Shown here one piece after another: positions 1-64,000 of a stretch of 64,000 bases of DNA; within the stretch, counting starts at the first letter, position 1, and each line of letters starts with the position of its first letter. A model generated the notes under the pieces. The model saw only the letters and a list, made by a program, of their open reading frames with translations. It did no database searches and had not been told where the DNA came from. The stretch comes from Escherichia coli. Lineage in GTDB: Bacteria > Pseudomonadota > Gammaproteobacteria > Enterobacterales > Enterobacteriaceae. The translations under genes and the position numbers were made by a program. Location of the stretch: the NCBI RefSeq assembly GCF_003991155.1, contig NZ_CP031293.1, one strand, 5' to 3'.

Positions 1-53
1 CCTGCCCCTATTGGTATATGTACCAGGATATTCTGCACACTAAAAAAATCCAT
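1..53 (-). CDS. pnuC: Nicotinamide riboside transporter PnuC, N-terminal fragment (gene continues beyond window start)
   Basis: Reverse complement of 1..53 reads ATG GAT TTT TTT AGT GTG CAG AAT ATC CTG GTA CAT ATA CCA ATA GGG GCA GG = MDFFSVQNILVHIPIGAG, the PnuC N-terminus as I recall it; sits directly downstream of nadA as in the nadA-pnuC operon. Confidence 0.7.
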   Translation of the reverse strand, partial: MDFFSVQNILVHIPIGA

Positions 54-90
54 CTTTCCCCCAAAGCGTAACGTTACGCCTTATTATTCG

Positions 91-1134
91 TTATCCACGT
101 AGTGTAGCCGCAAATTCCAGCATACGATTGAGCGGCACCAGCGCCCTCTCTCGCAGCCTTTCATCAACATGAACCTCGTGATTGCTTCCTTCCTGTTCTA
201 ATGCCTCTGCGATAGCCCGAAGGCCATTCATGGCCATCCACGGACAATGCGCGCAACTGCGGCAGGTTGCGCCCTCACCCGCGGTTGGTGCTTCCAGTAA
301 CTCTTTATCTGGCACCGCCTGCTGCATTTTGTAGAAAATGCCCCGATCGGTTGCCACGATAAGCCGCTGATGTGGCAATGTTTTCGCAGCAGCGATCAGT
401 TGACTGGTGGAACCGACCGCATCCGCCATATCGACAATAGCTTGTGGTGATTCTGGATGCACCAGTATGGCAGCATCCGGGTATTCTTCTTGCAAGCGGG
501 TTAACGCCTGAGTCTTAAATTCATCATGCACAATGCAGGCACCCTGCCAGCATAAAATGTCTGCGCCCGTCTGTTTTTGCACGTAACGCCCCAGATGTTT
601 GTCGGGTGCCCAGATGATTTTTTCACCCAAACTATCCAGATGATCAATAAGTTCGACGGCAATGCTTGAAGTTACCACCCAATCTGCCCGCGCTTTTACC
701 GCAGCAGAAGTGTTGGCGTAGACGACGACAGTATGATCGGGATGGGCATCGCAAAATGCGTTAAATTCTTCAACAGGGCAGCCGAGATCCAGTGAACATT
801 CAGCCTGAAGTGTCGGCATCAGAATTGTTTTTTCCGGACTGAGAATTTTGGCGGTTTCTCCCATAAATCTCACCCCCGCGACTAACAACGTAGAAGCGGG
901 ATGCTTTGCACCGAAGCGCGCCATTTCCAGAGAATCAGAAATACAGCCACCGGTTTCTTCTGCCAGTTGTTGAATTTCGGGATCGGTGTAGTAGTGGGCA
1001 ACCATCACCGCATTACGTTCTTTTAGCAGACGTTTTATCTTCTCACGGTAATACGCTTTTTCATCAATACTTAACGGCGTCGGCTTCGGGGGGAAAGGAT
1101 AAATCGCCGCTTCAGGATCAAACATCACGCTCAT
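91..1134 (-). CDS. nadA: Quinolinate synthase A
   Basis: 347-aa ORF, near-identical by recall to E. coli NadA (MSVMFDP...[15 protein letters not shown]...). Confidence 0.95.
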
Positions 1135-1350
1135 CTTACCATCTCGTTTTACAGGCTTAACGTTAAAACCGACATGAGCGTAATATTCGCTGTTATCGGT
1201 GAAATTTGTTTTATATGCTAAACAAGATAGTCGAATGGTGGGGAAAAGTCACTCGAATTACGCCTGATTCCACCGACGTAGAGTTGCTTGCACAGTAAGC
1301 TCTGACGATGTCATCAGGTTTACAAAGTGAAATTGAGGATACCTGAATAG

Positions 1351-1379
1351 CAAAAAAGCGCCTTTAGGGCGCTTTTTTA
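1351..1379 (-). terminator. GC-rich hairpin flanked by A-run and T-run (aaaaaagcgcc-ttta-gggcgctttttt); likely intrinsic terminator ending the tRNA operon, possibly bidirectional
   Basis: Inverted repeat gcgcc/ggcgc with flanking A6 and T6 runs, seen directly in sequence just 3' of the last tRNA on the minus strand. Confidence 0.5.
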
Positions 1380-1382
1380 CAT

Positions 1383-1458
1383 TGGTGGGTCGTGCAGGAT
1401 TCGAACCTGCGACCAATTGATTAAAAGTCAACTGCTCTACCAACTGAGCTAACGACCC
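1383..1458 (-). tRNA. lysQ: tRNA-Lys (anticodon UUU)
   Basis: Reverse complement matches the E. coli tRNA-Lys(UUU) sequence GGGTCGTTAGCTCAGTTGGTAGAGCAGTTGACTTTTAATCAATTGGTCGCAGGTTCGAATCCTGCACGACCCACCA; 7th gene of the cluster; symbol assigned by K-12 gene order. Confidence 0.9.
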
Positions 1459-1491
1459 CTTGCGGGATTATGCTGCTTTAATCATTCAGGA

Positions 1492-1567
1492 TGGTGGGTC
1501 GTGCAGGATTCGAACCTGCGACCAATTGATTAAAAGTCAACTGCTCTACCAACTGAGCTAACGACCC
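1492..1567 (-). tRNA. lysZ: tRNA-Lys (anticodon UUU)
   Basis: Identical 76-nt tRNA-Lys copy on the minus strand; symbol by K-12 order. Confidence 0.9.
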
Positions 1568-1615
1568 ATACGGGTGTTACCTGAAAGATTTCTACTCGGA
1601 ACCAATCTTTAAAAT

Positions 1616-1691
1616 TGGTGGGTCGTGCAGGATTCGAACCTGCGACCAATTGATTAAAAGTCAACTGCTCTACCAACTGAGCTAACGACCC
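1616..1691 (-). tRNA. lysY: tRNA-Lys (anticodon UUU)
   Basis: Identical 76-nt tRNA-Lys copy on the minus strand; symbol by K-12 order. Confidence 0.9.
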
Positions 1692-1694
1692 GAG

Positions 1695-1770
1695 TGGTGG
1701 GTGATGACGGGATCGAACCGCCGACCCCCTCCTTGTAAGGGAGGTGCTCTCCCAGCTGAGCTAATCACCC
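1695..1770 (-). tRNA. valZ: tRNA-Val (anticodon UAC)
   Basis: Reverse complement matches tRNA-Val(UAC) GGGTGATTAGCTCAGCTGGGAGAGCACCTCCCTTACAAGGAGGGGGTCGGCGGTTCGATCCCGTCATCACCCACCA; symbol by K-12 order. Confidence 0.9.
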
Positions 1771-1821
1771 GATACTGCGCTGGATACTACAAACTACTTC
1801 CACCGAACCCACCGTCATTAG

Positions 1822-1897
1822 TGGTGGGTCGTGCAGGATTCGAACCTGCGACCAATTGATTAAAAGTCAACTGCTCTACCAACTGAGCTAACGACCC
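1822..1897 (-). tRNA. lysW: tRNA-Lys (anticodon UUU)
   Basis: Identical 76-nt tRNA-Lys copy; symbol by K-12 order. Confidence 0.9.
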
Positions 1898-1899
1898 GG

Positions 1900-1975
1900 T
1901 GGTGGGTGATGACGGGATCGAACCGCCGACCCCCTCCTTGTAAGGGAGGTGCTCTCCCAGCTGAGCTAATCACCC
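1900..1975 (-). tRNA. valT: tRNA-Val (anticodon UAC)
   Basis: Identical 76-nt tRNA-Val copy; symbol by K-12 order. Confidence 0.9.
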
Positions 1976-2010
1976 GATACTACGCTGGATACTACAACTA
2001 ACTACGTTAG

Positions 2011-2086
2011 TGGTGGGTCGTGCAGGATTCGAACCTGCGACCAATTGATTAAAAGTCAACTGCTCTACCAACTGAGCTAACGACCC
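2011..2086 (-). tRNA. lysT: tRNA-Lys (anticodon UUU)
   Basis: Identical 76-nt tRNA-Lys copy; first gene of the minus-strand lysT-valT-lysW-valZ-lysY-lysZ-lysQ operon. Confidence 0.9.
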
Positions 2087-2208
2087 ACTTTTTCGTTGCT
2101 TTCGGTTTGTTTGATATCCCGTGGCAACGGCGGCATATATTACTGATTTCAGACTTGAGCGCAACAAAAATTTCGATGTAGATCACTCAACTGCTTATGA
2201 TTCGCACG

Positions 2209-2242
2209 ACACGACCAGAAATAATGCGACTTCTGGTCGTGT
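2209..2242 (-). terminator. Perfect 12-bp stem / 10-nt loop hairpin immediately 3' of the cpoB stop; candidate tol-pal-cpoB operon terminator or processing structure (no U-tract)
   Basis: acacgaccagaa (2209-2220) pairs with ttctggtcgtgt (2231-2242); seen directly. No T-run follows on the transcribed strand, so intrinsic-terminator status is uncertain. Confidence 0.35.
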
Positions 2243-2250
2243 GTTATGCA

Positions 2251-3042
2251 TTACATCGCGTTCAGACGTTTTTGCGCCTGTTTAGCGCCATCAGTACCAG
2301 GGTATTTACTGATAACCTGCTGGTATACGGCTTTCGCTTTTGCGGTGTCACCTTTGTCCTGCATGATGACGCCGACTTTAAACATCGCATCTGCAGCCTT
2401 CGGTGACTTCGGATAGTTTTTCACTACCGAAGCAAAATAATACGCCGCATCATCTTTTTTACCCTTGTTGTAGTTTAACTGACCCAGCCAATAATTGGCG
2501 TTTGGCAGGTAAGTTGAATCAGGGTAATTCTTGATGAAATTCTGAAATGCCACCATTGCGTCATCCTGGCGGGATTTATCCTGCACCAGCGCAATAGCTG
2601 CATTGTAATCCGTGTTTGCATCACCGCTTTTCACCGGCGCGCCAGCATTCGCAGTACCAGCATCAGCTGTCGGCGTCGTTGATGCCGCCGCACCGCTTTG
2701 ATCGCCGCTGGTTGATTGCGCCGTTGCACCACCGCTGCTGAGGCTATCGATCTGCAACAGGATCTGCTTTTGCCGCTCCACGACCTGATTCAGTTGATAC
2801 TGATTTTCCTGAATCTGACCACGCAGGGAATCAATATCGGATTGATTATCAGAGAGTTGTTGCTGGAGTTGGGTTAAAAGCTGGCTGTGAGCATTAGAAA
2901 TACGCTCAAGTTGAGTGACGCGGTCTTCGACCGAGCCTGAGCCGACACTACTGATTGGTGCCTGAGCAAAAGCGGCCCAGGGGGCCGCTATACCAACCAG
3001 TAACGACAGACTCAATAGTTGATGTCTGAAGTTACTGCTCAT
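2251..3042 (-). CDS. cpoB: Cell division coordinator CpoB (YbgF), TPR protein of the Tol-Pal system
   Basis: 263-aa ORF, near-identical by recall to E. coli CpoB/YbgF; signal peptide, coiled-coil, C-terminal TPR repeats. Confidence 0.95.
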   Translation of the reverse strand: MSSNFRHQLLSLSLLVGIAAPWAAFAQAPISSVGSGSVEDRVTQLERISNAHSQLLTQLQQQLSDNQSDIDSLRGQIQENQYQLNQVVERQKQILLQIDSLSSGGATAQSTSGDQSGAAASTTPTADAGTANAGAPVKSGDANTDYNAAIALVQDKSRQDDAMVAFQNFIKNYPDSTYLPNANYWLGQLNYNKGKKDDAAYYFASVVKNYPKSPKAADAMFKVGVIMQDKGDTAKAKAVYQQVISKYPGTDGAKQAQKRLNAM

Positions 3043-3051
3043 GCAATTCTC

Positions 3052-3597
<546 letters not shown>

Positions 3598-3607
3598 TTA
3601 ATTATTA

Positions 3608-4900
3608 TCACAGATACGGCGACCAGGCAGGGAATTTGACCTGTCCATCAGTTGCCGGAAGACGCGCTTTGAAACGCCCATCTGTAGAAACCAAATTCAG
3701 CACGGATCCCATCCCCTGAGAAGAGCTGTAGATTACCATAGTGCCGTTAGGTGCCAGACTTGGCGTTTCATCCAGGAACGTGGACGACAGAACTTGTACG
3801 CCTCCCGTTGCCAGATCTTGTTTGGCAATGTGCTGCTGTCCACCGTTGGAGCTAACCATTACCATAAATTTACCGTCGCTGCTGACATCCGCATCCTGGT
3901 TCTGCGAACCTTCCCAGGTAATACGTTGTGGCGCACCGCCGTTGATATTCACTTTATAAACCTGTGGACGACCGGCCTGGTCAGAAGTAAATGCCAGGTT
4001 CTGGCTATCCGGGAACCAGGTCGGTTCGGTATTGTTACTGCGACCATCAGTCACCTGGCGGATCTGACCAGAAGCCAAATCCATTACGTACAGGTTCAGA
4101 CTACCGGTTTTCGACAAGGCGAATGCCAGTTTGCTGCCGTCTGGCGAGAATGCAGGTGCACCGTTGTGACGCGGGAATGAAGCCACCTGACGTACAGCGC
4201 CATTTGCCAGCGTCTGAATAACCAGCGCGGAACGACCGCTTTCGAAGGTCACATAAGCCAGTTTAGAACCGTCTGGTGACCACGCCGGAGACATCAGCGG
4301 CTGCGGTGAACGGTGAACGACAAACTGGTTGTAACCGTCATAGTCAGATACGCGCAGTTCATACGGGAACTGACCGCCGTTGGTCTGAACAACGTAGGCA
4401 ATACGGGTACGGAACGCACCTTTAATGCCGGTCAGTTTTTCAAACACTTCATCACTGGCGGTATGACCAGCATAACGCAGCCACTGCTTGTTCACTTTGT
4501 ACGAGTTCTGAGCAAGTACAGTACCCGGTGCGCCGCCAGTGTCAACAAGTTGATAAGCAACATTGTAAGAACCATCCGGATTCGGAGTGACCTGACCGAC
4601 AACTACAGCGTCAATACCCAGCGCGGACCATGCAGCTGGTTGTACTTCCTGCGCACTACCCGGCTGCTGTGGCAGACGAGCGCGATCTAACGGATTAAAT
4701 TTACCGCTGTTACGCAAGTCGGCAGCAACGATGCCGCCAATATCTTCAGGTGCCGCACCAGGGCCCGCCCACTGGAAAGGAACAACTCCAATAGGACGAC
4801 CGGAATCTACACCGCTGTCGATCACAATGCGGACTTCAGCATGCAGAACTGATGCCCACAGTATGAGAAAACCAAATGCTACTCGTAATGCCTGCTTCAT
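3608..4900 (-). CDS. tolB: Tol-Pal system periplasmic beta-propeller protein TolB
   Basis: ORF-track frame 3608..4903; second Met ([21 protein letters not shown]...) matches the 430-aa E. coli TolB. Confidence 0.95.
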
Positions 4901-5032
4901 CATATCTCCCTTATCTGGACCGATGGCCCACGATAATTTAGCAGAATGTTAACAAACTAAAATACACAAAACTACCAGAACCCCGTGGCAACCGGTGCCT
5001 GATGTTGACCGTCGGAACAGTCAACATCGCGA

Positions 5033-6298
5033 TTACGGTTTGAAGTCCAATGGCGCGTTTTTGAACACTTCATATACTGCCTGGCTTGGTGGTTTCGGGA
5101 TCTTCGCAAGTTTAGCTGCTGCCAACGCAGCCTGACAAAGTGCGGGATCGCCACCTTCAGGTTTGATATCCAGTAACATACCATCGGGTGCCAGTTTTAT
5201 GCGCAGCGTACAGGTTTTGCCTGCATAGGACGATGCGTCATAGAACTTACTTTCGATAGCAGATTTAATCTGCCCGGCATAGTTATTGATATCGGCCCCT
5301 GATGCGCCATTGTTTTTAGTATTACCACTCCCGGCTGGCGAAGCATTGTTCCCTTTCGCCCCTCCCCCCGTTTTCGGTGCATTCTTACCAGAGCTTAGCT
5401 CACCGAAAATATCATCTGCCTCTGCGGCAGCTTTTGCTGCAGCGGCTTTTTCAGCTGCTGCTTTTGCCGCTGCCGCTTTTTTGTCTGCGGCGGCTTTTTC
5501 TGCCGCTGCTTTCTTATCAGCTGCTGCCTTTTCAGCAGCCGCTTTTTCTGCTGCTTTTTTGTCGGCTGCCGCTTTCTCTGCTGCCGCTTTCTTATCAGCT
5601 GCAGCCTTTTCAGCAGCCGCTTTCTTCTCAGCTTCTGCTTTGGCTTTTTCAGCAGCTTCAGTTGCCGCTTTCTTTCTTGCTTCAGCTGCAGCTGCTTCTG
5701 CCGCTTCCGCTTTCTTCTTCAGTGCCGCCGCGGCTGCCTCGGCTTTTTTCTGCGCTTCGGCTGCGGCTTTGGCGGCTTCTGCTTCTGCTTTTTTCTTCGC
5801 GTCTGCAGCCGCTTTCTTCGCTGCTTCTTCCGCAGCTTTTGCATCCGCTTCAGCCTTCGCTTTAGCATCTGCCGCCGCTTTCGCTGCCGCTTCTTCCGCT
5901 TGCTTCTGCTTTAACTCGGCCTGTTTTGCGGCTTCTTCAGCCTGCTTTTTCTGTTCCTGAGCCGCTAACCGCTCTTTCTCAAGTTGCTTCAGGCGTTCCT
6001 GTTCAGCCGCTTGTTTCTCACGCAGTTCTTCAGCAGCCTGCTGTTCCTTCATCTTGCGCTGCTCATCAGAACGCTTCGCGCTTGATTCCTGGCTTTGCAT
6101 GCGTTTGTACTGCTCAACTACCGCACCTGAATCAACCATGACAGCGTCGATGGACGAACCACCGCCGCCTCCGGCTGAAGCTTCTATATTCTCATCGAAC
6201 GAACTCCAGATCAGCGCCGCAAATAAGATGACATGCAGCACTGCTGAAATAATTATCGCCCGTTTGAGCTTGTCGTTTTGTTCGGTTGCCTTTGACAC
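5033..6298 (-). CDS. tolA: Tol-Pal system protein TolA
   Basis: 421-aa ORF matching E. coli TolA: N-terminal TM anchor, long Ala/Lys/Glu-rich helical domain II, C-terminal domain III. Confidence 0.95.
   Translation of the reverse strand: MSKATEQNDKLKRAIIISAVLHVILFAALIWSSFDENIEASAGGGGGSSIDAVMVDSGAVVEQYKRMQSQESSAKRSDEQRKMKEQQAAEELREKQAAEQERLKQLEKERLAAQEQKKQAEEAAKQAELKQKQAEEAAAKAAADAKAKAEADAKAAEEAAKKAAADAKKKAEAEAAKAAAEAQKKAEAAAAALKKKAEAAEAAAAEARKKAATEAAEKAKAEAEKKAAAEKAAADKKAAAEKAAADKKAAEKAAAEKAAADKKAAAEKAAADKKAAAAKAAAEKAAAAKAAAEADDIFGELSSGKNAPKTGGGAKGNNASPAGSGNTKNNGASGADINNYAGQIKSAIESKFYDASSYAGKTCTLRIKLAPDGMLLDIKPEGGDPALCQAALAAAKLAKIPKPPSQAVYEVFKNAPLDFKP
5400..5960 (-). repeat. Imperfect in-frame tandem repeats encoding the Ala/Lys/Glu-rich domain II of TolA
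   Basis: Reiterated gctgc/ttttc/gccgc units on the plus strand encoding KKAAAEKAAAD-type repeats; coding repeat, not an intergenic array. Confidence 0.8.
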
Positions 6299-6362
6299 TC
6301 TCGGTTTCCAAAAACTGTTCGCCTGTTACCCGCTCTCTTTCAAGCAAGGGAAACGCAGATGT

Positions 6363-6791
6363 TTAGATAGGCTGCGTCATTAAACCAACCGATTTCACAC
6401 CCGCACTATGTAACAAGTTCAGTGCTTTAATTATTTCATCGTAAGGCACATCTTTTGCGCCACCGATCAGAAAGACCGTTTTCGGGTTGGCCTTGAAACG
6501 GCTGGACACTTCCGCCACCACCTGCTCTGGTGGTAAACGCTCCAGGCGATCTTTCTCAACCACCACGGTGTACTGACCAATACCAGACACTTCAACAATC
6601 ACTGGCGGATTATCGTTACTGCTCACCGCCTGTGATTCAGTAGCGTCTGGCAGATCGACCTCCACGCTCTGGGTAATGATGGGCGCTGTCGCCATAAAGA
6701 TCAGCAACAGCACCAGCAGTACGTCCAGCAACGGTACAATGTTGATTTCGGACTTGAGATCGCGACGACCTCGTCCACGCGCTCTGGCCAT
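6363..6791 (-). CDS. tolR: Tol-Pal system protein TolR (ExbD/TolR family)
   Basis: 142-aa ORF matching E. coli TolR. Confidence 0.95.
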   Translation of the reverse strand: MARARGRGRRDLKSEINIVPLLDVLLVLLLIFMATAPIITQSVEVDLPDATESQAVSSNDNPPVIVEVSGIGQYTVVVEKDRLERLPPEQVVAEVSSRFKANPKTVFLIGGAKDVPYDEIIKALNLLHSAGVKSVGLMTQPI

Positions 6792-6794
6792 GGC

Positions 6795-7888
<1,094 letters not shown>

Positions 7889-7994
7889 TTTACATCCCGG
7901 TAATGCAACAAAAGTTAGAGCTTTTAAACGCTGCTACTATACGCGCGCGATTGAGGTTTGGGAATGAGGGCAAGTTAAGGGAGCGTAAAAATTT

Positions 7995-8014
7995 ATGGGC
8001 CTGGAGCGGCCCAT
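7995..8014 (-). terminator. Hairpin atgggcc-N6-ggcccat flanked by A/T runs; likely terminator of the cydABX-ybgE transcript (bidirectional appearance)
   Basis: Inverted repeat with A/T-rich flanks between the ybgE stop and the ybgC start; seen directly. Confidence 0.5.
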
Positions 8015-8037
8015 AATTTTTTAAAGAGAATTCTGAT

Positions 8038-8331
8038 TTAAAAGAAGAAGAAAATCAGCCCGACAATGAGAACAATATCGGCAAGCAATGGGCAAAAAAT
8101 CCCTTGCCAAAGAACCTTCTGCGGACGAAAGCCCACGCCGTGAATAACACCAGCACAGACGGCCCACATCAGCAATAAACCATGCCAGATTTCCAGTTCA
8201 CTGGTCTTCGCGGCGAAACGTGACGGGTCCCAAAACATACATCCTGCTAACAGAAGCGCCATCACGAAGGAAAGCGCCCGCAGGGGGCGCTTGTCCATTA
8301 CCGCATACAAGGTTGCGATAATCTTACTCAT
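8038..8331 (-). CDS. ybgE: Cyd operon protein YbgE
   Basis: 97-aa hydrophobic ORF matching E. coli YbgE, downstream of cydX. Confidence 0.9.
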   Translation of the reverse strand: MSKIIATLYAVMDKRPLRALSFVMALLLAGCMFWDPSRFAAKTSELEIWHGLLLMWAVCAGVIHGVGFRPQKVLWQGIFCPLLADIVLIVGLIFFFF

Positions 8332-8444
8332 CAGATGTCTTCTTGACCGGCTTTGCCTGATTCGACGTGCTCAAGCGCCAGCGCGGTGATTACCCCAAAC
8401 GAACAGGCAAGAAGCGTTCCCAGAATCCATGCGAAATACCACAT
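8331..8444 (-). CDS. cydX: Cytochrome bd-I oxidase small subunit CydX (YbgT), 37 aa
   Basis: Not in the ORF track (below size cutoff). Reverse complement reads ATGTGGTATTTCGCATGGATTCTGGGAACG... = MWYFAWILGTLLACSFGVITALALEHVESGKAGQEDI*; stop overlaps the ybgE start by 1 nt. Confidence 0.85.
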   Translation of the reverse strand: MWYFAWILGTLLACSFGVITALALEHVESGKAGQEDI

Positions 8445-8458
8445 TTTTAGCTCCTTAC

Positions 8459-9598
8459 TTAGTACAGAGAGTGGGTGTTACGTTCAATATCTTCTTTGGT
8501 GATACGACCGAACATTTTCCAGTAACACCAGGCGGTGTAGAGCAGAATGATCGGTACCAGAACCACCGCAACCCAGGTCATGACGTTAAGTGTCAGCTGG
8601 CTGGAAGTTGCATCCCACATTGTCAGACTTGCGTTCATCATGGTGCTGGACGGCATCACAAACGGGAACATTGCGATACCGGCAGTCAGGATGATGCAGG
8701 CCAGCGTCAGGGAGGAGAACACAAACGCCCACGCGGCTTTATCCATACGTGCAGTCAGGATGGTCAGCAGCGGCAGAACCACACCCAGTGCCGGAATAGC
8801 CCACAGAATTGGCGTGTTGTTGAAGTTAACCAGCCATGCGCCAGCTTCACGAACCACTTCTTTATTCAGCGGGTTAGAGGCTGCGTAATGGTCCATTGTC
8901 GATTTCACGACATAACCATCGATACCGTACATCACCCATACGCCAGCCAGTGCGAAGCAGACCAGTGTCACCAGTGCCGCCACCTGAGCCGTTGCACGGG
9001 TACGCAGGTGCAGTTCGCCCACGGTACGCATTTGCAGATAGGTTGCGCCCTGAGTAATGATCATCCCTACGCTCACCACGCCTGCCAGCAGGCCGAACGG
9101 GTTAAGCAGCTGGAAAAAGTTACCGGTGTAGTACAGACGCAGATATTCATCAACGTTGAACGGTACGCCCTGCAACAGGTTACCGAACGCTACACCAATC
9201 ACCAGCGGCGGAACGAAGCTACCAATGAAGATGCCCCAGTCCCACATGTTACGCCAGCGGGTTTCTTCAATCTTGGAGCGGTAGTCAAAACCGACCGGAC
9301 GGAAGAACAAAGACGCCAGCACGAGGATCATCGCCACATAGAAGCCGGAGAACGCAGCGGCATAGACCATCGGCCAGGCAGCAAAGAGTGCGCCGCCCGC
9401 GGTGATCAGCCAAACCTGGTTACCGTCCCAGTGTGGTGCAATGGAGTTAATCATAATTCGACGCTCGGTGTCGTTACGACCGAGGAAACGGGTGAGCATG
9501 CCCACCCCCATGTCGAAACCGTCAGTGACTGCAAAACCAATCAGCAGAACGCCAACCAGCAGCCACCAGATAAAACGCAATACTTCATAATCGATCAT
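8459..9598 (-). CDS. cydB: Cytochrome bd-I ubiquinol oxidase subunit II
   Basis: 379-aa ORF matching E. coli CydB. Confidence 0.95.
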   Translation of the reverse strand: MIDYEVLRFIWWLLVGVLLIGFAVTDGFDMGVGMLTRFLGRNDTERRIMINSIAPHWDGNQVWLITAGGALFAAWPMVYAAAFSGFYVAMILVLASLFFRPVGFDYRSKIEETRWRNMWDWGIFIGSFVPPLVIGVAFGNLLQGVPFNVDEYLRLYYTGNFFQLLNPFGLLAGVVSVGMIITQGATYLQMRTVGELHLRTRATAQVAALVTLVCFALAGVWVMYGIDGYVVKSTMDHYAASNPLNKEVVREAGAWLVNFNNTPILWAIPALGVVLPLLTILTARMDKAAWAFVFSSLTLACIILTAGIAMFPFVMPSSTMMNASLTMWDATSSQLTLNVMTWVAVVLVPIILLYTAWCYWKMFGRITKEDIERNTHSLY

Positions 9599-9613
9599 TT
9601 GACGACTCCTGTC

Positions 9614-11182
9614 TTAGCGTGCCGGCTGAGTAGTCGTGGAAGACTGCTCAAAGTGATAGCGACCGGTTTTCAGGCTGCTTGGGCCGAGGCGTGCAAACTT
9701 GAACATTAAGAACAATTCTGCCACCAGGAACAGGGTATACAGGCCGCAAATCAGCACCATTGAGAAGATGAGATCGCCTGCGGTCAGTGACGAGTTCGCC
9801 ACAGCTGTCGGCAGCACTTCACCGATAGCCCACGGTTGGCGGCCATATTCAGCCACAAACCAGCCCGCTTCTACAGCAATCCACGGCAGCGGAATACCGT
9901 ACAGCGCGGCGCGCAGCAGCCATTTTTTCTCGCCAATGCGGTTGCGGATGACACTCCAGAAAGAGAGCGCGATGATTGCCAGCAGCAGGAAGCCACACGC
10001 CACCATGATACGGAACGCGAAGTACAGCGGCGCTACACGCGGAATGGAGTCTTTGGTTGCCTGTTGAATCTGCGCTTCAGTCGCATCAGCCACGTTTGGC
10101 GTATAGCGTTTCAGCAGCAGACCGTAACCGAGGTCTTTCTTCATGCTATTGAACTGGTCACGAACCGCCTGGTCGGTAGAACCAGAACGCAGTTGCTCGA
10201 GCAGAGAGTACGCCTTCATCCCGTTACGAATGCGTTCTTCATGCTGCACCATCAGTTCTTTCAGGCCGATAACTGGAGTATCCACGGAACGCGTTGCAAT
10301 GATGCCCAGCGCGTAAGGGATCTGGATCGCAAATTTGTTCGTCTCCTCTTCCTGATCAGGAATGCCGAACAGAGTAAAGGCAGCAGGCGCAGGTTGCGTT
10401 TCCCACTCGGCTTCAATAGCAGCCAGTTTGGTTTTCTGCACGTCGCCCATTTCGTAACCAGATTCATCACCCAGAACAATAACAGACAGAACGGCAGCCA
10501 TACCGAAGCTGGCAGCGATAGCAAAGGAGCGTTTAGCGAAGGCGAAGTCACGACCTTTCAGCATATACCATGCGCTGATACCGAGGATGAACATCGCGCC
10601 AGTCACATAACCAGACGCTACAGTGTGAACGAATTTCACCTGAGCAACCGGGTTAAGCACCAGCTCGGAGAAGCTCACCATCTCCATACGCATAGTTTCA
10701 AAGTTGAAATCGGACGCGATTGGGTTTTGCATCCAGCCGTTCGCAACCAGAATCCACAGTGCGGACAGGTTTGAACCGAGCGCCACCAGCCAGGTGACAC
10801 ACATATGCTGAACTTTACCCAGACGATCCCAACCGAAGAAGAACAGACCTACAAAGGTGGATTCGAGGAAGAAGGCCATTAGACCTTCGATTGCCAGCGG
10901 CGCACCGAAGATATCCCCTACATAGTGGGAATAGTAAGACCAGTTAGTCCCGAACTGGAACTCCATGGTCAGACCGGTAGCCACACCCAGAGCGAAGTTG
11001 ATACCAAACAACTTGCCCCAGAACTTGGTCATATCTTTATAAATCTGTTTGCCGGAAAGGACGTAGACCGTTTCCATAATGGCCAGCAGGAACGCCATAC
11101 CGAGCGTCAGTGGCACAAAAAGGAAGTGGTACATCGCGGTCAAGGCAAACTGTAAGCGCGACAGTTCGACTATATCTAACAT
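9614..11182 (-). CDS. cydA: Cytochrome bd-I ubiquinol oxidase subunit I
   Basis: ORF-track frame 9614..11185; second Met ([20 protein letters not shown]...) matches the 522-aa E. coli CydA. Confidence 0.95.
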
Positions 11183-11185
11183 CAT

Positions 11186-11987
11186 GACTCCTTGCTCATC
11201 GCATGAAGACTCCGAGAGTGAACCCCGTTAGAAAGGGTCACACGCATGCCCCAATACAAAATTATTTGCTCGCCTCTATCGTTGCCATTTCATCAAAAGA
11301 GGAAAAGACAATGATAAAAAAGTTACAAATATGTTAATGAATAAACCAAATTGATCCCGTAATTATATTACGCCGCAAAATCCTTACAATAAACAGGTTT
11401 TTATTGAGCAAATTTGCATTTTTCGACAGTGATCAATTTATAGCGAAATTGTCACGATCTCACCAATTTGATCTACGACAATTTATCGTGTTTTGCAGAT
11501 TTTTTTCAAGAATTAAAAATTGATTTATATCAAAACCAACCAAATATGTTAATTATGTATAAACCATAGATCATTGGTGATTTTATTGTTAATTTATTGT
11601 GAAATATTTATGCAACACAATTATTACAATGAAAAGGTATAGATAAAAAACCAGTGTTTTATTTAACAGAACCGCCTTATCCACTTTTTATAATACCAAT
11701 TGATTAGATTAGCCAATTTGTTGCTATTTTACATAACATATTTTTATCAAAGTTAATTGATTGTTGCCTTTATGAGCACCGGCCGTAAGCCCGTTATGTT
11801 ATTGTTTCATTAGTAATAATCACTTAAATGTATCGATGAAACAGGTATGACTTAGCGGGAGTGATTGTTTCTGAGTGAACAGAAACCACTTTCGCCTGAT
11901 AAATGAAAAATGAGCGATTTTTGCAAGTTAGTTTTTCTATAGCCGAGTACGCTCAGCGCCTCGCTTGATTACAATGAGGTTGCTGCT
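11186..11987 (-). promoter_or_regulatory. Long AT-rich cydA upstream region (expected multi-promoter, ArcA/FNR/H-NS-controlled cydAB regulatory region) merging into the accessory-island junction
   Basis: About 800 bp without a convincing ORF upstream of cydA, visibly AT-rich with several TTGAT-like half-sites. cydAB is known to have a long multi-promoter regulatory region; individual sites were not mapped. Confidence 0.45.
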
Positions 11988-12932
11988 ATGAGTCCTGATA
12001 ATATCGGTTCGGCTGTCAATCGCTTCTCAGGTTGGCCATCTAATGATCCTCTAAAAACAGATAACGAATCAATGACATCACCCGTGACTGTGCAGGTAAT
12101 AAAGATGATTGCCGCCATCCTTGACCCATATCGGATAGTCGTTGGAATCGATACACTTTATACAACGCAGCGCGAAACATTTACCTCAGAGAGTCAACAG
12201 CTCATTGAATCAGCATTGCAAACACTTCATGTGATAAATTTAAATAACCTGGAAACAAATCTCGATGAGGACGGTCACTATCTGGCTTTTGGATATAACG
12301 TTGACACTCCTGACAGAATAACCGTTTCTGCTTATAATGAAAAAAAGCCTGGCTGCTATGGCCAATGTCTTTTAATACAGGATGACGAAACAGACTTATT
12401 TAACCTGATAAAAGTTAAAATTTTTGAAGCCAGGCATAATTATGTCGCTCAATTGATGAGCGATCCGGAATTTATGTTCAAATTTAGTTATAGCGCTCAA
12501 CAAAATAGATTAGAACCTCATCTTCTGGTTCCCACTTATTTCCCTCTAAAAACAAACGAACCGGTTACGCAAGAGGATGTACTGTTACTTTATCGTTTCT
12601 TTAAAATGGATGGTGATTTTAATATATTAACATCAGATGAATACATGAGTATCATGACACCTCTGATGAAGTGTGAGCGCAGCATCCACGACCACAACAG
12701 GTATGTGACGGGCAAAGATACCCTTCTTCTGGACTATCCTCCTTCTGGTAACCAGATATATTTCCATATTTTTCCTGACGAATCAGCAACACTAGTCCTT
12801 TATTTTTCAAACAATGACATTGAATGTTTCGTCTTTGAAAGAGATATTCCGAGCCAGTATCGCTTTTTCAAAATGTTTACCAATCTGGCACTGGTTATTG
12901 ATCAGTTAACCGATGCCAATCAAATACTTTAA
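11988..12932 (+). CDS. Hypothetical protein, 314 aa, no recognisable family; AT-rich gene with Ser/Thr/Pro/Asn-rich N-terminus
   Basis: Uninterrupted 945-nt ORF with an AGG-type SD about 9 nt upstream; visibly lower GC than the flanking cyd and glm genes; no TM segments or known motifs detected by eye. Confidence 0.55.
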   Translation: MSPDNIGSAVNRFSGWPSNDPLKTDNESMTSPVTVQVIKMIAAILDPYRIVVGIDTLYTTQRETFTSESQQLIESALQTLHVINLNNLETNLDEDGHYLAFGYNVDTPDRITVSAYNEKKPGCYGQCLLIQDDETDLFNLIKVKIFEARHNYVAQLMSDPEFMFKFSYSAQQNRLEPHLLVPTYFPLKTNEPVTQEDVLLLYRFFKMDGDFNILTSDEYMSIMTPLMKCERSIHDHNRYVTGKDTLLLDYPPSGNQIYFHIFPDESATLVLYFSNNDIECFVFERDIPSQYRFFKMFTNLALVIDQLTDANQIL

Positions 12933-13012
12933 TTTTTATATATTCCCTGTGGCAAATATTGCTAAACAATGCCCGGGGATTAATTTTTATTACTCACGGA
13001 AAGATTTAAATA

Positions 13013-13435
13013 ATGATCCCATCTCAAATCTCTTTCAACACCCTTCCTGTCAATGCAACATACGCTTCAGAGACAACAGTTGACACACAAAAATTCTCTG
13101 ACATCCTCTACTCAGCGGGGTGTTCCCTAAAGGATCTGGCTTATCTGAGCAGATGTCTGGCATCAATACATCCGACTATCGCCAAAAACATTTATGAAAC
13201 AGAAAATCTCAGCGATCAAAAATTACTACATATTGATTGCCGTAGTACAAATGAAATCAAGATAAATATCTTTTTTGGTCAACAACGAGAAGGATTAATT
13301 GAAATTAATTCTGACACTGTCATTTTTTCGATATTGTCTTCATTAATTGACTCCGCCATTTCTAAATTTCAACACCAAATCCCCGTTAACGGTTCAGTTA
13401 ATCGTGAACTATTGTATGAGGATTATACTGATTAA
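13013..13435 (+). CDS. Hypothetical protein, 140 aa, no recognisable family; second gene of the AT-rich module
   Basis: 423-nt ORF 80 nt downstream of the 314-aa ORF, same strand and same AT-rich composition; no known motifs detected by eye. Confidence 0.5.
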   Translation: MIPSQISFNTLPVNATYASETTVDTQKFSDILYSAGCSLKDLAYLSRCLASIHPTIAKNIYETENLSDQKLLHIDCRSTNEIKINIFFGQQREGLIEINSDTVIFSILSSLIDSAISKFQHQIPVNGSVNRELLYEDYTD

Positions 13436-13981
13436 ATCCACCCAGTCGCGAAAATGGCCTGCGTTATTGCCAGAGGTAATAAAACCTTTGATTAACGTTA
13501 CTCATACTGGTAGCACCTTCATGTACCTCTCTTTTTTACGAAAAATCAAAAGAGCTAACTAAGGTCATAATTCGCATGAATCATTAACCATTTGTTATTT
13601 TCAACATTATTTTTACATTAAGCAGAGATGAATTGCAGTGAAATTCGACTTAAATTTTATGAAATGCATTTACTCATGGCTAAACCCATATCACTAAAAT
13701 GCAAATTAGAAGTAGATCACAAATACCTCAATACACCAAATCAAGTTAATTTTAAAAATTTAACATTCATGACATTAGTTGACATAACACACTGAATTAA
13801 CATGAGAATTTAACAACATACTTTAAACAATCATTTCCCGAAAGACATTTTGAAAATAGATCAATTGCAACATTACGGTCAGATAAAGACACTCCTGTGA
13901 TATTAAACCTGTGCCGTTATGAACGGCCATAAATACGACGTGTGTAACTTATTTTACTCTCTGTCTTACAAAGGATTACCC

Positions 13982-14431
13982 ATGAAGAAAGCAACACTTG
14001 TGATTGGCGTTATTGGCGCGGACTGCCATGCAGTAGGCAATAAAGTTCTGGACCGCGTTTTTAGCAACCATGGCTTCAGAGTCATTAATCTGGGCGTAAT
14101 GGTCAGCCAGGACGAATATATTGATGCGGCCATTGAAACTGGCGCTGACGCGATTGTCGTCTCCTCTATCTATGGGCATGGCGATATCGACTGTCTGGGC
14201 ATGCGCGAACGCTGCATCGAGCGTGGACTGGGGGACATCCTGCTCTATGTGGGCGGTAACCTGGTGGTCGGAAAACATGACTTCGCTGACGTGGAAACCA
14301 AATTCAAAGAGATGGGATTTGATCGCGTCTTTGCCCCAAGTCATGACTTAGAAGATGTTTGTCAGCTGATGGCACACGATATCAACCAACGTCATGACGT
14401 TGATACTCGTATTCTTGAAGAGGCAATCTGA
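13982..14431 (+). CDS. glmS: Glutamate mutase sigma subunit (B12-binding, GlmS/MutS/MamA)
   Basis: ORF-track frame begins 13919; start set to [21 protein letters not shown] (AGGA SD 6 nt upstream). Strong resemblance to the Clostridium cochlearium GlmS B12-binding subunit (DxHxxG-type motif ...[10 protein letters not shown]...). Confidence 0.9.
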
Positions 14432-15819
14432 TGCAAATCGTCTCTGTCGATATTGGATCGACGTGGACCAAAGCAGCCCTCTTCGCCCGGGAGGGGGATG
14501 CGTTAACGTTGGTTAACCACGTACTGACCCCAACCACCACCCATCATCTGGCGAAGGGGTTTTTCTCCAGCCTGAACCTGGTGTTAAACGTAGATAATGC
14601 CCTCCCCCTGTTTAACAACGGTGAGGTTGCATTGAAGTATTCCTCCTCTGCCAAAGGTGGGCTGGCGGTTGCCGCAATGGGATTGGTGCCTTCTATCACC
14701 CTGGAAACCGCGAAAGTAACCGCTCACTCTGCGGGGGCTAAAATTGCGCAATATTACGCCTACAAGCTGAACCGCCGTGATATCCAGGCACTGGAAGAAA
14801 CGCAGCCCGATATTCTCTTGTTCACCGGCGGCACCGACGGCGGAGAAGAAAGCTACGGCCTGAATAACGCCCGTGTGCTGGCAGAATCCAAACTCGACTG
14901 CGCCATTATTTATGCCGGAAACCGGGATATTCAGGACGAGGTGCAGGAGATCCTAGGGCATAAAGACCTGACCATCGTCGACAACGTTCTGCCCGATCTT
15001 GACCATCCGAACCCTTTAGCTGCACGCCAGGCTATCTGCGACATATTCCTTAAACGCATCGTTAAAGGGAAAGGGCTGGATGTCGTTGTTGATAAAACAG
15101 GCGAAGAACCAATGCCGACACCGTGGACAGTCTTTGAACTGGTTAAGGCAATCAGTAATGTCGATCACAGCTGGAAAGAGTTCATGCTGATCGACATGGG
15201 TGGCGCAACCACCGATGTCTATTCCGCCTGTGCCAACACGCTCTCGCCCGACACCGTTTTACACGGCGTACCGGAACCCTTCGTGAAACGGACGGTGGAA
15301 GGCGATCTGGGAATGCGCGTCTCGGCAATGGTGGTTGGTGAAAGTGCGAAAGAGTTAGTCAATGTGAATTTTGCTCAGCAACCCGCACAGCTGGACGCTT
15401 TTTATCATTACCTCCGTCATCTAGTCGCTCATCCCGACTACTTACCCGCGAATGCAGAAGAAAAATATTTCGATACCGTCCTGGCCGGACTGTGTGTGGG
15501 TTATGCCACCGAAAGACATGCGGGCACCAAAAAAGAGGTCTGCACCTGCGTCGGCAATGTCGATTTACAGATGGGACGTGACCTGACAACCGTGCGTAAA
15601 GTCGTCGGATCCGGCGGATGGCTCTCGCGTGCCAGTCAGTTCGATATGCATCACTGGTTGAAATACCGCGAGTTAAACGACGACGGTAAACGCATTCTCT
15701 TACCGACCGAATTTGAATATTACCGCGATTCCCGGGGGCTATTACCACTGCTGGCAAACGTCGCCAGAGTCGATCCGCTGGCCGCCGCGCGCACCAGTAT
15801 TCAATGCTTAACCCTATAA
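14431..15819 (+). CDS. glmL: Glutamate mutase-associated protein GlmL/MutL (putative chaperone/reactivase)
   Basis: 462-aa ORF sandwiched between glmS and glmE as in clostridial glutamate mutase operons; ATGA start/stop overlap with glmS. Confidence 0.85.
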   Translation: MQIVSVDIGSTWTKAALFAREGDALTLVNHVLTPTTTHHLAKGFFSSLNLVLNVDNALPLFNNGEVALKYSSSAKGGLAVAAMGLVPSITLETAKVTAHSAGAKIAQYYAYKLNRRDIQALEETQPDILLFTGGTDGGEESYGLNNARVLAESKLDCAIIYAGNRDIQDEVQEILGHKDLTIVDNVLPDLDHPNPLAARQAICDIFLKRIVKGKGLDVVVDKTGEEPMPTPWTVFELVKAISNVDHSWKEFMLIDMGGATTDVYSACANTLSPDTVLHGVPEPFVKRTVEGDLGMRVSAMVVGESAKELVNVNFAQQPAQLDAFYHYLRHLVAHPDYLPANAEEKYFDTVLAGLCVGYATERHAGTKKEVCTCVGNVDLQMGRDLTTVRKVVGSGGWLSRASQFDMHHWLKYRELNDDGKRILLPTEFEYYRDSRGLLPLLANVARVDPLAAARTSIQCLTL

Positions 15820-15837
15820 CAATTAAGGCTGCAATCA

Positions 15838-17283
15838 ATGGAACTTCGAAATAAGAAATTAACCCATGACGAATTCATGACCGAGCGGCAACAGGTACTG
15901 AAAACCTGGGAAACCGGCAAGGATGTTGAAAACTTTGAAGATGGCGTTAAATACCAACAAACCATTCCTGAGCATAAACGCTTCTCTCTTGCCCTGCTGA
16001 AAGCAGACAAGGAAGGTAAAACTCTTAGCCAACCGCGCGCAGGCGTGGCGCTGATGGACGAACACATCGAACTACTGAAAACACTACAAGAAGAGTGCGA
16101 TCTGCTGCCGAGCACCATCGATGCATATACCCGTCTGAATCGGTACGAAGAAGCGGCTGTAGGGATTAAAAAATCCATCGAAGCCGGAACCTCTAAACTG
16201 AACGGTTTACCGGTCGTTAACCACGGCGTCGCAGCTTGCCGTCGCCTCACCGAAACTCTGCAAAAACCGCTACAGATCCGCCACGGCACGCCAGATGCGC
16301 GTCTGCTGGCTGAAATCTCGATGGCCAGCGGCTTTACCAGTTATGAAGGCGGCGGCATTTCCTACAATATTCCGTATGCCAAGCGCGTAACGCTGGAAAA
16401 ATCGATCCGCGACTGGCAGTACTGCGACCGTTTAATGGGGATGTATGAAGAACACGGGATCCGCATCAACCGCGAACCGTTTGGCCCACTAACGGGTACC
16501 CTGATCCCGCCGTTTATCTCGCACTCTATCGCGATAATCGAAGGCTTGCTGGCGCTGGAACAGGGTGTGAAATCTATCACCGTTGGTTATGGACAGGTCG
16601 GCAGCCTGACGCAGGATGTTGCGGCGATCCAGTCTCTGCGTGAACTTGCACACGAATATTTTCAGAGCTATGGCTATACCGACTATGAATTAAGTACCGT
16701 GTTTCACCAGTGGATGGGCGGCTTTCCGGAAGACGAATCGAAAGCGTTCGCTATTATCTCCTGGGGCGCAGCCGTCGCGGGGATGTCTGGTGCCACCAAA
16801 GTCATCACCAAAAGTCCGCACGAAGCCTGGGGCATCCCGACTGCCGCTGCCAACATTCAGGGGCTGAAAGCCTCCCGCCAGATGCTCAACATGGTCAACG
16901 AGCAGAAATTCCCGCCGTGCCCTGCGGTTGAACTGGAAATTGAACTGATTAAGAGCGAGGTTCGCGCGGTACTGAATAAAGTGTTCGAACTGGGTAATGG
17001 TGATATTGCGCGCGGTACGGTGCTGGCATTTGAAGCGGGCGTACTGGATGTGCCGTTTGCGCCAGCCGCCTGCAACGCGGGCAAAATTCTTCCGGTCCGT
17101 GACAACACCGGCGCGATACGCGTACTGGAAGCCGGAGCCGTTCCATTGCCAAAAGATATTCTCGACCTCCACCACGATTACGTTGCGGAACGCGCACGCT
17201 TTGAAGGACGCCAACCGACATTCCAGATGGTTGTAGATGACATCAATGCTGTATCCCACAGTAAATTAATAGGAAGACCATAA
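15838..17283 (+). CDS. glmE: Glutamate mutase epsilon (catalytic) subunit
   Basis: 481-aa ORF collinear with clostridial GlmE (MELRNKK..., ...SQPRAGVALMDEHIELL..., ...FHQWMGGFPEDESKAF..., ...FQMVVDDINAV...). Confidence 0.9.
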   Translation: MELRNKKLTHDEFMTERQQVLKTWETGKDVENFEDGVKYQQTIPEHKRFSLALLKADKEGKTLSQPRAGVALMDEHIELLKTLQEECDLLPSTIDAYTRLNRYEEAAVGIKKSIEAGTSKLNGLPVVNHGVAACRRLTETLQKPLQIRHGTPDARLLAEISMASGFTSYEGGGISYNIPYAKRVTLEKSIRDWQYCDRLMGMYEEHGIRINREPFGPLTGTLIPPFISHSIAIIEGLLALEQGVKSITVGYGQVGSLTQDVAAIQSLRELAHEYFQSYGYTDYELSTVFHQWMGGFPEDESKAFAIISWGAAVAGMSGATKVITKSPHEAWGIPTAAANIQGLKASRQMLNMVNEQKFPPCPAVELEIELIKSEVRAVLNKVFELGNGDIARGTVLAFEAGVLDVPFAPAACNAGKILPVRDNTGAIRVLEAGAVPLPKDILDLHHDYVAERARFEGRQPTFQMVVDDINAVSHSKLIGRP

Positions 17284-18524
17284 TGAAAATAAAACAGGCT
17301 CTGTTCACCGCTGGCTACTCCTCATTCTATTTCGATGACCAGCAGGCGATAAAAAACGGAGCGGGTCATGACGGCTTTTTTTATACCGGGGAGCCGGTAA
17401 CACAGGGGTTTAACGCCGTTCGTCAGGCCGGGGAGTGCGTATCAGTACAGTTGATTCTGGAAAACGGCTCGGTCGCCGTAGGTGACTGTGCTGCCGTACA
17501 GTATTCCGGGGCAGGTGGTCGCGATCCACTGTTCCTCGCTGAGCACTTTATTCCGTTCCTCAACGACCATATCAAGCCATTACTGGTAGGCCGCGATGTG
17601 GATGCTTTCCTGCCGAATGCCCGTTTCTTCGACAAATTGCGTATTGACGGCAACTTGCTGCATACCGCCGTGCGCTACGGATTATCACAGGCGCTGCTTG
17701 ATGCTACCGCGCTGGCAACCGGCCGTCTGAAAACTGAAGTAGTTTGCGATGAATGGCAGTTGCCACGCGTGGCGGAATCCATTCCATTATTTGGTCAGAG
17801 CGGGGACGATCGATATATCGCCGTCGATAAGATGATCCTTAAGGGCATCGACGTGCTGCCCCATGCACTGATTAATAACGTCGAAGAGAAACTGGGCTTT
17901 AAAGGTGAAAAACTGCGCGAATATGTCCGCTGGCTGTCGGATCGTATTCTGAGCAAGCGCACCAGCGCACGCTACCACCCTACCCTGCACATCGATGTAT
18001 ACGGCACTATCGGTCTGATCTTCGATATGGATCCGCTTCGCTGTGCGCAATACATCGCCAGCCTGGAAAAAGAAGCGCAAGGCCTGCCGCTCTACATTGA
18101 AGGGCCGGTCGATGCCGGTAACAAGCCCGATCAAATTCGCCTGCTGACCGCGATTACCAAAGAGCTGACGCGCCTCGGTTCCGGCGTGAAAATTGTGGCC
18201 GATGAATGGTGTAACACCTACCAGGATATTGTTGATTTCACTGATGCCGCCAGTTGTCACATGGTGCAAATCAAAACCCCGGATCTGGGCAGTATTCACA
18301 ACATCGTCGATGCGGTTCTTTACTGCAACAGCCACAGCATGGAAGCGTACCAGGGCGGCACCTGCAATGAAACTGATGTCAGTGCCCGCACCTGTGTCCA
18401 CGTCGCCCTTGCCGCTCGCCCTATGCGTATGCTGGTAAAGCCAGGGATGGGCTTTGACGAAGGCCTCGATATCGTCTTCAACGAAATGAATCGTACTATC
18501 GCGCTGTTGCAGGCTAAGGATTAA
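17283..18524 (+). CDS. mal: 3-Methylaspartate ammonia-lyase (beta-methylaspartase)
   Basis: 413-aa ORF highly similar by recall to the Clostridium tetanomorphum enzyme (MKI...FYFDDQ.AIK.GAGHDGF.YTG..., ...HMVQIKTPDLG..., ...CNET...); ATGA overlap with glmE. Confidence 0.9.
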   Translation: MKIKQALFTAGYSSFYFDDQQAIKNGAGHDGFFYTGEPVTQGFNAVRQAGECVSVQLILENGSVAVGDCAAVQYSGAGGRDPLFLAEHFIPFLNDHIKPLLVGRDVDAFLPNARFFDKLRIDGNLLHTAVRYGLSQALLDATALATGRLKTEVVCDEWQLPRVAESIPLFGQSGDDRYIAVDKMILKGIDVLPHALINNVEEKLGFKGEKLREYVRWLSDRILSKRTSARYHPTLHIDVYGTIGLIFDMDPLRCAQYIASLEKEAQGLPLYIEGPVDAGNKPDQIRLLTAITKELTRLGSGVKIVADEWCNTYQDIVDFTDAASCHMVQIKTPDLGSIHNIVDAVLYCNSHSMEAYQGGTCNETDVSARTCVHVALAARPMRMLVKPGMGFDEGLDIVFNEMNRTIALLQAKD

Positions 18525-18527
18525 CAA

Positions 18528-19898
18528 ATGGCTCGTTCTTTTAAAGTCTTATCGCCAACGGCAATCCTCGGGTATGGATTCCCGGAAGAGAGCTTCCGCA
18601 AAGCGATGGCAGAATCGCCCGATCTGATCGCCGTTGATGCAGGCTCTTCCGATCCTGGCCCCCACTACCTCGGAGCGGGCAAACCGTTTACCGATCGCGC
18701 AGGGGTCAAGCGCGATCTGCGCTATATGATCACCGCAGGCGTGCAAAATAATATACCGGTGGTGATCGGAACAGCTGGCGGTTCTGGTGCCGCACCACAC
18801 CTGGAGTGGTGCCGAGAAATAATTCATGAGATTGCCCGGGAAGAGCGACTCGTGTTCTCGATGGCGCTGATCCCGGCAGACGTTGACAAAGCCATCGTCC
18901 ACCAGGCGCTGGATAACGGCAAAATCACGGCGCTGGATTTTGTCCCGCCGTTAACCCACGACGCGATTGACGAAAGTACGTATATCGTTGCGCAAATGGG
19001 CATCGAACCCTTCCAGCGGGCGCTGAAAGAAGGCGCGCAAGTGGTGCTGGGCGGGCGCGCTTACGACCCGGCCTGCTTTGCTGCGCTCCCGATCATGCAA
19101 GGCTTTGATGAAGGTCTGGCGCTGCATTGTGGGAAAATCCTTGAATGCGCGGCAATCGCCGCAACGCCCGGCTCAGGCTCTGACTGTGCGATGGGCATCA
19201 TTGATGACAACGGCTTTACGCTGAAGACATTTAATCCGAAGCGTAAATTTACCGAAACGTCAGCGGCTGCACACACACTGTATGAGAAATCCGATCCCTA
19301 CTTCCTGCCTGGACCTGGCGGCGTGTTGAACCTGAAAGGCTGCACATTTAAAGCGGTCAATGACGGCGAAGTGTACGTCAGCGGTTCTAAGCATGAAGAA
19401 ACGCCGTATGCCCTGAAACTGGAAGGTGCGCGACGGGTGGGCTTCCGCTGTCTGACCATCGCAGGAACGCGCGACCCGATCATGATCGCCGGGATCGATA
19501 AAATCATCGATGAAGTCAAAACCAGCGTTTCACGTAACCTGTCGCTCGACGATGACAGCATTCGCATCAATTTCCACCTGTACGGCAAAAACGGGGTGAT
19601 GGGCGACCATGAACCGATGCAAACTGCCGGGCATGAGCTGGGGATTGTCCTTGATGTAGTTGCACCGACCCAGGAAATTGCCAATAGCGTTTGCTCGCTG
19701 GTGCGCTCTACCATGCTGCACTACGGCTATGAAAACCGCATCGCTACCGCAGGCAATCTGGCGTTCCCGTTCTCCCCTTCTGATATCCAGGGCGGGCCGG
19801 TATACGAATTTTCCATATATCACCTGATTGAAGCCAACGACGCTCTGCGTTTTGATTTCCATATTGAACAGGTGACGCCAGAAGGAGTTCAGGCATGA
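18528..19898 (+). CDS. Conserved hypothetical protein, 456 aa; family not confidently assigned (size and pairing reminiscent of AtuA-like DUF1446 proteins)
   Basis: ORF starting 3 nt after the mal stop with an AAGGA SD; no cofactor motif recognised by eye. The DUF1446 suggestion is from memory of domain architecture, not from alignment. Confidence 0.7.
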   Translation: MARSFKVLSPTAILGYGFPEESFRKAMAESPDLIAVDAGSSDPGPHYLGAGKPFTDRAGVKRDLRYMITAGVQNNIPVVIGTAGGSGAAPHLEWCREIIHEIAREERLVFSMALIPADVDKAIVHQALDNGKITALDFVPPLTHDAIDESTYIVAQMGIEPFQRALKEGAQVVLGGRAYDPACFAALPIMQGFDEGLALHCGKILECAAIAATPGSGSDCAMGIIDDNGFTLKTFNPKRKFTETSAAAHTLYEKSDPYFLPGPGGVLNLKGCTFKAVNDGEVYVSGSKHEETPYALKLEGARRVGFRCLTIAGTRDPIMIAGIDKIIDEVKTSVSRNLSLDDDSIRINFHLYGKNGVMGDHEPMQTAGHELGIVLDVVAPTQEIANSVCSLVRSTMLHYGYENRIATAGNLAFPFSPSDIQGGPVYEFSIYHLIEANDALRFDFHIEQVTPEGVQA

Positions 19899-20212
19899 AA
19901 CAGTCAATTGTCTCACTGGCGCAAGTCATTCGTTCGAAAAATGCCGGACCTTACGAACTGGTTTTAGATATTTTATTTAAAACGAAAGAAAACTATGAGC
20001 GAGTTAAATCATCAGGGCAATTAACCCCAGAACTGATTGCGCGCTTATATCATGTTGAACCTGACTTTATTCACCGTATTGTCTGGTTTGATCCTTCTAA
20101 CGCAGTAAAAATCGTCATGCCACGAGATATTATCTCCGGGAATGTAGGTGACAATGATGTCTATGGTGCACAGCAACATGCACCTTTATTAAATATGAGT
20201 TTCGATTTGTAA
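19895..20212 (+). CDS. Conserved hypothetical small protein, 105 aa (possible DUF4387-like partner of the preceding gene)
   Basis: ORF whose ATG overlaps the stop of the 456-aa gene (ATGA), implying translational coupling; no motifs recognised by eye. Confidence 0.6.
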   Translation: MKQSIVSLAQVIRSKNAGPYELVLDILFKTKENYERVKSSGQLTPELIARLYHVEPDFIHRIVWFDPSNAVKIVMPRDIISGNVGDNDVYGAQQHAPLLNMSFDL

Positions 20213-20295
20213 AAATCCGAATACTTTTAGCCAACTGACATCCCGTCACTTATTGCAGTTCAACACTTCAGCTATTTGTAAGGTTGTAATAGCAG

Positions 20296-20327
20296 GTAGA
20301 TGCCTGAATCTCTATTCAGGCATCTAC
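20296..20327 (+). other. Perfect 14-bp inverted repeat (gtagatgcctgaat-ctct-attcaggcatctac) in the 160-nt gap before the transporter gene; intra-operon terminator/attenuator or operator candidate
   Basis: Seen directly; followed by a T-rich tract (ttctcctgattctgattt). Confidence 0.4.
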
Positions 20328-20372
20328 TTCTCCTGATTCTGATTTATCGCCGTGCACCTGATGGAGGAAAAA

Positions 20373-21653
20373 ATGAAGAAAATAAGTTTAACCACGATGA
20401 TTCTTTTGGCGCTGGTACTTGGAATGATTATCGGCGTAGTGCTCAATAACACTGCTTCACCGGAAACCGCAAAACTCTATGCGCAAGAAATATCGATATT
20501 CACGACGATTTTCTTACGACTGATAAAAATGATTATCGCTCCGTTAGTGGTCTCTACCCTGGTGGTAGGTATAGCTAAAATGGGAGATGCCAAAGCCCTT
20601 GGTCGTATTTTTTCTAAAACACTCTTTTTATTTATTTGCGCCTCATTGCTGTCAATTGCCTTAGGCTTGATAACGGTAAATTTCTTCATGCCAGGCACAG
20701 GAATTAATTTTGTTGCACACGGTGCCGAAACCACCGGAGTGGTCGCGTCAGAACCCTTTACACTAAAAGTATTTATTTCGCATGCTTTCCCCACCAGCAT
20801 TGTCGATGCCATGGCACACAATGAAATTTTGCAAATCGTGGTGTTCTCAATTTTCCTCGGCTGTAGCCTGACGGCGATTGGTGAGAAAGGCAGCGCCATC
20901 GTTCACGCCTTAGATTCGCTGGCACATGCCATGTTAAAGCTCACTGGCTACGTCATGCTCTTCGCTCCCCTGACCGTATTCGCCGCTATTTCAGCATTGA
21001 TTGCTGAACGAGGACTGGCAGTTATGGTGAGCGCCGGGATCTTTATGGGTGAATTTTATTTCACCATGTTGTTACTTTGGGTGCTGCTTATCGGTCTGGC
21101 CATCGTTTATGTCGGCCCCTGCATCAGACGCCTGACCCGTGCCCTTTCGGAACCCGCCCTGCTGGCATTTACCACATCCAGTTCTGAAGCGGCTTTTCCG
21201 GGAACGCTTGAAAAACTGGAGCAATTTGGCGTTTCCCCCAAAATTGCCAGCTTTGTCTTACCCATTGGCTACTCATTTAATCTCGTTGGATCAATGGCCT
21301 ACTGCTCCTTCGCCACAGTTTTCATCGCCCAGGCCTGCAATATCCATTTATCCATCGGTGAGCAAATCACCATGCTGTTGATCCTGATGTTGACCTCGAA
21401 AGGAATGGCTGGCGTACCACGCGCCTCAATGGTGGTTATCGCCGCCACGCTCAACCAGTTCAATATTCCGGAAGCGGGGCTGATCTTGCTGATGGGCGTT
21501 GATCCGTTCCTTGATATGGGGCGTTCCGCGACAAACGTCATGAGCAACGCAATGGGCGCTGCGATGGTGAGTCGGTGGGAAGGCGAACATTTCGGCGAGG
21601 GCTGTCGGGGTAAAGCATTAAAACCCAATGAATCGAACGTTGCTCTGCCCTGA
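20373..21653 (+). CDS. Dicarboxylate/amino acid:cation symporter (DAACS family, GltP/GltT-like); putative glutamate or C4/C5-dicarboxylate uptake
   Basis: ORF-track frame begins 20352; start set to MKKISLTT with a GGAGG SD. Multi-TM protein with the family-typical layout; family call by overall resemblance to GltP/DctA-type carriers. Confidence 0.8.
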   Translation: MKKISLTTMILLALVLGMIIGVVLNNTASPETAKLYAQEISIFTTIFLRLIKMIIAPLVVSTLVVGIAKMGDAKALGRIFSKTLFLFICASLLSIALGLITVNFFMPGTGINFVAHGAETTGVVASEPFTLKVFISHAFPTSIVDAMAHNEILQIVVFSIFLGCSLTAIGEKGSAIVHALDSLAHAMLKLTGYVMLFAPLTVFAAISALIAERGLAVMVSAGIFMGEFYFTMLLLWVLLIGLAIVYVGPCIRRLTRALSEPALLAFTTSSSEAAFPGTLEKLEQFGVSPKIASFVLPIGYSFNLVGSMAYCSFATVFIAQACNIHLSIGEQITMLLILMLTSKGMAGVPRASMVVIAATLNQFNIPEAGLILLMGVDPFLDMGRSATNVMSNAMGAAMVSRWEGEHFGEGCRGKALKPNESNVALP

Positions 21654-21760
21654 GGGGGATCTTAAGCAATCAGAAGCCAATGACTACGCATTTTTATAAG
21701 CCGGATCATGAAGTTAGACGGCAATTAAGTAAAACTAACGTTTAAGGTGAAAAGTGAAAT

Positions 21761-23413
21761 ATGTCCAAACCATTTATCTGGCAAGAACCGTTTCTACAAA
21801 ATAAAGACGGTACAGAATATACATTAATTAGCGATCAACATATTACAGTAACGGAATTAGACGGCGAAGAAGTGATAAAAATCGCTCCTGAAGCATTAAC
21901 GCTGCTTGCCCGGCAGGCATTTTATGAAGCCTCTTTTTTCTTACGTTCCGCTCATTTGCAACAGGTCGCCAGCATTCTTAACGATCCGCACGCCAGTAGT
22001 AATGATAAATACGTTGCGTTGCAGTTATTACGTAATGCTGAAGTCTCAGCAAAAGGGGTATTACCCAACTGTCAGGATACCGGCACCGCAACTATTGTTG
22101 CCAGTAAAGGGCAACAGATATGGACCGGAGGTAACGACGCTGAAGCCTTAAGCAAAGGCATTTACACCACTTTTCAGGAAAATAATCTGCGCTTTTCACA
22201 AAATGCGCCACTGGATATGTATACCGAAGTCAATACGCAAACCAATCTACCGGCGCAGATTGATATCAGCGCCGTCGCTGGTGATGAGTACCATTTTCTC
22301 TGTATTAATAAAGGGGGCGGCTCTGCCAATAAAGCCGCGCTTTATCAGGAAACCAAATCCCTATTGCAACCAGAAAAACTGACCGCATTTTTAATCGAAA
22401 AAATGAAATCGCTGGGCACCGCTGCCTGCCCGCCTTACCACATCGCCTTTGTCGTCGGAGGGCTTTCAGCCGATCAAACCTTAAAAGTTGCCAAGCTGGC
22501 CTCAACGAAATATTACGACAATTTGCCCACCAGCGGAAACGAGCAAGGACAAGCATTCCGTGATATTGAGCTGGAAAAAGTATTGCTCGAGGCCAGTCAG
22601 CAATTTGGTATTGGTGCGCAATTTGGGGGTAAATATTTCGCTCATGATATTCGCGTCATTCGTCTGCCGCGTCACGGTGGCTCTTGCCCGATAGCTATGG
22701 CGCTCTCCTGTTCTGCGGATCGCAATATCAAAGCAAAAATTAACAAGCACGGTATCTGGCTGGAAAAACTCGAACACAATCCGGGGCAATATATTCCAGC
22801 CTCACTGCGGGAAGAAAATCACGCGCAACATGTACAGCTGGATCTAAACCGTCCGTTGCGTGACGTGATGCAGGATCTCGCCAGATTACCGGTAGGCACC
22901 CGCGTGTCGTTAAGTGGTCCCATCGTAGTGGCGCGCGATATCGCCCACGCCAAAATAAAAGCGCGGCTGGATAGCGGCGAACCGATGCCGGATTACCTGA
23001 AGCATCATATTGTCTATTACGCTGGCCCGGCGAAAACACCGGAGAACATGGCCTGCGGTTCACTGGGTCCAACCACGGGCGGTCGAATGGACGGTTATGT
23101 CGATACCTTCCAGGCGGCTGGCGGCAGTCTGGTGATGTTATCGAAAGGTAACCGCAGCCAGCAGGTCACCGATGCCTGTCACAAACATGGCGGCTTCAAT
23201 CTGGGGAGTATTGGCGGTGCAGCTGCGTTACTGGCGCAAGAATATGTCAAAAGTCTGCGTTGCCTGGAATACCCGGAGCTGGGTATGGAAGCGGTGTGGA
23301 TGATGGAAGTGGAAAATTTACCCGCATTCATCCTGGTAGATGATAAAGGCAATAATTTCTTTAGTCAGTTTGAGCAGCAACACCGCTGCGCCAGTTGCCC
23401 TGCGGGACATTAA
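21761..23413 (+). CDS. fumD: Class I (Fe-S) fumarate hydratase paralogue; probable mesaconase/fumarase FumD of the methylaspartate pathway
   Basis: 550-aa ORF with FumA/FumB-like length and sequence, located in the glm-mal operon. A class I fumarase paralogue encoded with glutamate mutase/methylaspartase in E. coli O157:H7 was reported to act as mesaconase; orthology here is inferred from context. Confidence 0.8.
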
Positions 23414-23422
23414 GGAAAATGA

Positions 23423-24025
23423 ATGGAAGCGCGAATTTCAACTGAACGGCATGTGCAGCGCCAGCAGAAATTGAAGGAACAGGTCGATACGCGCGTCGCG
23501 GCGGCGATAGAGAAAAAAGGGATTTTGATTGTTTTCACCGGCAACGGCAAAGGGAAATCCACTGCCGCGTTTGGTACTGTGACGCGCGCGGTGGGTCATG
23601 GCAAAACGGTGGGGGTTGCGCAGTACATCAAGGGGCAATGGGACAACGGCGAATACAACCTTCTCCAACCGCTGGGGGTTGAGTTTCATATTATGGGAAC
23701 CGGTTTTACCTGGGAGACACAGAACCGGCAAGCGGATATCGACGCGGCGAAAGAGGTCTGGTCGGAAAGCAAACGGATGCTGGCTGACAAGCGTTACGAC
23801 TTAGTGGTGCTTGATGAGCTGACCTATATGCTGGCTTACCATTATCTGGACACCGAAGAAGTGATCGCTTCTCTGCAAAACCGCCCGGCACAACAAAGTG
23901 TCATTGTCACCGGACGCGGTTGCCACAGTCAGATATTAAAAATGGCGGATACGGTCAGCGAAATCCGCCCCGTCAAACATGCTTTTGATAACGGCATTCA
24001 GGCGCAGCCGGGTATCGACTGGTAA
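23423..24025 (+). CDS. Corrinoid adenosyltransferase (CobA/BtuR family, cob(I)alamin adenosyltransferase)
   Basis: 200-aa ORF with P-loop GNGKGKSTAAFG and BtuR/CobA-like length; plausible supplier of adenosylcobalamin for glutamate mutase. Confidence 0.8.
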   Translation: MEARISTERHVQRQQKLKEQVDTRVAAAIEKKGILIVFTGNGKGKSTAAFGTVTRAVGHGKTVGVAQYIKGQWDNGEYNLLQPLGVEFHIMGTGFTWETQNRQADIDAAKEVWSESKRMLADKRYDLVVLDELTYMLAYHYLDTEEVIASLQNRPAQQSVIVTGRGCHSQILKMADTVSEIRPVKHAFDNGIQAQPGIDW

Positions 24026-24028
24026 TAA

Positions 24029-24056
24029 CTGCGCCTGGCATCCCGCCAGGCGCAGG
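24029..24056. terminator. Convergent terminator hairpin (ctgcgcctgg-N8-ccaggcgcag) between the cobA-like and LysR genes
   Basis: 10-bp perfect inverted repeat followed by gtttta on the plus strand; seen directly. Confidence 0.55.
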
Positions 24057-24058
24057 TT

Positions 24059-24964
24059 TTACATCTCCTGCGGTACGACCGATTTCGCCAGCAACCATTC
24101 ACGAAATTGCTGCAAGTGCGGTGAGTCAGACTTCTCTTCCTGCCACGTCATAATAAAACGATTACCGGTACGAATAGGCACATCACAGGGAATCACCATA
24201 TCGCCACTATCCAAATCATGTTGAATAGCGAACCGTGGTAACAGCGCCACGCCGAGATTAGAGCGCACGGCGGCAATCAGCATTGAAAGCAAATCGAAAC
24301 GTGGTCCGTTATTGACCAGCGGACTGCTAACGCCAGATAAAGCAAACCACTCTTCCCAGCCAGTAATACGGGTGCTTTGATGCAGAAGTGGTAACTCAGT
24401 AAGCAGTTCTGCCACTGACAGTTTTTGATCGGACATTGCAAGCAAACTGCCGCTGCATACCGGCAAAATCTCCTCATCAAAGAGATATTCTACTTCCGCC
24501 CAGGGCGCGCAAAAATTTTCGCGCATAATGACAGCATCGTACTCCCGATTAAGAAAATCGCCGTTATTAGCTAAAGAATGAATATTAACAATAATATCGG
24601 GATGTAACTTTGTGAATTCATGTAAATTTGGGATTAACCAGTGGGTACTAAAAGTAGGATTAACGGCAAGTTCAATAACCTGAACCGTAGGCTGCCAGGT
24701 CATAATGGTATTGGTATCGCGTTCCAGCTTATTTAATGTTTCTTTTACTATCCCCAGGTAATACTTCCCTGCATCATTAAGAAAAATGCGTTTTTTAGAG
24801 TGTGAAAATAACGGAGTACGTAAAAATTCCTCCAGCGCACTTACTTGTCTGAATACTGCACTTTGGGTTAACGCTAACTCCTCTGCCGCTCTGGTATAAC
24901 TTTCATGACGTGCGACGACCTCAAAAGTCACCAGCAGTTCCGTTTTAGGTATTTTTCCTCGCAT
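24059..24964 (-). CDS. LysR-family transcriptional regulator
   Basis: 301-aa ORF with N-terminal wHTH (...TFEVVARHESYTRAAEELALTQSAVFRQVSALEE...) and LysR substrate-binding-domain length; AGGGAAGG SD. Confidence 0.85.
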   Translation of the reverse strand: MRGKIPKTELLVTFEVVARHESYTRAAEELALTQSAVFRQVSALEEFLRTPLFSHSKKRIFLNDAGKYYLGIVKETLNKLERDTNTIMTWQPTVQVIELAVNPTFSTHWLIPNLHEFTKLHPDIIVNIHSLANNGDFLNREYDAVIMRENFCAPWAEVEYLFDEEILPVCSGSLLAMSDQKLSVAELLTELPLLHQSTRITGWEEWFALSGVSSPLVNNGPRFDLLSMLIAAVRSNLGVALLPRFAIQHDLDSGDMVIPCDVPIRTGNRFIMTWQEEKSDSPHLQQFREWLLAKSVVPQEM

Positions 24965-25234
24965 AATGCCTTCCCTTAAAAATAGTTGAAACTATCAAAA
25001 AACCATTACTTATTGCTAAGTAATGGCAACCAAAGCAGCAATCAATATTTTATAAAAATCATGTTCGATATTTATAACCTGGTAAGCCTGGCGTGACAAT
25101 TGTCTCAATCAGACAATAATAATCCGAAAAGCAAAACGCCCTTCGGATTATTATGATTCAAGTTAAGTGAAGATTATTAAATTGATAGCAATTATCATAT
25201 CTATGGATATTATGACAAACAATCAACAAAAATT

Positions 25235-26905
25235 TTATTTTTGATTTATAGCATATCCTTCTAAGAATTTTTGCGAAGCTGCAATATCTGGGGTAAAGAC
25301 CCGATCCTGGTCGACAAACGGCACGACTTTTCTGTATTCGGTAAACATTGCTTTGGTGGATTTCCCTAATGCCAGTTGTGGATCGGCCTGCAACCGTAAA
25401 TCGAGAGCCTGTGCGGAATGCATCAGTTCAATGCCATAAATCACGTTCAGATTATCGACAACCTGTTTCAATCTTCTGGCCGCGTGGTCATTATTGGCAC
25501 CGGTATCTTCTATACCTCCGGCAACCGGTTGAATATCGAAAGAAACCGGGTTAGCGAGATCGACATTTTCCGCATGCAGCGCAACAAACGGGATATGTAA
25601 TGAACCGAAGCCATGACCTTTATTACCTGCTGCCGACAGGAAGCGTGACAAACCGGTAAAGTGATCATCTTCAAGATGCAGCGAGCGGCGCATACTGTTA
25701 TGTGAAACATGCACTAACGCCACGGTCAGACGCTGGGTGGCAAGCGCAACCGGTAACGATTCGAAATTCGCCGTCGGGAAGATCCCACCGCTGATTGCCC
25801 CATCTTTAACAAAATATTGCGCGACCTGACTGGAGTCCTGATACGCTTTGTCTGCATTCAGCACGGTTGCCGGGTTGTCATCGGAACTGTTGATCTGCAC
25901 GGTAATGGTATCTTCAGCATCGCGCAACGCGCGCATTGCCTCAGAAATGGTATACACCGTCGTTCTGAACGATAACGGATCCTGCAATGCACGTTTGTCA
26001 TGCTTATGCCATAAATAAGAACCACTTAACGCATCGCGAATCTCTTTAGCGGAATCAGCCAACTGCGGGAAAGGACGCACGGCGATCGACTGCGGCAGTA
26101 CCGGCGCGACATTGCCATTCAACGCTTCCAGACTCATAGCGAAAACCACCGGGCTGACATTCAGCAACTGACGTGCCGAACGAACAGCTTCGATAGCGTA
26201 GGCTGTCCCGACGCTGTTGTTCGATAAAATCGCCAGCATATCTTTACCCTGCGGTACCAGTGGCTTAAGTCCCACTTTCGCCAGCGCGTCACCACCGCTC
26301 ATTTGCACGCCATTTACTCGGGCTTTCCATTCCCCCATCATCACCAGACCAACGTGCGAAGCGAGCATAATATCCGCTGCGCCGATACTTCCCCGCACCG
26401 GAATTAACGGTGTAACGCCGCGATTAATAAATTCGGCATACAACTCGGCAATATAAGGCTGTGCGCCGGTTTGCCCATGCAGCATGGTATTTAAACGTAA
26501 TACCATTGAAAGGCGTGCCAGATAATCCGGTAACATCGGACCAACGCCCGCAGAATGGGCGCGCAGCGCGGCAGCATTAAATTTTTTCGACGCGTCAATC
26601 ACCTCAGGCGTTAAATTTCCTTTGGCATCAAATATGGGCTGATCTTTATTTAGCCCCACGCCCACGGTTAAGCCATAAACAGGCGTACCTGAATGCGCGG
26701 CAGTCATCACCAGATCATAACTTTTTTCCATGCGCTCCATGGCGTTCGACGCGATTTTGACGCCGTTATCACCTAATGCAATTGACCAGGCCTGGTCAAT
26801 GGAAAGATGTTCGCCATCCAGCGTAATGGTTGATTTCGCCATCGCAATGGAGCAAACGCTCCAGAGCACAACGGTGACAGTGACTCTTCGTATCAATCCT
26901 TTCAT
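25235..26905 (-). CDS. Histidine ammonia-lyase (HAL/PAL) family protein with N-terminal signal peptide and apparently degenerate MIO motif
   Basis: 556-aa ORF. N-terminus MKGLIRRVTVTVVLWSVCSIAMA-KS looks like a Sec signal peptide; the rest aligns by eye with HutH (YGLTVGVG, ...PVRGSIGAADIMLASH...), but the canonical GASGDL (Ala-Ser-Gly MIO precursor) reads GAADIM. Confidence 0.7.
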   Translation of the reverse strand: MKGLIRRVTVTVVLWSVCSIAMAKSTITLDGEHLSIDQAWSIALGDNGVKIASNAMERMEKSYDLVMTAAHSGTPVYGLTVGVGLNKDQPIFDAKGNLTPEVIDASKKFNAAALRAHSAGVGPMLPDYLARLSMVLRLNTMLHGQTGAQPYIAELYAEFINRGVTPLIPVRGSIGAADIMLASHVGLVMMGEWKARVNGVQMSGGDALAKVGLKPLVPQGKDMLAILSNNSVGTAYAIEAVRSARQLLNVSPVVFAMSLEALNGNVAPVLPQSIAVRPFPQLADSAKEIRDALSGSYLWHKHDKRALQDPLSFRTTVYTISEAMRALRDAEDTITVQINSSDDNPATVLNADKAYQDSSQVAQYFVKDGAISGGIFPTANFESLPVALATQRLTVALVHVSHNSMRRSLHLEDDHFTGLSRFLSAAGNKGHGFGSLHIPFVALHAENVDLANPVSFDIQPVAGGIEDTGANNDHAARRLKQVVDNLNVIYGIELMHSAQALDLRLQADPQLALGKSTKAMFTEYRKVVPFVDQDRVFTPDIAASQKFLEGYAINQK

Positions 26906-26955
26906 TGTGTTTCCTTATCATGATGAGTTTAACAACGGGTTACTGCGACAACGTT

Positions 26956-27906
26956 TTAATTTGTTCTATCTGTTTTCCCCCGCCGGACAATACTGGTCAC
27001 CAGGCGAGCGGCAACTTTCGCAGTTAAATTATCGCGGTCCAGGTCCGGGTTAAGTTCGGCAATATCCGCAGCAATCAACTTCTCGCTACCGGCGATTAAA
27101 TTCACAATGGCTTCAGTAATATTTAACGGCACGCCTAACGGTGATGGAGCAGAAACACCGGGCGCCTGATAACCTGGTAAAACATCGAGACAAATCGTTA
27201 AATAAATGGCGTCACAAGCCTGAATATCTGCCGAGAGCGCATTAGCGATCTCATGCAAACCACGTTCAAATTGCAGAGATTCGTCCAGCCAATAACGCAC
27301 ACCGAGACAATCAGCGCGATCAAATAACGCCTGAGTATTGGCAAAACGACTTATTCCCAGCACGCGATAATGAAACGGTTTGCCATGCTGCGCGTTCCAC
27401 TCTTGCATCTGACGAAACGGCGTACCTGAATTGGCTTGTTCCGCCATCCGTAAATCAAAATGCGCGTCAAGGTTCACAATCAGTAACCGCTGAATATCCG
27501 GACGCGACTGCATAATCCCCTGAAATGTTCCCCACGCCACTTCATGACCGCCCCCCAGAACCACCGGTAAACTGCCGCGCGCAATGGCTGTAGATACGTT
27601 AGCCGCCAGACGATTTTGTGCGGATTCCAGCGCGTGGTCCTCGCTTTGTACATCGCCCATATCGAAAATAGCGCCTTCACAGAGCACTGGCATATTTCCC
27701 AACATGCTGCGCAACGCGCCCGGTCCGCCTGCTGCACCCGCTCGCCCATCATTACGTTGCACTCCGTCATCAACGGCAAAACCAATCAGCGTACAACCGC
27801 CGTGGCTTTGTTCACTAAACGGTTGCACATGCTGATGCCAGCGAGTGCTGATGCCGGTTTCCTGCGAGTCAACACGCCCACTCCACGGCAAAAATGTTTG
27901 CTTCAT
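26956..27906 (-). CDS. hutG: Formimidoylglutamase (arginase-family HutG)
   Basis: ORF-track frame extends to 27945; start set to MKQTFLPW, whose ATG overlaps the hutI stop by 1 nt. Arginase-fold motifs (GGGHEVAWG, NLDAHFDLR, DVLPGYQAPGVSAPSPLG) resemble Salmonella/Klebsiella HutG. Confidence 0.85.
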   Translation of the reverse strand: MKQTFLPWSGRVDSQETGISTRWHQHVQPFSEQSHGGCTLIGFAVDDGVQRNDGRAGAAGGPGALRSMLGNMPVLCEGAIFDMGDVQSEDHALESAQNRLAANVSTAIARGSLPVVLGGGHEVAWGTFQGIMQSRPDIQRLLIVNLDAHFDLRMAEQANSGTPFRQMQEWNAQHGKPFHYRVLGISRFANTQALFDRADCLGVRYWLDESLQFERGLHEIANALSADIQACDAIYLTICLDVLPGYQAPGVSAPSPLGVPLNITEAIVNLIAGSEKLIAADIAELNPDLDRDNLTAKVAARLVTSIVRRGKTDRTN

Positions 27907-29117
27907 TACCAACTCCTTTTTCCGCCGACAATAAGCCCCTGGCAAGGCTGATGCCCAAACCAGTAAGCCAGTTCACGTGGATGATTAAGATCCCAGACCG
28001 CCATATCCGCCCGTAATCCCGGTGCAAGTTCACCCCGGTCAATAAGTCCAAGTGCCTTTGCCGCATTACGCGTAACGCCCTGAACGGCTTCCAGCGGCGT
28101 CATGCGAAACAGCGTACAGGCCATATTGATCATCAATGGCAATGACATATTGGGAGACGTTCCGGGATTATGGTCCGTGGAGATAGCAATCGGCACACCT
28201 GCGGCCCGCAGAGCGACAATCGGCGGCAGATGGGTTTCGCGCAGGAAGTAATAAGCACCGGGAAGCAAAACCGCCACTGTTCCAGCCGCTTTCATGGCGG
28301 CGATCCCCGACTCGCTCAGGTACTCCAGATGATCGCAGGAGAGTGCAGAAAACGCCGCTGCCAGCGCCGCGCCTTGCTGGTCAGAAAGCTGTTCGGCATG
28401 CAGTTTTACAGGTAATCCATAGCTTTGCGCTTTACTGAAAACGCGCCGTACCTGCTCTGGAGTAAAGGCGATGTTTTCACAAAAAGCATCAACTGCATCA
28501 ATCAGCCCCTGTTCATGCAACACGCACATCCAGTCGCAAAGCGCCGTAATGTAATCATCACTGCGCCCGGCAAACTCTGGCGGCAGGCTGTGCGCCCCGA
28601 GAAACGTAGACTGAATATGTAACCCGGTAGATTGCTGCAAGCGGCGGATCACGCGTAAACAACGTGCTTCATCTTCCAGCGTTAAGCCATAACCCGATTT
28701 GATTTCAAGCGTACTGACGCCTTCACGTTGCCAGTTTCGCAGTCGCTGCGCCGCCAGTTCAAACAACTGTGTTTCGCTGGCTGCCCGCGTGGCATTAACC
28801 GTAGATAAGATCCCGCCGCCCGCTCTGGCGATATCTTCATAAGCCACGCCTTGCAACCGCATCTCAAACTCGTTCGCCCTCTGGCCGCCATACACCAGAT
28901 GTGTATGACAATCCACCAGACCGGGTGTCAGCAACTTACCCTGTAGATCGTGTTCCTCTGTAATATCAGCCGTCAGTTCACGGGGGATCTGCGTGGCCTT
29001 CCCAAGCCAGACAATCGAGTCACCACGGCTGATTAATGCCCCCTTTTCAATCACTCCCCAATCGTTAGCGGAAAGCGTCGCCAGCGTGGTATTTCGCCAG
29101 AGCGTTAATGCACTCAT
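27906..29117 (-). CDS. hutI: Imidazolonepropionase
   Basis: ORF-track frame extends to 29150; start set to MSALTLWRN (ATGA overlap with the hutD stop). Amidohydrolase motif DCHTHLVYGG and overall collinearity with HutI. Confidence 0.85.
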   Translation of the reverse strand: MSALTLWRNTTLATLSANDWGVIEKGALISRGDSIVWLGKATQIPRELTADITEEHDLQGKLLTPGLVDCHTHLVYGGQRANEFEMRLQGVAYEDIARAGGGILSTVNATRAASETQLFELAAQRLRNWQREGVSTLEIKSGYGLTLEDEARCLRVIRRLQQSTGLHIQSTFLGAHSLPPEFAGRSDDYITALCDWMCVLHEQGLIDAVDAFCENIAFTPEQVRRVFSKAQSYGLPVKLHAEQLSDQQGAALAAAFSALSCDHLEYLSESGIAAMKAAGTVAVLLPGAYYFLRETHLPPIVALRAAGVPIAISTDHNPGTSPNMSLPLMINMACTLFRMTPLEAVQGVTRNAAKALGLIDRGELAPGLRADMAVWDLNHPRELAYWFGHQPCQGLIVGGKRSW

Positions 29118-29704
29118 AAGGATTTTTCCCCTCGTAGATAATAAAGCCACCAGCCCGCCAGCTCACCGACGGAGACTTTCTTCCGTGGTACGAAACGCCA
29201 GGGCCTGCCATCAGGTGCAACCAGCCATAACAACATATTTGCCGCGACAAACACCCTTTTCTTGCCGCTTATCCACTCCCCTTCACACAGCGTGAACAGG
29301 CCCGCTTGCGCAAGTGACGGAGGACGCCAGTCAACGGCACTTTGCACCCGCAACATCCCCGCATCGCCTTCCCGCGCCATAACATTCAGATCGCGAACCC
29401 CGCCGCCCAGCAGCTGGCAATCAGGCATAGCTTCTCCAGGGAAAATTAAGGCGGGATCGTGACGTTGCAGGTTGATGATCGAATCGGCAAACGTTAGCTT
29501 CACCCCTTCCCCGTCGAGAATCGCGAGGCCACGAACCACGCCAGGCCACGCTGAAAAAGAGCCATCCTGACTGACATTCGCCATACTGATGCGCAACAAC
29601 CAGTTTTCATCATCGGGCCAGGCAAGCAGCTGTCGGGTAAACCCCCCGCCGTTGCGCCACGGTTGCAGCGGCTTATCCATTGCAGAAATCAGCATCGGTT
29701 CCAT
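29114..29704 (-). CDS. hutD: HutD/Ves-family protein
   Basis: 196-aa ORF with the PWRNGGG motif I associate with HutD/Ves; located within the hut cluster. Confidence 0.7.
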   Translation of the reverse strand: MEPMLISAMDKPLQPWRNGGGFTRQLLAWPDDENWLLRISMANVSQDGSFSAWPGVVRGLAILDGEGVKLTFADSIINLQRHDPALIFPGEAMPDCQLLGGGVRDLNVMAREGDAGMLRVQSAVDWRPPSLAQAGLFTLCEGEWISGKKRVFVAANMLLWLVAPDGRPWRFVPRKKVSVGELAGWWLYYLRGEKSL

Positions 29705-29705
29705 A

Positions 29706-31115
29706 TTAAGACTCGGGATAAATCGTATAAGCAGGAACGCAGGTGGTGCGTTTGGCCCACGGGTAATAGATAACGGCGGTAATTAACAAGCCGACAATCC
29801 AGGAGATATCCGCCCCATCCATCAGGACAGAAATGGGTCCCTGATACAGTTTTTGATTCAGGAAGGGGATCTGCACCAACACGCCTACGCCATAGCACGT
29901 CAAAGCGGTTTTGTTATACGCGCCATAACGCCCTTCCGGGGTATAAAGTGCCGGAATATCGGTTTTACCTTGTGAGATGAAGTAGTAGTCGATGAGATTA
30001 ATGGCGCTCCACGGCACAAATACCGTCAACAGCAGCAGAACGAAGTTTTTGAAATTATTCAAAAAATCTGCGCTTGCCGCCAGCGCGACGACCATCGACA
30101 ACAGCACGAACCCTACAACGTAGGCAGCACGAACACGCTGTGAAACCTGACTGCGATTATTAAAGGCGCTGACGGTCGCCAGAATCGACATAAAGCCACC
30201 GTAGGCATTCAAACAGTTCACCGTCAGTTTGCCGCAAACAATCACCGTATAAATCAGAATGGCGAAGGTGGGTCCGGCTAACTCACCCATAAAACCAACC
30301 TGATCCTTCAGGAAGTTAGCACCACAGGCCGCAACAAGCACGCCAAACGTCATGGCACATTGCGCGCCAAGCGTGGTTCCCAGAAAGGTGGCAAAGAAGA
30401 TTGATTTTGCTGGCGTATCAGAGGGTAAATAGCGGGAATAATCAGAGGCGTAAGGGGCAAACGTTAATTGCCATCCGGCAGAGAGAGCAATCGTTAATAA
30501 AAAGACCGACAGACTAAATGGCTTTTGACCAAATGCCGCAGCCACATCGTAGTGACCGCTAAGTTGAGTGGCCAGGTAAATAAACCCCAGAATACTTAAT
30601 ATCCCTGCAACACGGCCAACGACGTGAATAAGTTTATAACCGACCAATGCGATCATCGCGGTCAGCATGCCGAAAATAATAATTCCGGTCGATGCCGATT
30701 CGAAACCAAATATCCGGTTAATCGCCTGACCGGATAATACTGTACCCGTCGCGGCAAATCCAAGGTACATAATAATCACCATCAGTAACGGTAGCGCCGC
30801 TCCTTTAACGCCAAAGCGGATACGACTGGAGATCATCTGGGGTAATCCCAGCTTTGCCCCCTGCGACGAGTGCAATGCCATTACTGCACCACCAATAATA
30901 TTACCGATTAATAAACCAATTATTGCTGACATGGCTTCGGAGCCAAAAATAATCGCTAACGCGCCGTCCACCACAGCGGTAATTTGTAAGTTAGCACTTA
31001 GCCATAAAGTAAACTGACTGGATGGCGAGCCGTGGCGAGCAGACTCAGGAACGGCGTTAATCGTATTTGATTCTAATACTGGCTTTTTACTGCGGATAGG
31101 GCTGCTTGATTCCAT
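29706..31115 (-). CDS. NCS1-family permease (cytosine/purine/uracil/thiamine/allantoin permease family); putative urocanate/histidine-related transporter
   Basis: ORF-track frame extends to 31160; start set to MESSSPIRSK (AGGAGA SD 7 nt upstream). Multi-TM protein with NCS1/CodB-like layout; substrate inferred only from the hut context. Confidence 0.75.
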   Translation of the reverse strand: MESSSPIRSKKPVLESNTINAVPESARHGSPSSQFTLWLSANLQITAVVDGALAIIFGSEAMSAIIGLLIGNIIGGAVMALHSSQGAKLGLPQMISSRIRFGVKGAALPLLMVIIMYLGFAATGTVLSGQAINRIFGFESASTGIIIFGMLTAMIALVGYKLIHVVGRVAGILSILGFIYLATQLSGHYDVAAAFGQKPFSLSVFLLTIALSAGWQLTFAPYASDYSRYLPSDTPAKSIFFATFLGTTLGAQCAMTFGVLVAACGANFLKDQVGFMGELAGPTFAILIYTVIVCGKLTVNCLNAYGGFMSILATVSAFNNRSQVSQRVRAAYVVGFVLLSMVVALAASADFLNNFKNFVLLLLTVFVPWSAINLIDYYFISQGKTDIPALYTPEGRYGAYNKTALTCYGVGVLVQIPFLNQKLYQGPISVLMDGADISWIVGLLITAVIYYPWAKRTTCVPAYTIYPES

Positions 31116-31278
31116 GAAAAAGTCTCCTGCAAAATGAGAGGTCATTTTTTGAAACAGCAATAGAGGGTCGGGAGATATTTCTCTCGACGATGTAAAAATA
31201 TTTTTTGATAATTATTGTTATACAGGCGAATTATTCTCCGCCTGTATTAGCGCAAATATTAAATGACGGCGTTAATAT

Positions 31279-32976
31279 TTAGCGAATCATCGGTAATTTC
31301 AGACCATAGTTTTTGGCACATTCAATTGCCGCTTCATAACCCGCATCCGCATGACGCATAACCCCGGACGCACAGTCATTCACCAGCACACGCGCCAGAC
31401 GTTTTTCGGCTTCTTCGCTACCATCGGCAACAATAACCATCCCGGCGTGTTGTGAATACCCCATCCCGACGCCGCCGCCATGATGCAGGGATACCCACGT
31501 TGCTCCCCCTGCAGTGTTGAGCAAACCGTTGAGCAACGGCCAGTCAGAAACCGCATCACTGCCATCAAGCATGCTTTCGGTTTCGCGGTTCGGGCTGGCG
31601 ACAGAACCGGTATCAAGATGATCGCGCCCAATCACAATCGGTGCTTTTAGTTCACCGTTGCGCACCATTTCGTTGAATGCCAGCCCCGCCAGGTGACGCT
31701 CACCAAGCCCCAGCCAGCAAATACGTGAAGGAAGTCCCTGGAAGGCAATGCGCTCGCGCGCCATATCCAGCCAGCGATGCGTCAGTACGTTATTGGGGAA
31801 CAACTCTTTAATTTTGGCATCAGTTTTATAGATATCTTCCGGGTCGCCAGACAGCGCCACCCAACGGAATGGACCTTTGCCTTCACAAAACATTGGACGA
31901 ATATAAGCCGGAACAAAGCCCGGGAAATCAAAGGCATTTTGCAGACCTTCGTTGAAGGCCACCTGGCGGATGTTGTTGCCATAATCGACAACCGGGATCC
32001 CCATCGCCTGGAAGTCCAGCATCCCCTGAACATGTGCGACGCAGCTCTGTGCCGCTTCTTTTTGCAATCTGGCGTGTTGCTGTGGATCCTGCTGTGCAGC
32101 GCGCCATTGTTCTACGCTCCAGCCCATCGGTAGGTAGCCATAAACCAGATCGTGAGCGGAAGTCTGGTCGGTCACCAGATCCGGCTTGATCGCCCCCTGA
32201 CGTGCACGTTTCACCAGTTCAGGAACAATTTCCGCCGCATTGCCCAACAGCGCGATTGAAACAGCGTCTTTGCGCTCAGTATGGTATTTAATCAGCGCCA
32301 GTGCATCATCGAGATCTTTCGCTTGTTTATCGACATAACGGGTACGCAGACGGAAGTCGATGCTACTTTGCTGGCACTCGATATTTAATGAACACGCCCC
32401 CGCCAGAGTCGCCGCCAGCGGTTGTGCACCGCCCATACCACCTAGCCCTGCGGTCAGGATCCATTTTCCACTCAGCGAATTGTTGTAGTGCTGACGACCC
32501 GCTTCAACAAAGGTTTCGAACGTTCCCTGCACAATGCCCTGACTACCGATGTAGATCCACGAGCCAGCGGTCATCTGGCCGTACATGAACAGACCTTTAC
32601 GATCCAGTTCATTGAAATGATCCCAGTTGGCCCATTGCGGTACCAGGTTAGAGTTGGCAATCAATACGCGCGGCGCATCGGTATGCGTTTTAAACACGCC
32701 TACGGGTTTACCGGACTGAACCAGCAGTGACTCATCAGCTTCCAGATTTTTCAGTGATTCAAGGATTTTGTCAAAACACTCCCAGTTACGTGCCGCACGA
32801 CCAATACCACCATACACCACCAGATGCTGTGGATTTTCGGCAACGTCGGGATCAAGGTTGTTCTGCAACATCCGATAGGCAGCTTCGATCTGCCAGTTTT
32901 TGCAGTGCAGCTGCGTACCGTGTGGCGCATGGATTACACGGCTGGTATCAATACGCGGGTCTGAAGGCTTACTCAT
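31279..32976 (-). CDS. hutU: Urocanate hydratase (urocanase)
   Basis: ORF-track frame extends to 33075; start set to [11 protein letters not shown] (AGGAG SD). Near-collinear with canonical HutU (...[17 protein letters not shown]..., ...[15 protein letters not shown]..., ...[11 protein letters not shown]...). Confidence 0.9.
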
Positions 32977-33733
32977 GAATCTTCTCCTGTTACTTGATAA
33001 AATTAAACGCTGTAATCGGTCAGAAAAAACGAACGAATGAATATAGAAACGGTTTCTATAATTCCCGTTTATCATTTTGTATTATTAATTCATTTAGTGA
33101 ATATTGTTTGTCGTGGTATATTCACTATGAATATAAATTCAAAACCACCAACGCGTTGTATGCGAATTCAATATGCTTAATTTAACTTGTCGAAAAAGTG
33201 ATATTGTTGGCAAAATATTTTCTAATTTGAACATATGAATATGATGAGATTGCAAGATGTCAGTAATTTAATTATATGAGAAATGCGTTAATAACGACCA
33301 GATATTAGCGTAACAACAGGTGTTCCGACACCACACAGTGCGCATAACACAATGATATTTAAAATAAGATCTTCATTATTCGTCATAAAGACATGTTTTA
33401 TTATCATTAATAATCCATTTGTTTTCATCCCACTTTTGATAATTAAAAAACGGCAACAATGGATAGTTACCCGACGTAAAAACAGGCGTAAAAATAAATC
33501 TTAAAATATATCCACTGGAAATTATCATTTTTCATATTTTACAATCTGGCGTCGATAACTGACCCCTTTTATAACACCCCCGTTTGTTAATAGTCTTTTT
33601 TATCTTGTATTGATCGTCATTGCTGCATACACTACGCGCGTTTTCTTTCCCTTTTGCTGGCTGCTGACCGGAAAGACAAAATTACCCTCGCAATAAAGGG
33701 GGTTGTTTAACGTCTATATTTCAGGACAGCGTT

Positions 33734-35131
33734 ATGCATCATCTTTCAAGGCTTGATAAAGCCTTTCTGCGCAAAGGGATCCAACTTTCCCGCGCCAACA
33801 ATATTGTTTCATTATGTCGTCCATCAGGAGCCAGTGCCCACGTACTGCTGCCGGACGAACTGCCGCTGGAAGAAAAAGCAGTGACACAACTGCTTGATTT
33901 TGCAGAAGTGAAGATACCAGACCATCCAGGTTACGTACGCCAGACCTGTGCGACGCCAGATTTTCATCCCGGCAATGGCGTCCCCGTTGGCGCGGTAGTC
34001 GCCTCTACGCCGGATTTAGTCATTCCTGCGGCCATCGGCACCGATATTTCTTGTGGCATGCGGCTGCTGACGACCGGATTAACACTTGAGCAAGCCGAAG
34101 CGAATAAAGAAATAATCACTCAGCGGTTAACACAAGTGTTACTGCAAAATGAGCGCGATGTTCCGTTATCCGCACGAGCGTTCACCGCGCTTTTTGATGG
34201 CGGACCGGCAGATTGCATGTCGGCCTTGCCATCAGCAGGTCTCTGGACACGTACAAATATCCCCCGAATGACGCAAGAGATTGACCGCTGCATTGGGCTT
34301 AACGAGCATAACAGTCATTCGCGTTATGCCCCACCCGCCCTACTGGTAACGGACCGCCCATTACTCCGCGATCCTTGTCTTGGTACGCCGGGTTCAGGTA
34401 ATCATTTTATTGAACTTCAGGTGGTTGATAGCGTGGTTGATCGCCATGTTGCCTGGCAACAAGGGCTGAAAACGGGCGATATTGTGGTGATGATCCACAG
34501 TGGATCGCGAGATGTTGGCTTTTACGTCGGAAGACGCTGGATGGATCGCGCCCGTGCTGAATGGCCCACCGGACATAAACATCCACAAAGCGGGTTATAT
34601 GGCCTGGCAGGCGGACTGGCGGAGGAATATCTACAAGCGATGGGAATGGCGGCGCGTTACGCGTGGTTAAATCGCGTCACAATTGCCGAAATGGTGCGCG
34701 TATGTCTTGCCAATCTCTTTCATCAGGACAATTCGCATCTGGTGGTGGATGTGCCGCATAACATCATCCTTCGCGAGCATGAAATGAATATTCATCGCAA
34801 AGGTGCAACACCGGCACGCGCGGGCAATCTGGCGTTAATCCCCGGTTCAATGGGCGATTATTCGTGGCTTGCAGTCGGTTGCGGCAACCCGGAGTGGCTG
34901 TGGTCTTGCAGTCACGGAGCAGGACGCAGCCAGCGTCGGCAGGCCATGCACTCACGCGCGACTGAAGAGTCAACGTTGCCGTGGCAATGCGTCACATTGC
35001 GCGAAGAACGGCGTATTGAAGAAGCGCCAGCTGCTTATAAAGATATTGGTCCGGTTATCGAAGCCCAACAAGAGGCCGGATTAATTCATCCAGCGGTTAG
35101 ATTCCGACCGTGGTTAACGTTTAAGGCATAA
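33734..35131 (+). CDS. RtcB-family RNA ligase paralogue with about 35-55 residue N-terminal extension
   Basis: 465-aa ORF with RtcB signatures by eye: IPAAIGTDISCGMRLL, GSGNHFIELQ, MIHSGSRDVG, ALIPGSMGDYSW, SCSHGAGRSQRR, AYKDIGPVIEAQ. Confidence 0.85.
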   Translation: MHHLSRLDKAFLRKGIQLSRANNIVSLCRPSGASAHVLLPDELPLEEKAVTQLLDFAEVKIPDHPGYVRQTCATPDFHPGNGVPVGAVVASTPDLVIPAAIGTDISCGMRLLTTGLTLEQAEANKEIITQRLTQVLLQNERDVPLSARAFTALFDGGPADCMSALPSAGLWTRTNIPRMTQEIDRCIGLNEHNSHSRYAPPALLVTDRPLLRDPCLGTPGSGNHFIELQVVDSVVDRHVAWQQGLKTGDIVVMIHSGSRDVGFYVGRRWMDRARAEWPTGHKHPQSGLYGLAGGLAEEYLQAMGMAARYAWLNRVTIAEMVRVCLANLFHQDNSHLVVDVPHNIILREHEMNIHRKGATPARAGNLALIPGSMGDYSWLAVGCGNPEWLWSCSHGAGRSQRRQAMHSRATEESTLPWQCVTLREERRIEEAPAAYKDIGPVIEAQQEAGLIHPAVRFRPWLTFKA

Positions 35132-35229
35132 AAAAAGGCCATCATATGATGGCCAACCATGTCGAAACCGACAGCCCTTCGCCATTCCTGTAGAGGGAAG
35201 CGGCGAGGGCTATTTCTTATTACAGATAT
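35132..35229 (-). ncRNA. sdhX: sucD 3'UTR, expected position of the SdhX (RybD) small RNA, ending in an intrinsic terminator
   Basis: About 98 nt between the sucD stop and a GGCCATCATATGATGGCC hairpin (35137..35154) followed on the minus strand by a U-run. SdhX is known to be processed from the sucD 3'UTR; its sequence was not verified here. Confidence 0.5.
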
Positions 35230-36099
35230 TTATTTCAGAACAGTTTTCAGTGCTTCACCGATATCCGCCAGGCTGCGAACGGTTTTCACGCCTGCGGCTT
35301 CCAGAGCAGCGAATTTCTCATCCGCAGTCCCTTTCCCACCGGCAATGATCGCACCTGCGTGACCCATACGTTTGCCTTTCGGCGCAGTCACACCAGCGAT
35401 GTAACCTACAACTGGCTTGGTAACGTGCTCTTTGATGTATGCAGCCGCTTCTTCTTCAGCGCTACCACCGATCTCACCGATCATCACGATCGCTTCGGTC
35501 TGCGGATCTTTTTCGAACATTTCGAGGATGTCGATAAAGTTAGAGCCAGGGATCGGGTCGCCGCCGATACCAACACAGGTCGACTGACCGAAACCGTAAT
35601 CCGTGGTCTGTTTAACCGCTTCATAGGTCAGTGTACCGGAACGGGAAACGATACCCACTTTACCCGGTTTGTGAATGTGACCAGGCTGGATACCGATTTT
35701 GCATTCACCCGGAGTGATAACGCCCGGGCAGTTCGGGCCGATCATGCGAACGCCCGCTTCATCCAGTTTCACCTTCACGGTCAGCATATCCAGCGTCGGG
35801 ATGCCTTCAGTGATGGTGATAATCAGTTTGATGCCTGCATCAATAGCTTCCAGAATGGAGTCTTTGCAGAACGGTGCTGGTACGTAGATAACAGAAGCGG
35901 TAGCGCCAGTAGCAGCAACAGCTTCACGCACGGTGTTGAACACCGGCAGGCCGAGGTGGGTGGTGCCGCCTTTACCTGGGGTTACGCCGCCAACCATTTT
36001 AGTGCCGTATGCAATAGCCTGTTCTGAGTGGAAAGTCCCCTGGCTACCGGTAAAGCCCTGGCAGATAACCTTGGTGTTTTTATCAATTAAAATGGACAT
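35230..36099 (-). CDS. sucD: Succinyl-CoA synthetase alpha subunit
   Basis: 289-aa ORF matching E. coli SucD. Confidence 0.95.
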
Positions 36100-37265
36100 T
36101 ATTTCCCCTCCACTGCGGCAACAACCTGCTGAGCTGCATCCGTCAGACCTTTTGCTGCAATAATATTCAGGCCGCTGTCAGCCAGTTTCTTCGCGCCGAG
36201 TTCGGCGTTGTTACCTTCCAGACGTACCACGACCGGTACGTTAACACCCACTTCCGCTACCGCGCCGATGATACCGTCAGCGATCAGGTCGCAACGAACG
36301 ATACCGCCGAAGATGTTAACCAGAACGGCTTTCACTTTGTCGTCAGAGAGGATGATTTTGAACGCTTCGGTTACGCGCTCTTTGGTTGCGCCGCCGCCAA
36401 CGTCCAGGAAGTTAGCTGGTTCGCCGCCGTGCAGTTTAACGATGTCCATGGTGCCCATCGCCAGGCCTGCGCCGTTAACCATACAACCGATGTTACCGTC
36501 CAGCGCAACGTAGTTCAGTTCCCACTGTGCAGCCTGTGCTTCACGCGGATCTTCCTGCGACTGGTCACGCATTTCGCGCAGATCAGGCTGGCGGAACAGT
36601 GCGTTGCCATCAGCGCCCAGTTTGCCGTCGAGGCAAATCAGATCGCCCTGTTTGGTGATGACCAGCGGGTTGATTTCGATCAGCGCCAGGTCGCGCTCCA
36701 GGAAAATGGTCGCCAGGCCCATGAAGATTTTGGTGAACTGCTGAACCAGTTTACCTTCCAGACCCAGTTTGAACGCCAGCTCGCGTCCCTGATACGGCAT
36801 CGGGCCAGTCAGCGGATCAAGCGCAACTTTGTGGATCAGGTGCGGAGTTTCTTCCGCCACTTTTTCGATTTCCACGCCGCCTTCGGTGGAGGCCATAAAG
36901 ACCACGCGACGTGAACTACGGTCTACAACGGCACCGAGATACAGCTCTTTAGCGATATCGGTCGCTGCTTCAACCAGAATCTGGTTAACCGGTTGGCCAT
37001 TGGCATCTGTTTGATACGTTACCAGACGCTTGCCCAGCCAGTTTTCTGCAAAAGCACGGATGTCTTCTTTGCTGTTTACCACTTTCACACCGCCCGCTTT
37101 ACCGCGGCCACCAGCGTGAACCTGACATTTCACTACCCACGGACCGGCACCGATTTTTGAAGCGGCTTCTTCTGCTTCGCGCGGAGTAGTACAGGCATAA
37201 CCCACCGGTGCTGGTAAGCCATAGCGGGCAAAAAGTTGTTTTGCCTGATATTCATGTAAGTTCAT
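36099..37265 (-). CDS. sucC: Succinyl-CoA synthetase beta subunit
   Basis: 388-aa ORF matching E. coli SucC. Confidence 0.95.
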
Positions 37266-37358
37266 GTGTTCTGTCCATCCTTCAGTAATCGTTATCTTTT
37301 AAACCGTAGACCGACACCCTATCCACGTCGGTCTACAGTGCAGGTGAAACTTAAACTA

Positions 37359-38576
37359 CTACACGTCCAGCAGCAGACGCGTCGGATCTTCCAGCAACTC
37401 TTTGATCGTTACCAGGAAGCCCACGGATTCGCGACCATCGATCAGACGGTGATCGTAGGACAGCGCCAGGTACATCATCGGCAGGATCTCAACCTGACCA
37501 TTCACCGCCATCGGACGATCTTTGATAGCGTGCATACCCAGAATTGCGCTCTGCGGCGGGTTGATGATCGGCGTAGACATCAGGGAACCGAACACACCAC
37601 CGTTGGTGATGGTGAAGTTACCACCGGTCAGATCTTCAACCGTCAGCTTGCCGTCACGGCCTTTAACTGCCAGCTCTTTAATTTTCTTCTCAATGTCTGC
37701 CATACCGAGGGTATCGACATCACGCAGTACCGGCGTCACCAGGCCGCGCGGCGTAGAAACCGCCATGCTGACGTCGAAATAGTTGTGGTAAACCACGTCA
37801 TCGCCGTCGATAGAAGCATTCACTTCCGGGTAACGTTTCAGGGCTTCAACCACCGCTTTCACGTAGAAGGACATAAAGCCCAGACGGATGCCGTGGCGTT
37901 TTTCAAACGCTTCACCGTACTGCTTACGCAGATCCATAATCGGCTTCATGTTGACTTCGTTGAACGTGGTCAGCATGGCGGTGGAGTTTTTCGCTTCCAG
38001 CAGACGCTCTGCCACACGCTTACGCAGGCGAGTCATCGGCACACGTTTTTCGCTACGTGCAGCCAGGGCCGGTTGCGCCGCCGGAGCAGCCGCTGCCGGA
38101 GCAGACTCTTTCGCCGGGGCTTTCGCCAGATGTTTTTCCACATCTTCACGGGTCAGACGACCACCTACACCGGTGCCTTTAATGGCGCTGGCATCAAGAT
38201 TGTGTTCAGCCAGCAGGCGACGGATCGCCGGGCTTAAAGCATCGTTGTTTTGCTCTTCCAGAGACGCCTGCTGGCGTTGCGCCGGAGTGGACGCTTTCTC
38301 TTCAGATTTGGCGCTGGTTTCTTTACCGGCGCTGTTGCCTTCACGCAGGCGACCAAGGATCTGACGAGACGTTACCGTTGTACCTTCATCTTCCAGAACC
38401 GCATCCAGAATGCCGTCTGCTGATGCCGGTACTTCCAGTACCACTTTGTCAGTTTCGATTTCTACCAGCACTTCATCACGTACGACTGCGTCGCCGGGTT
38501 TTTTATGCCAGGTTGCGACGGTGGCATCGGCTACGGATTCAGGCAGGTCAGGGACCAGAATATCTACGCTACTCAT
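37359..38576 (-). CDS. sucB: 2-Oxoglutarate dehydrogenase E2 (dihydrolipoyllysine-residue succinyltransferase)
   Basis: 405-aa ORF matching E. coli SucB (lipoyl domain, Ala/Pro linker, catalytic domain). Confidence 0.95.
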
Positions 38577-38590
38577 TGTGTATCCTTTAT

Positions 38591-41392
38591 TTATTCGACG
38601 TTCAGCGCGTCATTAACCAGATCTTGTTGCTGTTTCTGGTGAACGGACATATACCCTACCGCCGGAGAGGCGGAGGCCGGGCGGCCTGCATAACGCAGAG
38701 AAGCCCCAAACGGAATCACTTCACGGAAATGATGCTGGCTGCAGTACCATGCGCCCTGATTGAGCGGCTCTTCCTGGCACCAGACAAAATCCTTGACGTG
38801 AGCAAACTGCTGCAACACTTCCTGCATCGCTTTATGCGGGAACGGGTAGAGTTGCTCGATACGCACAATGGCGACATCGTGTTGATTGTTCTTACGACGC
38901 TGTTCCAGCAGGTCGTAATAAACCTTACCAGAACACATCACTACGCGCTTCACGCCCTTCGGATCAAGCTCGTCGATTTCACCGATGGCTGGCAGGAAGG
39001 TGCCGTTCGCCAGTTCTTCGAGGCTGGAAACCGCCAGCGGATGACGCAGCAGGGATTTCGGCGACATCACGACCAGCGGACGACGCATCCCGCGCAGCGC
39101 CTGACGACGCAGCATGTGGTAAACCTGTGCCGGGGTAGACGGTACGCACACCTGCATGTTTTGCTCAGCGCAAAGTTGCAGATAACGTTCCAGACGCGCG
39201 GAGGAGTGCTCCGGCCCCTGCCCTTCGTAACCGTGCGGCAGCAACATCACCAGACCACACATCCGGCCCCATTTCTGCTCGCCAGAGGAGATGAACTGGT
39301 CGATAACCACCTGAGCACCGTTGGCGAAGTCACCGAATTGCGCTTCCCAGATAGTCAGAGTGCGTGGTTCTGCGGTGGCATAACCGTATTCAAACGCCAG
39401 TACGGCTTCTTCAGACAGTACGGAGTCCCAGACACGGAACGCGCCCTGGCCGTTATGGATGTGTTGCAGCGGCGTGTAAGTGGAACCGTTAGACTGGTTG
39501 TGGATCACCGCGTGGCGGTGGAAGAAGGTACCGCGACCGGAGTCTTCACCCGACAGGCGAACCGGAATGCCTTCGTCAACCAGCGTGGCGTAAGCGAGGT
39601 TTTCCGCGCCGCCCCAGTCGAACAGTTTCTCACCAGCAGCCATCGCCTGGCGATCGCCATAAATCTTGGCAACGCGAGACTGCATTTCAACTGCTTCCGG
39701 CACCGTGCTGATGCGTTTAGCCAGTTCCTGCAGGCGCTTCATCTCAACTTTGTTCGGGTACTCTTCGTCCCATTCGTGGTTGAGGTACGGCGACCAGGTG
39801 AAAGAGTGCATGTTCATCGGACGCCACTCTGCTACAACGCAATCGCCAGCATCCAGCGCATCGCGGTACAGGTTAACCATCTCGGTGGCATCTTCCAGCG
39901 TCGCGACTTTTTCCTGCTCCAGCTTGTCAGCATAGATTTTGCGCGGCGTCGGATGTTTTTTGATTTTCTGATACATCAGCGGCTGGGTTGCGCTCGGCTC
40001 GTCGGCTTCGTTGTGGCCGTGACGGCGGTAGCACACCAGGTCGATGAAGACATCACGTTTAAAGGTGTTACGGAAATCGAGCGCCAGACGGGTCACAAAG
40101 GCAACGGCTTCCGGATCATCCGCGTTTACGTGGAAAATCGGTGCCTGAACCATCTTACCGATATCAGTACAGTACGGTGTAGAACGAGCATCCAGCGGAT
40201 TAGAGGTGGTGAAGCCAACCTGGTTGTTGATAACGATACGTACCGTACCGCCAACTTCATAACCACGCGCTTTCGACATGTTCAGGGTTTCCTGAACCAC
40301 GCCCTGCCCGGTCACTGCGGCGTCACCGTGGATGGTGATTGGCAGCACTTTGTTGCTGCTCGGCTCATCGAGTCTGTCCAGACGGGCACGAACAGAACCG
40401 ATAACTACCGGGCTGACAATCTCAAGGTGAGACGGGTTAAACGCCAGCGCCAGGTGCACCAGGCCGCCATCGGTCTGGAAGTCAGACGAGAAGCCCATGT
40501 GGTATTTCACGTCGCCCGTGCCGAGGTGTTCTTTATGTTTACCGGCAAACTCGTCGAACAAGTCTTGCGGTTTTTTACCCAGCACGTTCACCAGCACGTT
40601 CAGACGACCACGGTGCGCCATCCCGAGAACCACTTCGCGGGTGCCGCTGTTGCCAGCGTGGCGGATCATCTCTTTAAGCATCGGGATTAACGCGTCACCG
40701 CCTTCCAGCGAGAAGCGTTTTGCGCCAGGGAATTTTGCGCCGAGGTAACGTTCAAGGCCTTCAGCGGCGGTCAGTTCGCTTAAGAAGCGTTTTTTCTCTT
40801 CGCTATTGAAAGTCGCGCGACCAGACTCGATACGCTGTTGGATCCAGCGTTTTTCTTCGGTGCTGGTGATGTGCATATACTCGGCACCAATCGGGCCGCA
40901 GTAGGTTTGCTTGAGGGCTTCCAGCAGCTCGCCGAGTTTCATGGTTTCTTTGCCGCTGGCAAATGAACCGACGTTGAAGGTCTCCTGGAAGTCTGCTTCG
41001 GTCAGATCGTGGAAAGACGGATCCAGATCGGCCACTTTATCTTGCTGCCACAGTCCCAGCGGATCGAGATTCGCATGCTGGTGACCACGGAAGCGGTATG
41101 CGTTAATGAGCTGCAGGACTTTAACCTGCTTCACATTGGTGTCAGGGTCGGAGATCGTTGAAGAGTAACGTGAAGCGTCTTTCGCCAGGCGGCGGAAATA
41201 TTCACGCGTTTGAGAGTGGAATTGATCCGGTTTGACTCCCGTACCAGGTAACTGCTGGAACGTCGAACGCCAGTTAGCGTCAACCGAGTCAGGATCGGTT
41301 AAGAAGTCTTCATAGAGCTGTTCTATCCAGCTCTGGTTTGCGCCAGAGAGGTAAGAAGAGTCCAACCAGGCTTTCAAAGCGCTGTTCTGCAT
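38591..41392 (-). CDS. sucA: 2-Oxoglutarate dehydrogenase E1 component
   Basis: 933-aa ORF matching E. coli SucA. Confidence 0.95.
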
Positions 41393-41561
41393 CGTGATCC
41401 CTTAAGCATCTTTTTTATGCTTACTTCGCCGTGGATACTACCACGCACAGTGATGTGCGTGCCGGGGTTCACTTGCGAGCTCTTGTCTACGTAGTGGCTC
41501 GCGAAGGAACCTTTAAAAACTGTCTTAGTGTCAGGGGCAGTTTTTAAAGATTTCCTGAATA

Positions 41562-41581
41562 GCCGGGGGATTTCCCCGGCA
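41562..41581 (-). other. GC-rich hairpin (agccggggga-tttccccggc) in the sdhB-sucA intergenic region; possible attenuating/processing structure within the sdh-suc transcript
   Basis: Inverted repeat seen directly, 12 nt downstream of the sdhB stop on the transcribed strand; function not established from sequence. Confidence 0.3.
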
Positions 41582-41592
41582 TCAACATTTAA

Positions 41593-42309
41593 TTACGCAT
41601 TACGTTGCAACAACATCGACTTGATATGGCCGATGGCGCGCGTCGGGTTCAGCCCCTTCGGACATACACTGACGCAGTTCATGATGCTGTGACAGCGGAA
41701 TACACTGAATGCATCGCTCAAACCGTCGAGGCGGCTGTCAGTCTCGGTATCACGGCTATCGATCAGGAAACGATATGCCGCTAACAAGCCTGCCGGGCCG
41801 ATAAACTTATCGGGATTCCACCAGAAAGACGGACAAGAGGTTGAACAACATGCGCAGAGAATACATTCATACAACCCGTCGAGTTTTTCGCGCTGCTCTG
41901 GCATCTGTAAATGCTCGCGAGCTGGCGGATTTTGTCCATTATTCAACAGGTAAGGCTTAATTTTCTCATATTGCGCATAGAATTGTCCCATGTCTACCAC
42001 CAAATCGCGGATCACCGGTAAACCTGGCAGCGGGCGAATCACAATCTTCTTGCCCGGCTGGTTGAGTGCCGAAATCGGGGTAATACAGGCCAGACCATTC
42101 TTGCCGTTCATGTTCAGACCGTCGGAACCGCACACACCTTCGCGGCAGGAGCGGCGGAACGACAGGCTGGGATCTTTCTCTTTCAGCTGGATAAGCGCAT
42201 CCAGCAGCATCATGTCGCGACCTTCTTCCGCTTCCAGGGTGTAATCCTGCATACGCGGAGCATCATCAACATCCGGGTTATAGCGATAAATTGAAAACTC
42301 GAGTCTCAT
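41593..42309 (-). CDS. sdhB: Succinate dehydrogenase iron-sulfur subunit
   Basis: 238-aa ORF matching E. coli SdhB (Cys clusters for the 2Fe-2S, 4Fe-4S and 3Fe-4S centres). Confidence 0.95.
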   Translation of the reverse strand: MRLEFSIYRYNPDVDDAPRMQDYTLEAEEGRDMMLLDALIQLKEKDPSLSFRRSCREGVCGSDGLNMNGKNGLACITPISALNQPGKKIVIRPLPGLPVIRDLVVDMGQFYAQYEKIKPYLLNNGQNPPAREHLQMPEQREKLDGLYECILCACCSTSCPSFWWNPDKFIGPAGLLAAYRFLIDSRDTETDSRLDGLSDAFSVFRCHSIMNCVSVCPKGLNPTRAIGHIKSMLLQRNA

Positions 42310-42324
42310 TTTCCTGTCTCCGCA

Positions 42325-44091
42325 TTAGTAAGTACGAATCTTCGGCGGGAATGCCGGGCGCAGTTTCGGTTCCATGTTGACGCTTCGGCGCGTCATGGAT
42401 TCCGACTCTGGCAGATACAGGGAGTGGCACAGCCAGTTTTCATCATCGCGATCCGGGAAGTCGAAGCGGCTATGCGCGCCACGGCTTTCGGTACGGAAGT
42501 TGGCAGAAACAGCCGTTGCATACGCCGTTTCCATCAGGTTATCCAGTTCCAGGCACTCAACGCGCTGGGTGTTGAACTCGCTGGAAGTGTCATCCAGACG
42601 GGCATTTTTCAGACGCTCGCGGATAACTTTCAACTGCTCAAGCCCTTTCGCCATCGCATCACCTTCACGGAAGACCGAGAAGTTATGCTGCATACATTCT
42701 TGCAGTGCTTTACGGATCGCCACCGGATCTTCACCGTTACGGTTGTTGTTCCAGCGATTCAGACGATCCAGAGACGCTTCTACATCAGACTCGCTGGCAT
42801 CGCGCAGTGCGCCCTGCTCGGCAATAGACTCTTGCAGATGCAGACCCGCTGCGCGACCAAAGACCACCAGGTCCAGCAGCGAGTTGCCGCCCAGACGGTT
42901 AGCGCCGTGTACCGATACACAAGCGATTTCACCAACGGCAAACAGCCCCGGAACAACCACATCTTCGCCTTTCTCGTTCACAGTCAGCGCCTGACCGGTC
43001 ACTTTGGTCGGAATACCGCCCATCATGTAGTGACAGGTTGGGATAACCGGAATCGGCTCTTTCACCGGATCAACGTGAGCGAAGGTACGGGAGAGTTCCA
43101 GAATACCCGGCAGACGGGATTCGAGAACTTCTTTACCCAGGTGATCGAGTTTCAGTTTCGCGTGTGGCCCCCACGGACCATCACAGCCGCGACCTTCACG
43201 GATTTCGATCATGATGGAACGCGCCACCACATCACGGCCCGCCAGGTCTTTGGCGTTCGGCGCATAACGCTCCATAAAGCGTTCGCCATGTTTGTTCAGC
43301 AGATAACCGCCTTCACCACGGCAACCTTCGGTGACCAGTACGCCCGCACCGGCAATACCGGTCGGGTGGAACTGCCACATTTCCATATCCTGTACCGGTA
43401 CGCCTGCACGGATAGCCATGCCGACACCGTCGCCAGTGTTAATGTGGGCGTTGGTGGTGGACTGATAAATACGCCCTGCCCCGCCAGTCGCCAGCACTGT
43501 CGCGCGAGCTTTAAAGTAAACCACTTCACCAGTTTCGATGCACAGTGCGGTACAACCGACCACTGCGCCATCCTGGTTTTTCACCAGATCCAGCGCATAC
43601 CACTCGGAGAAAATGGTGGTGTGGTTTTTCAGGTTCTGCTGATAAAGCGTGTGCAACAGTGCGTGACCGGTACGGTCAGCTGCCGCCGCAGTACGTGCCG
43701 CCTGCTCGCCGCCGAAGTTTTTCGACTGACCGCCAAACGGACGTTGATAGATACGACCATCATCAAGACGCGAGAACGGCAGGCCCATATGTTCCAGTTC
43801 CAGAATCGCTTCCGGCCCGGTTTTACACATATATTCAATCGCGTCCTGGTCACCGATATAGTCCGACCCTTTTACGGTGTCGTACATATGCCATTCCCAG
43901 TTATCTTCATGGGTATTACCCAGCGCAACGGTAATGCCGCCTTGCGCAGAAACGGTATGGGAACGGGTCGGGAAGACTTTAGAGAGCAGCGCACAGGTCT
44001 GACCGCTCTGGGAAATTTGCAGCGCCGCGCGCATACCTGCGCCACCGGCACCAATCACAACTGCATCAAATTCTCTGACTGGCAATTTCAT
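42325..44091 (-). CDS. sdhA: Succinate dehydrogenase flavoprotein subunit
   Basis: ORF-track frame extends to 44103; start set to [19 protein letters not shown] (588 aa as in E. coli), ATG overlapping the sdhD stop by 1 nt. Confidence 0.95.
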
Positions 44092-44438
44092 CACACACCC
44101 CACACCACAACGAATCCATAAATCACGTAAACCACCAGAGCAACGACAATCACCAGTTGCAGCATCAGGCGCAAGGCCAGCGGTTTAACGTAGTCGGTCA
44201 ACACCTGCCACATGCCGATCCAGGCATGGATCAAGATAGAAAACAGCGCCAGCAGGGTGAACACTTTGGTGAACGCAGAGGCGAAGAAACCAATCCAGAC
44301 TTCATATGTCAGCTCGCCACTGGTAGCGAAAAAACCGACCATATAAATGATGTAGAGCGTCAGGACGATAGCGGTAGCGCGAACGAGGATGAAATCATGT
44401 ACGCCATTGCGTCCTAATGCGGAGGCGTTGCTTACCAT
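44091..44438 (-). CDS. sdhD: Succinate dehydrogenase hydrophobic membrane anchor subunit
   Basis: 115-aa ORF matching E. coli SdhD. Confidence 0.95.
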
Positions 44439-44821
44439 ACGAGGACTCCTGCGAGAAGTGAAAGCACGACAGTAATAACAAAGGAGATTTTGGCGGAGCG
44501 TTTACCCGCTTCGAATGTTTCTTCCAGATAGCCAAAATCCATCATCATGTGGCGAATACCTACGACGACGTGATATGCCAGAGCGGTAAGGATGCCCCAC
44601 ATGATAAATTTGACGAAGAAGCTGCCCATAATCGCAGAAGCTTGCTCGAAACCTTCAGGGGAAGAGAGGCTGGTACCCAGAAGCCACAGCAGGATGCCCA
44701 CTGCAACAAAGGTGATCACACCGGAAACGCGATGGAGAATGGACGCTATCGCCGTGACGGGGAACCGAATGGTCTGTAGGTCCAGATTAACAGGTCTTTG
44801 TTTTTTCACATTTCTTATCAT
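44432..44821 (-). CDS. sdhC: Succinate dehydrogenase cytochrome b556 subunit
   Basis: ORF-track frame extends to 44836; start set to [15 protein letters not shown] (129 aa as in E. coli SdhC). Confidence 0.9.
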
Positions 44822-45529
44822 GAATAACGCCCACATGCTGTTCTTATTATTCCCTGGGGACTACGGGCACAGAGGTTAACTTTCTGTTACCTGGAGACGT
44901 CGGGATTTCCTTCCTCCGGTCTGCTTGCGGGTCAGACAGCGTCCTTTCTATAACTGCGCGTCATGCAAAACACTGCTTCCAGATGCGAAAACGACACGTT
45001 ACAACGCTGGGTGGCTCGGGATTGCAGGGTGTTCCGGAGACCTGGCGGCAGTATAGGCCGTTCACAAAATCATTACAATTAACCTACATATAGTTTGTCG
45101 GGTTTTATCCTGAACAGTGATCCAGGTCACGATAACAACATTTATTTAATTTTTAATCATCTAATTTGACAATCATTCAACAAAGTTGTTACAAACATTA
45201 CCAGGAAAAGCATATAATGCGTAAAAGTTATGAAGTCGGTATTTCACCTAAGATTAACTTATGTAACAGTGTGGAAGTATTGACCAATTCATTCGGGACA
45301 GTTATTAGTGGTAGACAAGTTTAATAATTCGGATTGCTAAGTACTTGATTCGCCATTTATTCGTCATCAATGGATCCTTTACCTGCAAGCGCCCAGAGCT
45401 CTGTACCCAGGTTTTCCCCTCTTTCACAGAGCGGCGAGCCAAATAACAAACGGGTAAAGCCAGGTTGATGTGCGAAGGCAAATTTAAGTTCCGGCAGTCT
45501 TACGCAATAAGGCGCTAAGGAGACCTTAA
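44822..45529. promoter_or_regulatory. Divergent gltA / sdhCDAB-sucABCD promoter region
   Basis: About 700-bp AT-rich intergenic region between divergently oriented sdhC and gltA. The equivalent K-12 region is known to carry both promoters with ArcA/CRP/Fur-type control; individual sites were not mapped. Confidence 0.6.
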
Positions 45530-46813
45530 ATGGCTGATACAAAAGCAAAACTCACCCTCAACGGGGACACAGCTGTTGAACTGGATGTGCTGAAAGGCAC
45601 GCTGGGTCAAGATGTTATTGATATCCGTACTCTCGGTTCAAAAGGTGTGTTCACCTTTGACCCAGGCTTCACTTCAACCGCATCCTGCGAATCTAAAATT
45701 ACTTTTATTGATGGTGATGAAGGTATTTTGCTGCACCGCGGTTTCCCGATCGATCAGCTGGCGACCGATTCTAACTACCTGGAAGTTTGTTACATCCTGC
45801 TGAATGGTGAAAAACCAACTCAGGAACAGTATGACGAATTTAAAACTACGGTGACCCGTCATACCATGATCCACGAGCAGATTACCCGTCTGTTCCATGC
45901 TTTCCGTCGCGACTCGCATCCAATGGCAGTCATGTGTGGTATTACCGGCGCGCTGGCGGCGTTCTATCACGACTCGCTGGATGTTAACAATCCTCGTCAT
46001 CGTGAAATTGCCGCGTTCCGCCTGCTGTCGAAAATGCCGACCATGGCCGCGATGTGTTACAAGTATTCCATTGGTCAGCCATTCGTTTACCCGCGCAACG
46101 ATCTCTCCTATGCCGGTAACTTCCTGAATATGATGTTCTCCACGCCGTGCGAACCGTATGAAGTTAATCCGATTCTGGAACGTGCTATGGACCGTATTCT
46201 GATCCTGCACGCTGACCATGAACAGAACGCCTCTACCTCCACCGTGCGTACCGCTGGCTCTTCGGGGGCGAACCCGTTTGCCTGTATCGCAGCAGGTATT
46301 GCTTCACTGTGGGGACCTGCGCACGGTGGTGCTAACGAAGCGGCGCTGAAAATGCTGGAAGAAATCAGTTCCGTTAAACACATTCCGGAATTTGTTCGTC
46401 GTGCGAAAGACAAAAATGACTCTTTCCGCCTGATGGGCTTCGGCCACCGCGTGTACAAAAATTACGACCCGCGCGCCACCGTAATGCGTGAAACCTGCCA
46501 TGAAGTTCTGAAAGAGCTGGGCACCAAAGATGACCTGCTGGAAGTGGCTATGGAGCTGGAAAACATCGCGCTGAACGACCCGTACTTTATCGAGAAAAAA
46601 CTGTACCCGAACGTCGATTTCTACTCTGGTATCATCCTGAAAGCGATGGGTATTCCGTCTTCTATGTTCACCGTGATCTTCGCGATGGCGCGTACCGTTG
46701 GCTGGATCGCCCACTGGAGCGAAATGCACAGTGACGGTATGAAGATTGCCCGTCCGCGTCAGCTTTACACCGGCTACGCGCAGCGTGATTTTAAGTCGGA
46801 TATTAAGAAGTAA
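45530..46813 (+). CDS. gltA: Citrate synthase (type II)
   Basis: 427-aa ORF matching E. coli GltA. Confidence 0.95.
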
Positions 46814-46830
46814 AAATGACACCGACAAAA

Positions 46831-46855
46831 CCCTGCGTGTTCACGCAGGGTTTTT
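46831..46855. terminator. Intrinsic terminator hairpin (ccctgcgtg-ttca-cgcaggg + T5) after gltA; A-run on the other side makes it plausibly bidirectional for the convergent TRAP operon
   Basis: Seen directly: aaaa-ccctgcgtgttcacgcaggg-ttttt. Confidence 0.7.
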
Positions 46856-46859
46856 AGTT

Positions 46860-48170
46860 CTACACCAACAGCAAAGATATTGCCGGGATATAGGTAATAA
46901 CCAACAGCAGTAAAATAAGACTAACCAGTAGTGGCACCGCTTCTCGCATAAATTGCCCGACAGAAACCTGCACGGTATTACATACCAGCAGCATCACCGT
47001 TCCGACAGGCGGTGATAACGTTCCTAACGATAAGTTGAGGATCATGATGATGCCAAAATGCACCGGATCAATGCCAAAATGAGCCACCACAGGTTTAAGT
47101 AATGGAACTAATATCAGCAGGATGGCACTACCTTCAAGAAACATGCCAAGCACCAGCAGCAATAGATTGATAATCAATAAAAAGACGTATTTATTATCAG
47201 TCAGAGATGTCACAAACTCCGCAACCGTGATACCTGCCCGCTCAAGGGAAAATATCCAGCCCAGCGCGGCACTCGCCATAATGATTAACATGACCGATGC
47301 CGTCGAACGCGCCGTCTCTGAGAGTGCTGTAAATACATGGCTGATTTTCAGTTCGCGATAAATTACAAAACCAATAAACATCACCAATAATACTGCTACG
47401 GCTCCAGCTTCCGTTGGCGTAAAGATATTTGCCCGAATACCACCGATAACCGCAACAATTAAGAACAGTGCTGGCCAGGCCTGCACCAGCGCCACTGACA
47501 CTTCTTTCGGTTTTGGCCAGTGTTCGCTGGAAGGTTTTAAACCGCGCCGAATAGCTACCAGCCATACAGTGACAATCAACATGGCGGAACACAGCAGACC
47601 GGGCAGGATCCCGGCCATAAACATGGAGCCGATGGAGACATCCGCCACCAGTCCGTAAAGGATCAGTGCAATACCCGGTGGAATAATTGGTGTAATCAGC
47701 GAACCACTTGCCGTTATCGCCGCCGCAAAGCCACGGGAATAACCTTTCTGTTCCATTTCCGGCACCATCATGCGCGATAACATCGCAGCATCCGCCAGGT
47801 TTGAGGCGCTAACGCCGCCCATCATGGTACTGACCAGAATATTAGCCCCACCCAGACCACCGCGCATTCTGCCAATCAACACGTTGGCAATTTGCAAAAT
47901 ACGCGCGGCAATACCGGTATAGCTCATTAACGTGCCTAATAAGATAAAAAATGGAATAGCTAACAGCGAAGGGGTTTGCGTCGTGGCAATCAAACGCTGA
48001 ATTGCTACCATTAACGGCACATTTGAATAGCAAAGGAAGTAGGTCAGAATGCCGCAAAACATCGCCAGCCATACCGGCATATTGATAAATAAACAGATGA
48101 ACATAAGCGGAATGATCATTAGCCAGTTATCCAGCCAGCTTCCCGCCAGTAATTCACTCAATGCTGTCAT
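46860..48170 (-). CDS. TRAP transporter large permease subunit (DctM family)
   Basis: 436-aa polytopic membrane protein; ATGA overlap with the upstream small-permease gene; family call from size, hydrophobicity and the DctP/Q/M gene triad. Confidence 0.85.
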   Translation of the reverse strand: MTALSELLAGSWLDNWLMIIPLMFICLFINMPVWLAMFCGILTYFLCYSNVPLMVAIQRLIATTQTPSLLAIPFFILLGTLMSYTGIAARILQIANVLIGRMRGGLGGANILVSTMMGGVSASNLADAAMLSRMMVPEMEQKGYSRGFAAAITASGSLITPIIPPGIALILYGLVADVSIGSMFMAGILPGLLCSAMLIVTVWLVAIRRGLKPSSEHWPKPKEVSVALVQAWPALFLIVAVIGGIRANIFTPTEAGAVAVLLVMFIGFVIYRELKISHVFTALSETARSTASVMLIIMASAALGWIFSLERAGITVAEFVTSLTDNKYVFLLIINLLLLVLGMFLEGSAILLILVPLLKPVVAHFGIDPVHFGIIMILNLSLGTLSPPVGTVMLLVCNTVQVSVGQFMREAVPLLVSLILLLLVITYIPAISLLLV

Positions 48171-48631
48171 TATTCACCTTCCTTGCGTGGCGTTTTCTTG
48201 ATCAGGTGTAAGGCAGTAAAACAGGCGATACCGATTGCACCAACCGTGACCGCAATATCGATCCAAAACCAGGATATTTTTAATATTTGCGTGGTTTTAA
48301 ATGCTGTTCCGGCAGCTAATTTCCATGCTGACCAAGCCATCACACTCAGTAAAACAATAGATATCAGAGAGACAAATAACGTTAAAACACGTTGCACGCG
48401 TGGTGTCAGTGCATCAGCTAAAAATGGAATCGACAAATGGGTATTATCCCGCTCGGCAACGACCGCACCAAACATGACTACCCAAATCATTAATAAACCG
48501 GAAACCTCTTCTGTCCACTGTAATGGCATATGAAAACAGTAACGCATTATTACCGCAGCAATGGTCATGATTACCAATATAAAGAGCGTTAATACCGCAG
48601 CAACTTCAATCATTTTCCCTAAAAGACGCAT
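48170..48631 (-). CDS. TRAP transporter small permease subunit (DctQ family)
   Basis: ORF-track frame extends to 48667; start set to the internal Met (MRLLGKMIEVAAV...) with an AGAGG SD; start is uncertain. Four predicted TM segments. Confidence 0.75.
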   Translation of the reverse strand: MRLLGKMIEVAAVLTLFILVIMTIAAVIMRYCFHMPLQWTEEVSGLLMIWVVMFGAVVAERDNTHLSIPFLADALTPRVQRVLTLFVSLISIVLLSVMAWSAWKLAAGTAFKTTQILKISWFWIDIAVTVGAIGIACFTALHLIKKTPRKEGE

Positions 48632-48690
48632 AAACACCTCTGCTCTTAACGGTCGGTGCCGAAACACCGACCAGTCCTTATGCCATGAAG

Positions 48691-49659
48691 TTATTTCAGC
48701 TGTTGCTGAATAGTGTCATACAAACCAGGGGTCCATTCCGGGAATTGTTGATAGACTTTTAAGGCTTTTTCTTTGAAAGGGGCGACGTCAGGATAGATAA
48801 TTTCCACGCCCTGCTCCTGCATGGTTTTCAACATTGTCGCATCCTGCTCAGTGGTAATTTTCTGGCTATATAAACCAGCTTCATACGCTGTCTGGTGAAT
48901 AATATCTAACTGCGCAGGTGTCAGGGTACTGAAAAACGCTTCACCACCCAACCATAATGATGTATTGGTCAGATAGTTCACCATTGACAGATATTTCGCC
49001 TGCTCATGCAGTTTTTGCCCATACAGAACAGAAACCGGGTTTTCCACACCATCGATCATCCCCTGCGTCAGCGCCGGATAAACGTCTCCCAGCGGCATTG
49101 GCGTTGGGGTTGCGCCCATTGCTTCAATGGCTTTAATCTGCATAACGTTATTCGGCACGCGGATCTTCATCCCTTTCAGGTCTTCAGGTGTACGAATCGG
49201 TTTTTTAGCAATGATCTGCCTGGTACCGTACAGATAGTTGCTCATGACAATATGCACACCTTTTTCCCGTAGTTTCTGTTCTTTTTGTTTAAACCAGTCA
49301 CTGGCATAAATCGCAAACAGTTTCTGCGGATCTTCGGTTAAATAAGGCCCAAACAATATTCCCAGGTCTGCATCGTAGTCAGTTAAAAATCCCACATCAC
49401 TGATGGTGATAATATTCATCCCCATCAACGCTTGTTCAGTAATATCTTGTTTAGAACCTAACTGTGAACTTGGGTAAAGTTCGAAAACAATATCTCCATT
49501 GCTTTTTTTCTTCACAAGTTCTGCCCAGTGCTTCACTACTGTATCCGCTGGCTCGCCGGGGTTACTTTCATAGGCGATTTTGATAGTTACCGGTGCGGCA
49601 TTCAGCATCGGACTAAATAAAGCGAAAAGAAATAAAAGTGGTGTCAGTAATTTTTTCAT
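48691..49659 (-). CDS. TRAP transporter substrate-binding protein (DctP family), signal peptide present
   Basis: 322-aa ORF with N-terminal signal peptide MKKLLTPLLFLFALFSPMLNA and DctP-like length and composition. Confidence 0.85.
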   Translation of the reverse strand: MKKLLTPLLFLFALFSPMLNAAPVTIKIAYESNPGEPADTVVKHWAELVKKKSNGDIVFELYPSSQLGSKQDITEQALMGMNIITISDVGFLTDYDADLGILFGPYLTEDPQKLFAIYASDWFKQKEQKLREKGVHIVMSNYLYGTRQIIAKKPIRTPEDLKGMKIRVPNNVMQIKAIEAMGATPTPMPLGDVYPALTQGMIDGVENPVSVLYGQKLHEQAKYLSMVNYLTNTSLWLGGEAFFSTLTPAQLDIIHQTAYEAGLYSQKITTEQDATMLKTMQEQGVEIIYPDVAPFKEKALKVYQQFPEWTPGLYDTIQQQLK

Positions 49660-49686
49660 TATTATTACCTGTAAGAGCTTTATCGA

Positions 49687-50883
49687 TTAACGGGGATCTG
49701 CCCGACAGACTGCACTTTTGCTGTAATCAAATGCTTTATACGTTAAAACAAACTCCTGATGTTCCAGTCGTTCTGCGGCACAATATTGACCGTTGGCGAC
49801 ATGTTCAATCACCTGCATAATATCGTCTGCAATATCGTCGAGCGTTGCGCCTTCGCTAATTACACGACCGGCATTAACGTCCATATCGTCAGATAAATGC
49901 TCCCACGTCTGCGGGTTATTACACACTTTAATAATAGGAGCGATCACTGAACCAATAACTGAACCGCGACCTGTGGTAAATAACACCATATGACAGCCAG
50001 AGGCGATAAGTTCCAGTGCTTCTGAGGAATCGTTAATATTCGGATACCCAAAACGAGGTTCACCATCAGGCACCACGTCCATCAACCAAAGCCCAGGAAA
50101 GGGCGTTTGTTGCGTCGGCAAAATAACGCCAGCAATCAGCGCATCGCCCGACTTGGTATAAGCCCCAAGGGATTTTTCTTCCTGAGTGGTTAAGCCGCCT
50201 TCAGCATTACCATTAGAAAAACTCCCCAGCCCCATCAAACTGTAATAACGTTCGGCTTTTGCCATTGCCACTTCGATGGCATCACGTGCCTGCGAACTAG
50301 CCGCGCGCGACATCATATGCTGCTCACAACCAAGCAACTCACCGCTTTCTTCAAAAATACAGGTAGCCCCTTTCTCCAGCAGTTGGTCAAAGGCACGTCC
50401 TACTGCCGGGTTACCCGTGATACCACTGGTGCCATCGGAGCCACCGCAGATAGTACCAACCACCAGGTCGCTCCAGTTCAGGATACAACGCGGTGTATCC
50501 GCAAGCTGTTCCAGCATTTCAGCGACCAACTGCTTACCCAGAGTAATGGTGTTGGTCGTGCCTTTATTTTCCTGAATGACCAGCGTATGGCACGGTCGCC
50601 CACTTTCTCGTACTTCTTGCTCCAGCCGACGGCGATCAAAATTCTCGCACCCCAGCGAAATAATCAGTACACCACCTACGTTGCTATGAATCGCCAGATT
50701 TTTTACCAGACGATAGCCATAATCGCTGGGATAACAACCTGAAAAACCAAAATACTGCACGTCGTGACAAGGAAATCCTTCGGCAATCTTTTTAGCGACA
50801 TGGCTGGCACACTCCACCATAAAGATTACCTGCACAGTATTACGAATACCCGGTCGACCATTTTGCCGTACATAACCTTCCAT
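49687..50883 (-). CDS. UxaA-family (altronate dehydratase / SuyB-like) dehydratase, large subunit
   Basis: 398-aa ORF starting MEGYVRQNGRPGIRNTVQVIFMVECASHVA, resembling the C-terminal catalytic portion of UxaA/GarD-type dehydratases; ATGA overlap with the upstream SAF-domain gene. Confidence 0.75.
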   Translation of the reverse strand: MEGYVRQNGRPGIRNTVQVIFMVECASHVAKKIAEGFPCHDVQYFGFSGCYPSDYGYRLVKNLAIHSNVGGVLIISLGCENFDRRRLEQEVRESGRPCHTLVIQENKGTTNTITLGKQLVAEMLEQLADTPRCILNWSDLVVGTICGGSDGTSGITGNPAVGRAFDQLLEKGATCIFEESGELLGCEQHMMSRAASSQARDAIEVAMAKAERYYSLMGLGSFSNGNAEGGLTTQEEKSLGAYTKSGDALIAGVILPTQQTPFPGLWLMDVVPDGEPRFGYPNINDSSEALELIASGCHMVLFTTGRGSVIGSVIAPIIKVCNNPQTWEHLSDDMDVNAGRVISEGATLDDIADDIMQVIEHVANGQYCAAERLEHQEFVLTYKAFDYSKSAVCRADPR

Positions 50884-51194
50884 TATGCTTTTTCCTCTGG
50901 CTGATAGCCGGCATCATCATGATGAAAAATGGCGATGGCATTGCTGGCAAGATTATGGGAATGCACATGTTCACCCATGGCAATATCGCGAGTGGCGTGT
51001 CCGATAATGGCGCCGTATTTCAGAATCGAATCACCATTGTTCAGCGCTTCGCAGGCCAGTTTGTGACCCAGGGTAACGGAACTACAGGCCACCATTTCCC
51101 CCTCATCCCACCAGACAATATCGCCACTGGCGATGTCATTCAGCGCGACTACACAGTTATCTTTGGCATGTAGCTTTAACGCACGTTTGCGCAT
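50883..51194 (-). CDS. UxaA-family dehydratase small subunit (SAF domain; SuyA-like)
   Basis: ORF-track frame extends to 51299; start set to MRKRALKLHAKDNCVVAL (GGAGG SD 4 nt upstream). Sequence resembles the N-terminal SAF domain of UxaA/GarD, giving a split two-subunit dehydratase. Confidence 0.7.
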   Translation of the reverse strand: MRKRALKLHAKDNCVVALNDIASGDIVWWDEGEMVACSSVTLGHKLACEALNNGDSILKYGAIIGHATRDIAMGEHVHSHNLASNAIAIFHHDDAGYQPEEKA

Positions 51195-51208
51195 AATTCC
51201 TCCGTACA

Positions 51209-51964
51209 TCAGAAGCCGATCAATGCGCCGCCATCCACCACCAGCACCTGACCACTGACAAATGCCGCTGCGTCTGAAGCCAGATAAACCGCAGCCCAAC
51301 CGATATCTTCCGGCTTGCCGAATTTTTTCATCGGTGTCCGCCCCAGGATTTTGTTACGGCGTTCGTCATCACCTTCAATGGCCTTACGCAACATTGGTGT
51401 ATCGATCCAGCCTGGCGCAATACCGTTGACGCGAATCCCATGAACGGCAAGCTCCGTGGTCATACCGCGAATCATGCCGAGATAGGCTGACTTCGCTGCG
51501 CTGTAGCCAGTAACCAGAGGCTGCCCAAGAAATGAGGTCATCGATGCAGTAAAAAGCACACAGCCTTGACCGCGTTGTTTCATATGCGGCACCAGCGCTT
51601 TGGTTAACGCAAATGCGCCGACTACGTGAACGTCGAGTACTGACTCAAAATCACTGACGCTCATCTCTTCAATCGGTTTTTTGCAGTGATTGCCTGCGTT
51701 ATTGACCAGGATATCGATAGCCCCGTGTTCGCTAATAAGCGCATCAACTTTTTCCTGCGCGGCTGCGGTATCCCCGACATCCATTTGTATCCAACTGGCC
51801 TGCGACCCCAATGTTCCGGCGGTCGCTTGCGCCAGCTCGCCGTTCAGGTCAGCAATAATGACCTTCGCCCCGCTGACTATCATGCATTTCGCCATTGCCA
51901 GCCCCAGCCCACTGGCTGCACCGGTGATCAACGCGGTTTTGTTATGTAAAGAAAAAGCATTCAT
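51209..51964 (-). CDS. Short-chain dehydrogenase/reductase (SDR) family oxidoreductase
   Basis: 251-aa ORF with TGAASGLG cofactor-binding motif, NNAG, and catalytic YSAAK. Confidence 0.85.
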   Translation of the reverse strand: MNAFSLHNKTALITGAASGLGLAMAKCMIVSGAKVIIADLNGELAQATAGTLGSQASWIQMDVGDTAAAQEKVDALISEHGAIDILVNNAGNHCKKPIEEMSVSDFESVLDVHVVGAFALTKALVPHMKQRGQGCVLFTASMTSFLGQPLVTGYSAAKSAYLGMIRGMTTELAVHGIRVNGIAPGWIDTPMLRKAIEGDDERRNKILGRTPMKKFGKPEDIGWAAVYLASDAAAFVSGQVLVVDGGALIGF

Positions 51965-51975
51965 GGTGTCGCTCC

Positions 51976-52989
51976 TTAAAGGTCAATGAGGATTTTGGTA
52001 TACGCGCCGGGATCACTTGCCCAGTCGCTAAAAGCATGATCAGCCTGTTCCAGCGGGTAGTGAGCACTCACCAGATTGCTGACCGGATAACGCCCGGACT
52101 CCATCAATGCCAGCACGGCACGAAAATCCGCCACGGTGGCATTGCGCGAACCACGGATATCCAGTTCTTTCATCAGGAACTGCGCACTCTGATAACTCAC
52201 TGGCTGTTTGGCGTAACCGACATAAACCACACGACCGCTAAACGCCACCAACCCTGTAGCCTGTTCAATGGTTTGTTGATTACCCACCGCTTCAATCACC
52301 ACTTCCGGGCCGCGACCGTCATTTAACAGCACCAGTTCTGCCGCCACGTCACATTGCTGCGAATTAAGAAAACGTTGCGCACCGCATTCCAGGGCAATGT
52401 TCTGCTTGCGATCATCAATATCGATAGCAATTACGCGCGCCCCCATGGCGGATGCCGCGGCGATAGCGCCAAGGCCAATTACCCCACAACCGATAACTGC
52501 GACCCATTCACCCACATTAATTTGCGCACGTCTGGCCGCATGTAGTCCCACGGCCAGCGGTTCTACCAGCGCTAACTCATCAACACTTAAGGCATTACAG
52601 ACAATGACTTTATGTGCAGGCATCGTCAGTTGTTGCGCCATCCCCCCCTGACGTTGCACACCAAGAGTTTGGTTGTTTTTACAGGCGTTAGGACGACCGC
52701 TCAGACAGGAGCTGCACACGCCACACTCAGTGCAAGGCAGAACGACCACCCGGTCACCTGGCTTGATCGCCCCTGCCATATCGCCAGTTGCCAGCACCGT
52801 GCCGCCAATTTCATGCCCCGGAATACAGGGATAATTAACCAGCGGATTCAGTCCCCGCCATGTATTGAGGTCAGAACCACACAGTCCGACACGCTCAACA
52901 TTGATTAGCACTTCTCCTTTACCGCAGACAGGTTCGGGGATATCAACAAATCGCGCCTGACTTCCCTGCTCAATGGTTAATGCCTTCAT
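51976..52989 (-). CDS. Zinc-dependent medium-chain alcohol/polyol dehydrogenase (MDR family)
   Basis: 337-aa ORF with GHE.G zinc-site motif, structural-zinc Cys cluster (CTECGVCSSCLSGRPNAC) and GCGVIGLG Rossmann motif. Confidence 0.85.
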   Translation of the reverse strand: MKALTIEQGSQARFVDIPEPVCGKGEVLINVERVGLCGSDLNTWRGLNPLVNYPCIPGHEIGGTVLATGDMAGAIKPGDRVVVLPCTECGVCSSCLSGRPNACKNNQTLGVQRQGGMAQQLTMPAHKVIVCNALSVDELALVEPLAVGLHAARRAQINVGEWVAVIGCGVIGLGAIAAASAMGARVIAIDIDDRKQNIALECGAQRFLNSQQCDVAAELVLLNDGRGPEVVIEAVGNQQTIEQATGLVAFSGRVVYVGYAKQPVSYQSAQFLMKELDIRGSRNATVADFRAVLALMESGRYPVSNLVSAHYPLEQADHAFSDWASDPGAYTKILIDL

Positions 52990-53001
52990 TCATTGCTCTC
53001 C

Positions 53002-53688
53002 TTACATTACGCCGAAGGTTTCAAAGGCCTGTACCGTGCTCATGCCATCACTGATGGCTTTGCGCACTTCACTTTCAGTTGCCACTTTTTCCAGGGCCTG
53101 GGTAATAACTTCTTTCTCAACAACCTGGGGAATAATCAGTAATCCATCACGATCACCAAACACGATATCGCCCGGATTCACCCGCACGCCGTGAAATTCA
53201 ATAGGTACGCCGAAGTCGATGACCTTGCCGCGCGGACCTTGATCTTGTGCGTAAGTGCCATGACAAAAGGTGGGAAATTTCAATTCAAGAATTTCAGCAG
53301 AGTCACGGGCGTAACCATCGAGTACCGCACCTGCTGCTTTCAGATGCATGGCACGGGTAGACATCAACCCGCCCCACAAGGCATAGCGCAGAGAGCTGCC
53401 CGTAGTGATGTAAACATCGTTCTCTTTGAGGGCATCCAGCGCTTCAAACATGATGCCAAACGGTTTTTCGCCAATCGCCGTCTTACCCGACGTCGATTTG
53501 GTTTCGTAAACGTCCGACTCCAGCACCGGCATTGCCCGGCCTGCCACCACCGTATTCACATCCAGCGGCTTGATTGCCGGAGAAACAAACTGGTGCATAT
53601 AGCCCAGCGTGTCGAGAATATCGCCAACCACGGCGGTAAATAGCCGGGTTTTCATCAAAGCAAAAAGTTCGTTATCACTCTTCCACAT
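53002..53688 (-). CDS. RraA-like family protein (class II 4-hydroxy-2-oxoacid aldolase / RraA fold)
   Basis: ORF-track frame extends to 53745 (apparent GTG start); first ATG at 53688 chosen (228 aa). Family call from overall resemblance to RraA/HMG-CHA aldolase proteins; moderate certainty. Confidence 0.65.
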   Translation of the reverse strand: MWKSDNELFALMKTRLFTAVVGDILDTLGYMHQFVSPAIKPLDVNTVVAGRAMPVLESDVYETKSTSGKTAIGEKPFGIMFEALDALKENDVYITTGSSLRYALWGGLMSTRAMHLKAAGAVLDGYARDSAEILELKFPTFCHGTYAQDQGPRGKVIDFGVPIEFHGVRVNPGDIVFGDRDGLLIIPQVVEKEVITQALEKVATESEVRKAISDGMSTVQAFETFGVM

Positions 53689-53951
53689 TATTTTCACCCT
53701 GTAAGCCTGTTTAACAGGTTTACAGGGTAAGGAGAAAAAGCGCACAATACTGCGAAGGGCGTCACGAAAAAGTTGTGTATTTACTATTTCTTCGCCACTC
53801 TTTCACACAATATGTCTTTGATTCGCACTGCATGGCGGGCGCACAGGCGCAGTAGTCTATTGATAATCAAGGGTTCTGGAGGAAAATATGAAGGATACAG
53901 TCCCGGTATTCTGGATTTTACCGACCAGGAAAAAGTACAACAGGAGTAAAA

Positions 53952-54665
53952 ATGAGTGAGAGTGCGTTATTGACCAGCGTAACGTTATCGTCACAGGTCA
54001 AAAATCATATTCTTAATCTGATCGCCGAACAAAAATTGACACCGGGGATGCCAGTTCCCAGTGAAATTCAGTTGATTCAGAAATTGGGCGTCAGTCGGGG
54101 TATTGTGCGTGAGGCCTATCGTTCACTTGCCGCCCTGGGGATTCTGGAAACGCACAGCGGTAAAGTGCCACGGATCAAAAAATTTGATGATGAAGTGCTG
54201 CGCGTGGTGTTTGGATTTGCCCTGGCGACCGAACAAGTAACAACAGAGCAAATTCTTCAAGTACGTCGCTGGCTAGAGTTGGGCGTTGTGGAAGCTGCTG
54301 CCCGTAATGGCGGAGAAGAAGATTTTGCTAACCTACGGGCTGAAATGGCAAAAATCCGCGAACAGTTCGATGATGTCGAAAGCTTTATCACCCATGACAT
54401 CCGCTTCCATCAGTTACTCGCCGTTGCCTCAAAAAATCCGCTTTTTATGATGTTATTGCAGGCATTACATCAGCAATTGCGGCAATCCATCCAGGAGGGA
54501 TTAAACGCCCAAAGCGATCAGAAAGAGTATGGCAATCACATCATCACACTACACCAGAAAATCTGCGACGCTGTGTGTGCCAGAGATGTCGAAACGGCGA
54601 CTCAAGCCATGAAATCACACTTCGACAGCCCGGTCAGTGCACTGATCAATAATTCCTCGCCATAA
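53952..54665 (+). CDS. GntR-family transcriptional regulator (FadR/FCD subfamily)
   Basis: 237-aa ORF with N-terminal GntR wHTH (...LIQKLGVSRGIVREAYRSLAALGILE...) and helical C-terminal FCD-like domain; divergent from the catabolic operon; AGGAG SD. Confidence 0.85.
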   Translation: MSESALLTSVTLSSQVKNHILNLIAEQKLTPGMPVPSEIQLIQKLGVSRGIVREAYRSLAALGILETHSGKVPRIKKFDDEVLRVVFGFALATEQVTTEQILQVRRWLELGVVEAAARNGGEEDFANLRAEMAKIREQFDDVESFITHDIRFHQLLAVASKNPLFMMLLQALHQQLRQSIQEGLNAQSDQKEYGNHIITLHQKICDAVCARDVETATQAMKSHFDSPVSALINNSSP

Positions 54666-54844
54666 GACTTATTTCAGTTCAATCGTTTACTCTTCCCTCT
54701 TTTACAAATGAGAGGGAGACAACGGTACTTAATACGCCCTTTAGCCAAAATCTGTCTTTTTCTTGATTACCGCTATTTTTTCGTTGAGGCGCATTCTTTA
54801 TGCTGTATCGATACACCAAAGGTAAGTTAAACAGGGAGTGACGG

Positions 54845-55891
54845 ATGCCAGTTTTGCAGTGGGGAATGTTATGTGTTCTGTCACTTCTCCTTTCTATTGG
54901 CTTCCTCGCTTTACATCTCCCGGCGGCACTCCTGCTTGGCCCGATGCTCGCCGGGATCATCTTCAGTATGCGCGGGGTTACCCTGCAACTCCCCCGCTCC
55001 GCTTTTCTCGCCGCGCAGGCCATTCTTGGCTGCATGATTGCGCAAAACCTGACCGGTTCGATCCTGACCACGCTAGCGGTGAACTGGCCGATAGTGTTAG
55101 CCATTTTACTGGTGACGCTGCTTTCCAGCGCCATCGTGGATTGGTTATTGGTGCGCTATAGCTCACTGCCTGGAAATACCGGTGCCTGGGGTTCTTCTCC
55201 TGGCGGCGCGGCGGCAATGGTCGCTATGGCGCAAGATTACGGCGCAGATATTCGCCTGGTGGCGTTTATGCAATATCTGCGAGTGCTGTTCGTCGCGGGG
55301 GCCGCTGTTCTGGTCACCCGCATGATGCTGGGCGATAACGCTGAAGCGGTTAACCAGCAGATCGTCTGGTTCCCGCCAGTGAGCATTAATCTCCTGCTTA
55401 CGATTTTGCTCGCGGTCGTTGCCGGTACGGCGGGATGCTTGCTACGTCTTCCTTCCGGCACGATGCTCATCCCGATGCTGGGGGGCGCAGTGCTCCAGTC
55501 TGGTCAGCTCATCACGATTGAACTCCCGGAATGGCTGCTGGCGATGGCATATATGGCAATTGGCTGGCGGATTGGTCTTGGTTTCGATAAGCAAATATTA
55601 CTGCGGGCATTGCGCCCACTGCCACAAATCCTGCTGTCGATTTTTGCTCTGCTGGCTATTTGTGCGGGTATGGCGTGGGGACTGACCCGGTTTATGCATA
55701 TTGATTTTATGACTGCCTACCTCGCCACCAGTCCCGGCGGGCTTGATACCGTGGCGGTCATCGCCGCAGGGAGCAATGCCGATATGGCGCTCATTATGGC
55801 GATGCAAACCCTGCGCCTGTTCAGTATTTTGCTGACGGGACCTGCCATTGCGCGGTTTATTTCAACCTATGCGCCGAAACGTACGGCCTAG
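54845..55891 (+). CDS. abrB: AbrB-family putative transporter (YbgN)
   Basis: 348-aa polytopic membrane protein matching E. coli AbrB by recall and by position next to nei. Confidence 0.85.
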
Positions 55892-56679
55892 TGCTGACAG
55901 CCAGGGCACCAGTAAAACGGGCGAGATGACAGCGTGGTTTTCTCAATGATGCCGCCACAGCGTTCGCACGGTTCGCCATCACGATGAAAAACCTTAAAGC
56001 GAAACAGCGCCCCATGATATTTGTTTTCATCCACCTGCCCCCGCGTAGCGTAAGAAAGTCGCGGAATATCCAGTAACGCGTGTGCGAGTGCGTCCAGTTG
56101 CGCCGCATTGAGATCTTTCGCTTTATGATTTCCGGTCAACCCAACCTGCCAGAGGATCTCCACCCGCAAATAATTGCCAAGTCCTGCCAGAAACGCCTGA
56201 TCGAGTAGTAATCCAGCAAACTGACGGTTACGAAAGCGCGGTGACAATAATCGTTCCTTTACCACCTCTGGCGTCAGATTCGGATCCAGCACATCGGGAC
56301 CAACGCGTTGTAAAAACGGATGCGTGGTCAGTTGTTCCGGGGTCAACATCTCAATATCCGAGGCGCTATAAAGCAGAATGGTTTTGTCAACCGTTTGCAG
56401 TTTTACCCGCAATACTCGCGTGGTCTGCGGCTCTTCGCCGGTATCAACCACGCGCCAGACGCCGTAAAGCTGATTATGGCTGTAGAGCGTTAATTCGTTG
56501 GAAAAATGAGTTAACAACGCCTTACCACGCGTTTCCACATGGGTAACGTGTTGACCGATAAGTTGTGATTGATAAGATTTTAACTGCGGGAAGGCAAACC
56601 AGACATCAGTTAGTGGTTTGCCTTTGATCGCCGCCTCCAGGTTATCCGCTGCACGGCGGATCTCCGGGCCTTCAGGCAT
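55888..56679 (-). CDS. nei: Endonuclease VIII (DNA glycosylase/AP lyase)
   Basis: 263-aa ORF starting [15 protein letters not shown] with a C-terminal zinc finger ([25 protein letters not shown]). Confidence 0.95.
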
Positions 56680-56714
56680 GGTGATATCCTTTTTTCATTC
56701 TTTATTAAGCGGGG

Positions 56715-57449
56715 TTATGCTGCGACAACAATCCCCTTTTCGGCAAATGTAGAGCGTAGTCGGCGGGCGAACGCCAGTGCGTGCTCGCCATCGCCATGCA
56801 GGCAGACCGTTTGCGCCGTGACCGTTGCCCATTCGCCGGTGATACTTTTGACTCTGCCGTGTTGCACCATCTCCAGCGTTTGCGCCAGCGCCTGTTCTTC
56901 GTTTTCAATCAACGCGCCTGGCTGGCTTCGCGGCACCAGCGAACCGTCTGCCTGATAACCGCGATCGGCAAACACTTCCTCGCGCGTTGTCAGGCCATAT
57001 TGCTTGCCTGCACGAATCAGCTCGCTTCCCGCCAGCCCGACGAGAATCAATGCCGGATCGCAAGCGTATACCGCTCTGGCGATGGCGTCTGCCAGTTGTG
57101 CCTCTTTCGCCGCCTGGTTGTATAACATGCCGTGCGGTTTGACATGACGCATTACACCGCCTTGCGCACGGGCAATCGCTGCCAGCGCGCCAATTTGATA
57201 CAGCGTCTGGGCGAAAGCGGTTTCTGGCGGCAGCTGCATGGCGCTGCGACCAAAATTTTCCCTGTCGGGAAAACTCGGGTGAGCGCCAATCGCGACACCA
57301 TTTTTTATTGCTTCACGCACGCAAGCCTGCATGGTTTGCGCATCGCCTGCATGAAATCCACAGGCAATATTGGCAGAGGAAACCAGCGTTAATAGCTCTG
57401 CGTCGCTGGCATAGCCTTCGCCCAGATCAGCGTTCAGGTCAATTTTCAT
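56715..57449 (-). CDS. pxpA: 5-Oxoprolinase subunit A (LamB/YcsF family)
   Basis: 244-aa ORF starting [12 protein letters not shown], matching E. coli YbgL/PxpA. Confidence 0.9.
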
Positions 57450-58371
57450 TGTGCAGCCGCCACGCTAATTGTTCGAAATAACGTTGCTGATCTTGCCGTG
57501 CTTTAAGTGCCTCTTCCAGTGAACACTGGACAAAATGAATCGGCTGACCGAGCGGAATTTGCGCCAGATGGTACATATCAGCCTCGATGATACAGGCAAT
57601 ACGCGGATAACCACCGGTGGTCTGTGCGTCGTTCATCAACACAATGGGCTGCCCGTTATGCGGCACCTGCACCACGCCCGGTAACAAACCGTGAGATAAC
57701 AGTTCGCGATCGGTGGTACGTTTTAAAATTTGCCCCTGTAAGCGATAGCCCATTCGGTTACTTTGCGGGCTAAGCTGCCAGGGCGAACGCCAGAATGCAT
57801 CCTGCGAGGCGCGATCGAACTCATGATATTCCGGCCCCGGCAAGGCGCGAATGCGGTTGCCCCACAGCAGCTGTTTAACGCCCTGCGCTTCCATAAAATC
57901 ACGCTTCGATTTGCCAATCGGGAGTCGGTCACCATCCTTCAGTAAACGGCCTTCCAGCCCGCCAATCCCCACTTTGAGATCGGTGCTGCATGACCCCATT
58001 ACCGGCGGAACGTCAATACCACCCGCGACCGCCAGATAACTGCGCATCCCGTGCTGCGGGCGTTTAAGCGTTAAACGCTGGCCTGCTTTCATCGGCAATC
58101 GCCAGCCGGTCCAGACGGCGTTATCATCCAGCCGCGCTTCGCAACCGGCCCCCGTCAGAGCAAACCACCCATCAGTTTCGAACTCAACCGTTAACTGACC
58201 GAGCGTGATCTCCAGCGCGGGGGCATTGGCGTCATTACCCACCAGTAGGTTAGCAATGCGTAACGCGGGCATATCCAGTGCGCCGCAGTGGCTGATACCC
58301 GACTGGCGAAAACCGTGACGACCGCCATCCTGCACAGTGGTATACATGCCCGCACGAATAATCTTCAGCAT
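57439..58371 (-). CDS. pxpC: 5-Oxoprolinase subunit C (allophanate hydrolase subunit 2-like)
   Basis: 310-aa ORF matching E. coli YbgK/PxpC by size and position. Confidence 0.9.
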
Positions 58372-59021
58372 ACTCCCTCCTTTTGCGGTACAAAGCGCAC
58401 GCTGTCTCCCGGACGTAATAAGATGGGTTCGCCACGCGCCGGATCAAACAGGCTGAGTGAGGTATGACCAATCAACTGCCAGCCACCCGGCGTTGCCAGC
58501 GGATAAACACCAGTCTGCGGCCCGCCGATCCCGACAGAACCTGCCGGAACGAGCAAGCGCGGTTCAGCGCGCCGTGGCGTGTGTAGTTGTTCCGGCAAAC
58601 TCCCGAGATACGGGAAGCCCGGTTGAAAACCTAAAAACCAGACCACGTATTCCACGGAGGAGTGCAATTCAACAACCTGTTTTTCGCTCAACCCGCAATG
58701 CGCCGCGACCACCGCCAAATCCGGTCCGCCTGCACCACCGTAAACCACCGGAATTTCAATAAAGCGAGACTCCGGCTCCAGCGCCTCACTCTCCTCCCAC
58801 CAGCGTTGCAAACGCTCTATGGCATCCAGCGCCAGCGACTCAGGATTACGTAAAATCACCGTGATATTGTTCATCCCCGGTATCGCTTCAACCACATTTG
58901 GCATATCCACCAGACGCTGCGCCAGTCGCCAGATCCGTTTCTGGCTAGCCAGCGTCACCGGCGGTTCCAGCTCCAGCACTACCGCCGTTTCACCTATCAG
59001 ATAACAACGCGCTCGTTGCAC
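58365..59021 (-). CDS. pxpB: 5-Oxoprolinase subunit B (allophanate hydrolase subunit 1-like)
   Basis: 218-aa ORF matching E. coli YbgJ/PxpB by size and position. Confidence 0.9.
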
Positions 59022-59043
59022 TTTCGATCCCTCTGATTATTCG

Positions 59044-59787
59044 TTATGCAGGATTAGGAATATCAATAAAGGTCACATCAAGATCGGTATTTTCATTCAG
59101 CCACTCGCTCAACGCGCGAATACCACCGCGTTCAGTGGCATGGTGACCCGCAGCATAAAAATGCAATCCCTGCTCGCGGGCTGAATGAATGGTCTGTTCA
59201 GAAACTTCGCCAGTAATAAAAGCATCCACGCCAAAACGCGCGGCGCTATCGATAAAACTTTGCCCGCCCCCCGTGCACCAGGCGACGCGCTGGACCACCT
59301 CAGGTCCGGTATCGCCACACCATAACGGCTTACGTCCCAGACGCGCTTCAATCCAGGAGGCCAGTTCCAGTCCCGGCACAGGCATGGTCAGTTCGCCCCA
59401 CGGCACCAACGGCTCAATATCGCCCATGACCGTGATCCCCAGTAACGCCGCCAGCTGTGCGTTATTGCCCAGCTCAGGATGTGCGTCAAGCGGCAAATGC
59501 CAGCCATACAGGTTGATATCATTTGCCAGCAACGTTTTTAAACGGTTACGCTTCATGCCGCGAATGACCGGGGATTCACCTTTCCAGAAGTAGCCATGAT
59601 GCACAATGACCGCATCCGCGCCCAGACGCACCGCTTCATCGAGCAAAGCCTGGCTGGCGGTGACACCGGTAACAATTTTTTGCACCGTCTCTTTGCCTTC
59701 CACCTGCAAACCATTCGGCGCGTAATCACTAATCGCCGCGCTGTTCAGTTTTTCGTTAATCAGTTGTTCCAGTTCGGTGTTTTTCAT
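59044..59787 (-). CDS. ybgI: Nif3-family metal-binding protein (GTP cyclohydrolase 1 type 2 homologue)
   Basis: 247-aa ORF matching E. coli YbgI. Confidence 0.9.
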   Translation of the reverse strand: MKNTELEQLINEKLNSAAISDYAPNGLQVEGKETVQKIVTGVTASQALLDEAVRLGADAVIVHHGYFWKGESPVIRGMKRNRLKTLLANDINLYGWHLPLDAHPELGNNAQLAALLGITVMGDIEPLVPWGELTMPVPGLELASWIEARLGRKPLWCGDTGPEVVQRVAWCTGGGQSFIDSAARFGVDAFITGEVSEQTIHSAREQGLHFYAAGHHATERGGIRALSEWLNENTDLDVTFIDIPNPA

Positions 59788-59874
59788 CTTCGCGCCTTCC
59801 GTATTCTGATAGCTACACCGTTAACATAGCGTTACCTCGCCTGTTCGTCGATAGCCAATCTTTTGACATATTAA

Positions 59875-61539
<1,665 letters not shown>

Positions 61540-61581
61540 CAGGCCAGCACCGATGCCTGATAAGACGCTCGCTGCGTTTTA

Positions 61582-63000
61582 TCAGGCTCCTTTCCTCGCT
61601 TCTTCGTACGCTGCCAGCGTTCGCAGCCTTGCCTCTTTGTGATCAACTATCGGTTGCGGATAATCCAGCGTCACACCTGCTTTCTGCGCCCACTTCCACG
61701 GCTCATGCACCACTTTCCCTGGCACATCGCGCAGCTCCGGGAGCCACTGGCGGATAAATTCGCCTTCGCGGTCAAATTTCTCACCCTGAGTTGTCGGGTT
61801 GAAAATACGAAAATACGGCGCTGCATCGGTTCCGGTTGAAGCGGCCCACTGCCAGCCACCGTTATTGGCTGCCAAATCACCATCAATCAGCTGCGACATG
61901 AAATATCGCTCACCTTCGCGCCAGTCGATCAATAAATCTTTCACCAAAAAACTGGCTGTAATCATCCGTAGCCGGTTATGCATCCAGCCAGTGCTGTTAA
62001 GCTGACGCATGGCAGCATCAACAATCGGGTATCCCGTTTTGCCTTCCTGCCAGGCCTTTAAATGCGCGGAATTGCTCTGCCACTGCACGCGGTCGGTCCA
62101 GACAATAAACGGACGATGTTTACACAGCGAGGGGTAATACGTTATCAGATGACGGTAAAACTCGCGCCAGATCAGCTCATTAAGCCAGATACTACCGGCC
62201 CCACCGTCCAGCGCCTGCGGCTGTTCCGCCAACAGGCGATGCAAACACTGGCGAGGCGATAACCCGCCCGTTGCCAGGCTGGCGGACAAACGGCTGGTGC
62301 CTTCTACCGCAGGGAAATCTCGCTGTTGCTCATACTCTCCGGCACCGTTCTGGCAAAACTGGCGTAATTGCGCAATCGCCGCTTTCTCTTCCACCGGGAA
62401 ATGCGCAGTATCGAAAGGCTGACGAGGATAATTCAGCGTAATGGATGGCGCGGGCTTTATCGATCCGCTACTACGAACTTTTGGTGCAGCGACGCACTCC
62501 GGCATCCCTTCCCGCAGCCGTTTCAGCCAGGCATTTTGAAAAGGCGTAAAGACTTTGTACATCTCATGATTGCCAGTCATCACCGCCCCCGGCGGCAGGA
62601 TCACGCTGTCGTCAAATCCTTCACACACCACGTTACGCAGCGTTCTCTCAACCTGCACATCCCGCGCCCGCTCATTCACCTCATACTGATAGTTATAAAA
62701 CAGATGGGTAACACGATTTTCCGCGCACACCTGTTTAACTATTTCGACGCTGGCGGCAAAGTCATCCACTTCATGAAACAGTAAAGGAATGCCTTTTTCC
62801 GCCAGCGCAATTTGTAGCCCATTCAGTTGAGCATTGATAAGTTCAGCCTGACGCGGCGACATGTTATGCGCCGCCCACTGGCGTGGTGTAGCGATATACA
62901 ACGCCAGCACGCGCGCAGACGAATTGCGGCAGGCGGCAGCCAGCGCGAGATTATCATGCTGACGTAAATCCTGGCGAAACCAGACCAGATGGGTAGTCAT
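61582..63000 (-). CDS. phr: Deoxyribodipyrimidine photolyase
   Basis: 472-aa ORF matching E. coli Phr (MTTHLVWFRQDLR...). Confidence 0.95.
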   Translation of the reverse strand: MTTHLVWFRQDLRQHDNLALAAACRNSSARVLALYIATPRQWAAHNMSPRQAELINAQLNGLQIALAEKGIPLLFHEVDDFAASVEIVKQVCAENRVTHLFYNYQYEVNERARDVQVERTLRNVVCEGFDDSVILPPGAVMTGNHEMYKVFTPFQNAWLKRLREGMPECVAAPKVRSSGSIKPAPSITLNYPRQPFDTAHFPVEEKAAIAQLRQFCQNGAGEYEQQRDFPAVEGTSRLSASLATGGLSPRQCLHRLLAEQPQALDGGAGSIWLNELIWREFYRHLITYYPSLCKHRPFIVWTDRVQWQSNSAHLKAWQEGKTGYPIVDAAMRQLNSTGWMHNRLRMITASFLVKDLLIDWREGERYFMSQLIDGDLAANNGGWQWAASTGTDAAPYFRIFNPTTQGEKFDREGEFIRQWLPELRDVPGKVVHEPWKWAQKAGVTLDYPQPIVDHKEARLRTLAAYEEARKGA

Positions 63001-63506
63001 AAAACTCCTGAATGGCGCAAGTTAATCACACGCGGCCAAAGTTCGAAATAACGCTGCCCTGAAAGCCAGGCGTCAGGATAAAGCGCCATATAGTGTTTGA
63101 TACGCATCAGCGGCGCAAGAAGCGGTTGCTCGCCACCGCGATAACTGTCGATAAGCGCCGCCAGCTGCTGGCGTTCTGTGGAATCAATATGAGGGCGAAA
63201 ATAACCCTGAACGTGCATCAAAACATTGGTGTGGTCACGTCGGTTGGCGGGGTGAGAAAGCAAAACAACTACGCGTTGGCGGTACTGGTTGTAATAGTCA
63301 TCCAGATTTTGCCACTGGTGAATATCAGCCACGAACGGGCCAAGTTTGCGGTACTCGGGCTGGGAATGGGCCAGAAAGACGAGTTTATAGCGGCTGTGAT
63401 AATCGTTGAGTGCCCCGCGCGTTAGTCCTCGATCTTTGAGATTGTGTAACTCATGCAAAGCAAAAATGCGGATAAGGGTGCTGTCATCAAAAAGTTGTTG
63501 ATTCAT
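62997..63506 (-). CDS. ybgA: DUF1722-family protein YbgA (co-transcribed with phr)
   Basis: 169-aa ORF whose stop overlaps the phr start (ATGA), as in the E. coli ybgA-phr operon. Confidence 0.85.
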   Translation of the reverse strand: MNQQLFDDSTLIRIFALHELHNLKDRGLTRGALNDYHSRYKLVFLAHSQPEYRKLGPFVADIHQWQNLDDYYNQYRQRVVVLLSHPANRRDHTNVLMHVQGYFRPHIDSTERQQLAALIDSYRGGEQPLLAPLMRIKHYMALYPDAWLSGQRYFELWPRVINLRHSGVL

Positions 63507-63606
63507 TACTGCTCCTGAACGGTTTACAGGAGTAAGTGTAGACGCCGAAAAAAGAAAACCGCCAGCGTTTCCACCGGCGGTTTTCTTTAAACGTCATGTT
63601 TGGCAA

Positions 63607-63813
63607 TCAGTAAAAATCACCGGTTGCCTTTTCGGCCTGATCCATCCACACCGGTTTATCGCTGGTTTTCGACCAGACGCGGTGCAGGTAGCTGTAAAAG
63701 CGGGCGCGGTCTTTCCAGAAAAGCATGAAAGGCAGCGCCAGAACGCCCGCTGCAACCGCATAAGTACGGCGTAAAAAGATAAGCCATGCAGGATATTCTC
63801 TGTAGAGTTCCAT
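63607..63813 (-). CDS. ybfA: Small membrane protein YbfA-like (68 aa)
   Basis: 68-aa [38 protein letters not shown]... consistent with E. coli YbfA by recall. Confidence 0.65.
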
Positions 63814-64000
63814 ACTTTTCTCCCCCTTTTGTATCTACCCGGTGAATGGCACCGGAAAAATGAATTTGTTTATCTGATGAAAATAGTACCGCCTTTTGTG
63901 TAATTTTACTACTCATCCGACCACTTATTTTTGTTTATTGATGGTTTATTTACATTCACTGTGTAATTAAGTTACACAAAAGTTAAATTAATACTAAACA

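Follow-up and report, generated by a model that had tools for sequence, protein, structure and literature searches.

The window analyzed here is a stretch of 64,000 nucleotides of an Escherichia coli genome. Downstream of genes for a glutamate mutase it contains a gene for a FumA/FumB-like hydratase, which is followed by one for a corrinoid adenosyltransferase. This arrangement raises the question whether the two genes serve the breakdown of glutamate through methylaspartate, the first as mesaconase and the second as supplier of adenosylcobalamin (AdoCbl), or are additional copies of housekeeping functions. The features of the region are listed in Table 1.

Table 1. Genes and other features of the cluster, with the evidence used to name them.
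Feature	Position	Strand	Basis or remark
glmS, methylaspartate (glutamate) mutase B12-binding subunit S	13982..14431	+	NF002612 253 bits (cutoff 110), TIGR01501; start taken from the RefSeq annotation of an identical genome
glmL (mutL), glutamate mutase accessory/reactivating protein	14431..15819	+	NF040745 508.5 bits (cutoff 475); Pfam MutL 5e-139
glmE, glutamate mutase catalytic subunit E	15838..17283	+	TIGR01503 865 bits (cutoff 390)
mal, methylaspartate ammonia-lyase (methylaspartate to mesaconate and NH3)	17283..18524	+	TIGR01502 544 bits (cutoff 286)
AtuA-family (DUF1446) protein, CmlA equivalent by PDB depositor naming	18528..19898	+	Pfam AtuA; PDB 9ERQ/9EVF chain A
DUF4387 protein, CmlB equivalent by PDB depositor naming	19895..20212	+	Pfam DUF4387; PDB 9ERQ/9EVF chain B
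Strong hairpin between cmlB and the symporter gene; may act as a partial terminator or a processing site	20291..20331	+	MFE -25.6 kcal/mol, z = -4.7
Sodium:dicarboxylate symporter family transporter	20373..21653	+	Pfam SDF 2.3e-102
fumD, class I [4Fe-4S] mesaconase/fumarase (predicted: mesaconate to (S)-citramalate)	21761..23413	+	550 aa, ATG start; NF011921 and ECs_0757 identity
fumD stop overlapping the Shine-Dalgarno of the adenosyltransferase gene (TAAGGAA...ATG)	23411..23422	+	Read from the sequence
cobA/btuR-type ATP:cob(I)alamin adenosyltransferase paralogue (RefSeq 'cobO')	23423..24025	+	200 aa, ATG start; TIGR00708
G+C-rich hairpin terminator, common to the convergent cobA-type and LysR genes	24029..24055		11-bp stem, 9 G-C pairs, then GTTTTAC
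LysR-type regulator (GcvA-like)	24059..24964	-	NF008352 GcvA subfamily 221 bits, under cutoff 288

The initial annotation had described the first of the two products as a class I hydratase that agrees with the FumD of E. coli O157:H7, and had judged the agreement confirmatory rather than new. Both statements were borne out. The gene is an exact open reading frame, and its single chain carries the Pfam domains Fumerase (PF05681, 1.8e-74, residues 50-325) at the N-terminal and Fumerase_C (PF05683, 1.2e-78, residues 331-536) at the C-terminal side. The protein matched the NCBIfam equivalog NF011921 'class I fumarate hydratase' over its full length (1285.9 bits, cutoff 1060) but did not reach the cutoffs set for FumA (928 versus 1105) and for the FumB type (924 versus 1094). 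A gapless alignment with ECs_0757 of E. coli O157:H7 Sakai, which has the same length, showed that 543 of the 550 residues (99%) are identical; the seven differences (positions 76, 77, 136, 182, 243, 410 and 447) are conservative and leave all catalytic and signature positions untouched. ECs0757 is the locus tag of the purified FumD, whose gene was cloned from strain ATCC 700728 (Kronen & Berg 2015, PMC4682846, Table 2). That enzyme had a kcat/Km of 2e6 M-1 s-1 for mesaconate and of 7.5e5 M-1 s-1 for fumarate, a 2.7-fold preference for mesaconate; it is promiscuous and still a good fumarase (Vmax of fumarate hydration 671 U/mg), and its activity is oxygen-labile and Fe2+/thiol-reactivatable (PMC4682846). 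Judged by its sequence, the window hydratase is the FumD orthologue, a class I Fe-S hydratase. The finding is already known: the 2015 paper describes the cloning, purification and assay of FumD and also draws the adjacent CobA gene. Gene content alone thus changes nothing, and a literature search for follow-up studies on FumD returned only papers citing that work.

Residues C104, C223 and C317 of the hydratase align with C133, C252 and C346 of L. major FH-2 and with C105, C224 and C318 of FumA. In FH-2 these cysteines are the ligands of the [4Fe-4S] cluster, and the acid/base network and substrate-binding roles of its active-site residues have been described (bioRxiv 10.1101/2022.09.03.506457). 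All ten of the latter that were compared (Q134, D135, R173, G216, H334, R421, T467, T468, R471 and K491) are identical in the hydratase, as Q105, D106, R144, G187, H305, R392, T438, T439, R442 and K462. The E. coli enzymes FumA and FumB, to which the hydratase is 69% and 67% identical, agree with FumD in fold family, in length and in their three Cys ligands and catalytic residues. They differ in that FumD prefers mesaconate, which FumA and FumB hydrate with only 4% and 19%, respectively, of their own fumarate efficiency (PMC4682846). They also differ at a few positions: FumD has N183, A192-A193, G307 and G440 where FumA, FumB and FH-2 have A, T/A-Y, A and A. The resulting signature of A183N, Y193A, A307G and A440G lies beside catalytic residues; all 40 glm-linked enterobacterial fumarases carried it, whereas the 40 representatives of background class I fumarases all lacked it.

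In agreement with the claim that both genes belong to a glutamate mutase cluster, glmS, glmL, glmE and mal are located 3-8 kb upstream of fumD on the same strand. The hydratase gene had also been placed downstream of mal exactly where a mesaconase is needed. Strand and cluster are indeed shared, but the two genes are not adjacent, as cmlA, cmlB and the symporter gene, together with two non-coding gaps, lie between them. The proteins encoded by the first two of these matched chains A and B of PDB 9ERQ/9EVF, deposited as 'Citramalate lyase, subunit A (cmlA)' (E 2.8e-292, 456/456 residues) and 'Citramalate lyase, subunit B (cmlB)' (E 5.2e-57), and a structure prediction for the AtuA/DUF4387 pair gave a pLDDT of 83.6. 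This depositor naming, together with the Raoultella CmlAB enzyme used in a preprint (bioRxiv 10.64898/2026.01.16.699985), indicates that the pair is most likely CmlAB, a candidate citramalate lyase. A role of the pair as the missing lyase had been suspected before the match showed it to be in the PDB already under the name CmlAB; a literature search on DUF4387/DUF1446 yielded no functional information. The symporter, named 'GltP' by Kronen & Berg (Fig. 5, PMC4682846), scored under the NCBIfam cutoffs of both DctA and GltP. A LysR gene adjoins the cluster in most Enterobacterales loci. Upstream of glmS lie two low-GC hypothetical genes (11988-12932 and 13013-13435) for which no Pfam or PADLOC match was found. 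The island occupies the site between cydAB and sucABCD in the window strain and in Sakai alike, but the window strain is not O157-like at the cluster: a hut (histidine utilization) module adjoins it, and this module and an RtcB gene, both missing from Sakai, separate the LysR gene from sucD.

The explanation that best accounts for the whole, and which we consider very probable, is a nine-gene methylaspartate cluster in which FumD would be the mesaconase and the CobA-type enzyme the source of AdoCbl. It builds on the gene identities, on the near-identity of the hydratase to the assayed FumD and on the catalytic residues kept in both proteins, all of which were observed. The gene order is glmS-glmL-glmE-mal-cmlA-cmlB-symporter-fumD-cobA, with fumD and cobA last and a convergent LysR gene behind them, and the encoded route would lead from glutamate to pyruvate and acetate. 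GlmSE, which is AdoCbl-dependent and would be serviced by GlmL, would convert glutamate to methylaspartate, which Mal would deaminate to mesaconate; FumD, as an oxygen-labile [4Fe-4S] class I hydratase, would then add water to form (S)-citramalate, which CmlAB most likely cleaves. The island CobA-type enzyme, presumably expressed together with fumD, most likely converts imported cobalamin to AdoCbl for GlmSE. Since PDB entries now give the AtuA/DUF4387 pair the name citramalate lyase, the island appears to encode the complete route, which would close the gap left in 2015 concerning the fate of citramalate. For E. coli ATCC 700728, Kronen & Berg found no condition that led to expression of the cluster, growth on glutamate or methylaspartate ammonia-lyase activity (PMC4682846), and the in vivo function of the cluster in E. 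coli is therefore only predicted. A literature search for expression data by cluster locus tags (ECs0756/0757/0761/0762 and Z0893/Z0896) gave the 2015 paper only.

A separate matter is whether the nine genes form a single 'glutamate mutase operon'. The gap between cmlB and the symporter gene is ~160 nt, and that between the symporter gene and fumD 107 nt. The hairpin after cmlB (-25.6 kcal/mol) has a U-rich tail, and none of 200 shuffled sequences was equally stable. Hairpin and 107-nt gap would fit an independent transcription unit, consisting of fumD-cobA alone or with the symporter gene, that was recruited nearby. So would the arrangement in other genera: in Klebsiella, Citrobacter and Enterobacter the symporter gene and fumD are separated by an inserted glutaminase gene and REP-like repeats, and in Yersinia the fumD-cobA pair lies beyond the LysR gene at the opposite flank of the cluster and points the other way. 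Against this, the nine genes are all co-directional, the sole strong terminator is the one after cobA (MFE -28.1 kcal/mol, z = -5.7), and a consensus scan, which is weak evidence on transcript structure, revealed no sigma-70-like promoter in either internal gap. We regard recruitment of a separate unit as a tenable proposal, though not the favored one; it touches transcript structure only and leaves the functional assignment unchanged. No cobalamin riboswitch or other known RNA was found in the region 13000-25500. The gap between fumD and cobA is only 9 nt (23414-23422), and loci of Citrobacter, Klebsiella, Enterobacter, Buttiauxella and Salmonella keep a junction of TAAGGAG or TAAGGAA and ATG in which the two genes are 9-10 nt apart. 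This suggests that cobA is co-translated with fumD.

The presence, at this distance, of a CobA/BtuR-type adenosyltransferase with the P-loop GNGKGKSTAAFG had been noted before and was confirmed. The open reading frame matched TIGR00708 cobA (246.6 bits, cutoff 167.75), NF004637 (295.6 bits, cutoff 185) and Pfam CobA_CobO_BtuR (PF02572, 4.7e-64); like those of the hydratase, these scores are far above chance. The P-loop spans residues 40-51 and contains the modified motif GNGKGK(T/S)T in the form GNGKGKST (residues 40-47). The protein is identical at 200 of 200 residues to Sakai ECs_0756, is 67% identical to K-12 BtuR in a full-length alignment, and matches the structure of Salmonella CobA (PDB 1G5R) at 2.5e-88; the gene next to fumD is labelled "CobA" by Kronen & Berg (2015, Fig. 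5, PMC4682846). Residues N37, K39, K41, T43, F91, W93, E128, R161, H182 and D195 (CobA numbering) are all retained. The gene product is thus a member of the CobA/BtuR-type family with predicted adenosyltransferase activity. The nucleotide- and corrinoid-binding residues checked are kept in 35 of 35 cluster-linked orthologues of 60-100% identity, which points to purifying selection on the island enzyme. F95 and W97, the counterparts of CobA F91 and W93, are likewise conserved in all 35; in CobA this pair presumably displaces the lower ligand of the corrinoid (4HUT work). A search for experiments on the island adenosyltransferase found none in the searchable literature.

Other positions set the island copies apart. 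The derived residues C105A, L121Y, M123L and Y196W are common to all 35 cluster-linked adenosyltransferases, and CobA T42 is replaced by Ser in 29 of 29 island orthologues. Of the Arg9/Arg165 pair only R9 is retained: position 165 is Ser in the window protein and A, S, T or N throughout these 29. We take these two to be flavodoxin-docking residues, with Arg165 important for the flavodoxin-dependent activity of Salmonella CobA. Family membership stands because R165 lies outside the catalytic family definition, and the substitution bears on the reductant partner only. The island enzymes appear to form a clade without Arg165, and its loss suggests that they may use another reductant or pass AdoCbl directly to GlmS/GlmL. 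That the four-residue signature underlies the methyl-substrate preference of the FumD clade and that the island paralogue is a specialized adenosyltransferase is, taken as one proposal, doubtful. If true, the latter would be the first pathway-dedicated CobA-type adenosyltransferase, and residues responsible for mesaconate preference in class I fumarases would be useful in the engineering of C5-dicarboxylate pathways.

Among 5426 complete E. coli genomes, ~21% carry the island: the glm-cml part is present in 1121 and the fumD-cobA part likewise in 1121, while housekeeping btuR is present in 5422. Beyond E. coli, more than 40 Enterobacterales loci from dozens of species have fumD linked to glmSLE-mal, and fumD and cobA are adjacent in the same order in three different layouts (the Escherichia/Citrobacter/Klebsiella, Yersinia and Yokenella/ENT03 types). 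The Yersinia pair was considered as a possible housekeeping FumA/BtuR pair, overall identity being ambiguous for both its fumarase (70% to FumD versus 72-74% to FumA/B) and its adenosyltransferase (65-67% to the island copy versus 67-72% to BtuR); this was rejected, since by the derived residues they share both genes group with the cluster-linked clades. The island adenosyltransferase is missing from five genomes with fumD (Escherichia sp. E1V33, Pseudescherichia vulneris, Escherichia sp. ESNIH1, an Enterobacteriaceae MAG and E. whittamii; loci L008, L041, L059, L062 and L068), and in Morganella and Hafnia the cluster has neither fumD nor an adenosyltransferase gene within 10 kb. Corrin-biosynthesis-type genes adjoin the cluster in Yersinia and Morganella, and a Btu-like uptake system does so in ENT03. 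That other genera have B12 modules of different kinds next to the same cluster fits a role in cofactor supply.

The initial annotation went further and proposed that the island is self-sufficient for cofactor activation. E. coli must import corrinoid, and a CobA-type enzyme needs an external reductant. Together with the near-universal btuR and the relatives that have fumD but no island adenosyltransferase, this makes the proposal an overstatement. The same near-universality, which renders the island copy dispensable in principle, its absence from the five genomes and the replacement of Arg165 would also suit a redundant or decaying btuR duplicate that has no role with glutamate mutase, or one that serves another corrinoid function. 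We consider this improbable: the reading frame is intact, purifying selection is apparent from the binding residues, the protein is unchanged between the window strain and Sakai, the tight fumD-cobA junction is kept across genera, B12-related modules recur beside the cluster, and PduO (pdu) and EutT (eut) provide a precedent for pathway-dedicated adenosyltransferases. Less probable still is a reading in which FumD acts in the cell chiefly as a fourth fumarase isozyme (anaerobic C4-dicarboxylate/TCA), its placement by the glutamate mutase genes and sucABCD being incidental: its fumarate activity (671 U/mg, kcat/Km 7.5e5), its likeness to FumA and FumB with identical catalytic residues, the cydAB-sucABCD site and the failure to detect glutamate-pathway expression in E. 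coli (PMC4682846) speak for it, but its 2.7-fold higher efficiency on mesaconate, the conserved linkage to glmSLE-mal in three layouts, the four clade-specific substitutions absent from the 40 background fumarases and the equal counts of the two island parts in E. coli argue against it.

Read as a methylaspartate cluster with its own mesaconase and AdoCbl supply, the island can be compared with several known systems. The FumD locus of O157:H7 has the same arrangement, with the symporter gene upstream, the CobA-type gene 9 nt downstream and the convergent LysR gene. Salmonella CobA and E. coli BtuR (PDB 1G5R, 4HUT) have the P-loop, the F91/W93 pair and the acidic and basic catalytic residues in common with the island enzyme, which differs in being encoded by a second copy in a catabolic island. 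The pdu and eut operons each combine genes for a B12-dependent enzyme, for its reactivase and for an adenosyltransferase, a logic that resembles GlmSE, GlmL and the CobA-type enzyme here; PduO and EutT, however, belong to adenosyltransferase families structurally unrelated to the CobA type, and the island cluster encodes no PduS-like cobalamin reductase. In clostridial clusters of the type glmSE-mutL-mal-mesAB-citDEF the mesaconase is also a class I Fe-S hydratase (PMC4682846), and the first three chemical steps of the clostridial methylaspartate pathway equal those proposed for the island. The clostridial mesaconase consists of two subunits, whereas that of the island is a single, FumA-like chain, and citramalate is cleaved in clostridia by a citrate-lyase-type complex, for which the island would have the unrelated AtuA/DUF4387 pair.

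Direct reading of the junction placed the TAA stop codon of the hydratase gene, fumD, at 23411-23413, followed by GGAAAATGA and then by the ATG of the cobA-type gene at 23423, in agreement with the 9-nt spacer described in the initial annotation. The product of fumD was full length, as stated for the proposed FumA/FumB-like Fe-S hydratase; it contained both class I fumarase domains and aligned with NCBIfam equivalog NF011921 from end to end at 1285.9 bits, above the cutoff of 1060. It scored below the cutoffs of the NCBIfam FumA model (928 versus 1105) and FumB-type model (924 versus 1094). The second product scored above the cutoff of TIGR00708 cobA (246.6 bits; cutoff 167.75), matched Pfam CobA_CobO_BtuR and carried GNGKGKSTAAFG at residues 40-51, which upholds its assignment as a CobA/BtuR-type adenosyltransferase with a P-loop. 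The two-gene observation is therefore confirmed.

Features of the glutamate cluster and its surroundings, in window positions unless a locus in another genome is named
Feature	Position	Strand	Remark
tRNA array and CpoB/ybgF thermometer element	1386-2086; 3013-3151	-	seven tRNAs; Rfam RF02782, 142 bits
Low-GC hypothetical genes	11988-13435	+	two genes (314 and 140 aa), between cydA and glmS
glmS	starts 13982	+	first gene of co-directional array, then glmL, glmE
mal	17283-18524	+	after glmE
AtuA-family gene (cmlA)	18528-19898	+	after mal
DUF4387 gene (cmlB)	19895-20212	+	after AtuA-family gene
SDF symporter	20373-21653	+	between DUF4387 gene and fumD
fumD hydratase ORF	21761-23413	+	550 codons, ORF list
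cobA-type adenosyltransferase ORF	23423-24025	+	200 codons, ORF list
LysR gene	24059-24964	-	convergent, after cobA-type gene
hut module	25235-32976	-	adjoins the glutamate cluster
hut module	33734-35131	+	
B12-related flanking genes, ENT03	L046 1838-6418		
B12-related flanking genes, Yersinia	L045 4487-6172		
B12-related flanking genes, Morganella	L052 2288-6044		
Glutaminase gene between symporter and fumD	L017 14482-15483		
Glutaminase gene between symporter and fumD	L046 14316-15347		

The hydratase gene had been placed downstream of mal; it does lie there, but three genes separate the two. A 16-bp hairpin is present 3' of the DUF4387 gene (-25.6 kcal/mol, z = -4.7), the 107-nt gap before fumD is unstructured, and the one strong terminator of the array follows the cobA-type gene (-28.1 kcal/mol). 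An Rfam search of the region matched no family, cobalamin riboswitch included. The array may be transcribed as a single operon or as two or three separate units.

To compare this arrangement with that in other genomes, we scanned a genome collection with Mal and screened each of the 80 loci obtained with all window proteins. The gene order of the window was kept in Escherichia, Citrobacter, Klebsiella, Enterobacter, Lelliottia, Buttiauxella, Pluralibacter and Salmonella arizonae/diarizonae. In Yersinia, LysR-fumD-cobA flanks the cluster at its other end, in divergent orientation to glmS, and in Yokenella and Enterobacter sp. ENT03 the LysR gene is upstream and fumD-cobA downstream. The cobA-type gene directly follows fumD in all three layouts, and main-clade loci have a TAAGGAG ribosome-binding site, 9-10 nt ahead of the ATG, that overlaps the fumD stop codon; this adjacency and overlap support co-expression of the two genes. 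Klebsiella, Citrobacter, Enterobacter and ENT03 have a glutaminase gene between symporter and fumD; the gene is missing from E. coli, C. amalonaticus and S. arizonae, where REP-like repeats or a short remnant occupy its place.

The initial annotation had suggested that the island is self-sufficient for cofactor activation, and this is overstated. The housekeeping gene btuR is present in 5422 of the 5426 E. coli genomes, and fumD occurs without the adenosyltransferase in E. whittamii, Escherichia sp. E1V33, P. vulneris and two related genomes; the island adenosyltransferase is therefore an accessory second copy. A cofactor role for it is supported by the B12 modules that other genera place beside the cluster: a tetrapyrrole methylase, GHMP kinase, class I/II aminotransferase and CysG-like protein in Yersinia and Morganella, and a Btu-like uptake set (FecCD permease, ABC ATPase, TonB-dependent receptor and periplasmic binding protein) in ENT03. 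In Morganella, Hafnia and one other genome neither fumD nor a cobA-type gene was found within 10 kb of the cluster. The Morganella/Hafnia loci (L052, L051, L047 and others) contain glmSLE-mal-cmlAB-symporter, with no class I fumarase within 10 kb; Kronen & Berg described a fumarase as co-localised in all cluster-bearing enterobacteria (PMC4682846). These genera may rely on promiscuous FumA/FumB, or encode a mesaconase elsewhere. Fourteen E. coli genomes keep cluster fragments only, such as a 510-bp glmS remnant in O127:H6 (NZ_LT903847.1), a sign that the island has been lost secondarily.

The island adenosyltransferase is 67% identical to K-12 BtuR and matched Salmonella CobA (1G5R) at 2.5e-88. 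Residues N37, K39, K41, T43, F91, W93, E128, R161, H182 and D195 (CobA numbering) are kept, T42 and R165 are Ser and Y196 is Trp; this residue-level check gave no sign of a pseudogene. Judged by sequence, the cluster-linked adenosyltransferases form a distinct clade, all 35 of them carrying C105A, L121Y, M123L and Y196W relative to CobA/BtuR. R165, which matters for the flavodoxin-dependent activity of Salmonella CobA, is absent from all 29 main-clade island copies, so that these might, speculatively, use a different reductant partner.

The neighbouring hut module comprises hutU, a cytosine-permease-family transporter, hutD, hutI, hutG, a HAL/PAL/TAL lyase of 556 aa and an RtcB gene. O157:H7 Sakai lacks the module, which is present in only 144 of 5426 E. 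coli genomes and likewise adjoins the cluster in CE10. Since HutG yields glutamate, histidine may be fed into the methylaspartate route in hut-bearing strains. The text of PMC4682846 does not mention histidine, which apparently was thus not tried as an inducer in 2015. On the other flank, GC content is 0.34-0.38 over 11001-14000. The low-GC hypothetical genes there have conserved counterparts in Sakai (ECs_0767/0766) and CE10, had no match in Pfam or PADLOC, and are followed by a 550-nt AT-rich gap before glmS; in strain 2016C-3878 an IS1 is inserted in this cydA-glmS region. The tRNA array and thermometer element are ordinary core-genome content beside tol-pal.

The fate of citramalate was not established in 2015 (PMC4682846). 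The AtuA-family and DUF4387 proteins (18528-20212, +) match chains A and B of PDB 9ERQ/9EVF, deposited as 'Citramalate lyase, subunit A (cmlA)' and 'subunit B (cmlB)'; our literature search found no primary paper on this enzyme. The pair follows mal in loci of Proteobacteria, Acidobacteria, Aminicenantes and Bacillota, and in the Mal-locus screen its linkage to mal was tighter than that of fumD. RefSeq names the two 'acyclic terpene utilization AtuA family protein' and 'DUF4387', and in Sakai they are mis-annotated as 'methylaspartate ammonia-lyase' and 'acyl-CoA synthetase'.

FumD is 69% identical to K-12 FumA and 67% to FumB, and matched the structure of L. major class I fumarase FH-2 with an E value of 7e-211. 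The three Fe-S cluster cysteines (C104, C223 and C317) and all ten residues with which FH-2 binds malate or acts on it (roles from bioRxiv 10.1101/2022.09.03.506457) are identical in FumD. N183, A192-A193, G307 and G440 are common to all 40 enterobacterial fumarases linked to the cluster; the corresponding residues of FumA, FumB and FH-2 are A, T/A-Y, A and A. The Yersinia proteins carry this signature despite an overall identity slightly nearer to FumA/B. As background we used 150 representatives of 50%-identity clusters, of which 40 cover all four positions; none of these 40 had the full combination, and single signature residues were rare (N 1/98, A 4/99, G 4/98, G 1/86). Two of the signature positions are 4 and 6 residues away from G187, one is 2 residues away from H305, and one falls between T439 and R442. 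Beside catalytic residues, two Ala are thus replaced by Gly and one Tyr by Ala, which could open space for the extra methyl group.

The window is chromosomal DNA of E. coli. Its 2265-bp fumD-cobA segment was found in 1121 of 5426 complete E. coli genomes, with 100% identical copies in many of them, and the pair is annotated there as 'class I fumarate hydratase' and 'cobO'. This share (20.7%) is close to the 26.5% of E. coli estimated by Kronen & Berg to have the cluster (PMC4682846). The FumD that they purified is ECs0757, cloned from ATCC 700728; its kcat/Km is 2e6 M-1 s-1 with mesaconate and 7.5e5 with fumarate, and their Fig. 5 legend names its neighbour 'CobA, cob(I)alamin adenosyltransferase' and also the 'LTTR' (PMC4682846). 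FumD alone of the pair has been biochemically assayed. The initial annotation, accurate and essentially right in its interpretation, had called its finding confirmatory rather than new, and rightly so: the adenosyltransferase is identical to Sakai ECs_0756 (200/200) and the hydratase nearly so to ECs_0757 (543/550), in agreement with the FumD-type mesaconase of O157:H7, and both are therefore, as gene content, already known from PMC4682846.

Follow-up and report, generated by a model that had tools for sequence, protein, structure and literature searches.

The LysR-family regulator (LTTR) encoded between cobO and a hut-like operon of Escherichia coli is probably the dedicated regulator of the B12-dependent methylaspartate cluster glmSLE-mal-atuA-DUF4387-gltP-fumD-cobO, and most likely activates it in dependence on a co-inducer. 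That LTTR is associated with the glm cluster is close to certain. For the hut-like operon, direct control by LTTR is not predicted.

In this study, the window was the whole stretch of 64,000 nucleotides from an E. coli chromosome. It includes an island of about 24 kb, which runs from cydA (9614-11185, minus strand) to sucD (35230-36099, minus strand). In K-12, the mng genes stand at the island position. The features of the island around LTTR are as follows.

[quoted passage not shown]
24029..24055, both strands: G+C-rich hairpin between the stops of cobO and LTTR, with an 11-bp stem that includes 9 G-C pairs
24059..24964, minus strand: LTTR gene, 301 aa with ATG start, GcvA-like subgroup, identical to the RefSeq CDS WP_001214263.1
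25002..25027, minus strand: perfect A+T-rich palindrome CCATTACTTA-GCAA-TAAGTAATGG followed by TTTTTT, 38 nt upstream of the LTTR ATG
25116..25154, minus strand: terminator-like hairpin, 17-bp stem, -26.7 kcal/mol, z -7.1
25235-26905, minus strand: gene of a 'HAL'-family lyase, the last gene of the hut-like operon
32976..25235, minus strand: hut-like operon hutU-NCS1 permease-hutD-hutI-hutG-lyase ('HAL') (RefSeq), a neighbour and not a predicted target
33734-35131: rtcB-family gene, divergent from the hut-like operon

LTTR lies between cobO and the hut-like operon, convergent with the former operon and on the same strand as the latter. The earlier note had described a LysR-family ORF at this place, convergent with the glm-mal-fumD-cobA operon, and the RefSeq annotation agrees with it on both points. 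In addition, among the island genes from cydA to sucD, LTTR was the only recognisable regulator and no gene of the GntR/HutC type was found, so the same note was also right that HutC is absent and that LTTR is the one regulator that can be recognised here. Two further ORFs of the island (11988-12932 and 13013-13435) gave no family match.

The LTTR ORF is intact and has the two domains of a regulator of about 300 aa. PF00126 (HTH_1), the winged helix, covers residues 9-67 (E 1e-17, 64.3 bits, cutoff 26.6), and PF03466 (LysR_substrate) covers residues 96-293 (E 4e-28, 98.6 bits). The top NCBIfam model was GcvA (NF008352, E 1e-65), with a score of 221.5 bits that stayed below the cutoff of 288. 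Thus, LTTR is a GcvA-like paralogue and not GcvA itself. Furthermore, the nearest PDB structure was GcvA (8y6u, E 9e-43), and the models of DsdC, the choline-sulfate regulator and the AmpR type ranked after GcvA. LTTR is an ordinary regulator, a so far uncharacterised one from a very familiar family.

The dN/dS of LTTR against the orthologue of E. whittamii, a species without hut, was 0.044, and against other genera the protein was 80-87% identical while synonymous sites were saturated. LTTR is under strong purifying selection, also where hut is absent. A full-length match was found in 1119 of the 1127 E. coli genomes that carry LTTR, and the main 90% cluster included 1620 member sequences vs 180 for the commonest truncated form. 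Truncated or internally deleted E. coli alleles do occur (P0072 with 189 aa and these 180 member sequences, P0082 and P0002), and one copy was disrupted by IS1. We also checked whether the RefSeq names "LysR family" and "LysR substrate-binding domain-containing" mark the truncated alleles, and there was no correspondence.

The hairpin between cobO and LTTR folds with -28.4 kcal/mol on the plus strand (z -8.2) and -25.9 kcal/mol on the minus strand (z -5.3), and its T-run satisfies the scan on the plus strand only. It is likely a two-way transcription terminator, in agreement with the bidirectional terminator of the earlier note. On the other side, the 270-bp spacer from the lyase gene to LTTR contains the hairpin 25116..25154, which would shield LTTR from transcription of the hut operon, and this region is kept in hut-negative E. 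coli. Since LTTR is bracketed by terminator-like hairpins, it is best treated as its own transcription unit and not as the last gene of the hut operon. Thus, the position of LTTR at the 3' end of the hut-type operon stands as regards strand and order; however, the spacer with its strong hairpin speaks against membership in that operon. Meanwhile, the palindrome 25002..25027 folds with -15.1 kcal/mol (z -2.5), and conservation of its arms extends to E. whittamii and hut-negative E. coli and not to other genera. It may be an attenuator, or an operator overlapping the LTTR promoter.

To estimate how often LTTR occurs with each of its neighbours, three blocks (LTTR, glmL-atuA and hutG-hutU) were scored in 5426 complete E. 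coli genomes. LTTR was present in 1127 of them. The glm block was found in 1135 genomes and the hut block in only 144. LTTR was contiguous with the lyase gene and hutG in all 144 genomes with hut. In the 983 LTTR-positive genomes without hut, the match ends about 400 bp upstream of the LTTR start, in the 3' end of the lyase gene. For instance, the hut-negative strain O55:H7 CB9615 has the order cobO-LTTR-sucD, in which a 667-bp spacer holds fragments of lyase and rtcB, LTTR is intact and cobO is frameshifted. E. whittamii keeps fragments of lyase, hutU and the rtcB/sucD side beside an intact LTTR, and the arrangement LTTR-rtcB-mngB was found as well. The lyase and rtcB remnants in hut-negative genomes indicate that hut was deleted and LTTR was kept. 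The hut module is an ancestral feature of these Escherichia lineages, which was deleted repeatedly. The best explanation is that the hut-like operon is an independent module, which was acquired at the base of Escherichia and has since been deleted in most E. coli lineages.

The orthologue scan, with one genome per species and a tblastn synteny table, gave 55 loci of 57-100% identity in at least 14 genera, including Escherichia, Citrobacter, Salmonella, Klebsiella, Raoultella, Enterobacter, Lelliottia, Pluralibacter, Buttiauxella, Pseudescherichia, Yersinia, Morganella, Budvicia and Yokenella. At 52 of the 55 loci, fumD, cobO or glm genes were present in the fetched flank of LTTR. The three exceptions were two contigs that end at or inside LTTR (L002 and L055) and a rearranged Trabulsiella locus (L035), where LTTR follows cobT and lies beside an IS21 element, with no cluster genes nearby. 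We read the Trabulsiella gene as a rearranged remnant. Among the 55 loci, hut adjoined LTTR only at L002, whose contig is identical to E. coli; thus, hut adjacency is confined to E. coli-type sequence. The link between LTTR and hut that the earlier note had implied is not borne out, as LTTR tracks glm and not hut within E. coli and its orthologues in other genera never stand beside hut.

A divergent layout of regulator and regulated operon is typical for LTTRs, although not obligatory, and it is absent in E. coli. The earlier note had called this placement unusual. In five Yersinia species, LTTR is divergent from sumT-GHMP kinase-glmSLE-mal-atuA-DUF4387-gltP, with fumD-cobO directly downstream of LTTR. 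In Yokenella, it is divergent from an operon of B12-uptake genes (FecCD/ABC/TonB receptor/BtuF-like) and glmSLE-mal, and 2-hydroxyglutaryl-CoA dehydratase genes come after LTTR. In Morganella, LTTR stands after the cob operon, and cobO-fumD-gltP runs convergent to it. The placement without divergence is particular to the Escherichia/Citrobacter/Salmonella arrangement. Thus, in view of the divergent LTTR-glm layout of Yersinia and Yokenella, the placement in E. coli is a derived rearrangement.

The candidate site of LTTR action lies upstream of glmS, and the region includes the following features.

13826..13906, plus strand: conserved glmS promoter region in the alignment, with a semi-conserved upstream element at 13826-13846
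13848..13868, plus strand: glm box TTTTGAAAATAGATCAATTGC, 21 bp, dyad TTGA-N7-TCAA centred at 13857, predicted LTTR operator
13885-13894, plus strand: conserved AAAGACACTC, always 16 nt after the glm box, A[AC]AGA[CA]ACTC across genera
13901-13906, plus strand: -10-like TATTAA without a good -35, from which a promoter position is suggested

The glm box lies 112 nt upstream of the glmS ATG, and its dyad has the T-N11-A form of an LTTR box, which makes it a candidate site. It had no second copy in the window even when as many as 3 mismatches were tolerated, and 0 matches are expected by chance. We aligned the DNA upstream of glmS from the window, E. whittamii, Salmonella arizonae, Klebsiella, Citrobacter, Buttiauxella and Pseudescherichia, and found 18 consecutive invariant columns, TGAAAATAGATCAATTGC, between flanks that have diverged. 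The box is unchanged in seven genera, including Escherichia, Salmonella, Klebsiella, Citrobacter, Buttiauxella and Pseudescherichia. A -10-like element that has no good -35 is how promoters dependent on an activator usually look. No consensus sigma-70 promoter was found before glmS on the plus strand, which is consistent with activator dependence and is not evidence for it. The centre of the dyad is at about -55 from the guessed -10, which is closer than the textbook LTTR site position of -65.

A PWM was built from seven glm-box sites and used to scan 1.2 Mb of fetched loci together with the window. At a score of at least 17 bits there were 25 matches, and all of them preceded glmS or fumD (the latter in Yersinia, Budvicia and locus L036) or lay in the Yokenella spacer between LTTR and the divergent operon; the PWM was trained partly on sites that it recovers, nevertheless new sites were found and none of them lay outside the cluster. 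Lower-scoring conserved boxes preceded glmS in each of the five Yersinia species and fumD in L047, and a related box was present upstream of glmS also in Yokenella. The two Yokenella copies have an extended 30-bp pattern in common, and the spacer of this divergent type is a typical position for LTTR autoregulation. In addition, the orientation of the box relative to the downstream gene was the same at every site. The left half of the box varies by clade (Enterobacteriaceae core vs Yersinia/Budvicia vs Yokenella) and tracks the divergence of LTTR, and the CAATTG core of the box and the LTTR HTH motif LTQ[SG]A[VIL]FRQ are both invariant. Morganella morganii is an unexplained exception, as its orthologous loci have no box scoring at least 11 within 10 kb.

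In the window, no glm box was found in the hutU-rtcB spacer (32977-33733), where the best score was 8.3 and the CAATTGC core was missing, and no comparable site was found in the gltP-fumD and NCS1-hutU regions. Thus, of the target promoters that the earlier note had put forward, the one before glmS has a conserved LTTR-type box and the one before hutU has none. There is one weak match near LTTR itself.

25036..25058, minus strand: weak glm-box-like match TTTTTATAAAATATTGATTGCTG, 70-95 nt upstream of the LTTR ATG

It scored 9.3, vs 31 for the glmS site, and a score of at least 8 occurred at only 11 of 127,956 positions in the window. This weak evidence leaves it possible that TTTTTATAAAATATTGATTGCTG is an autoregulatory LTTR site.

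From these observations, we propose the following mechanism. LTTR would be made from its own promoter as its own unit, with hairpins on both sides. It would bind TTTTGAAAATAGATCAATTGC about 55 bp upstream of a weak promoter before glmS. With co-inducer, LTTR would then recruit RNA polymerase and the glmS-cobO operon would be activated. The analysis shows that the gene is intact and under purifying selection, that it co-occurs and is syntenic with the glm cluster, and that the box is conserved and confined to this cluster; the binding of the box by LTTR, the activation of transcription and the position of the promoter are inferred. Riboswitch control of the glm cluster was considered too and rejected, since an Rfam scan covering the entire window gave neither a riboswitch, of the cobalamin class or any other, nor another Rfam element near the cluster.

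As to the effector, Kronen & Berg 2015 (PMC4682846) reported that methylaspartase of O157:H7 was not induced by glutamate, whether or not cobalamins were added. Thus, either glutamate is not the effector or this strain keeps the system silent. Compared with glutamate alone, a pathway intermediate or some further signal is more likely. We searched the literature, including the locus tags ECs0755-0765 and Z0885-0895, and found no functional or transcriptomic data on LTTR.

The nature of the hut-like operon also deserves attention. HutU (TIGR01228, 934 bits, cutoff 375), HutI (TIGR01224, 451 bits, cutoff 298) and HutG (TIGR01227, 292.5 bits, cutoff 229) all scored above their cutoffs, and the local HutU is a bona fide urocanase. 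However, the lyase reached only 281 bits for HutH (TIGR01225) vs a cutoff of 539, and it is without the Ala-Ser-Gly MIO triad, which is replaced (GSIGAADIM). Among PDB structures, its best match was the Treponema ergothionase (6s7j, E 5.5e-85), far ahead of HAL (E 6.7e-50). Furthermore, it has a Sec-type signal peptide, which is common to the Gram-negative homologues and absent in the Enterococcus homologue, and the thiolate-binding Lys of ergothionase aligns with Ile in the lyase. In recent preprints, periplasmic Shewanella homologues are histidine-betaine or ergothioneine trimethylammonia-lyases, and the thiolate-binding Lys is replaced by a neutral residue in the histidine-betaine enzyme. 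Judged from its sequence, the 'HAL' protein is probably a periplasmic trimethylammonia-lyase and not HutH.

The operon is probably not a classical hut operon, and it may catabolise histidine betaine (hercynine) through periplasmic formation of urocanate and trimethylamine. A hercynine-type operon would explain the missing HutH and HutC. In addition, since the local lyase is not of the HutH type, the classical response to histidine or urocanate may be missing from the operon. We also considered whether a hut donor had its own regulator, and no shared regulator was seen at the nearest non-Escherichia lyase homologues P0127 and P0128, whose contexts are unrelated: P0127 (85%) lies beside an NCS1 permease and an AraC-like gene, and P0128 (68%) lies in a Pseudomonas-like locus with a GntR/FCD gene.

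Other explanations of LTTR should be considered together. LTTR could control the hut-like operon, either alone or with glm, as one switch for the route from a histidine derivative through glutamate to mesaconate. This would suit the position of the hut-like operon on the strand of LTTR and 270 bp upstream of it, the lack of any E. coli genome with hut and without LTTR (144/144), the absence of HutC from the island and the established fact that glutamate, the end product of hut, is the substrate of the glm pathway. We nevertheless regard it as quite unlikely. The hut block is absent from 983 of 1127 LTTR-positive E. coli genomes and from all non-Escherichia orthologous loci, purifying selection on LTTR persists where hut is absent, the hutU-rtcB spacer has no glm-box-like site, and the strong hairpin 25116..25154 separates the hut-like operon from LTTR. 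The nesting of hut within LTTR-positive genomes is what is expected from a single insertion beside LTTR followed by losses. It seems just as doubtful that the island forms one anaerobic gut pathway, in which LTTR couples two modules. In such a pathway, the periplasmic trimethylammonia-lyase would convert hercynine to urocanate and trimethylamine, NCS1 would import urocanate, and HutU/HutI/HutG would lead on to glutamate. The B12-dependent methylaspartate pathway would then take glutamate to mesaconate and citramalate, and LTTR would sense a product of the first module or be boosted by read-through from it. If true, this could explain why glutamate alone does not induce the cluster in strains without the first module.

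Slightly less doubtful, but still unlikely, is that the glm box is read by another factor (such as FNR or IHF), and that LTTR uses an unrecognised site or acts on other genes. By eye, TTGA...TCAA resembles the FNR half-sites and ATCAATTGC resembles the IHF core WATCAA of the textbook consensus; glutamate fermentation is anaerobic; and the assignment of the box to LTTR is a prediction from sequence. However, TTGA-N7-TCAA is one base longer than the FNR site TTGA-N6-TCAA and the fit to CRP fails too, and both factors were rejected as readers of the box on this spacing (N7 here vs N6 in both consensus sites). Furthermore, across 1.2 Mb the box is confined to promoters of the glm cluster, its left half varies along with the divergence of LTTR, and it is present in the LTTR-divergent spacer of Yokenella. 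Finally, it is very improbable that LTTR and the cluster are silent or decaying evolutionary leftovers in E. coli with no current regulatory role. Such decay would fit the frameshift of cobO in O55:H7 CB9615, the truncated or deleted alleles of LTTR, the copy destroyed by IS1 and the failure to find any condition that expresses the cluster in O157:H7 (PMC4682846). However, nearly all LTTR-positive genomes have a full-length gene, its dN/dS is low, the main cluster far outnumbers the commonest truncated form, and the operator-like box does not vary even between genera with saturated synonymous sites. The favoured reading is that LTTR is probably the pathway-specific regulator of the methylaspartate cluster.

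The glutamate-fermentation cluster is present in EHEC O157:H7, Salmonella, Citrobacter, Klebsiella, Yersinia and Morganella. The only study that attempted to have it expressed in the laboratory failed (PMC4682846). The assignment of LTTR and its predicted operator offer a direct handle for switching on the glm cluster. They also correct the reading of LTTR as a regulator of histidine utilisation. As LTTR itself is of an ordinary type, the biological surprise is small.

In the study of Kronen & Berg 2015 (PMC4682846), which characterised FumD, an "LTTR" was already drawn as a putative regulator in the enterobacterial glm-mal-fumD-cobA cluster (Fig. 5). It is the same gene, beside the glutamate-fermentation genes of O157:H7 and other Enterobacteriaceae. 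However, that study included no functional, operator or population analysis of the regulator and did not discuss the hut-bearing arrangement; the operator prediction and the separation of LTTR from hut are the additions made here. The clostridial glm-mal-mes clusters (Fig. 4 of the same study) have a local regulator with a role analogous to that of LTTR. It is of the GntR type and thus of a different family, whereas Enterobacterales use LTTR.

Compared with hut systems, HutC is the regulator expected beside hutU, hutI and hutG, and LTTR is unrelated to HutC in fold and family. HutC, of the GntR family, is the classical hut repressor, with Nac and CAP as co-regulators in Klebsiella. The closest likeness of LTTR is to the GcvA/AmpR/DsdC subgroup, with which it has the two-domain architecture and the length in common, and several regulators of this subgroup sense amino acids or derivatives of them. 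Nevertheless, LTTR differs from GcvA in its glm-cluster context and in its predicted box, TTGA-N7-TCAATTGC.

The lyase gene, hutU and rtcB have left fragments between the LysR-type regulator gene (LTTR) and sucD in hut-negative Escherichia, namely O55:H7 and E. whittamii. Persistence of these gene fragments shows that the hut-rtcB module was lost by deletion. Window segments 24858-25776, 32336-32469 and 34858-35355 were compared with the following regions of the two loci (O55:H7 CB9615, L060; E. whittamii, L003):

L060 6907-7572, remnant region in O55:H7
L003 3900-5200, remnant region in E. whittamii

Most E. coli have a breakpoint in common, approximately 400 bp upstream from where the LTTR begins. 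The RtcB-family gene and hutU are divergent on either side of a spacer:

32977-33733, A+T-rich hutU-rtcB spacer of about 750 bp
33734-35131 (+), RtcB-family gene, 465 aa, scoring below equivalog cutoffs

In some E. coli lacking hut (loci L062 and L055), the RtcB-family gene still adjoins the LTTR.

At a distance of 38 nt, the LTTR start is preceded by a palindrome:

25002-25027 (-), A+T-rich palindrome, perfect over 10+10 bp, with a T-run after it

The conservation of its arms was limited to Escherichia, and the palindrome may serve as an operator or as an attenuator. For the glm box, the predicted LTTR operator upstream of glmS, the loose pattern TTSA-N7-TCAATTG also matched the anticodon arm in five of the seven genes of a tRNA array:

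1386-2086 (-), array of seven tRNA genes

These were rejected as glm-box sites, being chance matches of the regular expression in anticodon arms.

Further genes in and beside the glm-mal cluster are as follows:

11988-12932 (+, 314 aa) and 13013-13435 (+, 140 aa), two ORFs between cydA and glmS, hypothetical proteins in RefSeq
18528-20212 (+), AtuA-family/DUF4387 gene pair within the cluster

The two ORFs had no match in Pfam or NCBIfam, and the corresponding loci of Salmonella, Klebsiella and Citrobacter did not contain them. The AtuA-family/DUF4387 pair was kept in all genera examined. Furthermore, cobO encodes an adenosyltransferase needed for making the glutamate mutase cofactor, and cobO of O55:H7 CB9615 (L060 5366-5967) is annotated as frameshifted. 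This frameshift may bear on the pathway activity reported as not detected in the O157:H7 lineage (PMC4682846). The same study noted that the first gene of the AtuA-family/DUF4387 pair is often wrongly annotated as methylaspartase (Kronen and Berg, PMC4682846).

The LTTR orthologue of Yokenella regensburgei (locus L050) has the following neighbors:

L050 11914-13838 and 5191-9772, genes flanking the LTTR orthologue

One flank carries the genes for 2-hydroxyglutaryl-CoA dehydratase and its activator, which belong to the other route of glutamate fermentation, and the opposite flank carries a B12-uptake operon fused to glmSLE-mal.

The lyase gene of the hut-like operon is the following:

25235-26905 (-), "HAL/PAL/TAL" lyase gene

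Its product carries a Sec-type signal peptide. The MIO Ala-Ser-Gly triad is missing from the protein, for which ergothionase 6s7j is a better match than HAL. Judged from sequence, the operon may break hercynine down to glutamate, with trimethylamine given off. The lyase resembles the recently described trimethylammonia-lyases of Shewanella, periplasmic enzymes that act on histidine betaine and ergothioneine (bioRxiv 10.1101/2025.08.13.670108; 10.64898/2026.04.22.720169).

Follow-up and report, generated by a model that had tools for sequence, protein, structure and literature searches.

The gene that closes the minus-strand hut operon in the window, the 64 kb stretch of Escherichia coli DNA analyzed here, encodes a HAL-fold lyase homologue that lacks the MIO triad. 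We consider it probable that this lyase is a periplasmic histidine-betaine (hercynine) trimethylamine-lyase, whose urocanate would enter the cell through an NCS1-family permease and be degraded to glutamate. We favor hercynine and urocanate as its substrate and product because of the family to which the protein belongs, its retained active site, the loss of the MIO triad, the replacement of a lysine by Ile438, and the hut genes that surround it. The features concerned are collected in Table 1.

Table 1. Features of the lyase gene, the hut operon, and the adjacent regulator gene in the window
Feature	Position	Strand	Remarks
LysR regulator gene, GcvA-like	24059..24964	minus	Separate transcription unit, behind terminator-like hairpins
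Likely operon terminator	25106..25163	minus	Hairpin plus T-rich stretch directly downstream of the lyase stop codon
Lyase CDS	25235..26905	minus	MIO-less trimethylammonia-lyase homologue with the HAL fold, 556 aa; RefSeq WP_001361287.1
Specificity motif GSLHIPF	25586..25606	minus	Lyase residues 434-440
MIO-site counterpart GSIGAAD	26372..26392	minus	Lyase residues 172-178; position of the Ala-Ser-Gly of HAL
Predicted Sec/SPase I signal peptide MKGLIRRVTVTVVLWSVCSIAMA	26837..26905	minus	Lyase codons 1-23; cleavage before Lys24
Shine-Dalgarno site AAGGA	26912..26916	minus	6 nt before the lyase ATG at 26905
hutG, formimidoylglutamase	26956..27906	minus	TIGR01227, 292 bits (cut-off 229); RefSeq annotation
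hutI, imidazolonepropionase	27906..29117	minus	TIGR01224, 451 bits (cut-off 298)
hutD, HutD/Ves family	29114..29695	minus	
NCS1-family permease	29706..31115	minus	Annotated 'cytosine permease'; predicted urocanate importer
hutU, genuine urocanate hydratase	31279..32976	minus	TIGR01228, 934 bits (cut-off 375)

The open reading frame of 556 codons lies on the minus strand, and the plus-strand translation of the same interval is full of stops. RefSeq calls its product a 'HAL/PAL/TAL family ammonia-lyase', with 'hutH' as the name in some records. The aromatic amino acid lyase profile of Pfam (PF00221) covers the protein end to end (residues 34-526, E 2.8e-123). The best PDB sequence match is the Treponema ergothionase 6s7j (E 5.5e-85, compared with 6.7e-50 for the best HAL). 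The same structure is the top Foldseek match (TM 0.91) of the AlphaFold2 model (pLDDT 89), which gives TM values of 0.89-0.92, normalized by target length, against HAL and ergothionase structures.

The initial annotation had read the Ser and Gly of the MIO site as lost, and alignment with Pseudomonas putida HAL bears this out. Both HMMER and MAFFT place GSVGASGDLAPLAH against GSIGAA-DIMLASH in the lyase, so that GSVGASGD has become GSIGAA-D, with Ser143 now Ala and Gly144 deleted. The one-residue deletion is common to all MIO-less relatives, including the ergothionase Td_ETL (SIGEGD), and the length of the loop equals that of Td_ETL and of all 120 close homologues. Because the Ala-Ser-Gly triad is absent, we predict that the lyase cannot form MIO. 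We assign the protein to the MIO-independent trimethylammonia-lyases (ergothionase and histidine-betaine lyase), a class described in 2019 and 2025-26 whose substrates carry a trimethylammonium leaving group and need no MIO. The suggestion that the protein might use different chemistry thus proved well founded.

These data speak against a working histidine ammonia-lyase (HutH) at the head of an ordinary histidine-utilization operon, a possibility that we regard as extremely remote even though the lyase fills the place of hutH in the operon, shares the fold and the substrate-binding residues of HAL, and is annotated 'hutH' in several genomes. Without the triad, there is no MIO; the hutH equivalog model TIGR01225 scores 281 bits, below its cut-off of 539; the characterized MIO-less members of the family require the trimethylammonium group and have no histidine ammonia-lyase activity; and HutH is a cytoplasmic protein, unlike the lyase with its predicted signal peptide. 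Compared with P. putida HAL (1b8f/1gkm), the lyase has the same fold, substrate-binding residues, predicted product (urocanate), and entry position in the hut pathway, but it is only ∼31% identical, is predicted to be secreted, and would free the trimethylamine of a betaine in place of the ammonia of histidine.

The residues expected to handle the substrate are all in place. Tyr77, His117, Gln308, Arg314, Asn339, and Glu466 are kept in the lyase and are invariant in an alignment of 53 diverse homologues. In this family, the Tyr is the catalytic base, Gln, Arg, and Asn are carboxylate ligands, and His and Glu are imidazole ligands; equivalent residues have been listed for the histidine-betaine lyase Swoo_3913 (10.1101/2025.08.13.670108) and for ergothionase. 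Comparison of two E. coli alleles gives a dN/dS of 0.048, a sign of strong purifying selection on the gene. The initial annotation had mainly suggested a periplasmic HAL-fold protein that serves as a binding protein or sensor and has no catalytic function, and these results do not support it. The loss of the cofactor, the predicted export, and the lack of any other periplasmic binding protein encoded in the operon would suit such a role. However, the catalytic Tyr and every ligand residue are invariant in the 53 homologues, purifying selection is strong, three homologues that have signal peptides proved to be efficient enzymes when made without the leader, and a secondary transporter of the NCS1 family works without a binding protein. 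We think there is scarcely any chance that the protein is non-catalytic.

A characterized counterpart is Swoo_3913 (HBTL) of Shewanella woodyi, which likewise combines a HAL fold without Ala-Ser-Gly with an N-terminal leader and has its active-site residues at nearly the same numbers (Tyr77, His117, Gln308, Arg314, Asn339, and Glu466/467) (Bertsova et al., bioRxiv 10.1101/2025.08.13.670108). Enzymes of the Swoo_3913 type are defined by specific activity on hercynine and activation by Mg2+, and Swoo_3913 showed no histidine ammonia-lyase activity (10.1101/2025.08.13.670108). The comparisons of the lyase with Swoo_3913, SO_3057, and SO_3299 rest on published residue numbers. Both Swoo_3913 and the lyase have a neutral residue in place of Lys384 of ergothionase, and the same reaction is predicted for both, namely hercynine to urocanate and trimethylamine.

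Lys384 binds the sulfur of ergothioneine as a thiolate and is reported to be essential for that substrate. In the lyase, its place is taken by Ile438, preceded by His437 where ergothionase has Gln, so that GSLHIPF aligns with GTIQKTF of Td_ETL. The motif reads G-A-x-Q-K in all 102 Lys-type homologues, compared with G-S-L-H-(I/V) in the clade of the lyase, and the clade-defining changes relative to these 102 sequences cluster at the Lys site (S412E, A435S, Q437H, and K438I/V). Swoo_3913, which acts on hercynine, has Asn (Asn439) at the position where the lyase has Ile preceded by His (10.1101/2025.08.13.670108), and SO_3299 has Gln there. Loss of the Lys alone does not predict hercynine as the substrate, because SO_3299, which also lacks it, rejected both hercynine and ergothioneine and took only an N-pi-methylated betaine. 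We infer hercynine as the substrate of the lyase from this one class of residue together with the gene context, on which the call rests.

SO_3299 brings up the possibility that the lyase acts on another imidazole betaine, such as an N-methylated hercynine or a partly methylated or oxidized derivative, with hercynine at best a side substrate. As SO_3299 shows, members without the Lys may have unexpected substrates; furthermore, the combination of His437 and Glu412 is found in no characterized enzyme, and the neighborhoods of the Enterococcus members and of one further clade member, P0008, are not hut operons. On the other hand, canonical HutU, HutI, and HutG should not accept a urocanate methylated on the ring; both residues that bind the imidazole nitrogens, His117 and Glu466, are kept; and the pairing of one clade member with a canonical histidase implies urocanate as the common product. 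We hold another betaine to be unlikely.

The family is large, with 1430 database clusters matching at E ≤ 1e-20. The closest relatives of the lyase are Lys-type enzymes (53-62% identity), and in a neighbor-joining tree, its clade nests inside the Lys-type, ergothionase-like clade. The Asn-type representative P0124, which is presumed to stand for Swoo_3913 from its residue numbering (that of Swoo_3913 plus 1) and lies on a contig too short to take in a reductase gene, is 42% identical to the lyase and falls on a separate branch. The lyase thus appears not to be an orthologue of Swoo_3913, and its clade seems to have lost the Lys independently of the S. woodyi enzyme. A second lineage of histidine-betaine lyases, marked by Glu412, Ser435, His437, and Ile/Val438 and present in Escherichia and Enterococcus, may have arisen independently from periplasmic ergothionases and replaced histidase at the top of the Hut pathway in E. 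coli; we give this scenario about an even chance.

A scan of contigs for related loci returned six, including ones from Serratia and E. whittamii. Lys-type lyases adjoin flavocytochrome c in E. albertii and in a Burkholderiaceae genome, and at the Serratia locus (L017), a Lys-type lyase adjoins a thiourocanate hydratase (1001 bits) and a thiohydantoin desulfurase. In the His-Ile/Val clade, the lyase of the window adjoins true hutU, hutI, and hutG, and one other member adjoins a canonical histidase that carries the Ala-Ser-Gly triad and shares an NMO-like reductase with it. These loci support the view that context tracks residue 438, Lys going with thiourocanate enzymes or flavocytochrome c and His-Ile/Val with urocanate enzymes. 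Two contexts in the clade count against the hercynine reading: P0008 lies in an unrelated neighborhood of the hydroxyproline type, and the Enterococcus members adjoin a CoA-transferase instead of hut genes.

The same evidence bears on whether the lyase could be a periplasmic ergothionase that converts ergothioneine into thiourocanate and trimethylamine, which could be the activity that Wolff reportedly found in E. coli in 1962. Its nearest relatives are of the Lys type, as is the ergothionase SO_3057, and its own clade is nested among them, its best PDB match is an ergothionase, and since a 2026 review knows no E. coli homologue, the accessory gene is at least a candidate. Ergothionases (Td_ETL, 6s7j, of T. 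denticola and the periplasmic SO_3057 of S. oneidensis) share with the lyase the shortened MIO-less loop, the Tyr base, and the carboxylate and imidazole ligands, and those like SO_3057 also carry signal peptides. The essential thiolate-binding Lys, however, is Ile438 in the lyase, with further changes at 412, 435, and 437, and the partner enzymes act on urocanate, not thiourocanate. The hydratase of the operon is a true HutU, which scores 670 bits against the thiourocanate hydratase model NF058530, below the cut-off of 930, and the operon contains no thiohydantoin desulfurase, unlike the Serratia cluster with its Lys-type lyase. We judge ergothionase activity to be improbable.

The Serratia cluster, which consists of a LysR gene, thiohydantoin desulfurase, thiourocanate hydratase, an MFS symporter, and a secreted lyase, is predicted to serve ergothioneine catabolism. 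It follows the same operon logic as the E. coli genes, joining a MIO-less lyase with a signal peptide to a secondary transporter, a cytoplasmic hydratase of the urocanase family, and downstream enzymes. It differs in having a lyase with the Lys, a hydratase that scores above the thiourocanate hydratase cut-off, and a transporter of the MFS, not of NCS1. The cluster serves as a sulfur-containing counterpart of the E. coli operon.

The genes from hutU to the lyase are all on the minus strand and are tightly packed or overlapping, and a second terminator-like site follows the first at 25002-25027. As the initial annotation had stated, canonical hutH and hutC are missing: the 64 kb window contains no second HAL-family gene and no gene of the HutC type (GntR plus UTRA). 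A search of positions 23000-35500 for riboswitches and known RNAs found none, apart from a spurious, sub-threshold mir-374 match on the terminator hairpin. Foreign base composition of the hut genes was considered and rejected, as their GC content is close to that of E. coli on average; AT-richness is confined to the intergenic region upstream of hutU. An intact operon is present in ∼2.6% of complete E. coli genomes, with 144 carrier genomes, and a deletion scar is left in many others. Strains 2016C-3878 and FUJ80154 are among those with the hut genes.

The core formed by the NCS1 permease, hutU, hutI, and hutG does look like a module for urocanate utilization. Orthologues of the permease (63-67% identity) stand directly beside urocanase in the hut clusters of Comamonas and Nocardia, and in a relative whose hutD, hutI, and hutG have been lost, permease and lyase remain a pair. 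A urocanate-specific transporter, HutTu, is known in Pseudomonas, and we take it to be a member of the NCS1 family. The arrangement of a hut-linked permease beside urocanase is thus shared by E. coli with Pseudomonas, Comamonas, and Nocardia, but those clusters differ in being under HutC control, and that of Comamonas includes a canonical histidase with Ala-Ser-Gly. The cargo of the E. coli permease is probably urocanate. The cluster had been described as one for scavenging urocanate; the urocanate module is there, but mere uptake of free urocanate does not capture its likely role, as urocanate in the periplasm would most likely be made from histidine betaine.

The presence of an NCS1 permease and a LysR gene had also been noted correctly, but the link of the latter to the operon was overstated. 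The LysR gene is kept in ∼840 E. coli genomes without hut genes, stands beside a remnant of the lyase in O157:H7 and many other strains that have no hut genes, and is not orthologous to the LysR of the Serratia cluster. Because it persists in genomes without hut genes, its connection with the operon is uncertain; it may not regulate the hut genes, and a role as their dedicated regulator is unsupported.

The signal peptide proposed for the lyase (MKGLIRRVTVTVVLWSVCSIAMA|KS) has the expected features, as read from its n, h, and c regions. The basic residues K2, R6, and R7 are followed by a hydrophobic core of 13 residues, and positions -3 to -1 are A-M-A. Codons 1-23 encode the same residues in the second E. 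coli allele, alignments with cytoplasmic homologues begin only at residue 25-27, and the AlphaFold2 model shows the signal stretch as a low-confidence detached helix. About 105 of the 120 closest homologues have an N-terminal extension that differs in sequence and is alike in its properties. An extension of this kind is kept in Gram-negative homologues only; those of the Gram-positive Enterococcus lack it and start directly at MKxIVLDG. We infer that the lyase is exported to the periplasm by the Sec pathway, on account of the Shine-Dalgarno site at the long start and of signal-peptide features that, among the homologues, only the Gram-negative ones share. Tat export was rejected, as the RR pair at residues 6-7 is not kept in the 85% identical homologue P0007 and the h-region is strongly hydrophobic. 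A lipoprotein signal at Cys18 was rejected as well, W-S-V-C not being a lipobox. HAL-family enzymes are tetramers, and it counts against export that the tetramer would have to assemble after passage through Sec.

The lyase could instead be translated from Met22 and stay in the cytoplasm, in which case the NCS1 permease would import the betaine itself. Some NCBI entries of 535 amino acids (E. coli and E. marmotae) do use this start, beginning with MAKSTIT, and typical ergothionases are cytoplasmic. Nevertheless, we find this very unlikely. A strong Shine-Dalgarno site is present only before the upstream ATG, with nothing comparable in the sequence examined upstream of Met22; the signal-like extension is kept open in the large majority of homologues counted above; and Comamonas and Nocardia, which have no such lyase nearby, also link this group of NCS1 orthologues to urocanase.

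According to the hercynine reading, which we favor, the periplasmic lyase would act on hercynine (histidine betaine, N-alpha-trimethylhistidine) by 1,2-elimination, in which Tyr77 would take the beta-proton and trimethylammonium would leave without an electrophilic cofactor, yielding trans-urocanate and trimethylamine. The co-transcribed NCS1 permease would import the urocanate, and HutU, HutI, and HutG would turn it into glutamate and formamide. In this hut operon, a secreted betaine lyase would then have taken the place of the cytoplasmic histidase, so that hercynine, not histidine, would be usable by these E. coli. In S. woodyi, by comparison, Swoo_3913 works together with a urocanate reductase of the periplasm in anaerobic respiration, and urocanate is not imported (10.1101/2025.08.13.670108). 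The E. coli lyase is partnered instead by the NCS1 permease and by cytoplasmic HutU, HutI, and HutG, with HutU as the consumer of urocanate. In the literature searched, which took in few subscription journals, we found neither a link between hercynine and hut genes nor a coupling of such a lyase to Hut catabolism.

E. coli RefSeq records name the lyase as histidine ammonia-lyase, hutH, or HAL/PAL/TAL ammonia-lyase; on the present evidence, it cannot be a histidase. The start codon chosen in some records removes the predicted signal peptide. Cleavage in the periplasm would mean that no betaine transporter is needed and that the amine never enters the cell, a design shared by the Serratia cluster. 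The correlation between residue and context, Lys with thiourocanate and His-Ile/Val with urocanate, offers a simple sorting rule for a large family. The 2026 review, in stating that E. coli has no ergothionase homologue, doubts Wolff's report; the lyase is such a homologue, located in the accessory genome, and if our reading is true, it would provide a genetic basis for the old and doubted reports of ergothionase-like activity.

Hercynine is a fungal and dietary compound, ergothioneine is likewise dietary, and trimethylamine formed in the gut is the precursor of TMAO. If our reading is true, the lyase of E. coli and Enterococcus would add a source of trimethylamine that current gene catalogues, with cutC, cntA, and others, leave out, and some commensal and pathogenic E. 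coli, together with some enterococci, would be unrecognized producers of trimethylamine from a betaine of fungi and the diet.

The gene encoding the HAL-fold protein is an ORF of 556 codons that, as the initial annotation held, closes the hut operon. We located it on the minus strand as the final gene of a tightly packed unit, in which hutD/hutI and hutI/hutG overlap and the remaining intergenic gaps measure 10-163 nt. Two terminator-like hairpins lie 3' of its stop codon. The window is E. coli chromosome, with 100% identity to strain 2016C-3878 and many other strains, and the operon is sited in the variable sucD-cydA region. The proposed absence of hutH and hutC was confirmed, as no further HAL-family gene or HutC-type regulator was found in the 64-kb window.

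Features of the hut operon and its surroundings in the window
Feature	Coordinates	Strand	Remark
IS1A element and two hypothetical genes	11211-13339		within a low-GC stretch (34-38%) flanked by cydA and the glutamate mutase cluster
Glutamate mutase cluster	13982-24025		adjoins the hut operon
GcvA-like LysR gene	24059-24964		separate unit after the lyase gene
Lyase	25235-26905	minus
Lyase 5' end	26843-26905	minus	start annotated inconsistently
hutG	26956-27906	minus
hutI	27906-29117	minus
hutD	29114-29695	minus
NCS1-family permease	29706-31115	minus
hutU	31279-32976	minus
Intergenic region	32977-33733		757 bp; AT-rich, about 38% GC
RtcB-family gene	33734-35131		stand-alone, divergent from hutU
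Accessory cluster	46860-54665		between gltA and abrB

The intergenic region upstream of hutU yielded no match to a known RNA family and no obvious regulator site, and neither rtcA nor rtcR lies near the RtcB-family gene. The accessory cluster comprises a FadR/GntR-type regulator (of FadR type, not HutC), an RraA-family protein, two dehydrogenases, a split UxaA-family dehydratase, and a TRAP transporter. On the other side of the LysR gene, the glutamate mutase genes (glmS, glmL, and glmE) are grouped with those for methylaspartate ammonia-lyase, AtuA, DUF4387, a symporter, class I fumarate hydratase, and cobO, constituting the methylaspartate route of glutamate fermentation. Because the end product of the Hut pathway is glutamate, this cluster and the hut operon could form a single catabolic line.

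Pfam family PF00221 spans the entire lyase (E 2.8e-123). Alignment with HAL at the MIO site (GSVGASGD versus GSIGAA-D) bore out the suspected loss of the Ser and Gly of the triad, the former being replaced and the latter deleted. The closest solved relative is the Treponema denticola ergothionase (PDB entry 6s7j; E 5.5e-85, compared with 6.7e-50 for Pseudomonas putida HAL), which also ranks first in structural matches to the lyase model. With the curated hutH model the protein reaches 281 bits, short of the cut-off at 539; together with the ergothionase relationship, this led us to reject a histidase identity. Since trimethylamine leaves readily, ergothionase can release it from ergothioneine without MIO. 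Two recent preprints widened the family to leader-peptide enzymes, taken by their authors as periplasmic. The Shewanella woodyi enzyme Swoo_3913 acts specifically as a hercynine (histidine betaine) trimethylammonia-lyase, yielding urocanate, and does not deaminate histidine (bioRxiv 10.1101/2025.08.13.670108); SO_3057 of Shewanella oneidensis is an ergothionase, and the substrate of SO_3299 is N-pi-methyl histidine betaine.

The residues listed in the preprints as catalytic or substrate-binding (Tyr77, His117, Gln308, Arg314, Asn339, and Glu466) are all present in the lyase, with numbering almost identical to that of Swoo_3913, and none of them varies across 53 aligned, diverse homologues. Purifying selection on the gene is strong, with a dN/dS of 0.048 when its two E. 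coli alleles are compared. Both observations disfavor the earlier idea of a non-catalytic binding protein or sensor, and we are highly confident that the lyase is an MIO-independent trimethylammonia-lyase.

The N-terminus (MKGLIRRVTVTVVLWSVCSIAMA, with KS following the predicted cleavage point) has, as read from the sequence, the tripartite layout of a Sec/SPase I signal, in agreement with the signal peptide originally proposed. Alignment to cytoplasmic relatives starts only at residue 25-27, and an AAGGA Shine-Dalgarno sequence with 6-nt spacing precedes the upstream ATG; none precedes Met22, where some 535-aa NCBI entries begin. Of the 120 nearest homologues, about 105 are likewise extended at the N-terminus, by segments that vary in sequence and resemble one another in character, whereas the Gram-positive Enterococcus homologues begin straight at MKxIVLDG. 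This is the pattern expected of a real signal peptide, and we predict that the extension functions as one. It is unchanged between the two E. coli alleles, and the AlphaFold2 model (pLDDT 89) places residues 1-20 in a helix of low confidence, detached from the rest. In certain entries from E. coli and E. marmotae (P0002 and P0006), the start is set at Met22, which removes the signal peptide; several RefSeq genomes label the gene "hutH, histidine ammonia-lyase."

Lys384 of ergothionase is the thiolate ligand, reported to be essential; its equivalent is Asn in Swoo_3913, Gln in SO_3299, and Ile438 in our lyase (GSLHIPF versus GTIQKTF). The Lys is retained, within a G-A-x-Q-K motif, by 102 of the 120 closest homologues; G-S-L-H-(I/V) is common to the lyase, its relatives in Escherichia, the Enterococcus proteins, and a single Pseudomonas-like sequence. 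Neighbor-joining recovered these His-Ile/Val sequences as one monophyletic group (79/100 bootstraps) nested within the Lys-type clade. The Asn-type representative (P0124), tied to Swoo_3913 by numbering (Swoo_3913 plus 1), is 42% identical to the lyase and falls on a long branch of its own, so that the loss of Lys in the His-Ile/Val group was independent of that in the S. woodyi enzyme. Few, clustered positions set the group apart from all 102 Lys-type sequences (S412E, A435S, Q437H, K438I/V, and L495M), changes through which a positive charge disappears and a negative one is gained near the would-be sulphur site.

Gene context bears independently on the substrate. Lys-type lyases in E. albertii and a Burkholderiaceae genome have an FAD flavoprotein and a multihaem cytochrome c encoded next to them, as in the respiratory clusters reported from Shewanella. 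In E. albertii (L007 8001-13318; see also L022 4934-8662), the Lys-type lyase, a second lyase within the genus Escherichia (53% identical to ours, predicted secreted), has a cytochrome b, multihaem cytochromes c, and an FAD flavoprotein as neighbors, matching Shewanella-type ergothioneine respiration clusters. In Serratia quinivorans (L017 4689-11581, also L014), a signal-peptide-bearing Lys-type lyase is grouped with LysR, thiohydantoin desulfurase, thiourocanate hydratase (1001 bits, cut-off 930), and an MFS symporter. This looks like an ergothioneine-catabolic operon with a putatively exported first enzyme; characterized catabolic ergothionases are described as cytoplasmic.

The E. coli operon hydratase is a true HutU (934 bits, with the thiourocanate model under its cut-off), partnered by HutI and HutG, and in an 85%-identical relative the NCS1 permease is the only partner of the lyase. 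In a metagenomic Firmicute (L023 51-4203), the lyase and a canonical Ala-Ser-Gly histidase flank an NMO-like reductase gene, implying the same product for both. The Enterococcus loci (L002/L003 5518-12554) encode a sigma-54 activator, CoA-transferase, MFS protein, lyase without signal peptide, and NMO/FMN-type oxidoreductase; these and L023 may represent an undescribed reductive urocanate route. Thus, residue class tracks downstream chemistry, Lys occurring with sulphur enzymes and its loss with urocanate enzymes. Chiefly from this match, we infer that hercynine would be the substrate of the E. coli lyase. The neighborhood of P0008, a clade member 68% identical (motifs GTTGDGD and GSLHVPF), does not fit the hercynine model: the Pseudomonas-like locus (L005 7255-17080) holds hydroxyproline-catabolism-type genes (DHDPS-like, aldehyde dehydrogenase, proline racemase-like, and D-amino-acid oxidase-like) and no hut genes. 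SO_3299 likewise cautions that Lys-less enzymes may favor other betaines.

The NCS1 protein, annotated "cytosine permease," belongs to a very conserved group whose members (63-67% identity) directly adjoin urocanase in HutC-controlled clusters, including a Nocardia cluster (HutC / NCS1-hutU-hutI-hutG) with no hutH nearby. We take HutTu to be an NCS1 protein and PA5099 to be hut-linked. HutTu is a urocanate-specific transporter of Pseudomonas hut clusters, and a systematic screen detected no nucleobase transport by the NCS1 protein PA5099. In the most economical model for the operon, the lyase would be exported and would cleave hercynine in the periplasm to trimethylamine and urocanate; the latter would enter via the NCS1 permease and be converted by HutU, HutI, and HutG to glutamate and formamide. 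The Serratia cluster has the same design for ergothioneine. We favor the full model (periplasmic lyase, hercynine substrate, and urocanate uptake) with moderate confidence.

Of 5426 complete E. coli genomes, 143-144 contain the whole operon, which exists as two alleles differing by about 5%. About 840 further complete genomes, including O157:H7, retain nothing of the operon but a ~194-bp piece of the lyase 3' end, flanked by sucD and the LysR gene (L009 5001-5194 in O157:H7 SS52; 86% identity). E. whittamii bears a different scar (L016 4349-4799), a hutU fragment joined to the last 104 lyase codons. The operon seems old in Escherichia, and the differing remnants point to repeated, independent loss. 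The permease and LysR gene initially assigned to the cluster are both present; a LysR role in hut control is doubtful because the gene outlasts operon deletions.

The enzyme class and its chemistry are already known from the ergothionase structure (2019), the hercynine lyase (2025 preprint), and further members (2026 preprint). According to a 2026 review, E. coli lacks any ergothionase homologue, and our literature search, with most subscription journals outside its coverage, found no paper connecting hercynine with a hut operon. What is new is a distinct Lys-less clade, of independent origin and with its own signature, that is present in E. coli and Enterococcus, and the predicted coupling of the lyase to assimilatory Hut catabolism via a permease, not to a periplasmic reductase.

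Follow-up and report, generated by a model that had tools for sequence, protein, structure and literature searches.

A probable composite control region in the AT-rich gap between hutU and an RtcB-family gene of an accessory Escherichia coli island

In a 64,000-nucleotide stretch of Escherichia coli DNA (the window), hutU and an RtcB-family gene diverge from a non-coding gap that we regard, with a probability of about 0.6, as a composite, AT-rich region that controls both genes and belongs to an accessory gene island. Comparison across Escherichia suggests that the gap holds two control regions, one for each gene, with a near-neutral spacer of about 320 bp between them, rather than a single regulatory hub. 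The boundaries of the gap, its base composition, its accessory distribution and its pattern of constraint are reported below as direct observations, followed by the candidate regulatory elements on either side and by the other explanations that we considered.

Results

Extent and base composition of the gap

The E. coli chromosome at this locus runs in the order sucABCD, RtcB-family gene, gap, hutU-permease-hutD-hutI-hutG-HAL, LysR-family gene, cobO, fumarase, methylaspartate cluster, two hypotheticals and cydAB. Positions 32900-33800 of the window are 100% identical to strain CFSAN061771 and to many other strains; the CFSAN061771 record differs slightly from the window outside the locus, and register between the two is lost beyond about 47 kb. 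The RtcB-family gene (Pfam PF01139, RtcB) lies on the plus strand with its ATG at 33734, and hutU lies on the minus strand with its RefSeq start codon at 32976-32974.

32977..33733, no strand: non-coding gap of 757 bp, 32.5% GC, between the divergent hutU and RtcB-family genes
32983..32988, minus strand: hutU Shine-Dalgarno sequence AGGAGA, 6 nt before the ATG and invariant in all lineages compared

The first-pass annotation had described a long AT-rich gap between these divergent genes, which is correct, but had set its left edge at 33076 and its length at 658 bp, and these two values need revision. Position 33075 is merely the most upstream ATG of the hutU open frame. The RefSeq start, the AGGAGA sequence, the alignments of hutU homologues, which begin at residues 1-5 of the 565-aa protein, and indels of 1 and 2 nt inside 32977-33075 in other Escherichia lineages, which would break a longer hutU frame, together place the hutU start at 32976 and not at 33075, and the true gap is thus 757 bp long rather than 658 bp.

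The GC content of the gap is 32.5%, as against 50.5% for the whole window, and falls to 28.5-31.5% in 200-nt windows across it. Tracts of at least four A/T bases are densest at 33350-33560, where the A/T tracts had been singled out before, with 4.7 per 100 nt as compared to 1.0 in the hutU coding sequence. The gap had also been called unusually long, and it is indeed the second longest of those for which an in-register mapping was possible, but the gap between cydA and a hypothetical gene is longer (805 bp, 33% GC). Two further junctions in this island match the gap in AT content, with 546 bp at 32.6% GC and 270 bp at 29.6% GC.

The gap is part of an accessory island

Among 5426 complete E. 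coli genomes, the RtcB gene is present in 295 and the hut module together with the gap in only 144. Strains without hut have the LysR gene and RtcB facing each other over 589 bp, and the sequence shared with the window is confined to the part from about 33620 onwards and to 18 bp beside the LysR gene. The segment that takes the place of the gap in these strains is 463 bp long and likewise AT-rich (30.5% GC); as a diverged copy of the gap it was rejected, the alignment being no better than shuffles (z = -0.5). The island occupies the variable sucD-cydA interval of Escherichia, a hotspot in which many alternative gene cassettes are found.

Outside Escherichia, the nearest hutU proteins reach at most 89% identity, the named ones being mostly from Betaproteobacteria. 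The DNA that precedes hutU at 81 related loci in other genera showed no similarity to the gap, plasmids gave no match to it, and a metagenome scan with a 22-mer from positions 33165-33283 recovered Escherichia loci only, plus one chance match (L091). Four observations support the earlier suggestion of horizontal acquisition in so far as it concerns the hut module as a piece of accessory DNA: its presence in 144 of 5426 genomes, the unrelated segment of the hut-less strains, the distance of hutU proteins outside Escherichia and a gap that has no relative outside the genus. Our literature search found no paper on this E. coli hut island or its regulation.

Only the hutU side and the RtcB-proximal end are conserved

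The window was compared with the corresponding loci of E. marmotae, of Escherichia sp. E2586, of further locus sequence variants and of L093, a metagenomic non-coli Escherichia. In E. marmotae, hutU abuts sucD and there is no RtcB. L093 has a 20-kb deletion that joins window positions ~13176 and 33165 and has removed hutU. As a neutral yardstick we used the 4-fold degenerate sites of hutU, at which the window and E. marmotae are 64.7% identical.

32977..33164, minus strand: hutU-proximal segment, 83% identity to E. marmotae (binomial P ~1e-8 against neutral), moderately constrained
33165..33283, minus strand: strongly conserved block, 93% identity to E. marmotae (P ~2e-13 against neutral)
About 33284..33600, no strand: AT-rich spacer, 86% identity to E2586 and 49% to E. 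marmotae, which does not exceed the neutral level (measured over 33284-33619)
33620..33733, plus strand: RtcB-proximal segment, ~97% identity with hut-less E. coli

Judged against this neutral rate, positions 32977-33283 on the hutU side are under purifying selection, and in the comparison with E. marmotae, a lineage that lacks RtcB, constraint is limited to these ~300 bp. Some short islands of conservation interrupt the spacer, TTATCAT (33401-33407) among them. We also considered the spacer as hypervariable DNA and rejected this, as its divergence equals the neutral rate at the hutU 4-fold sites and diversifying selection is unneeded. The divergent promoters proposed in the first-pass annotation gain support by inference from this pattern, with ~300 bp conserved on the hutU side and ~130 bp on the RtcB side, each with a promoter-like element, but the single hub proposed with them does not fit the neutral spacer of ~320 bp; two separate control regions would account for it better.

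The block at 33165-33283 is 93% identical in E2586 and 94% identical in the metagenomic non-coli Escherichia, and sliding windows give about 98% identity for its core at 33201-33260. It occurs in one copy per E. coli genome and in hut-carrying genomes only. This single copy per genome, together with the lack of any match to the gap among plasmids, led us to reject a repeat or mobile element. The persistence of the block in L093 was likewise rejected as evidence that it acts independently of hutU, L093 being a 20-kb deletion derivative.

Candidate elements on the hutU side

Throughout, promoters, leaders and regulators are assigned by inference from consensus matches and conservation.

33271..33276, minus strand: candidate hutU -10 hexamer, TATAAT here and GATAAT or AATAAT elsewhere, with ATAAT invariant
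33304..33313, minus strand: conserved island TTACGCTAAT (hutU strand), TTAYGYTAAT in all lineages, about -49 to -40 from the predicted start
33042..33060, no strand: 9+9 palindrome TATAGAAAC-G-GTTTCTATA, perfect in E. coli only and imperfect in E2586 and E. marmotae
33095..33127, minus strand: inverted repeat TAGTGAATAT-N13-ATATTCACTA, with conserved arms and a 13-nt spacer that varies freely
33038..33242, range of five TGAATAT copies (at 33038, 33098, 33118 on the minus strand, 33128 and 33236): the commonest 7-mer in the gap
33126..33143, no strand: ARG box of 18 bp, core TGAATATAAATTCA, a perfect consensus match that includes one TGAATAT copy

Read on the hutU strand, conservation starts exactly at the invariant ATAAT, although the base that precedes it, the first of the candidate -10 hexamer, differs between lineages. 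In a position-weight scan the ATAAT site was among the better-scoring minus-strand promoter candidates, with a poor -35. From this hexamer, hutU transcription would start at ~33264 and produce a leader of ~288 nt, and the island TTACGCTAAT may represent a putative activator site. The first ~125 nt of the predicted leader are unusually unstructured as hutU-strand RNA (z = +2.14), and the first 105 nt contain 19 C and 10 G.

Closer to hutU, the palindrome at 33042-33060 is followed on the hutU strand by a U-run only after ~9 nt and, at this distance, is not a canonical terminator; the terminator scan did not flag it. The inverted repeat at 33095-33127 could be either a hairpin in the leader RNA or a protein-binding site with two half-sites, both of them putative. 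One of its pairs shifts from A-U to G-U to G-C across lineages, and this covariation is not significant, as 254 of 500 shuffles reach it and it represents a single event. The heptamer TGAATAT was seen five times against an expectation of 0.39, a count reached in 0 of 2000 shuffles, and may be a putative regulator half-site.

The ARG box at 33126-33143 matches the 18-bp ArgR consensus. No other perfect core exists in the 64-kb window, dinucleotide-shuffled versions of the gap contain a match in 0.12% of cases, and E. marmotae and E2586 retain the box with either no change or one change in its core. Functional ArgR operators usually consist of two boxes 3 bp apart. The gap resembles them in having one perfect 18-bp box that is conserved across lineages, but it differs in that the box is single and the TGAATAT copies around it do not form boxes: no second ARG box was found in the gap at up to two mismatches, and the positions 21 bp to either side are, by reading, unlike a box.

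Candidate promoter of the RtcB-family gene

33605..33633, plus strand: candidate sigma-70 promoter of the RtcB-family gene, TTGTAT (33605-33610), 17 bp, TACACT (33628-33633)
33475..33498, no strand: 12-bp direct repeat CGTAAAAACAGG / CGTAAAAATAAA, with one extra copy in strain ECONIH1

The predicted RtcB-family transcript would start at ~33640 and have a leader of ~93 nt. Hut-less strains carry TTGTAA-17-TACACT with equal spacing below non-homologous upstream DNA, and L093 carries TTGTAT-16-TAAACT ahead of a different gene, so that the pair persists below three upstream sequences that are unrelated to one another. The RtcB-proximal segment contains an AGGA ribosome-binding site at 33723-33726 and has a moderately stable fold (z = -1.87). 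The 12-bp repeat, which lies within the spacer, is variable in copy number between strains, as seen from the extra copy in ECONIH1; Tandem Repeats Finder reported nothing in the gap, the repeat being below its threshold. Over the gap as a whole, promoter-like hexamer pairs were not in excess of composition-matched shuffles (5 seen, 3.7 expected).

Signals of known hut systems and of nucleoid proteins

In Klebsiella aerogenes and Salmonella, the enteric hutUH region is under the control of NAC, CAP and HutC. The E. coli gap is comparable to the enteric hut(P) region and to the Pseudomonas hutU promoter in that it lies directly upstream of hutU and must hold the signals that switch histidine breakdown. 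However, its length is several times theirs and its AT content far higher, and it lacks a HutC operator, a CRP site and a sigma-54 promoter on the hutU strand, just as the island lacks hutC. By RefSeq annotation there is no hutC (GntR-family) gene in the island, and the sole annotated regulator is the LysR-family gene, which is also present in hut-less strains. The HutC operator of the Pseudomonas hutU promoter, TGTA-N2-TACA (PMC12977541), is absent throughout 32977-33733 at up to one mismatch.

No CRP site (TGTGA-N6-TCACA) was detected in the gap at up to two mismatches, and scans of the gap for NtrC, Fur and IHF sites gave nothing convincing. The NAC pattern ATA-N9-TAT has three matches in the gap, though it is a low-information pattern at 32% GC. 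For sigma-54 (TGGCAC-N5-TTGC), the best matches on the hutU strand have three mismatches and lack the GG, and a match with two mismatches, TGGCAAAATATTTTC at 33208-33222, is on the strand opposite to hutU and lacks the -12 GC.

The H-NS nucleation motif TCGATAAATT has only matches with two mismatches in the gap. H-NS binding to the gap is plausible from its base composition, as would be expected of accessory DNA with 30% GC. AT-rich 'promoter islands' and H-NS-bound intergenic DNA have been described beside horizontally acquired E. coli genes (PMC7054387). The gap resembles such promoter islands and H-NS-silenced DNA in its 32.5% GC, in being accessory and in carrying many weak promoter-like hexamers on both strands, but it differs from the promoter islands in that its promoter-like density does not exceed that of shuffles and that part of it is under strong purifying selection.

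Search for hidden RNA and protein genes

The first-pass annotation had raised the prospect of a small RNA or small-protein gene in the gap, for which we found no support in Rfam, in RefSeq, in stable folds or in ORFs shared across lineages. The Rfam 15 covariance models, run on the locus with E values up to 10, gave no match inside the gap and only chance matches outside it; at the gathering score, nothing relevant was found in the window and three related loci. RefSeq has no annotated feature inside the gap. Neither strand of the block folds better than shuffles (z = +0.86 and +1.47); across the block and a 324-nt hutU-strand stretch z ranged from +0.5 to +2.1, and the plus-strand stretch 33130-33345 gave -0.9. 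The terminator scan returned no convincing or conserved intrinsic terminator in the gap, and none in or beside the block.

Open reading frames of at least 10 aa were compared across six lineages, and none was intact in all six except two tiny plus-strand ORFs in near-invariant DNA. Taken to the letter, the statement that no ORF in the gap exceeds 60 aa does not hold, as a TTG-started frame of 63 aa is present at 32994-33185, but this frame is not conserved: its ATG-started form lacks the start codon in E2586 and is truncated in E. marmotae. Outside E. coli, a stop codon interrupts a minus-strand ORF of 31 aa (38 aa when counted from the UUG upstream of it). ORFs of 47, 50 and 46 aa have disappeared or been shortened in E2586, in E. 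marmotae or in both lineages, and an ORF of 79 aa called in E2586 is split in E. coli; all of these were rejected. Pfam had no match for any small ORF of the gap.

Discussion

We propose that the hutU-side ~300 bp (32977-33283) may serve as the control region of a hutU-permease-hutD-hutI-hutG-HAL operon that has no HutC gene of its own. In the most likely layout, hutU would have a weak sigma-70 promoter that depends on an activator and uses the invariant minus-strand ATAAT (33271-33276) as its -10. Transcription from ~33264 would then give a leader of ~288 nt, of which the first 100 nt would be sequence-constrained and unstructured, and the remainder would carry the conserved-arm hairpin at 33095-33127. 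Alternatively, the promoter might lie nearer to hutU, in which case the block, together with the TGAATAT copies and ARG-box-like sites, would represent upstream protein-binding sites. On the opposite side, the RtcB-family gene would have its own promoter, TTGTAT-17-TACACT at 33605-33633, and the middle ~320 bp (about 33284-33600) would be an unconstrained spacer to which H-NS may bind, as on other AT-rich acquired DNA.

It could be argued that, its core promoters aside, the gap is inert, H-NS-coated AT-rich junk at a recombination hotspot and that the block has been kept by recent shared ancestry or recombination rather than by selection. The many alternative cassettes of the sucD-cydA interval fit this explanation, as do the AT-rich composition of all island junctions, the neutral distal spacer, the promoter-like count at chance level and the persistence of the block in L093 beside the 20-kb deletion that took hutU. 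We consider it unlikely, however, as the block is kept in three non-coli lineages in which the flanking hutU has diverged normally (to ~90% identity at the DNA level and 65% at 4-fold sites) and the adjoining spacer has diverged to 49-86% identity, such that a patch of 120 bp would have to be recently transferred independently in each lineage; the proximal 188 bp, moreover, are likewise significantly constrained. The same conservation, far beyond that of neutral sites and of the rest of the gap, might instead mark the block at 33165-33283 as being or containing an independent small gene, either an sRNA on one of the strands or the two tiny plus-strand ORFs of 21 aa (MLNLTCRKSDIVGKIFSNLNI) and 14 aa (MNMMRLQDVSNLII), which share an ATGA overlap. 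Most lineages keep both frames open, variation at the last Ile codon is confined to synonymous changes (ATA, ATT, ATC), and TGA and TAA alternate as the stop. Near-invariant DNA, however, keeps ORFs open trivially, and by reading of the alignment the few substitutions are mostly non-synonymous and fall at first or second codon positions. In addition, neither ORF has a Shine-Dalgarno sequence or a Pfam match, the 14-aa ORF has lost its stop in E. marmotae, and the 21-aa ORF is frameshifted in one E2586 assembly. For an sRNA, the missing Rfam match, the lack of a terminator in or near the block and folds no better than shuffles on either strand weigh in the same direction, and a small gene of either kind thus seems improbable to us.

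Identity of ~98% throughout a 100-nt AT-rich block exceeds what a promoter or leader usually needs. Leader-based sensing was considered because the conservation of the block goes beyond the needs of a promoter or a Rho site and because the known hut signals are absent. Specifically, the hutU leader might act as a tnaC-like, histidine-sensing, Rho-dependent attenuator that substitutes for the missing HutC, with a minus-strand mini-ORF, UUG-Q-S-H-H-I-H-M-F-K-stop, at its 5' end and the conserved unstructured C>G stretch behind it as a Rho loading site. This reading draws on the 10 codons of the mini-ORF, three of them for His, with a UGA end in E2586, E. marmotae and L093, on the RNA 3' of it, which is less structured than 197 of 200 shuffles and has 19 C to 10 G in the first 105 nt, and on an island without hutC and a gap without a HutC operator. 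The likeness to the tna leader, with TnaC and its Rho loading site, is one of functional analogy only (a short ORF followed by unstructured C>G RNA ahead of an amino-acid catabolic operon), whereas the hut mini-ORF has a UUG start, no Shine-Dalgarno sequence, a stop that is not conserved in E. coli and no sequence similarity to its counterpart. The UUG lies ~11 nt from the predicted 5' end, and in all E. coli haplotypes UUA replaces the stop, which extends the frame to 38 codons. Three ATGs in AT-rich DNA, read in reverse complement, account for the His codons just as well. A Rho loading site does not usually retain its exact sequence, and the conservation seen here would be atypical of one. 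Given the UUG start, the lack of a ribosome-binding site and the stop missing in E. coli, we regard such an attenuator as very improbable. The broader proposition that the near-invariant first 100 nt of the ~288-nt leader are either a histidine-responsive Rho attenuator or a docking site for an sRNA or an RNA-binding protein seems just as remote. If leader-based control were true, it would be a mechanism described for no hut system.

On present evidence we read the gap as an ordinary AT-rich control region that belongs to an acquired island, and the practical value of these results is modest. The accessory hut operon shows none of the known hut regulatory signals, and the ~430 of 757 bp that are under selection show precisely where promoters might be mapped in E. 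coli strains that carry hut. The conserved block at 33165-33283 is the one part of the gap that deserves follow-up, as a more specific function may have been overlooked there; should it turn out to do more than serve as promoter or leader, it would show by what means a hut operon without a repressor senses histidine.

The sucD-cydA interval

The Escherichia sucD-cydA interval (window 11183-35230) is a hypervariable hotspot. Across the window and the six loci with which it was compared (L002, which is hut-less; L093, a metagenomic contig from an Escherichia other than E. coli; L004, L085, L096 and L097), the cassettes vary by strain and include mngRAB, an RtcB-family gene and hut, with further alternatives being a LysR gene with a methylaspartate/mesaconate cluster, two hypothetical genes, a TPR protein, and a 258-aa protein that is outer-membrane protein-like in appearance. 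Two long AT-rich gaps were also observed in the island formed by these accessory genes, namely one of 805 bp (33% GC, window 11183-11987) between cydA and the gene of a 314-aa hypothetical protein, and one of 546 bp (32.6% GC, window 13436-13981) before glmS. The GC minimum of the entire window, in 500-nt windows, lies at about 11250.

RNA features and short motifs

Elsewhere in the window, Rfam returned a strong match between pal and cpoB, and a tRNA array was present:

Window 3013-3151, minus strand, CpoB/ybgF intercistronic RNA thermometer (RF02782, 142 bits)
Window 1386-2086, minus strand, seven-gene tRNA array, which RefSeq annotates as Lys and Val

Relative to E. coli strain CFSAN061771, the tRNA genes are spaced differently, by ~100 bp. 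In L093, the sucC-sucB intergenic region carries a match (10427-10498, minus strand) to naRNA4, a nucleoid-associated RNA derived from REP elements (Rfam RF02564).

Copies of TGAATAT/ATATTCA, the former being the most frequent 7-mer of the hutU-RtcB gap, also occur in the AT-rich segment between the LysR- and RtcB-family genes of hut-less L002 (8579-8738; for example TGAATATCATAATTCA and ATTCATATACATGAATAT), which is unrelated to the AT-rich gap of hut-carrying strains. Their presence in both alleles may thus point to a common regulator, or else to a general bias of AT-rich DNA. Two 14-mers resembling the ARG box, the ArgR operator consensus, lie 28 bp apart at window 59931-59972 (TGTATATTTATGCA and TGCATAAATAATCA), with 2 mismatches each, in a part of the window that has lost register with the annotated record.

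The hut cluster and the adjacent LysR-family gene

The hut cluster comprises the following, with no hutC gene among them:

Window 25235-32976, hutU, PF02133 permease, hutD, hutI, hutG and HAL

Outside Escherichia, the closest relatives of the hutU protein are from Betaproteobacteria (Vogesella, 86%), and identity to metagenomic proteins reaches at most 89%; despite this affinity, the GC content of the genes (~50-55%) is E. coli-like. Both hutU and the permease gene are split by frameshifts in Escherichia sp. E2586 (L087 4001-7273), and the permease gene is split in two E. marmotae-like Logan assemblies (L100 4363-5771; L101 2717-4125), which suggests operon decay in some lineages, or else assembly errors.

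Window 24001-28000, spanning the LysR-family gene, HAL and hutG, shares only 96.7% identity with CFSAN061771, compared with 99-99.8% in the flanks, and looks like a recombination patch within the island. Upstream of the LysR-family start codon, only 18 bp (window 24965-24982) are common to hut-carrying and hut-less strains, and in the former the entire hut operon lies directly upstream in the same orientation. In hut-carrying strains the LysR-family gene has thus lost its original promoter region, and it may be co-transcribed with hut.

Follow-up and report, generated by a model that had tools for sequence, protein, structure and literature searches.

The literature on Escherichia coli that we searched treats the species as having two RtcB proteins, i.e., the one encoded in the rtcBA operon (RtcB1) and the one encoded with a release-factor homologue in the rtcB2-prfH module (RtcB2). 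A 64-kb stretch of E. coli DNA (hereafter "the window"; contig NZ_CP031293.1) carries an rtcB-like gene (33734..35131, plus strand) next to the sucD end of the sdh-suc operon, which raises the questions of whether this gene encodes a further, functional RtcB, whether it stands alone, and what its product might repair. An earlier reading of the window, made from the letters only (the sequence-only reading), described the gene as an orphan paralogue with a long N-terminal extension; here we follow up that description by comparing the gene, its protein and its surroundings with other RtcBs and other genomes.

Identification of a third RtcB in E. coli

The open reading frame starts with ATG and specifies a product of 465 aa, and in the identical genome region RefSeq annotates a CDS with the same coordinates (WP_000546467.1, "RtcB family protein"). 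Residues 63-464 of the protein matched the RtcB family model (Pfam PF01139) over model positions 7-425 of 426 with an E-value of 8.6e-95, and the GC content of the ORF (53%) is host-like. In an alignment of 56 sequences, RtcB1 and RtcB2 among them, none of the 11 catalytic residues (D76, H78, D104, C107, N223, H224, H255, H342, H394, R398 and K464) varies, and the GTP-binding residues, the metal-binding residues and the guanylylated His are present as a full set. The metal ligands among them (D104, C107, H224, H255 and H342) align with those of P. horikoshii RtcB (D95, C98, H203, H234 and H329) and with those of E. coli RtcB (C78, H168, H185 and H281). The sequence-only reading had made its assignment depend on the metal-binding Cys and His residues surviving a careful alignment, and every one of these ligands is retained in the 56 sequences. 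H394, the predicted GMP acceptor, lies in SCSHGAGR (motif SHGAGR); its counterparts as the nucleotidyl-accepting His of the (S/C)HGAGR motif are H404 of the P. horikoshii protein, H337 of RtcB1 and H294 of RtcB2, and mutation of H294 inactivates RtcB2 (PMC9304027).

Structural comparisons gave the same assignment. The AF2 model of the protein (pLDDT 95.6, pTM 0.94) had 16 significant matches in the PDB when searched with Foldseek, every one of them an RtcB or RTCB structure, with the P. horikoshii RtcB-GMP/Mn complex (4dwq_A, TM 0.82) as the top match, and a PDB search with the sequence matched RtcB ligases only. As had been read from the letters, the ORF is real and carries the RtcB hallmarks (Pfam match and intact catalytic residues); the third E. 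coli RtcB is a real, functional-looking member of a known family.

Relationship to RtcB1, RtcB2 and long-form RtcBs

RtcB1 belongs to the same Pfam family as the third RtcB, its residues C78, N167, H168, H185, H281 and H337 pair with C107, N223, H224, H255, H342 and H394, and its chemistry is presumably the same. However, the two proteins are only 31% identical, and the third RtcB is 57 residues longer, with approx. 24 extra residues at the N-terminal end and a longer helical region (residues ~140-215). While RtcB1 is encoded in an operon with the RNA cyclase gene rtcA under the control of the divergently encoded sigma-54 activator RtcR, the third RtcB has neither of these genes nor a convincing sigma-54 promoter; upstream of the third rtcB, the RtcR-type sigma-54 site (TGGCAC-N5-TTGC) gave only matches with 2 mismatches, at chance frequency. 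The third RtcB is also accessory (5% of genomes), whereas, taken over nearly all genomes, the median number of places found per genome with a chimeric rtcB3/rtcB1/prfH query was 3.

RtcB2, known from the ribosome rescue/repair module of E. coli ATCC 25922 (PMC9304027, PMC9223846, PMC13166195), shares fold and active site with the third RtcB, and both are variably present among E. coli strains. Nevertheless, their identity is only 29% (RtcB1 and RtcB2 are 28% identical), and RtcB2 is paired with prfH while the third RtcB has no adjoining prfH. The two NCBIfam models for this group also separated the proteins: the third RtcB scored 205.6 bits with NF007153 (RtcB2-type; cut-off 407) and 169 bits with TIGR03073 (release_rtcB; cut-off 271.8), as compared to 640 and 622 bits, respectively, for the RtcB2 of a genome whose sequence does not differ from that of the window in the 2.3 kb that were compared. 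In a neighbor-joining tree, the third RtcB fell in a separate clade, far from RtcB1 and RtcB2 and on a different major branch than RtcB1. As judged from these sequence comparisons, the protein is best classified as a third E. coli paralogue, i.e., neither an RtcB1 orthologue nor an RtcB2.

The closest resemblance in overall architecture was to the long-form RtcB/RTCB tRNA ligases (P. horikoshii PH1602, T. thermophilus TTHA1785 and human RTCB), which have a similar length, an N-terminal segment and a helical insertion, and which provided the best structural matches (TM 0.80-0.81 for human RTCB, in addition to 4dwq_A) as well as sequence E-values from 1e-34 to 1e-42. The structural alignments show only 20-27% identity, however, and no Archease or tRNA-ligase-complex subunit is encoded near the third rtcB; to our knowledge, bacteria have no tRNA introns that need splicing. 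The N-terminal segment had been described as an extension of 35-55 residues. This figure was too high, as the excess over RtcB1 and RtcB2 amounts to approx. 24-28 residues: the alignments start at residue 43 of the third RtcB against residue 20 of RtcB1 and at residue 29 against residue 6 of RtcB2, both E. coli proteins show a gap of ~24 residues opposite the segment in the multiple alignment, and the PDxH motif begins at residue 75 as compared to residues 47 (RtcB1) and 46 (RtcB2). Other long RtcBs have 55-80 residues ahead of the PDxH motif, and residue 31 of P. horikoshii RtcB pairs with residue 41 of the third RtcB; the segment is ordinary for a long RtcB.

Outside Escherichia, the nearest relatives (57-67% identity, 462-470 aa) are found mainly in Betaproteobacteria and Pseudomonas. 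The clade is widespread beyond E. coli: at E ≤ 1e-20, we obtained ~2,300 protein clusters (90% identity), the best 120 of which were 58-94% identical to the third RtcB. No close homologue was found in phages (all ≤31% identity) and none on true plasmids, the only close "plasmid" matches being an E. coli chromosome of 4.9 Mb that is mislabelled and an Eleftheria replicon of 737 kb; in addition, the PADLOC defence-system models included no family that matched the protein at E ≤ 0.01. These searches thus lend no support to a dedicated mobile defence role. An RtcB homologue of P. aeruginosa is reported to be a Gac/Rsm target (PMC11888443). The literature searched contained no biochemical or genetic study of the third RtcB or its clade.

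Stand-alone status of the third rtcB

When the whole 64-kb window was searched with tblastn (E ≤ 1e-3) for rtcA, rtcR and prfH, only the RtcB ORF itself was matched, and the annotation of the window likewise contains none of these genes. The absence of such companions alongside the gene, as well as the concern that a neighboring one might have been overlooked, are thus settled for the window. Elsewhere in the genome a prfH does exist: the genome mentioned above, which matches the window without a difference in the compared 2.3 kb, carries an intact rtcB2-prfH module at 673,510-675,260 of NZ_CP029747.1, so that this prfH is ~510 kb away and already paired with its own RtcB2. As the chimeric query matched 3 places in each of the rtcB3-carrying genomes listed, the genome of the third RtcB evidently also has rtcB1.

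All-versus-all BLASTP of the ORFs from 12 loci in different taxa found no common neighbor gene besides rtcB and its antisense shadow ORFs, and the gene neighborhoods of the relatives outside Escherichia are wholly different from that in E. coli. The label "orphan" therefore holds, both in the window and at the 12 loci of relatives. The annotation of the window contains neither a Ro60 orthologue (Rsr) nor a Y RNA gene, the companions of RtcBA in the RNA repair operon of the Salmonella type; no Y RNA or other Rfam family was found at 32900-35400 at E ≤ 1, and Rfam at gathering thresholds revealed no relevant partner ncRNA (Y RNA-like or tRNA-like) or riboswitch in the whole window.

Upstream region and conserved leader

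The intergenic stretch from the start of the divergent hutU (33075) to the ATG of rtcB spans 658 bp and is AT-rich (GC 0.376 for positions 33000-33999). It holds only ORFs of 46-50 aa, none of which is annotated, in agreement with the earlier statement that no ORF of suitable size lies there. Its larger part, a spacer at 33076..33625 (assigned to neither strand), is specific to the hut-carrying arrangement, contains no protein gene and no known RNA gene, and has no homology to the hut-less arrangement except for a 96-bp patch (33167-33262). The remaining 108 nt (33626..33733, plus strand), presumed to contain promoter and 5' leader, travel with rtcB: homology between the arrangement in the window and the arrangement LysR-rtcB-mngB starts at 33626 and runs through the ORF, and this segment shows only 1-3 differences per 108 nt as compared to a dS of 0.06-0.18 in the ORF. 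An AGGA ribosome-binding site is located 7 nt upstream of the ATG. Two hairpins (UCUUUCC...GGAAAGA and ACCCUC...GGGGGU) are predicted in the 108-nt segment; the fold of this leader was not significant (z = -1.74), and the variants are too few for covariation. A sigma-70 scan yielded 5 sites (4.7 expected), none of which is located within the 108-nt block. The sigma-70 and sigma-54 scans identified neither a promoter nor a regulator of rtcB.

Downstream edge and the SdhX terminator

The stop codon of rtcB (TAA, 35129-35131) indeed lies 6 nt from a hairpin (GGCCATCATATGATGGCC, 35137-35154), and K-12 backbone homology restarts exactly at 35131, which places rtcB at the edge of the island on the sucD side, as the sequence-only reading had it. 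That reading took the hairpin for the terminator of the sdh-suc operon; it is a terminator (a terminator-like site is found here on the minus strand), but more precisely that of the sRNA SdhX at the 3' end of the sdh-suc transcript. The SdhX gene (35130..35229, minus strand; sucD 3' UTR) is identical to the annotated K-12 sdhX at 98 of 99 aligned bases, and the U-tract of its terminator shares bases with the complement of the stop codon of rtcB. SdhX is a neighbor and no part of RtcB function.

A deletion junction was located at 35127..35131 (plus strand) by comparison with L019 and K-12. The rtcB of the window ends in GCA TAA, being fused to the sequence just past the mngR stop codon, whereas it ends in GGG TAA in the other arrangement; both sides of the junction share a TAAG microhomology (window versus L019 and K-12), and the alignment with other rtcB alleles ends at base 1393 of 1398. 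The abutment of rtcB and terminator is a secondary product of a lineage-specific mngRAB deletion. A functional meaning of this abutment was considered and rejected, as the junction is confined to the lineage that carries hut and to derivatives of that lineage.

Distribution and selection in E. coli

Among 5426 complete E. coli genomes, 289 (5.3%) carry the third rtcB, invariably at the edge of the methylaspartate island. Island carriers number 1122, and ~74% of these (~830 genomes) have no rtcB; deletion remnants of the gene also exist in E. coli. Since the gene is missing from so many island genomes and such remnants are found, any benefit that it confers must be conditional. In the arrangement LysR-rtcB-mngB, which is also found in a cryptic Escherichia lineage, rtcB is divergent from the LysR-family gene of the island, while in 144 genomes the hut operon lies between LysR and rtcB and only 108 nt upstream are kept with rtcB. 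All six alleles examined, including that of the cryptic Escherichia lineage, are intact 465-codon ORFs despite dS values of up to 0.27, and dN/dS ranges from 0.13 to 0.27, which indicates that selection acts on the RtcB protein. The third rtcB is thus under purifying selection where it is present, and is frequently lost.

Proposed activity and alternative explanations

Considering the family membership, fold, intact active site, separate clade, lack of a conserved partner and selection signal reported above, we infer that the third RtcB is probably an active GTP- and Mn2+-dependent 3'-phosphate/5'-hydroxyl RNA ligase that represents a distinct stand-alone RtcB subfamily apart from RtcB1 and RtcB2. 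By homology to characterized RtcBs, GTP would guanylylate His394 at the two-metal site formed by Asp104, Cys107, His224, His255 and His342; the GMP would then be transferred to an RNA 3'-phosphate, if needed after the enzyme has hydrolysed a 2',3'-cyclic phosphate, and the 5'-OH end would attack the resulting RNA(3')pp(5')G, so that the strand is resealed. The protein would act alone, with neither a healing enzyme nor a ribosome-rescue partner. In E. coli, its gene is accessory and is inherited together with the methylaspartate island, at the border of which it lies. The sequence contains no feature that points to a substrate; we speculate that the most likely role of the protein is to reseal stable RNAs (tRNA or rRNA) that have been cleaved by endoribonuclease toxins or as a result of stress, with a substrate range that is probably unlike those of RtcB1 and RtcB2. 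Of the eight similarity clusters into which RtcBs fall, only three have assigned substrates (Tian et al. 2022, PMC9304027); a further substrate class is therefore plausible, and the clusters with no assigned substrate represent a precedent for the third RtcB, as do the paralogues of Myxococcus xanthus, where several RtcBs with differing activities occur in one bacterium (reviewed in PMC10630183). Tentatively, one could envisage a self-sufficient ligase, induced via the 108-nt leader, for a lesion that is mended neither by RtcB1 (tRNA) nor by RtcB2 (16S rRNA cut by colicin E3), e.g., toxin-cleaved tRNA, 23S rRNA or tmRNA.

If the third RtcB were instead a redundant back-up of RtcB1 that acts on the same broken tRNAs with no specialisation, weak selection or hitch-hiking with the island would suffice to keep it. 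Such redundancy would fit the catalytic residues, which are those of RtcB1, the frequent loss of the gene in E. coli and the evident presence of rtcB1 in the same host; we nevertheless regard it as rather unlikely, as the two proteins share only 31% identity, the clade is deep and separate (57-67% identity across Beta- and Gammaproteobacteria), dN/dS reflects selection on the protein, and RtcB1 and RtcB2, with a similar divergence between them, have non-overlapping substrates (PMC9304027). The main activity of the third RtcB could also be polynucleotide end-capping in place of strand joining, i.e., the addition of GMP to 3'- or 5'-phosphates of DNA or RNA, which E. coli RtcB (on DNA) and M. 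xanthus RtcB3 have been reported to carry out. RtcB paralogues vary in ligation and capping activity (PMC10630183, citing Maughan & Shuman 2015 and Das et al. 2014) and the guanylylation active site is intact here, but no residue change hints at a loss of ligation, all family-invariant columns being kept, and DNA-repair genes adjoin rtcB in none of the loci compared; capping as the main activity thus appears improbable.

The surroundings of the gene in E. coli could also suggest a function tied to histidine utilisation, the methylaspartate pathway or the LysR regulon, given the invariable location at the island edge and the divergent orientation relative to the LysR-family gene that is shared with the cryptic Escherichia lineage. 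This tie to metabolism is already largely refuted and highly improbable, however, because neighbors outside Escherichia are wholly different, the hut operon separates LysR from rtcB in 144 genomes with just the 108 upstream nt kept, and ~830 genomes have the island with no rtcB. Comparably little speaks for a decaying remnant of horizontal transfer with no current function: although the patchy distribution (5.3% of genomes) and the deletion remnants would be expected of such a remnant, the alleles examined are all intact and of equal length up to the cryptic lineage (dS up to 0.27), dN/dS is 0.13-0.27, the upstream leader is conserved and the GC content of 53% is host-like, so that this already disfavoured explanation is very doubtful. 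Overall, a distinct, probably active stand-alone RNA ligase remains our preferred reading of the third RtcB.

Implications

In natural E. coli isolates, a third RtcB, equally divergent, coexists with an intact rtcB2-prfH module and, by inference, with rtcB1. If it were merely redundant with RtcB1, the finding would amount to a routine annotation refinement. With the natural carriers, the question of what an RtcB clade with no assigned substrate repairs becomes tractable by genetics. Should the third RtcB prove to be a self-sufficient ligase for a lesion that RtcB1 and RtcB2 do not mend, some E. coli strains would have a third independent arm for the reversal of RNA damage, and the same gene would also be a common chromosomal repair gene in many Betaproteobacteria and pseudomonads.

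A third RtcB family protein in E. coli

The open reading frame at 33734..35131 (+) encodes a 465-aa protein annotated by RefSeq at the same coordinates (WP_000546467.1, "RtcB family protein"), and over positions 33000-35300 strain 2016C-3878 (NZ_CP029747.1) and many other genomes show 100% identity to the window. The Pfam RtcB model (PF01139) aligned almost in full with this protein (E = 8.6e-95; 7-425 of 426 model positions, protein residues 63-464), and its sequence relatives in the PDB were RtcB/RTCB ligases only (i.e., T. thermophilus, 2.6e-42; P. horikoshii, 1.9e-40; human, ~5e-34). An AlphaFold2 model built from a 56-sequence alignment was very confident (pLDDT 95.6, pTM 0.94); its significant structural matches were also RtcB/RTCB only, the best being 4dwq_A, the P. 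horikoshii RtcB-GMP/Mn2+ complex (TM 0.82). The protein is an uncharacterized new member of a known enzyme family with a generic annotation already in RefSeq and, judged by its sequence, does not depart from known RtcB design.

In RtcBs, residues of the kind compared here form the two-metal site, bind GTP and carry the His-GMP intermediate. In a pairwise alignment with K-12 RtcB, C107, N223/H224, H255, H342 and H394 corresponded to C78, N167/H168, H185, H281 and H337, respectively; in a HMMER alignment with P. horikoshii RtcB, D76/H78, D104/C107 and N223/H224 corresponded to D65/H67, D95/C98 and N202/H203, and H255, H342 and H394 to H234, H329 and H404. D76, H78, D104, C107, N223, H224, F225, H255, H342, N343, H394, R398, R402 and K464 were invariant in 56/56 aligned sequences, representing the clade of the query, sister groups, distant RtcBs, RtcB1 (encoded by rtcBA) and RtcB2 (encoded by rtcB2-prfH). 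The alignments and these invariant columns thus confirm that the conserved metal-binding Cys and His residues are intact, as the sequence-only reading had supposed. H394 aligns with H294 of RtcB2, which Tian et al. mutated to abolish RtcB2 activity (PMC9304027).

The protein is 31% identical to RtcB1 and 29% identical to RtcB2, and RtcB1 and RtcB2 share 28% identity, so that the three are about equidistant. The NCBIfam RtcB models that it matched, NF007153 and TIGR03073 ("release_rtcB"), are both RtcB2-type, but its scores (205.6 and 169 bits) fell below the respective cut-offs (407 and 271.8), unlike those of RtcB2 of the matching genome (640.5 and 622.5 bits). A chimeric query (the rtcB locus, K-12 rtcB and the K-12 ykfJ-prfH remnant) matched 3 separate places in each of the best 40 genomes; these matches suggest that rtcB1 is also present in the matching genome. 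Homologues of rtcA, rtcR and prfH were absent from the whole 64-kb window by tblastn and annotation, in agreement with the earlier statement that none is adjacent, while the proposed search for prfH elsewhere located it together with an intact rtcB2 at 673,510-675,260 of NZ_CP029747.1, between yafP and pepD. At that locus (L010; 673510-675831), rtcB2-prfH is followed by a "metal-dependent hydrolase" gene, a small hypothetical gene and then pepD; yafNO is missing, and yafQ of dinJ-yafQ is frameshifted. The E. coli literature searched discusses only RtcB and RtcB2, and the name "RtcB3" was found solely for a Myxococcus protein.

An N-terminal extension of 35-55 residues relative to E. coli RtcB had also been reported. 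Extra residues do exist, but as approx. 24 residues at the extreme N-terminus lack a counterpart in RtcB1 and RtcB2, and as the PDxH motif starts at residue 75 as compared to 47 in RtcB1 and 46 in RtcB2, the excess amounts to 24-28 residues. Moreover, other long RtcBs have 55-80 residues ahead of PDxH, and P. horikoshii RtcB lacks only about 10 residues at its N-terminal end. On these alignments, the excess reflects the short forms of RtcB1 and RtcB2. The N-terminal segment, modeled as a helix and three strands, is kept across the clade (consensus RLxKAxxRxGI); a helical region at ~140-215 accounts for much of the remaining length difference.

Relatives and gene neighborhoods

Among 8,000 candidates scored, 2,298 protein clusters matched the query at E ≤ 1e-20. 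The best 120 of these were 58-94% identical to it and mostly 462-470 aa long, with named sources including Pseudomonas (among them P. aeruginosa), Burkholderia, Ralstonia, Variovorax, Undibacterium, Chitinimonas and Chitinivorax. Among library sequences grouped into clusters at 50% identity, only 278 clusters reached E ≤ 1e-30, and the next full-length relatives were only 39-46% identical. A neighbor-joining tree, the phylogenetic placement previously called for, put the protein in a separate tight clade distant from RtcB1 and RtcB2; the database homologues P0002, P0003 and P0005 were nearest, and the clade adjoined Pseudomonas/Chitinivorax sequences within a mostly betaproteobacterial group. 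Neighbors on the contig of P0005 (e.g., dmsABC and pntAB) look enterobacterial.

Gene neighborhoods varied, i.e., nuoN, methyltransferase, rtcB and AI-2E transporter in P. aeruginosa; NmrA-like gene and rtcB in Burkholderia; dmsABC, rtcB and a DUF3788 gene on the contig with enterobacterial-looking genes; and different neighbors again on Nostoc and Eleftheria replicons. An all-against-all comparison of the ORFs of 12 loci found no protein family in at least 3 loci except RtcB and its antisense shadow ORFs. Homologues in phage genomes were all ≤31% identical, no close homologue was found on genuine plasmids, and PADLOC gave no match for the protein. These results indicate that standing alone is a property of the clade and not merely of this locus; together with the family match and the lack of rtcA, rtcR and prfH within 64 kb, the absence of a common neighbor bears out the description of an orphan RtcB paralogue.

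In a Gilliamella bombi locus (L015), a second, shorter RtcB-like ORF (entry coordinates 3815-5047, -) lies upstream of the clade member, at a distance of ~3 kb. In a Snodgrassella alvi locus (L017, 7992-9399), rtcB is broken up into two ORFs that overlap, possibly owing to a frameshift or to an error in single-cell assembly. An RtcB homologue of P. aeruginosa, paralogue unspecified, is reported among the Gac/Rsm-induced defensive proteins (PMC11888443).

Distribution and 3' junction with sdhX

The rtcB paralogue was found (coverage ≥80%, nucleotide identity 93.8-100%) in 289 of 5,426 complete E. coli genomes, single-copy and chromosomal in all of them. The methylaspartate (glutamate mutase) island, absent from K-12, occurs in 1,122 of the 5,426, and only 289 have rtcB with it; about three quarters of the genomes with the island thus lack rtcB, which shows the gene to be dispensable in many settings. 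hutU was present in 144 genomes, the same number that cover ≥80% of 33000-35300.

Three arrangements were distinguished: A, as in the window (island, LysR, hutHGI-hutD-permease-hutU, rtcB, sdhX-sucD); B (island, LysR, rtcB, mngB-mngA-mngR, sdhX-sucD); and C (island, LysR, deleted rtcB with 57-bp and 33-bp remnants, sdhX-sucD). As a cryptic Escherichia lineage (L012) also has arrangement B, B is probably ancestral. Homology between A and B is limited to 33626-35126, i.e., the ORF and 108 nt upstream.

The rtcB gene had been placed against the terminator of the sdh-suc operon. A hairpin does abut the stop codon, 5 nt downstream, but it terminates the SdhX sRNA, whose gene (3' UTR of sucD; 35130-35229, -) is intact and identical to K-12 at 98/99 aligned bases, the sole difference being G to A in the terminator loop. 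As the rtcB stop codon belongs to an A-run complementary to the SdhX U-tract, the convergent sdhX and rtcB touch. In arrangement B (L019), rtcB ends in TTTAAGGGGTAA, followed by unrelated sequence, while the window has TTTAAGGCATAAAAAAAGGCC, which is the sequence past the mngR stop codon in B and K-12 (GATAAGCATAAAAAAGGCC); mngR-mngA-mngB of K-12 and of the LysR-rtcB-mngB arrangement is missing from the window. This post-mngR sequence indicates that mngRAB was lost by a deletion at a TAAG microhomology in the last rtcB codons (window 35122-35136; L019:10385-10400 and 15995-16015), which turned the final Gly codon into an Ala codon and provided a new TAA stop in frame. The abutment is therefore real but secondary, an accident of lineage history. 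In some island-bearing strains (e.g., NZ_CP074701.1; L022, 3933-4033), only the 57-bp and 33-bp rtcB remnants are left beside sdhX. As they share the GCATAA junction of the window, rtcB was lost there by internal deletion after the mngRAB deletion.

The hut cluster (25235-33075, -; HAL/hutH, hutG, hutI, hutD-like, cytosine/purine-type permease, hutU) is an insertion into the former LysR-rtcB intergenic region. The island (~13980-24960; glutamate mutase/mesaconate pathway) carries glmS, glmL, mutase subunit E, methylaspartate ammonia-lyase, AtuA-like, DUF4387, dicarboxylate symporter, class I fumarase, cobO and LysR regulator genes, and its cydA-side edge (~12000-13700) has low GC (0.34-0.38) and an IS1A-family transposase. 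Rfam matches to a cluster of seven tRNA genes and to the CpoB/ybgF RNA thermometer (1386-2086, -, and 3013-3151, -) place the window in the chromosomal tol-pal/cyd/suc region. A contig from a MAG labelled Citrobacter sp. (L011) matches 15.7 kb of the window at 95% identity, and its rtcB shares 99.9% identity with the gene of E. coli strain S1-IND-02-A; misbinning or a taxonomy error probably explains the label.

Selection and predicted role

All six of six alleles, including that of the cryptic clade, were intact 465-codon ORFs, and rtcB has a host-like GC content (53%; GC3 49%). Pairwise comparisons of the six gave dS values of 0.058-0.27 and dN/dS ratios of 0.13-0.27, showing that the protein is under purifying selection. 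The 108-nt block directly upstream (33626-33733, +) showed just 1-3 differing positions among E. coli alleles with ORF dS of 0.06-0.18 and is thus far more conserved than synonymous sites of the ORF; by this conservation, it probably serves as promoter and leader under constraint. Within it lie an AGGA ribosome-binding site and two predicted hairpins, the predicted fold of the block being not statistically distinctive (z = -1.74). Searches upstream of rtcB found neither an Rfam family nor a sigma-54 or strong sigma-70 site, and an 18-codon TTG-initiated ORF inside the block (33654-33710) is probably fortuitous.

Overall, the best-supported reading is that the protein is a predicted active RtcB-type RNA ligase of a distinct, partner-less subfamily with a role in RNA repair. 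Catalysis would proceed through a His394-GMP adduct and then an RNA(3')pp(5')G intermediate, which a 5'-OH would attack. Redundancy with RtcB1 is less likely, as RtcB1 and RtcB2, which are as divergent from each other, are substrate-specific (PMC9304027), and as conservation of the clade extends across proteobacterial classes. An end-capping enzyme like M. xanthus RtcB3 also appears less likely than a ligase. The variable gene context speaks against a function tied to the hut or methylaspartate genes, and the selection signal against a gene in decay, making both of these the less likely explanations. This protein would offer a route to the substrate for one unassigned RtcB cluster.
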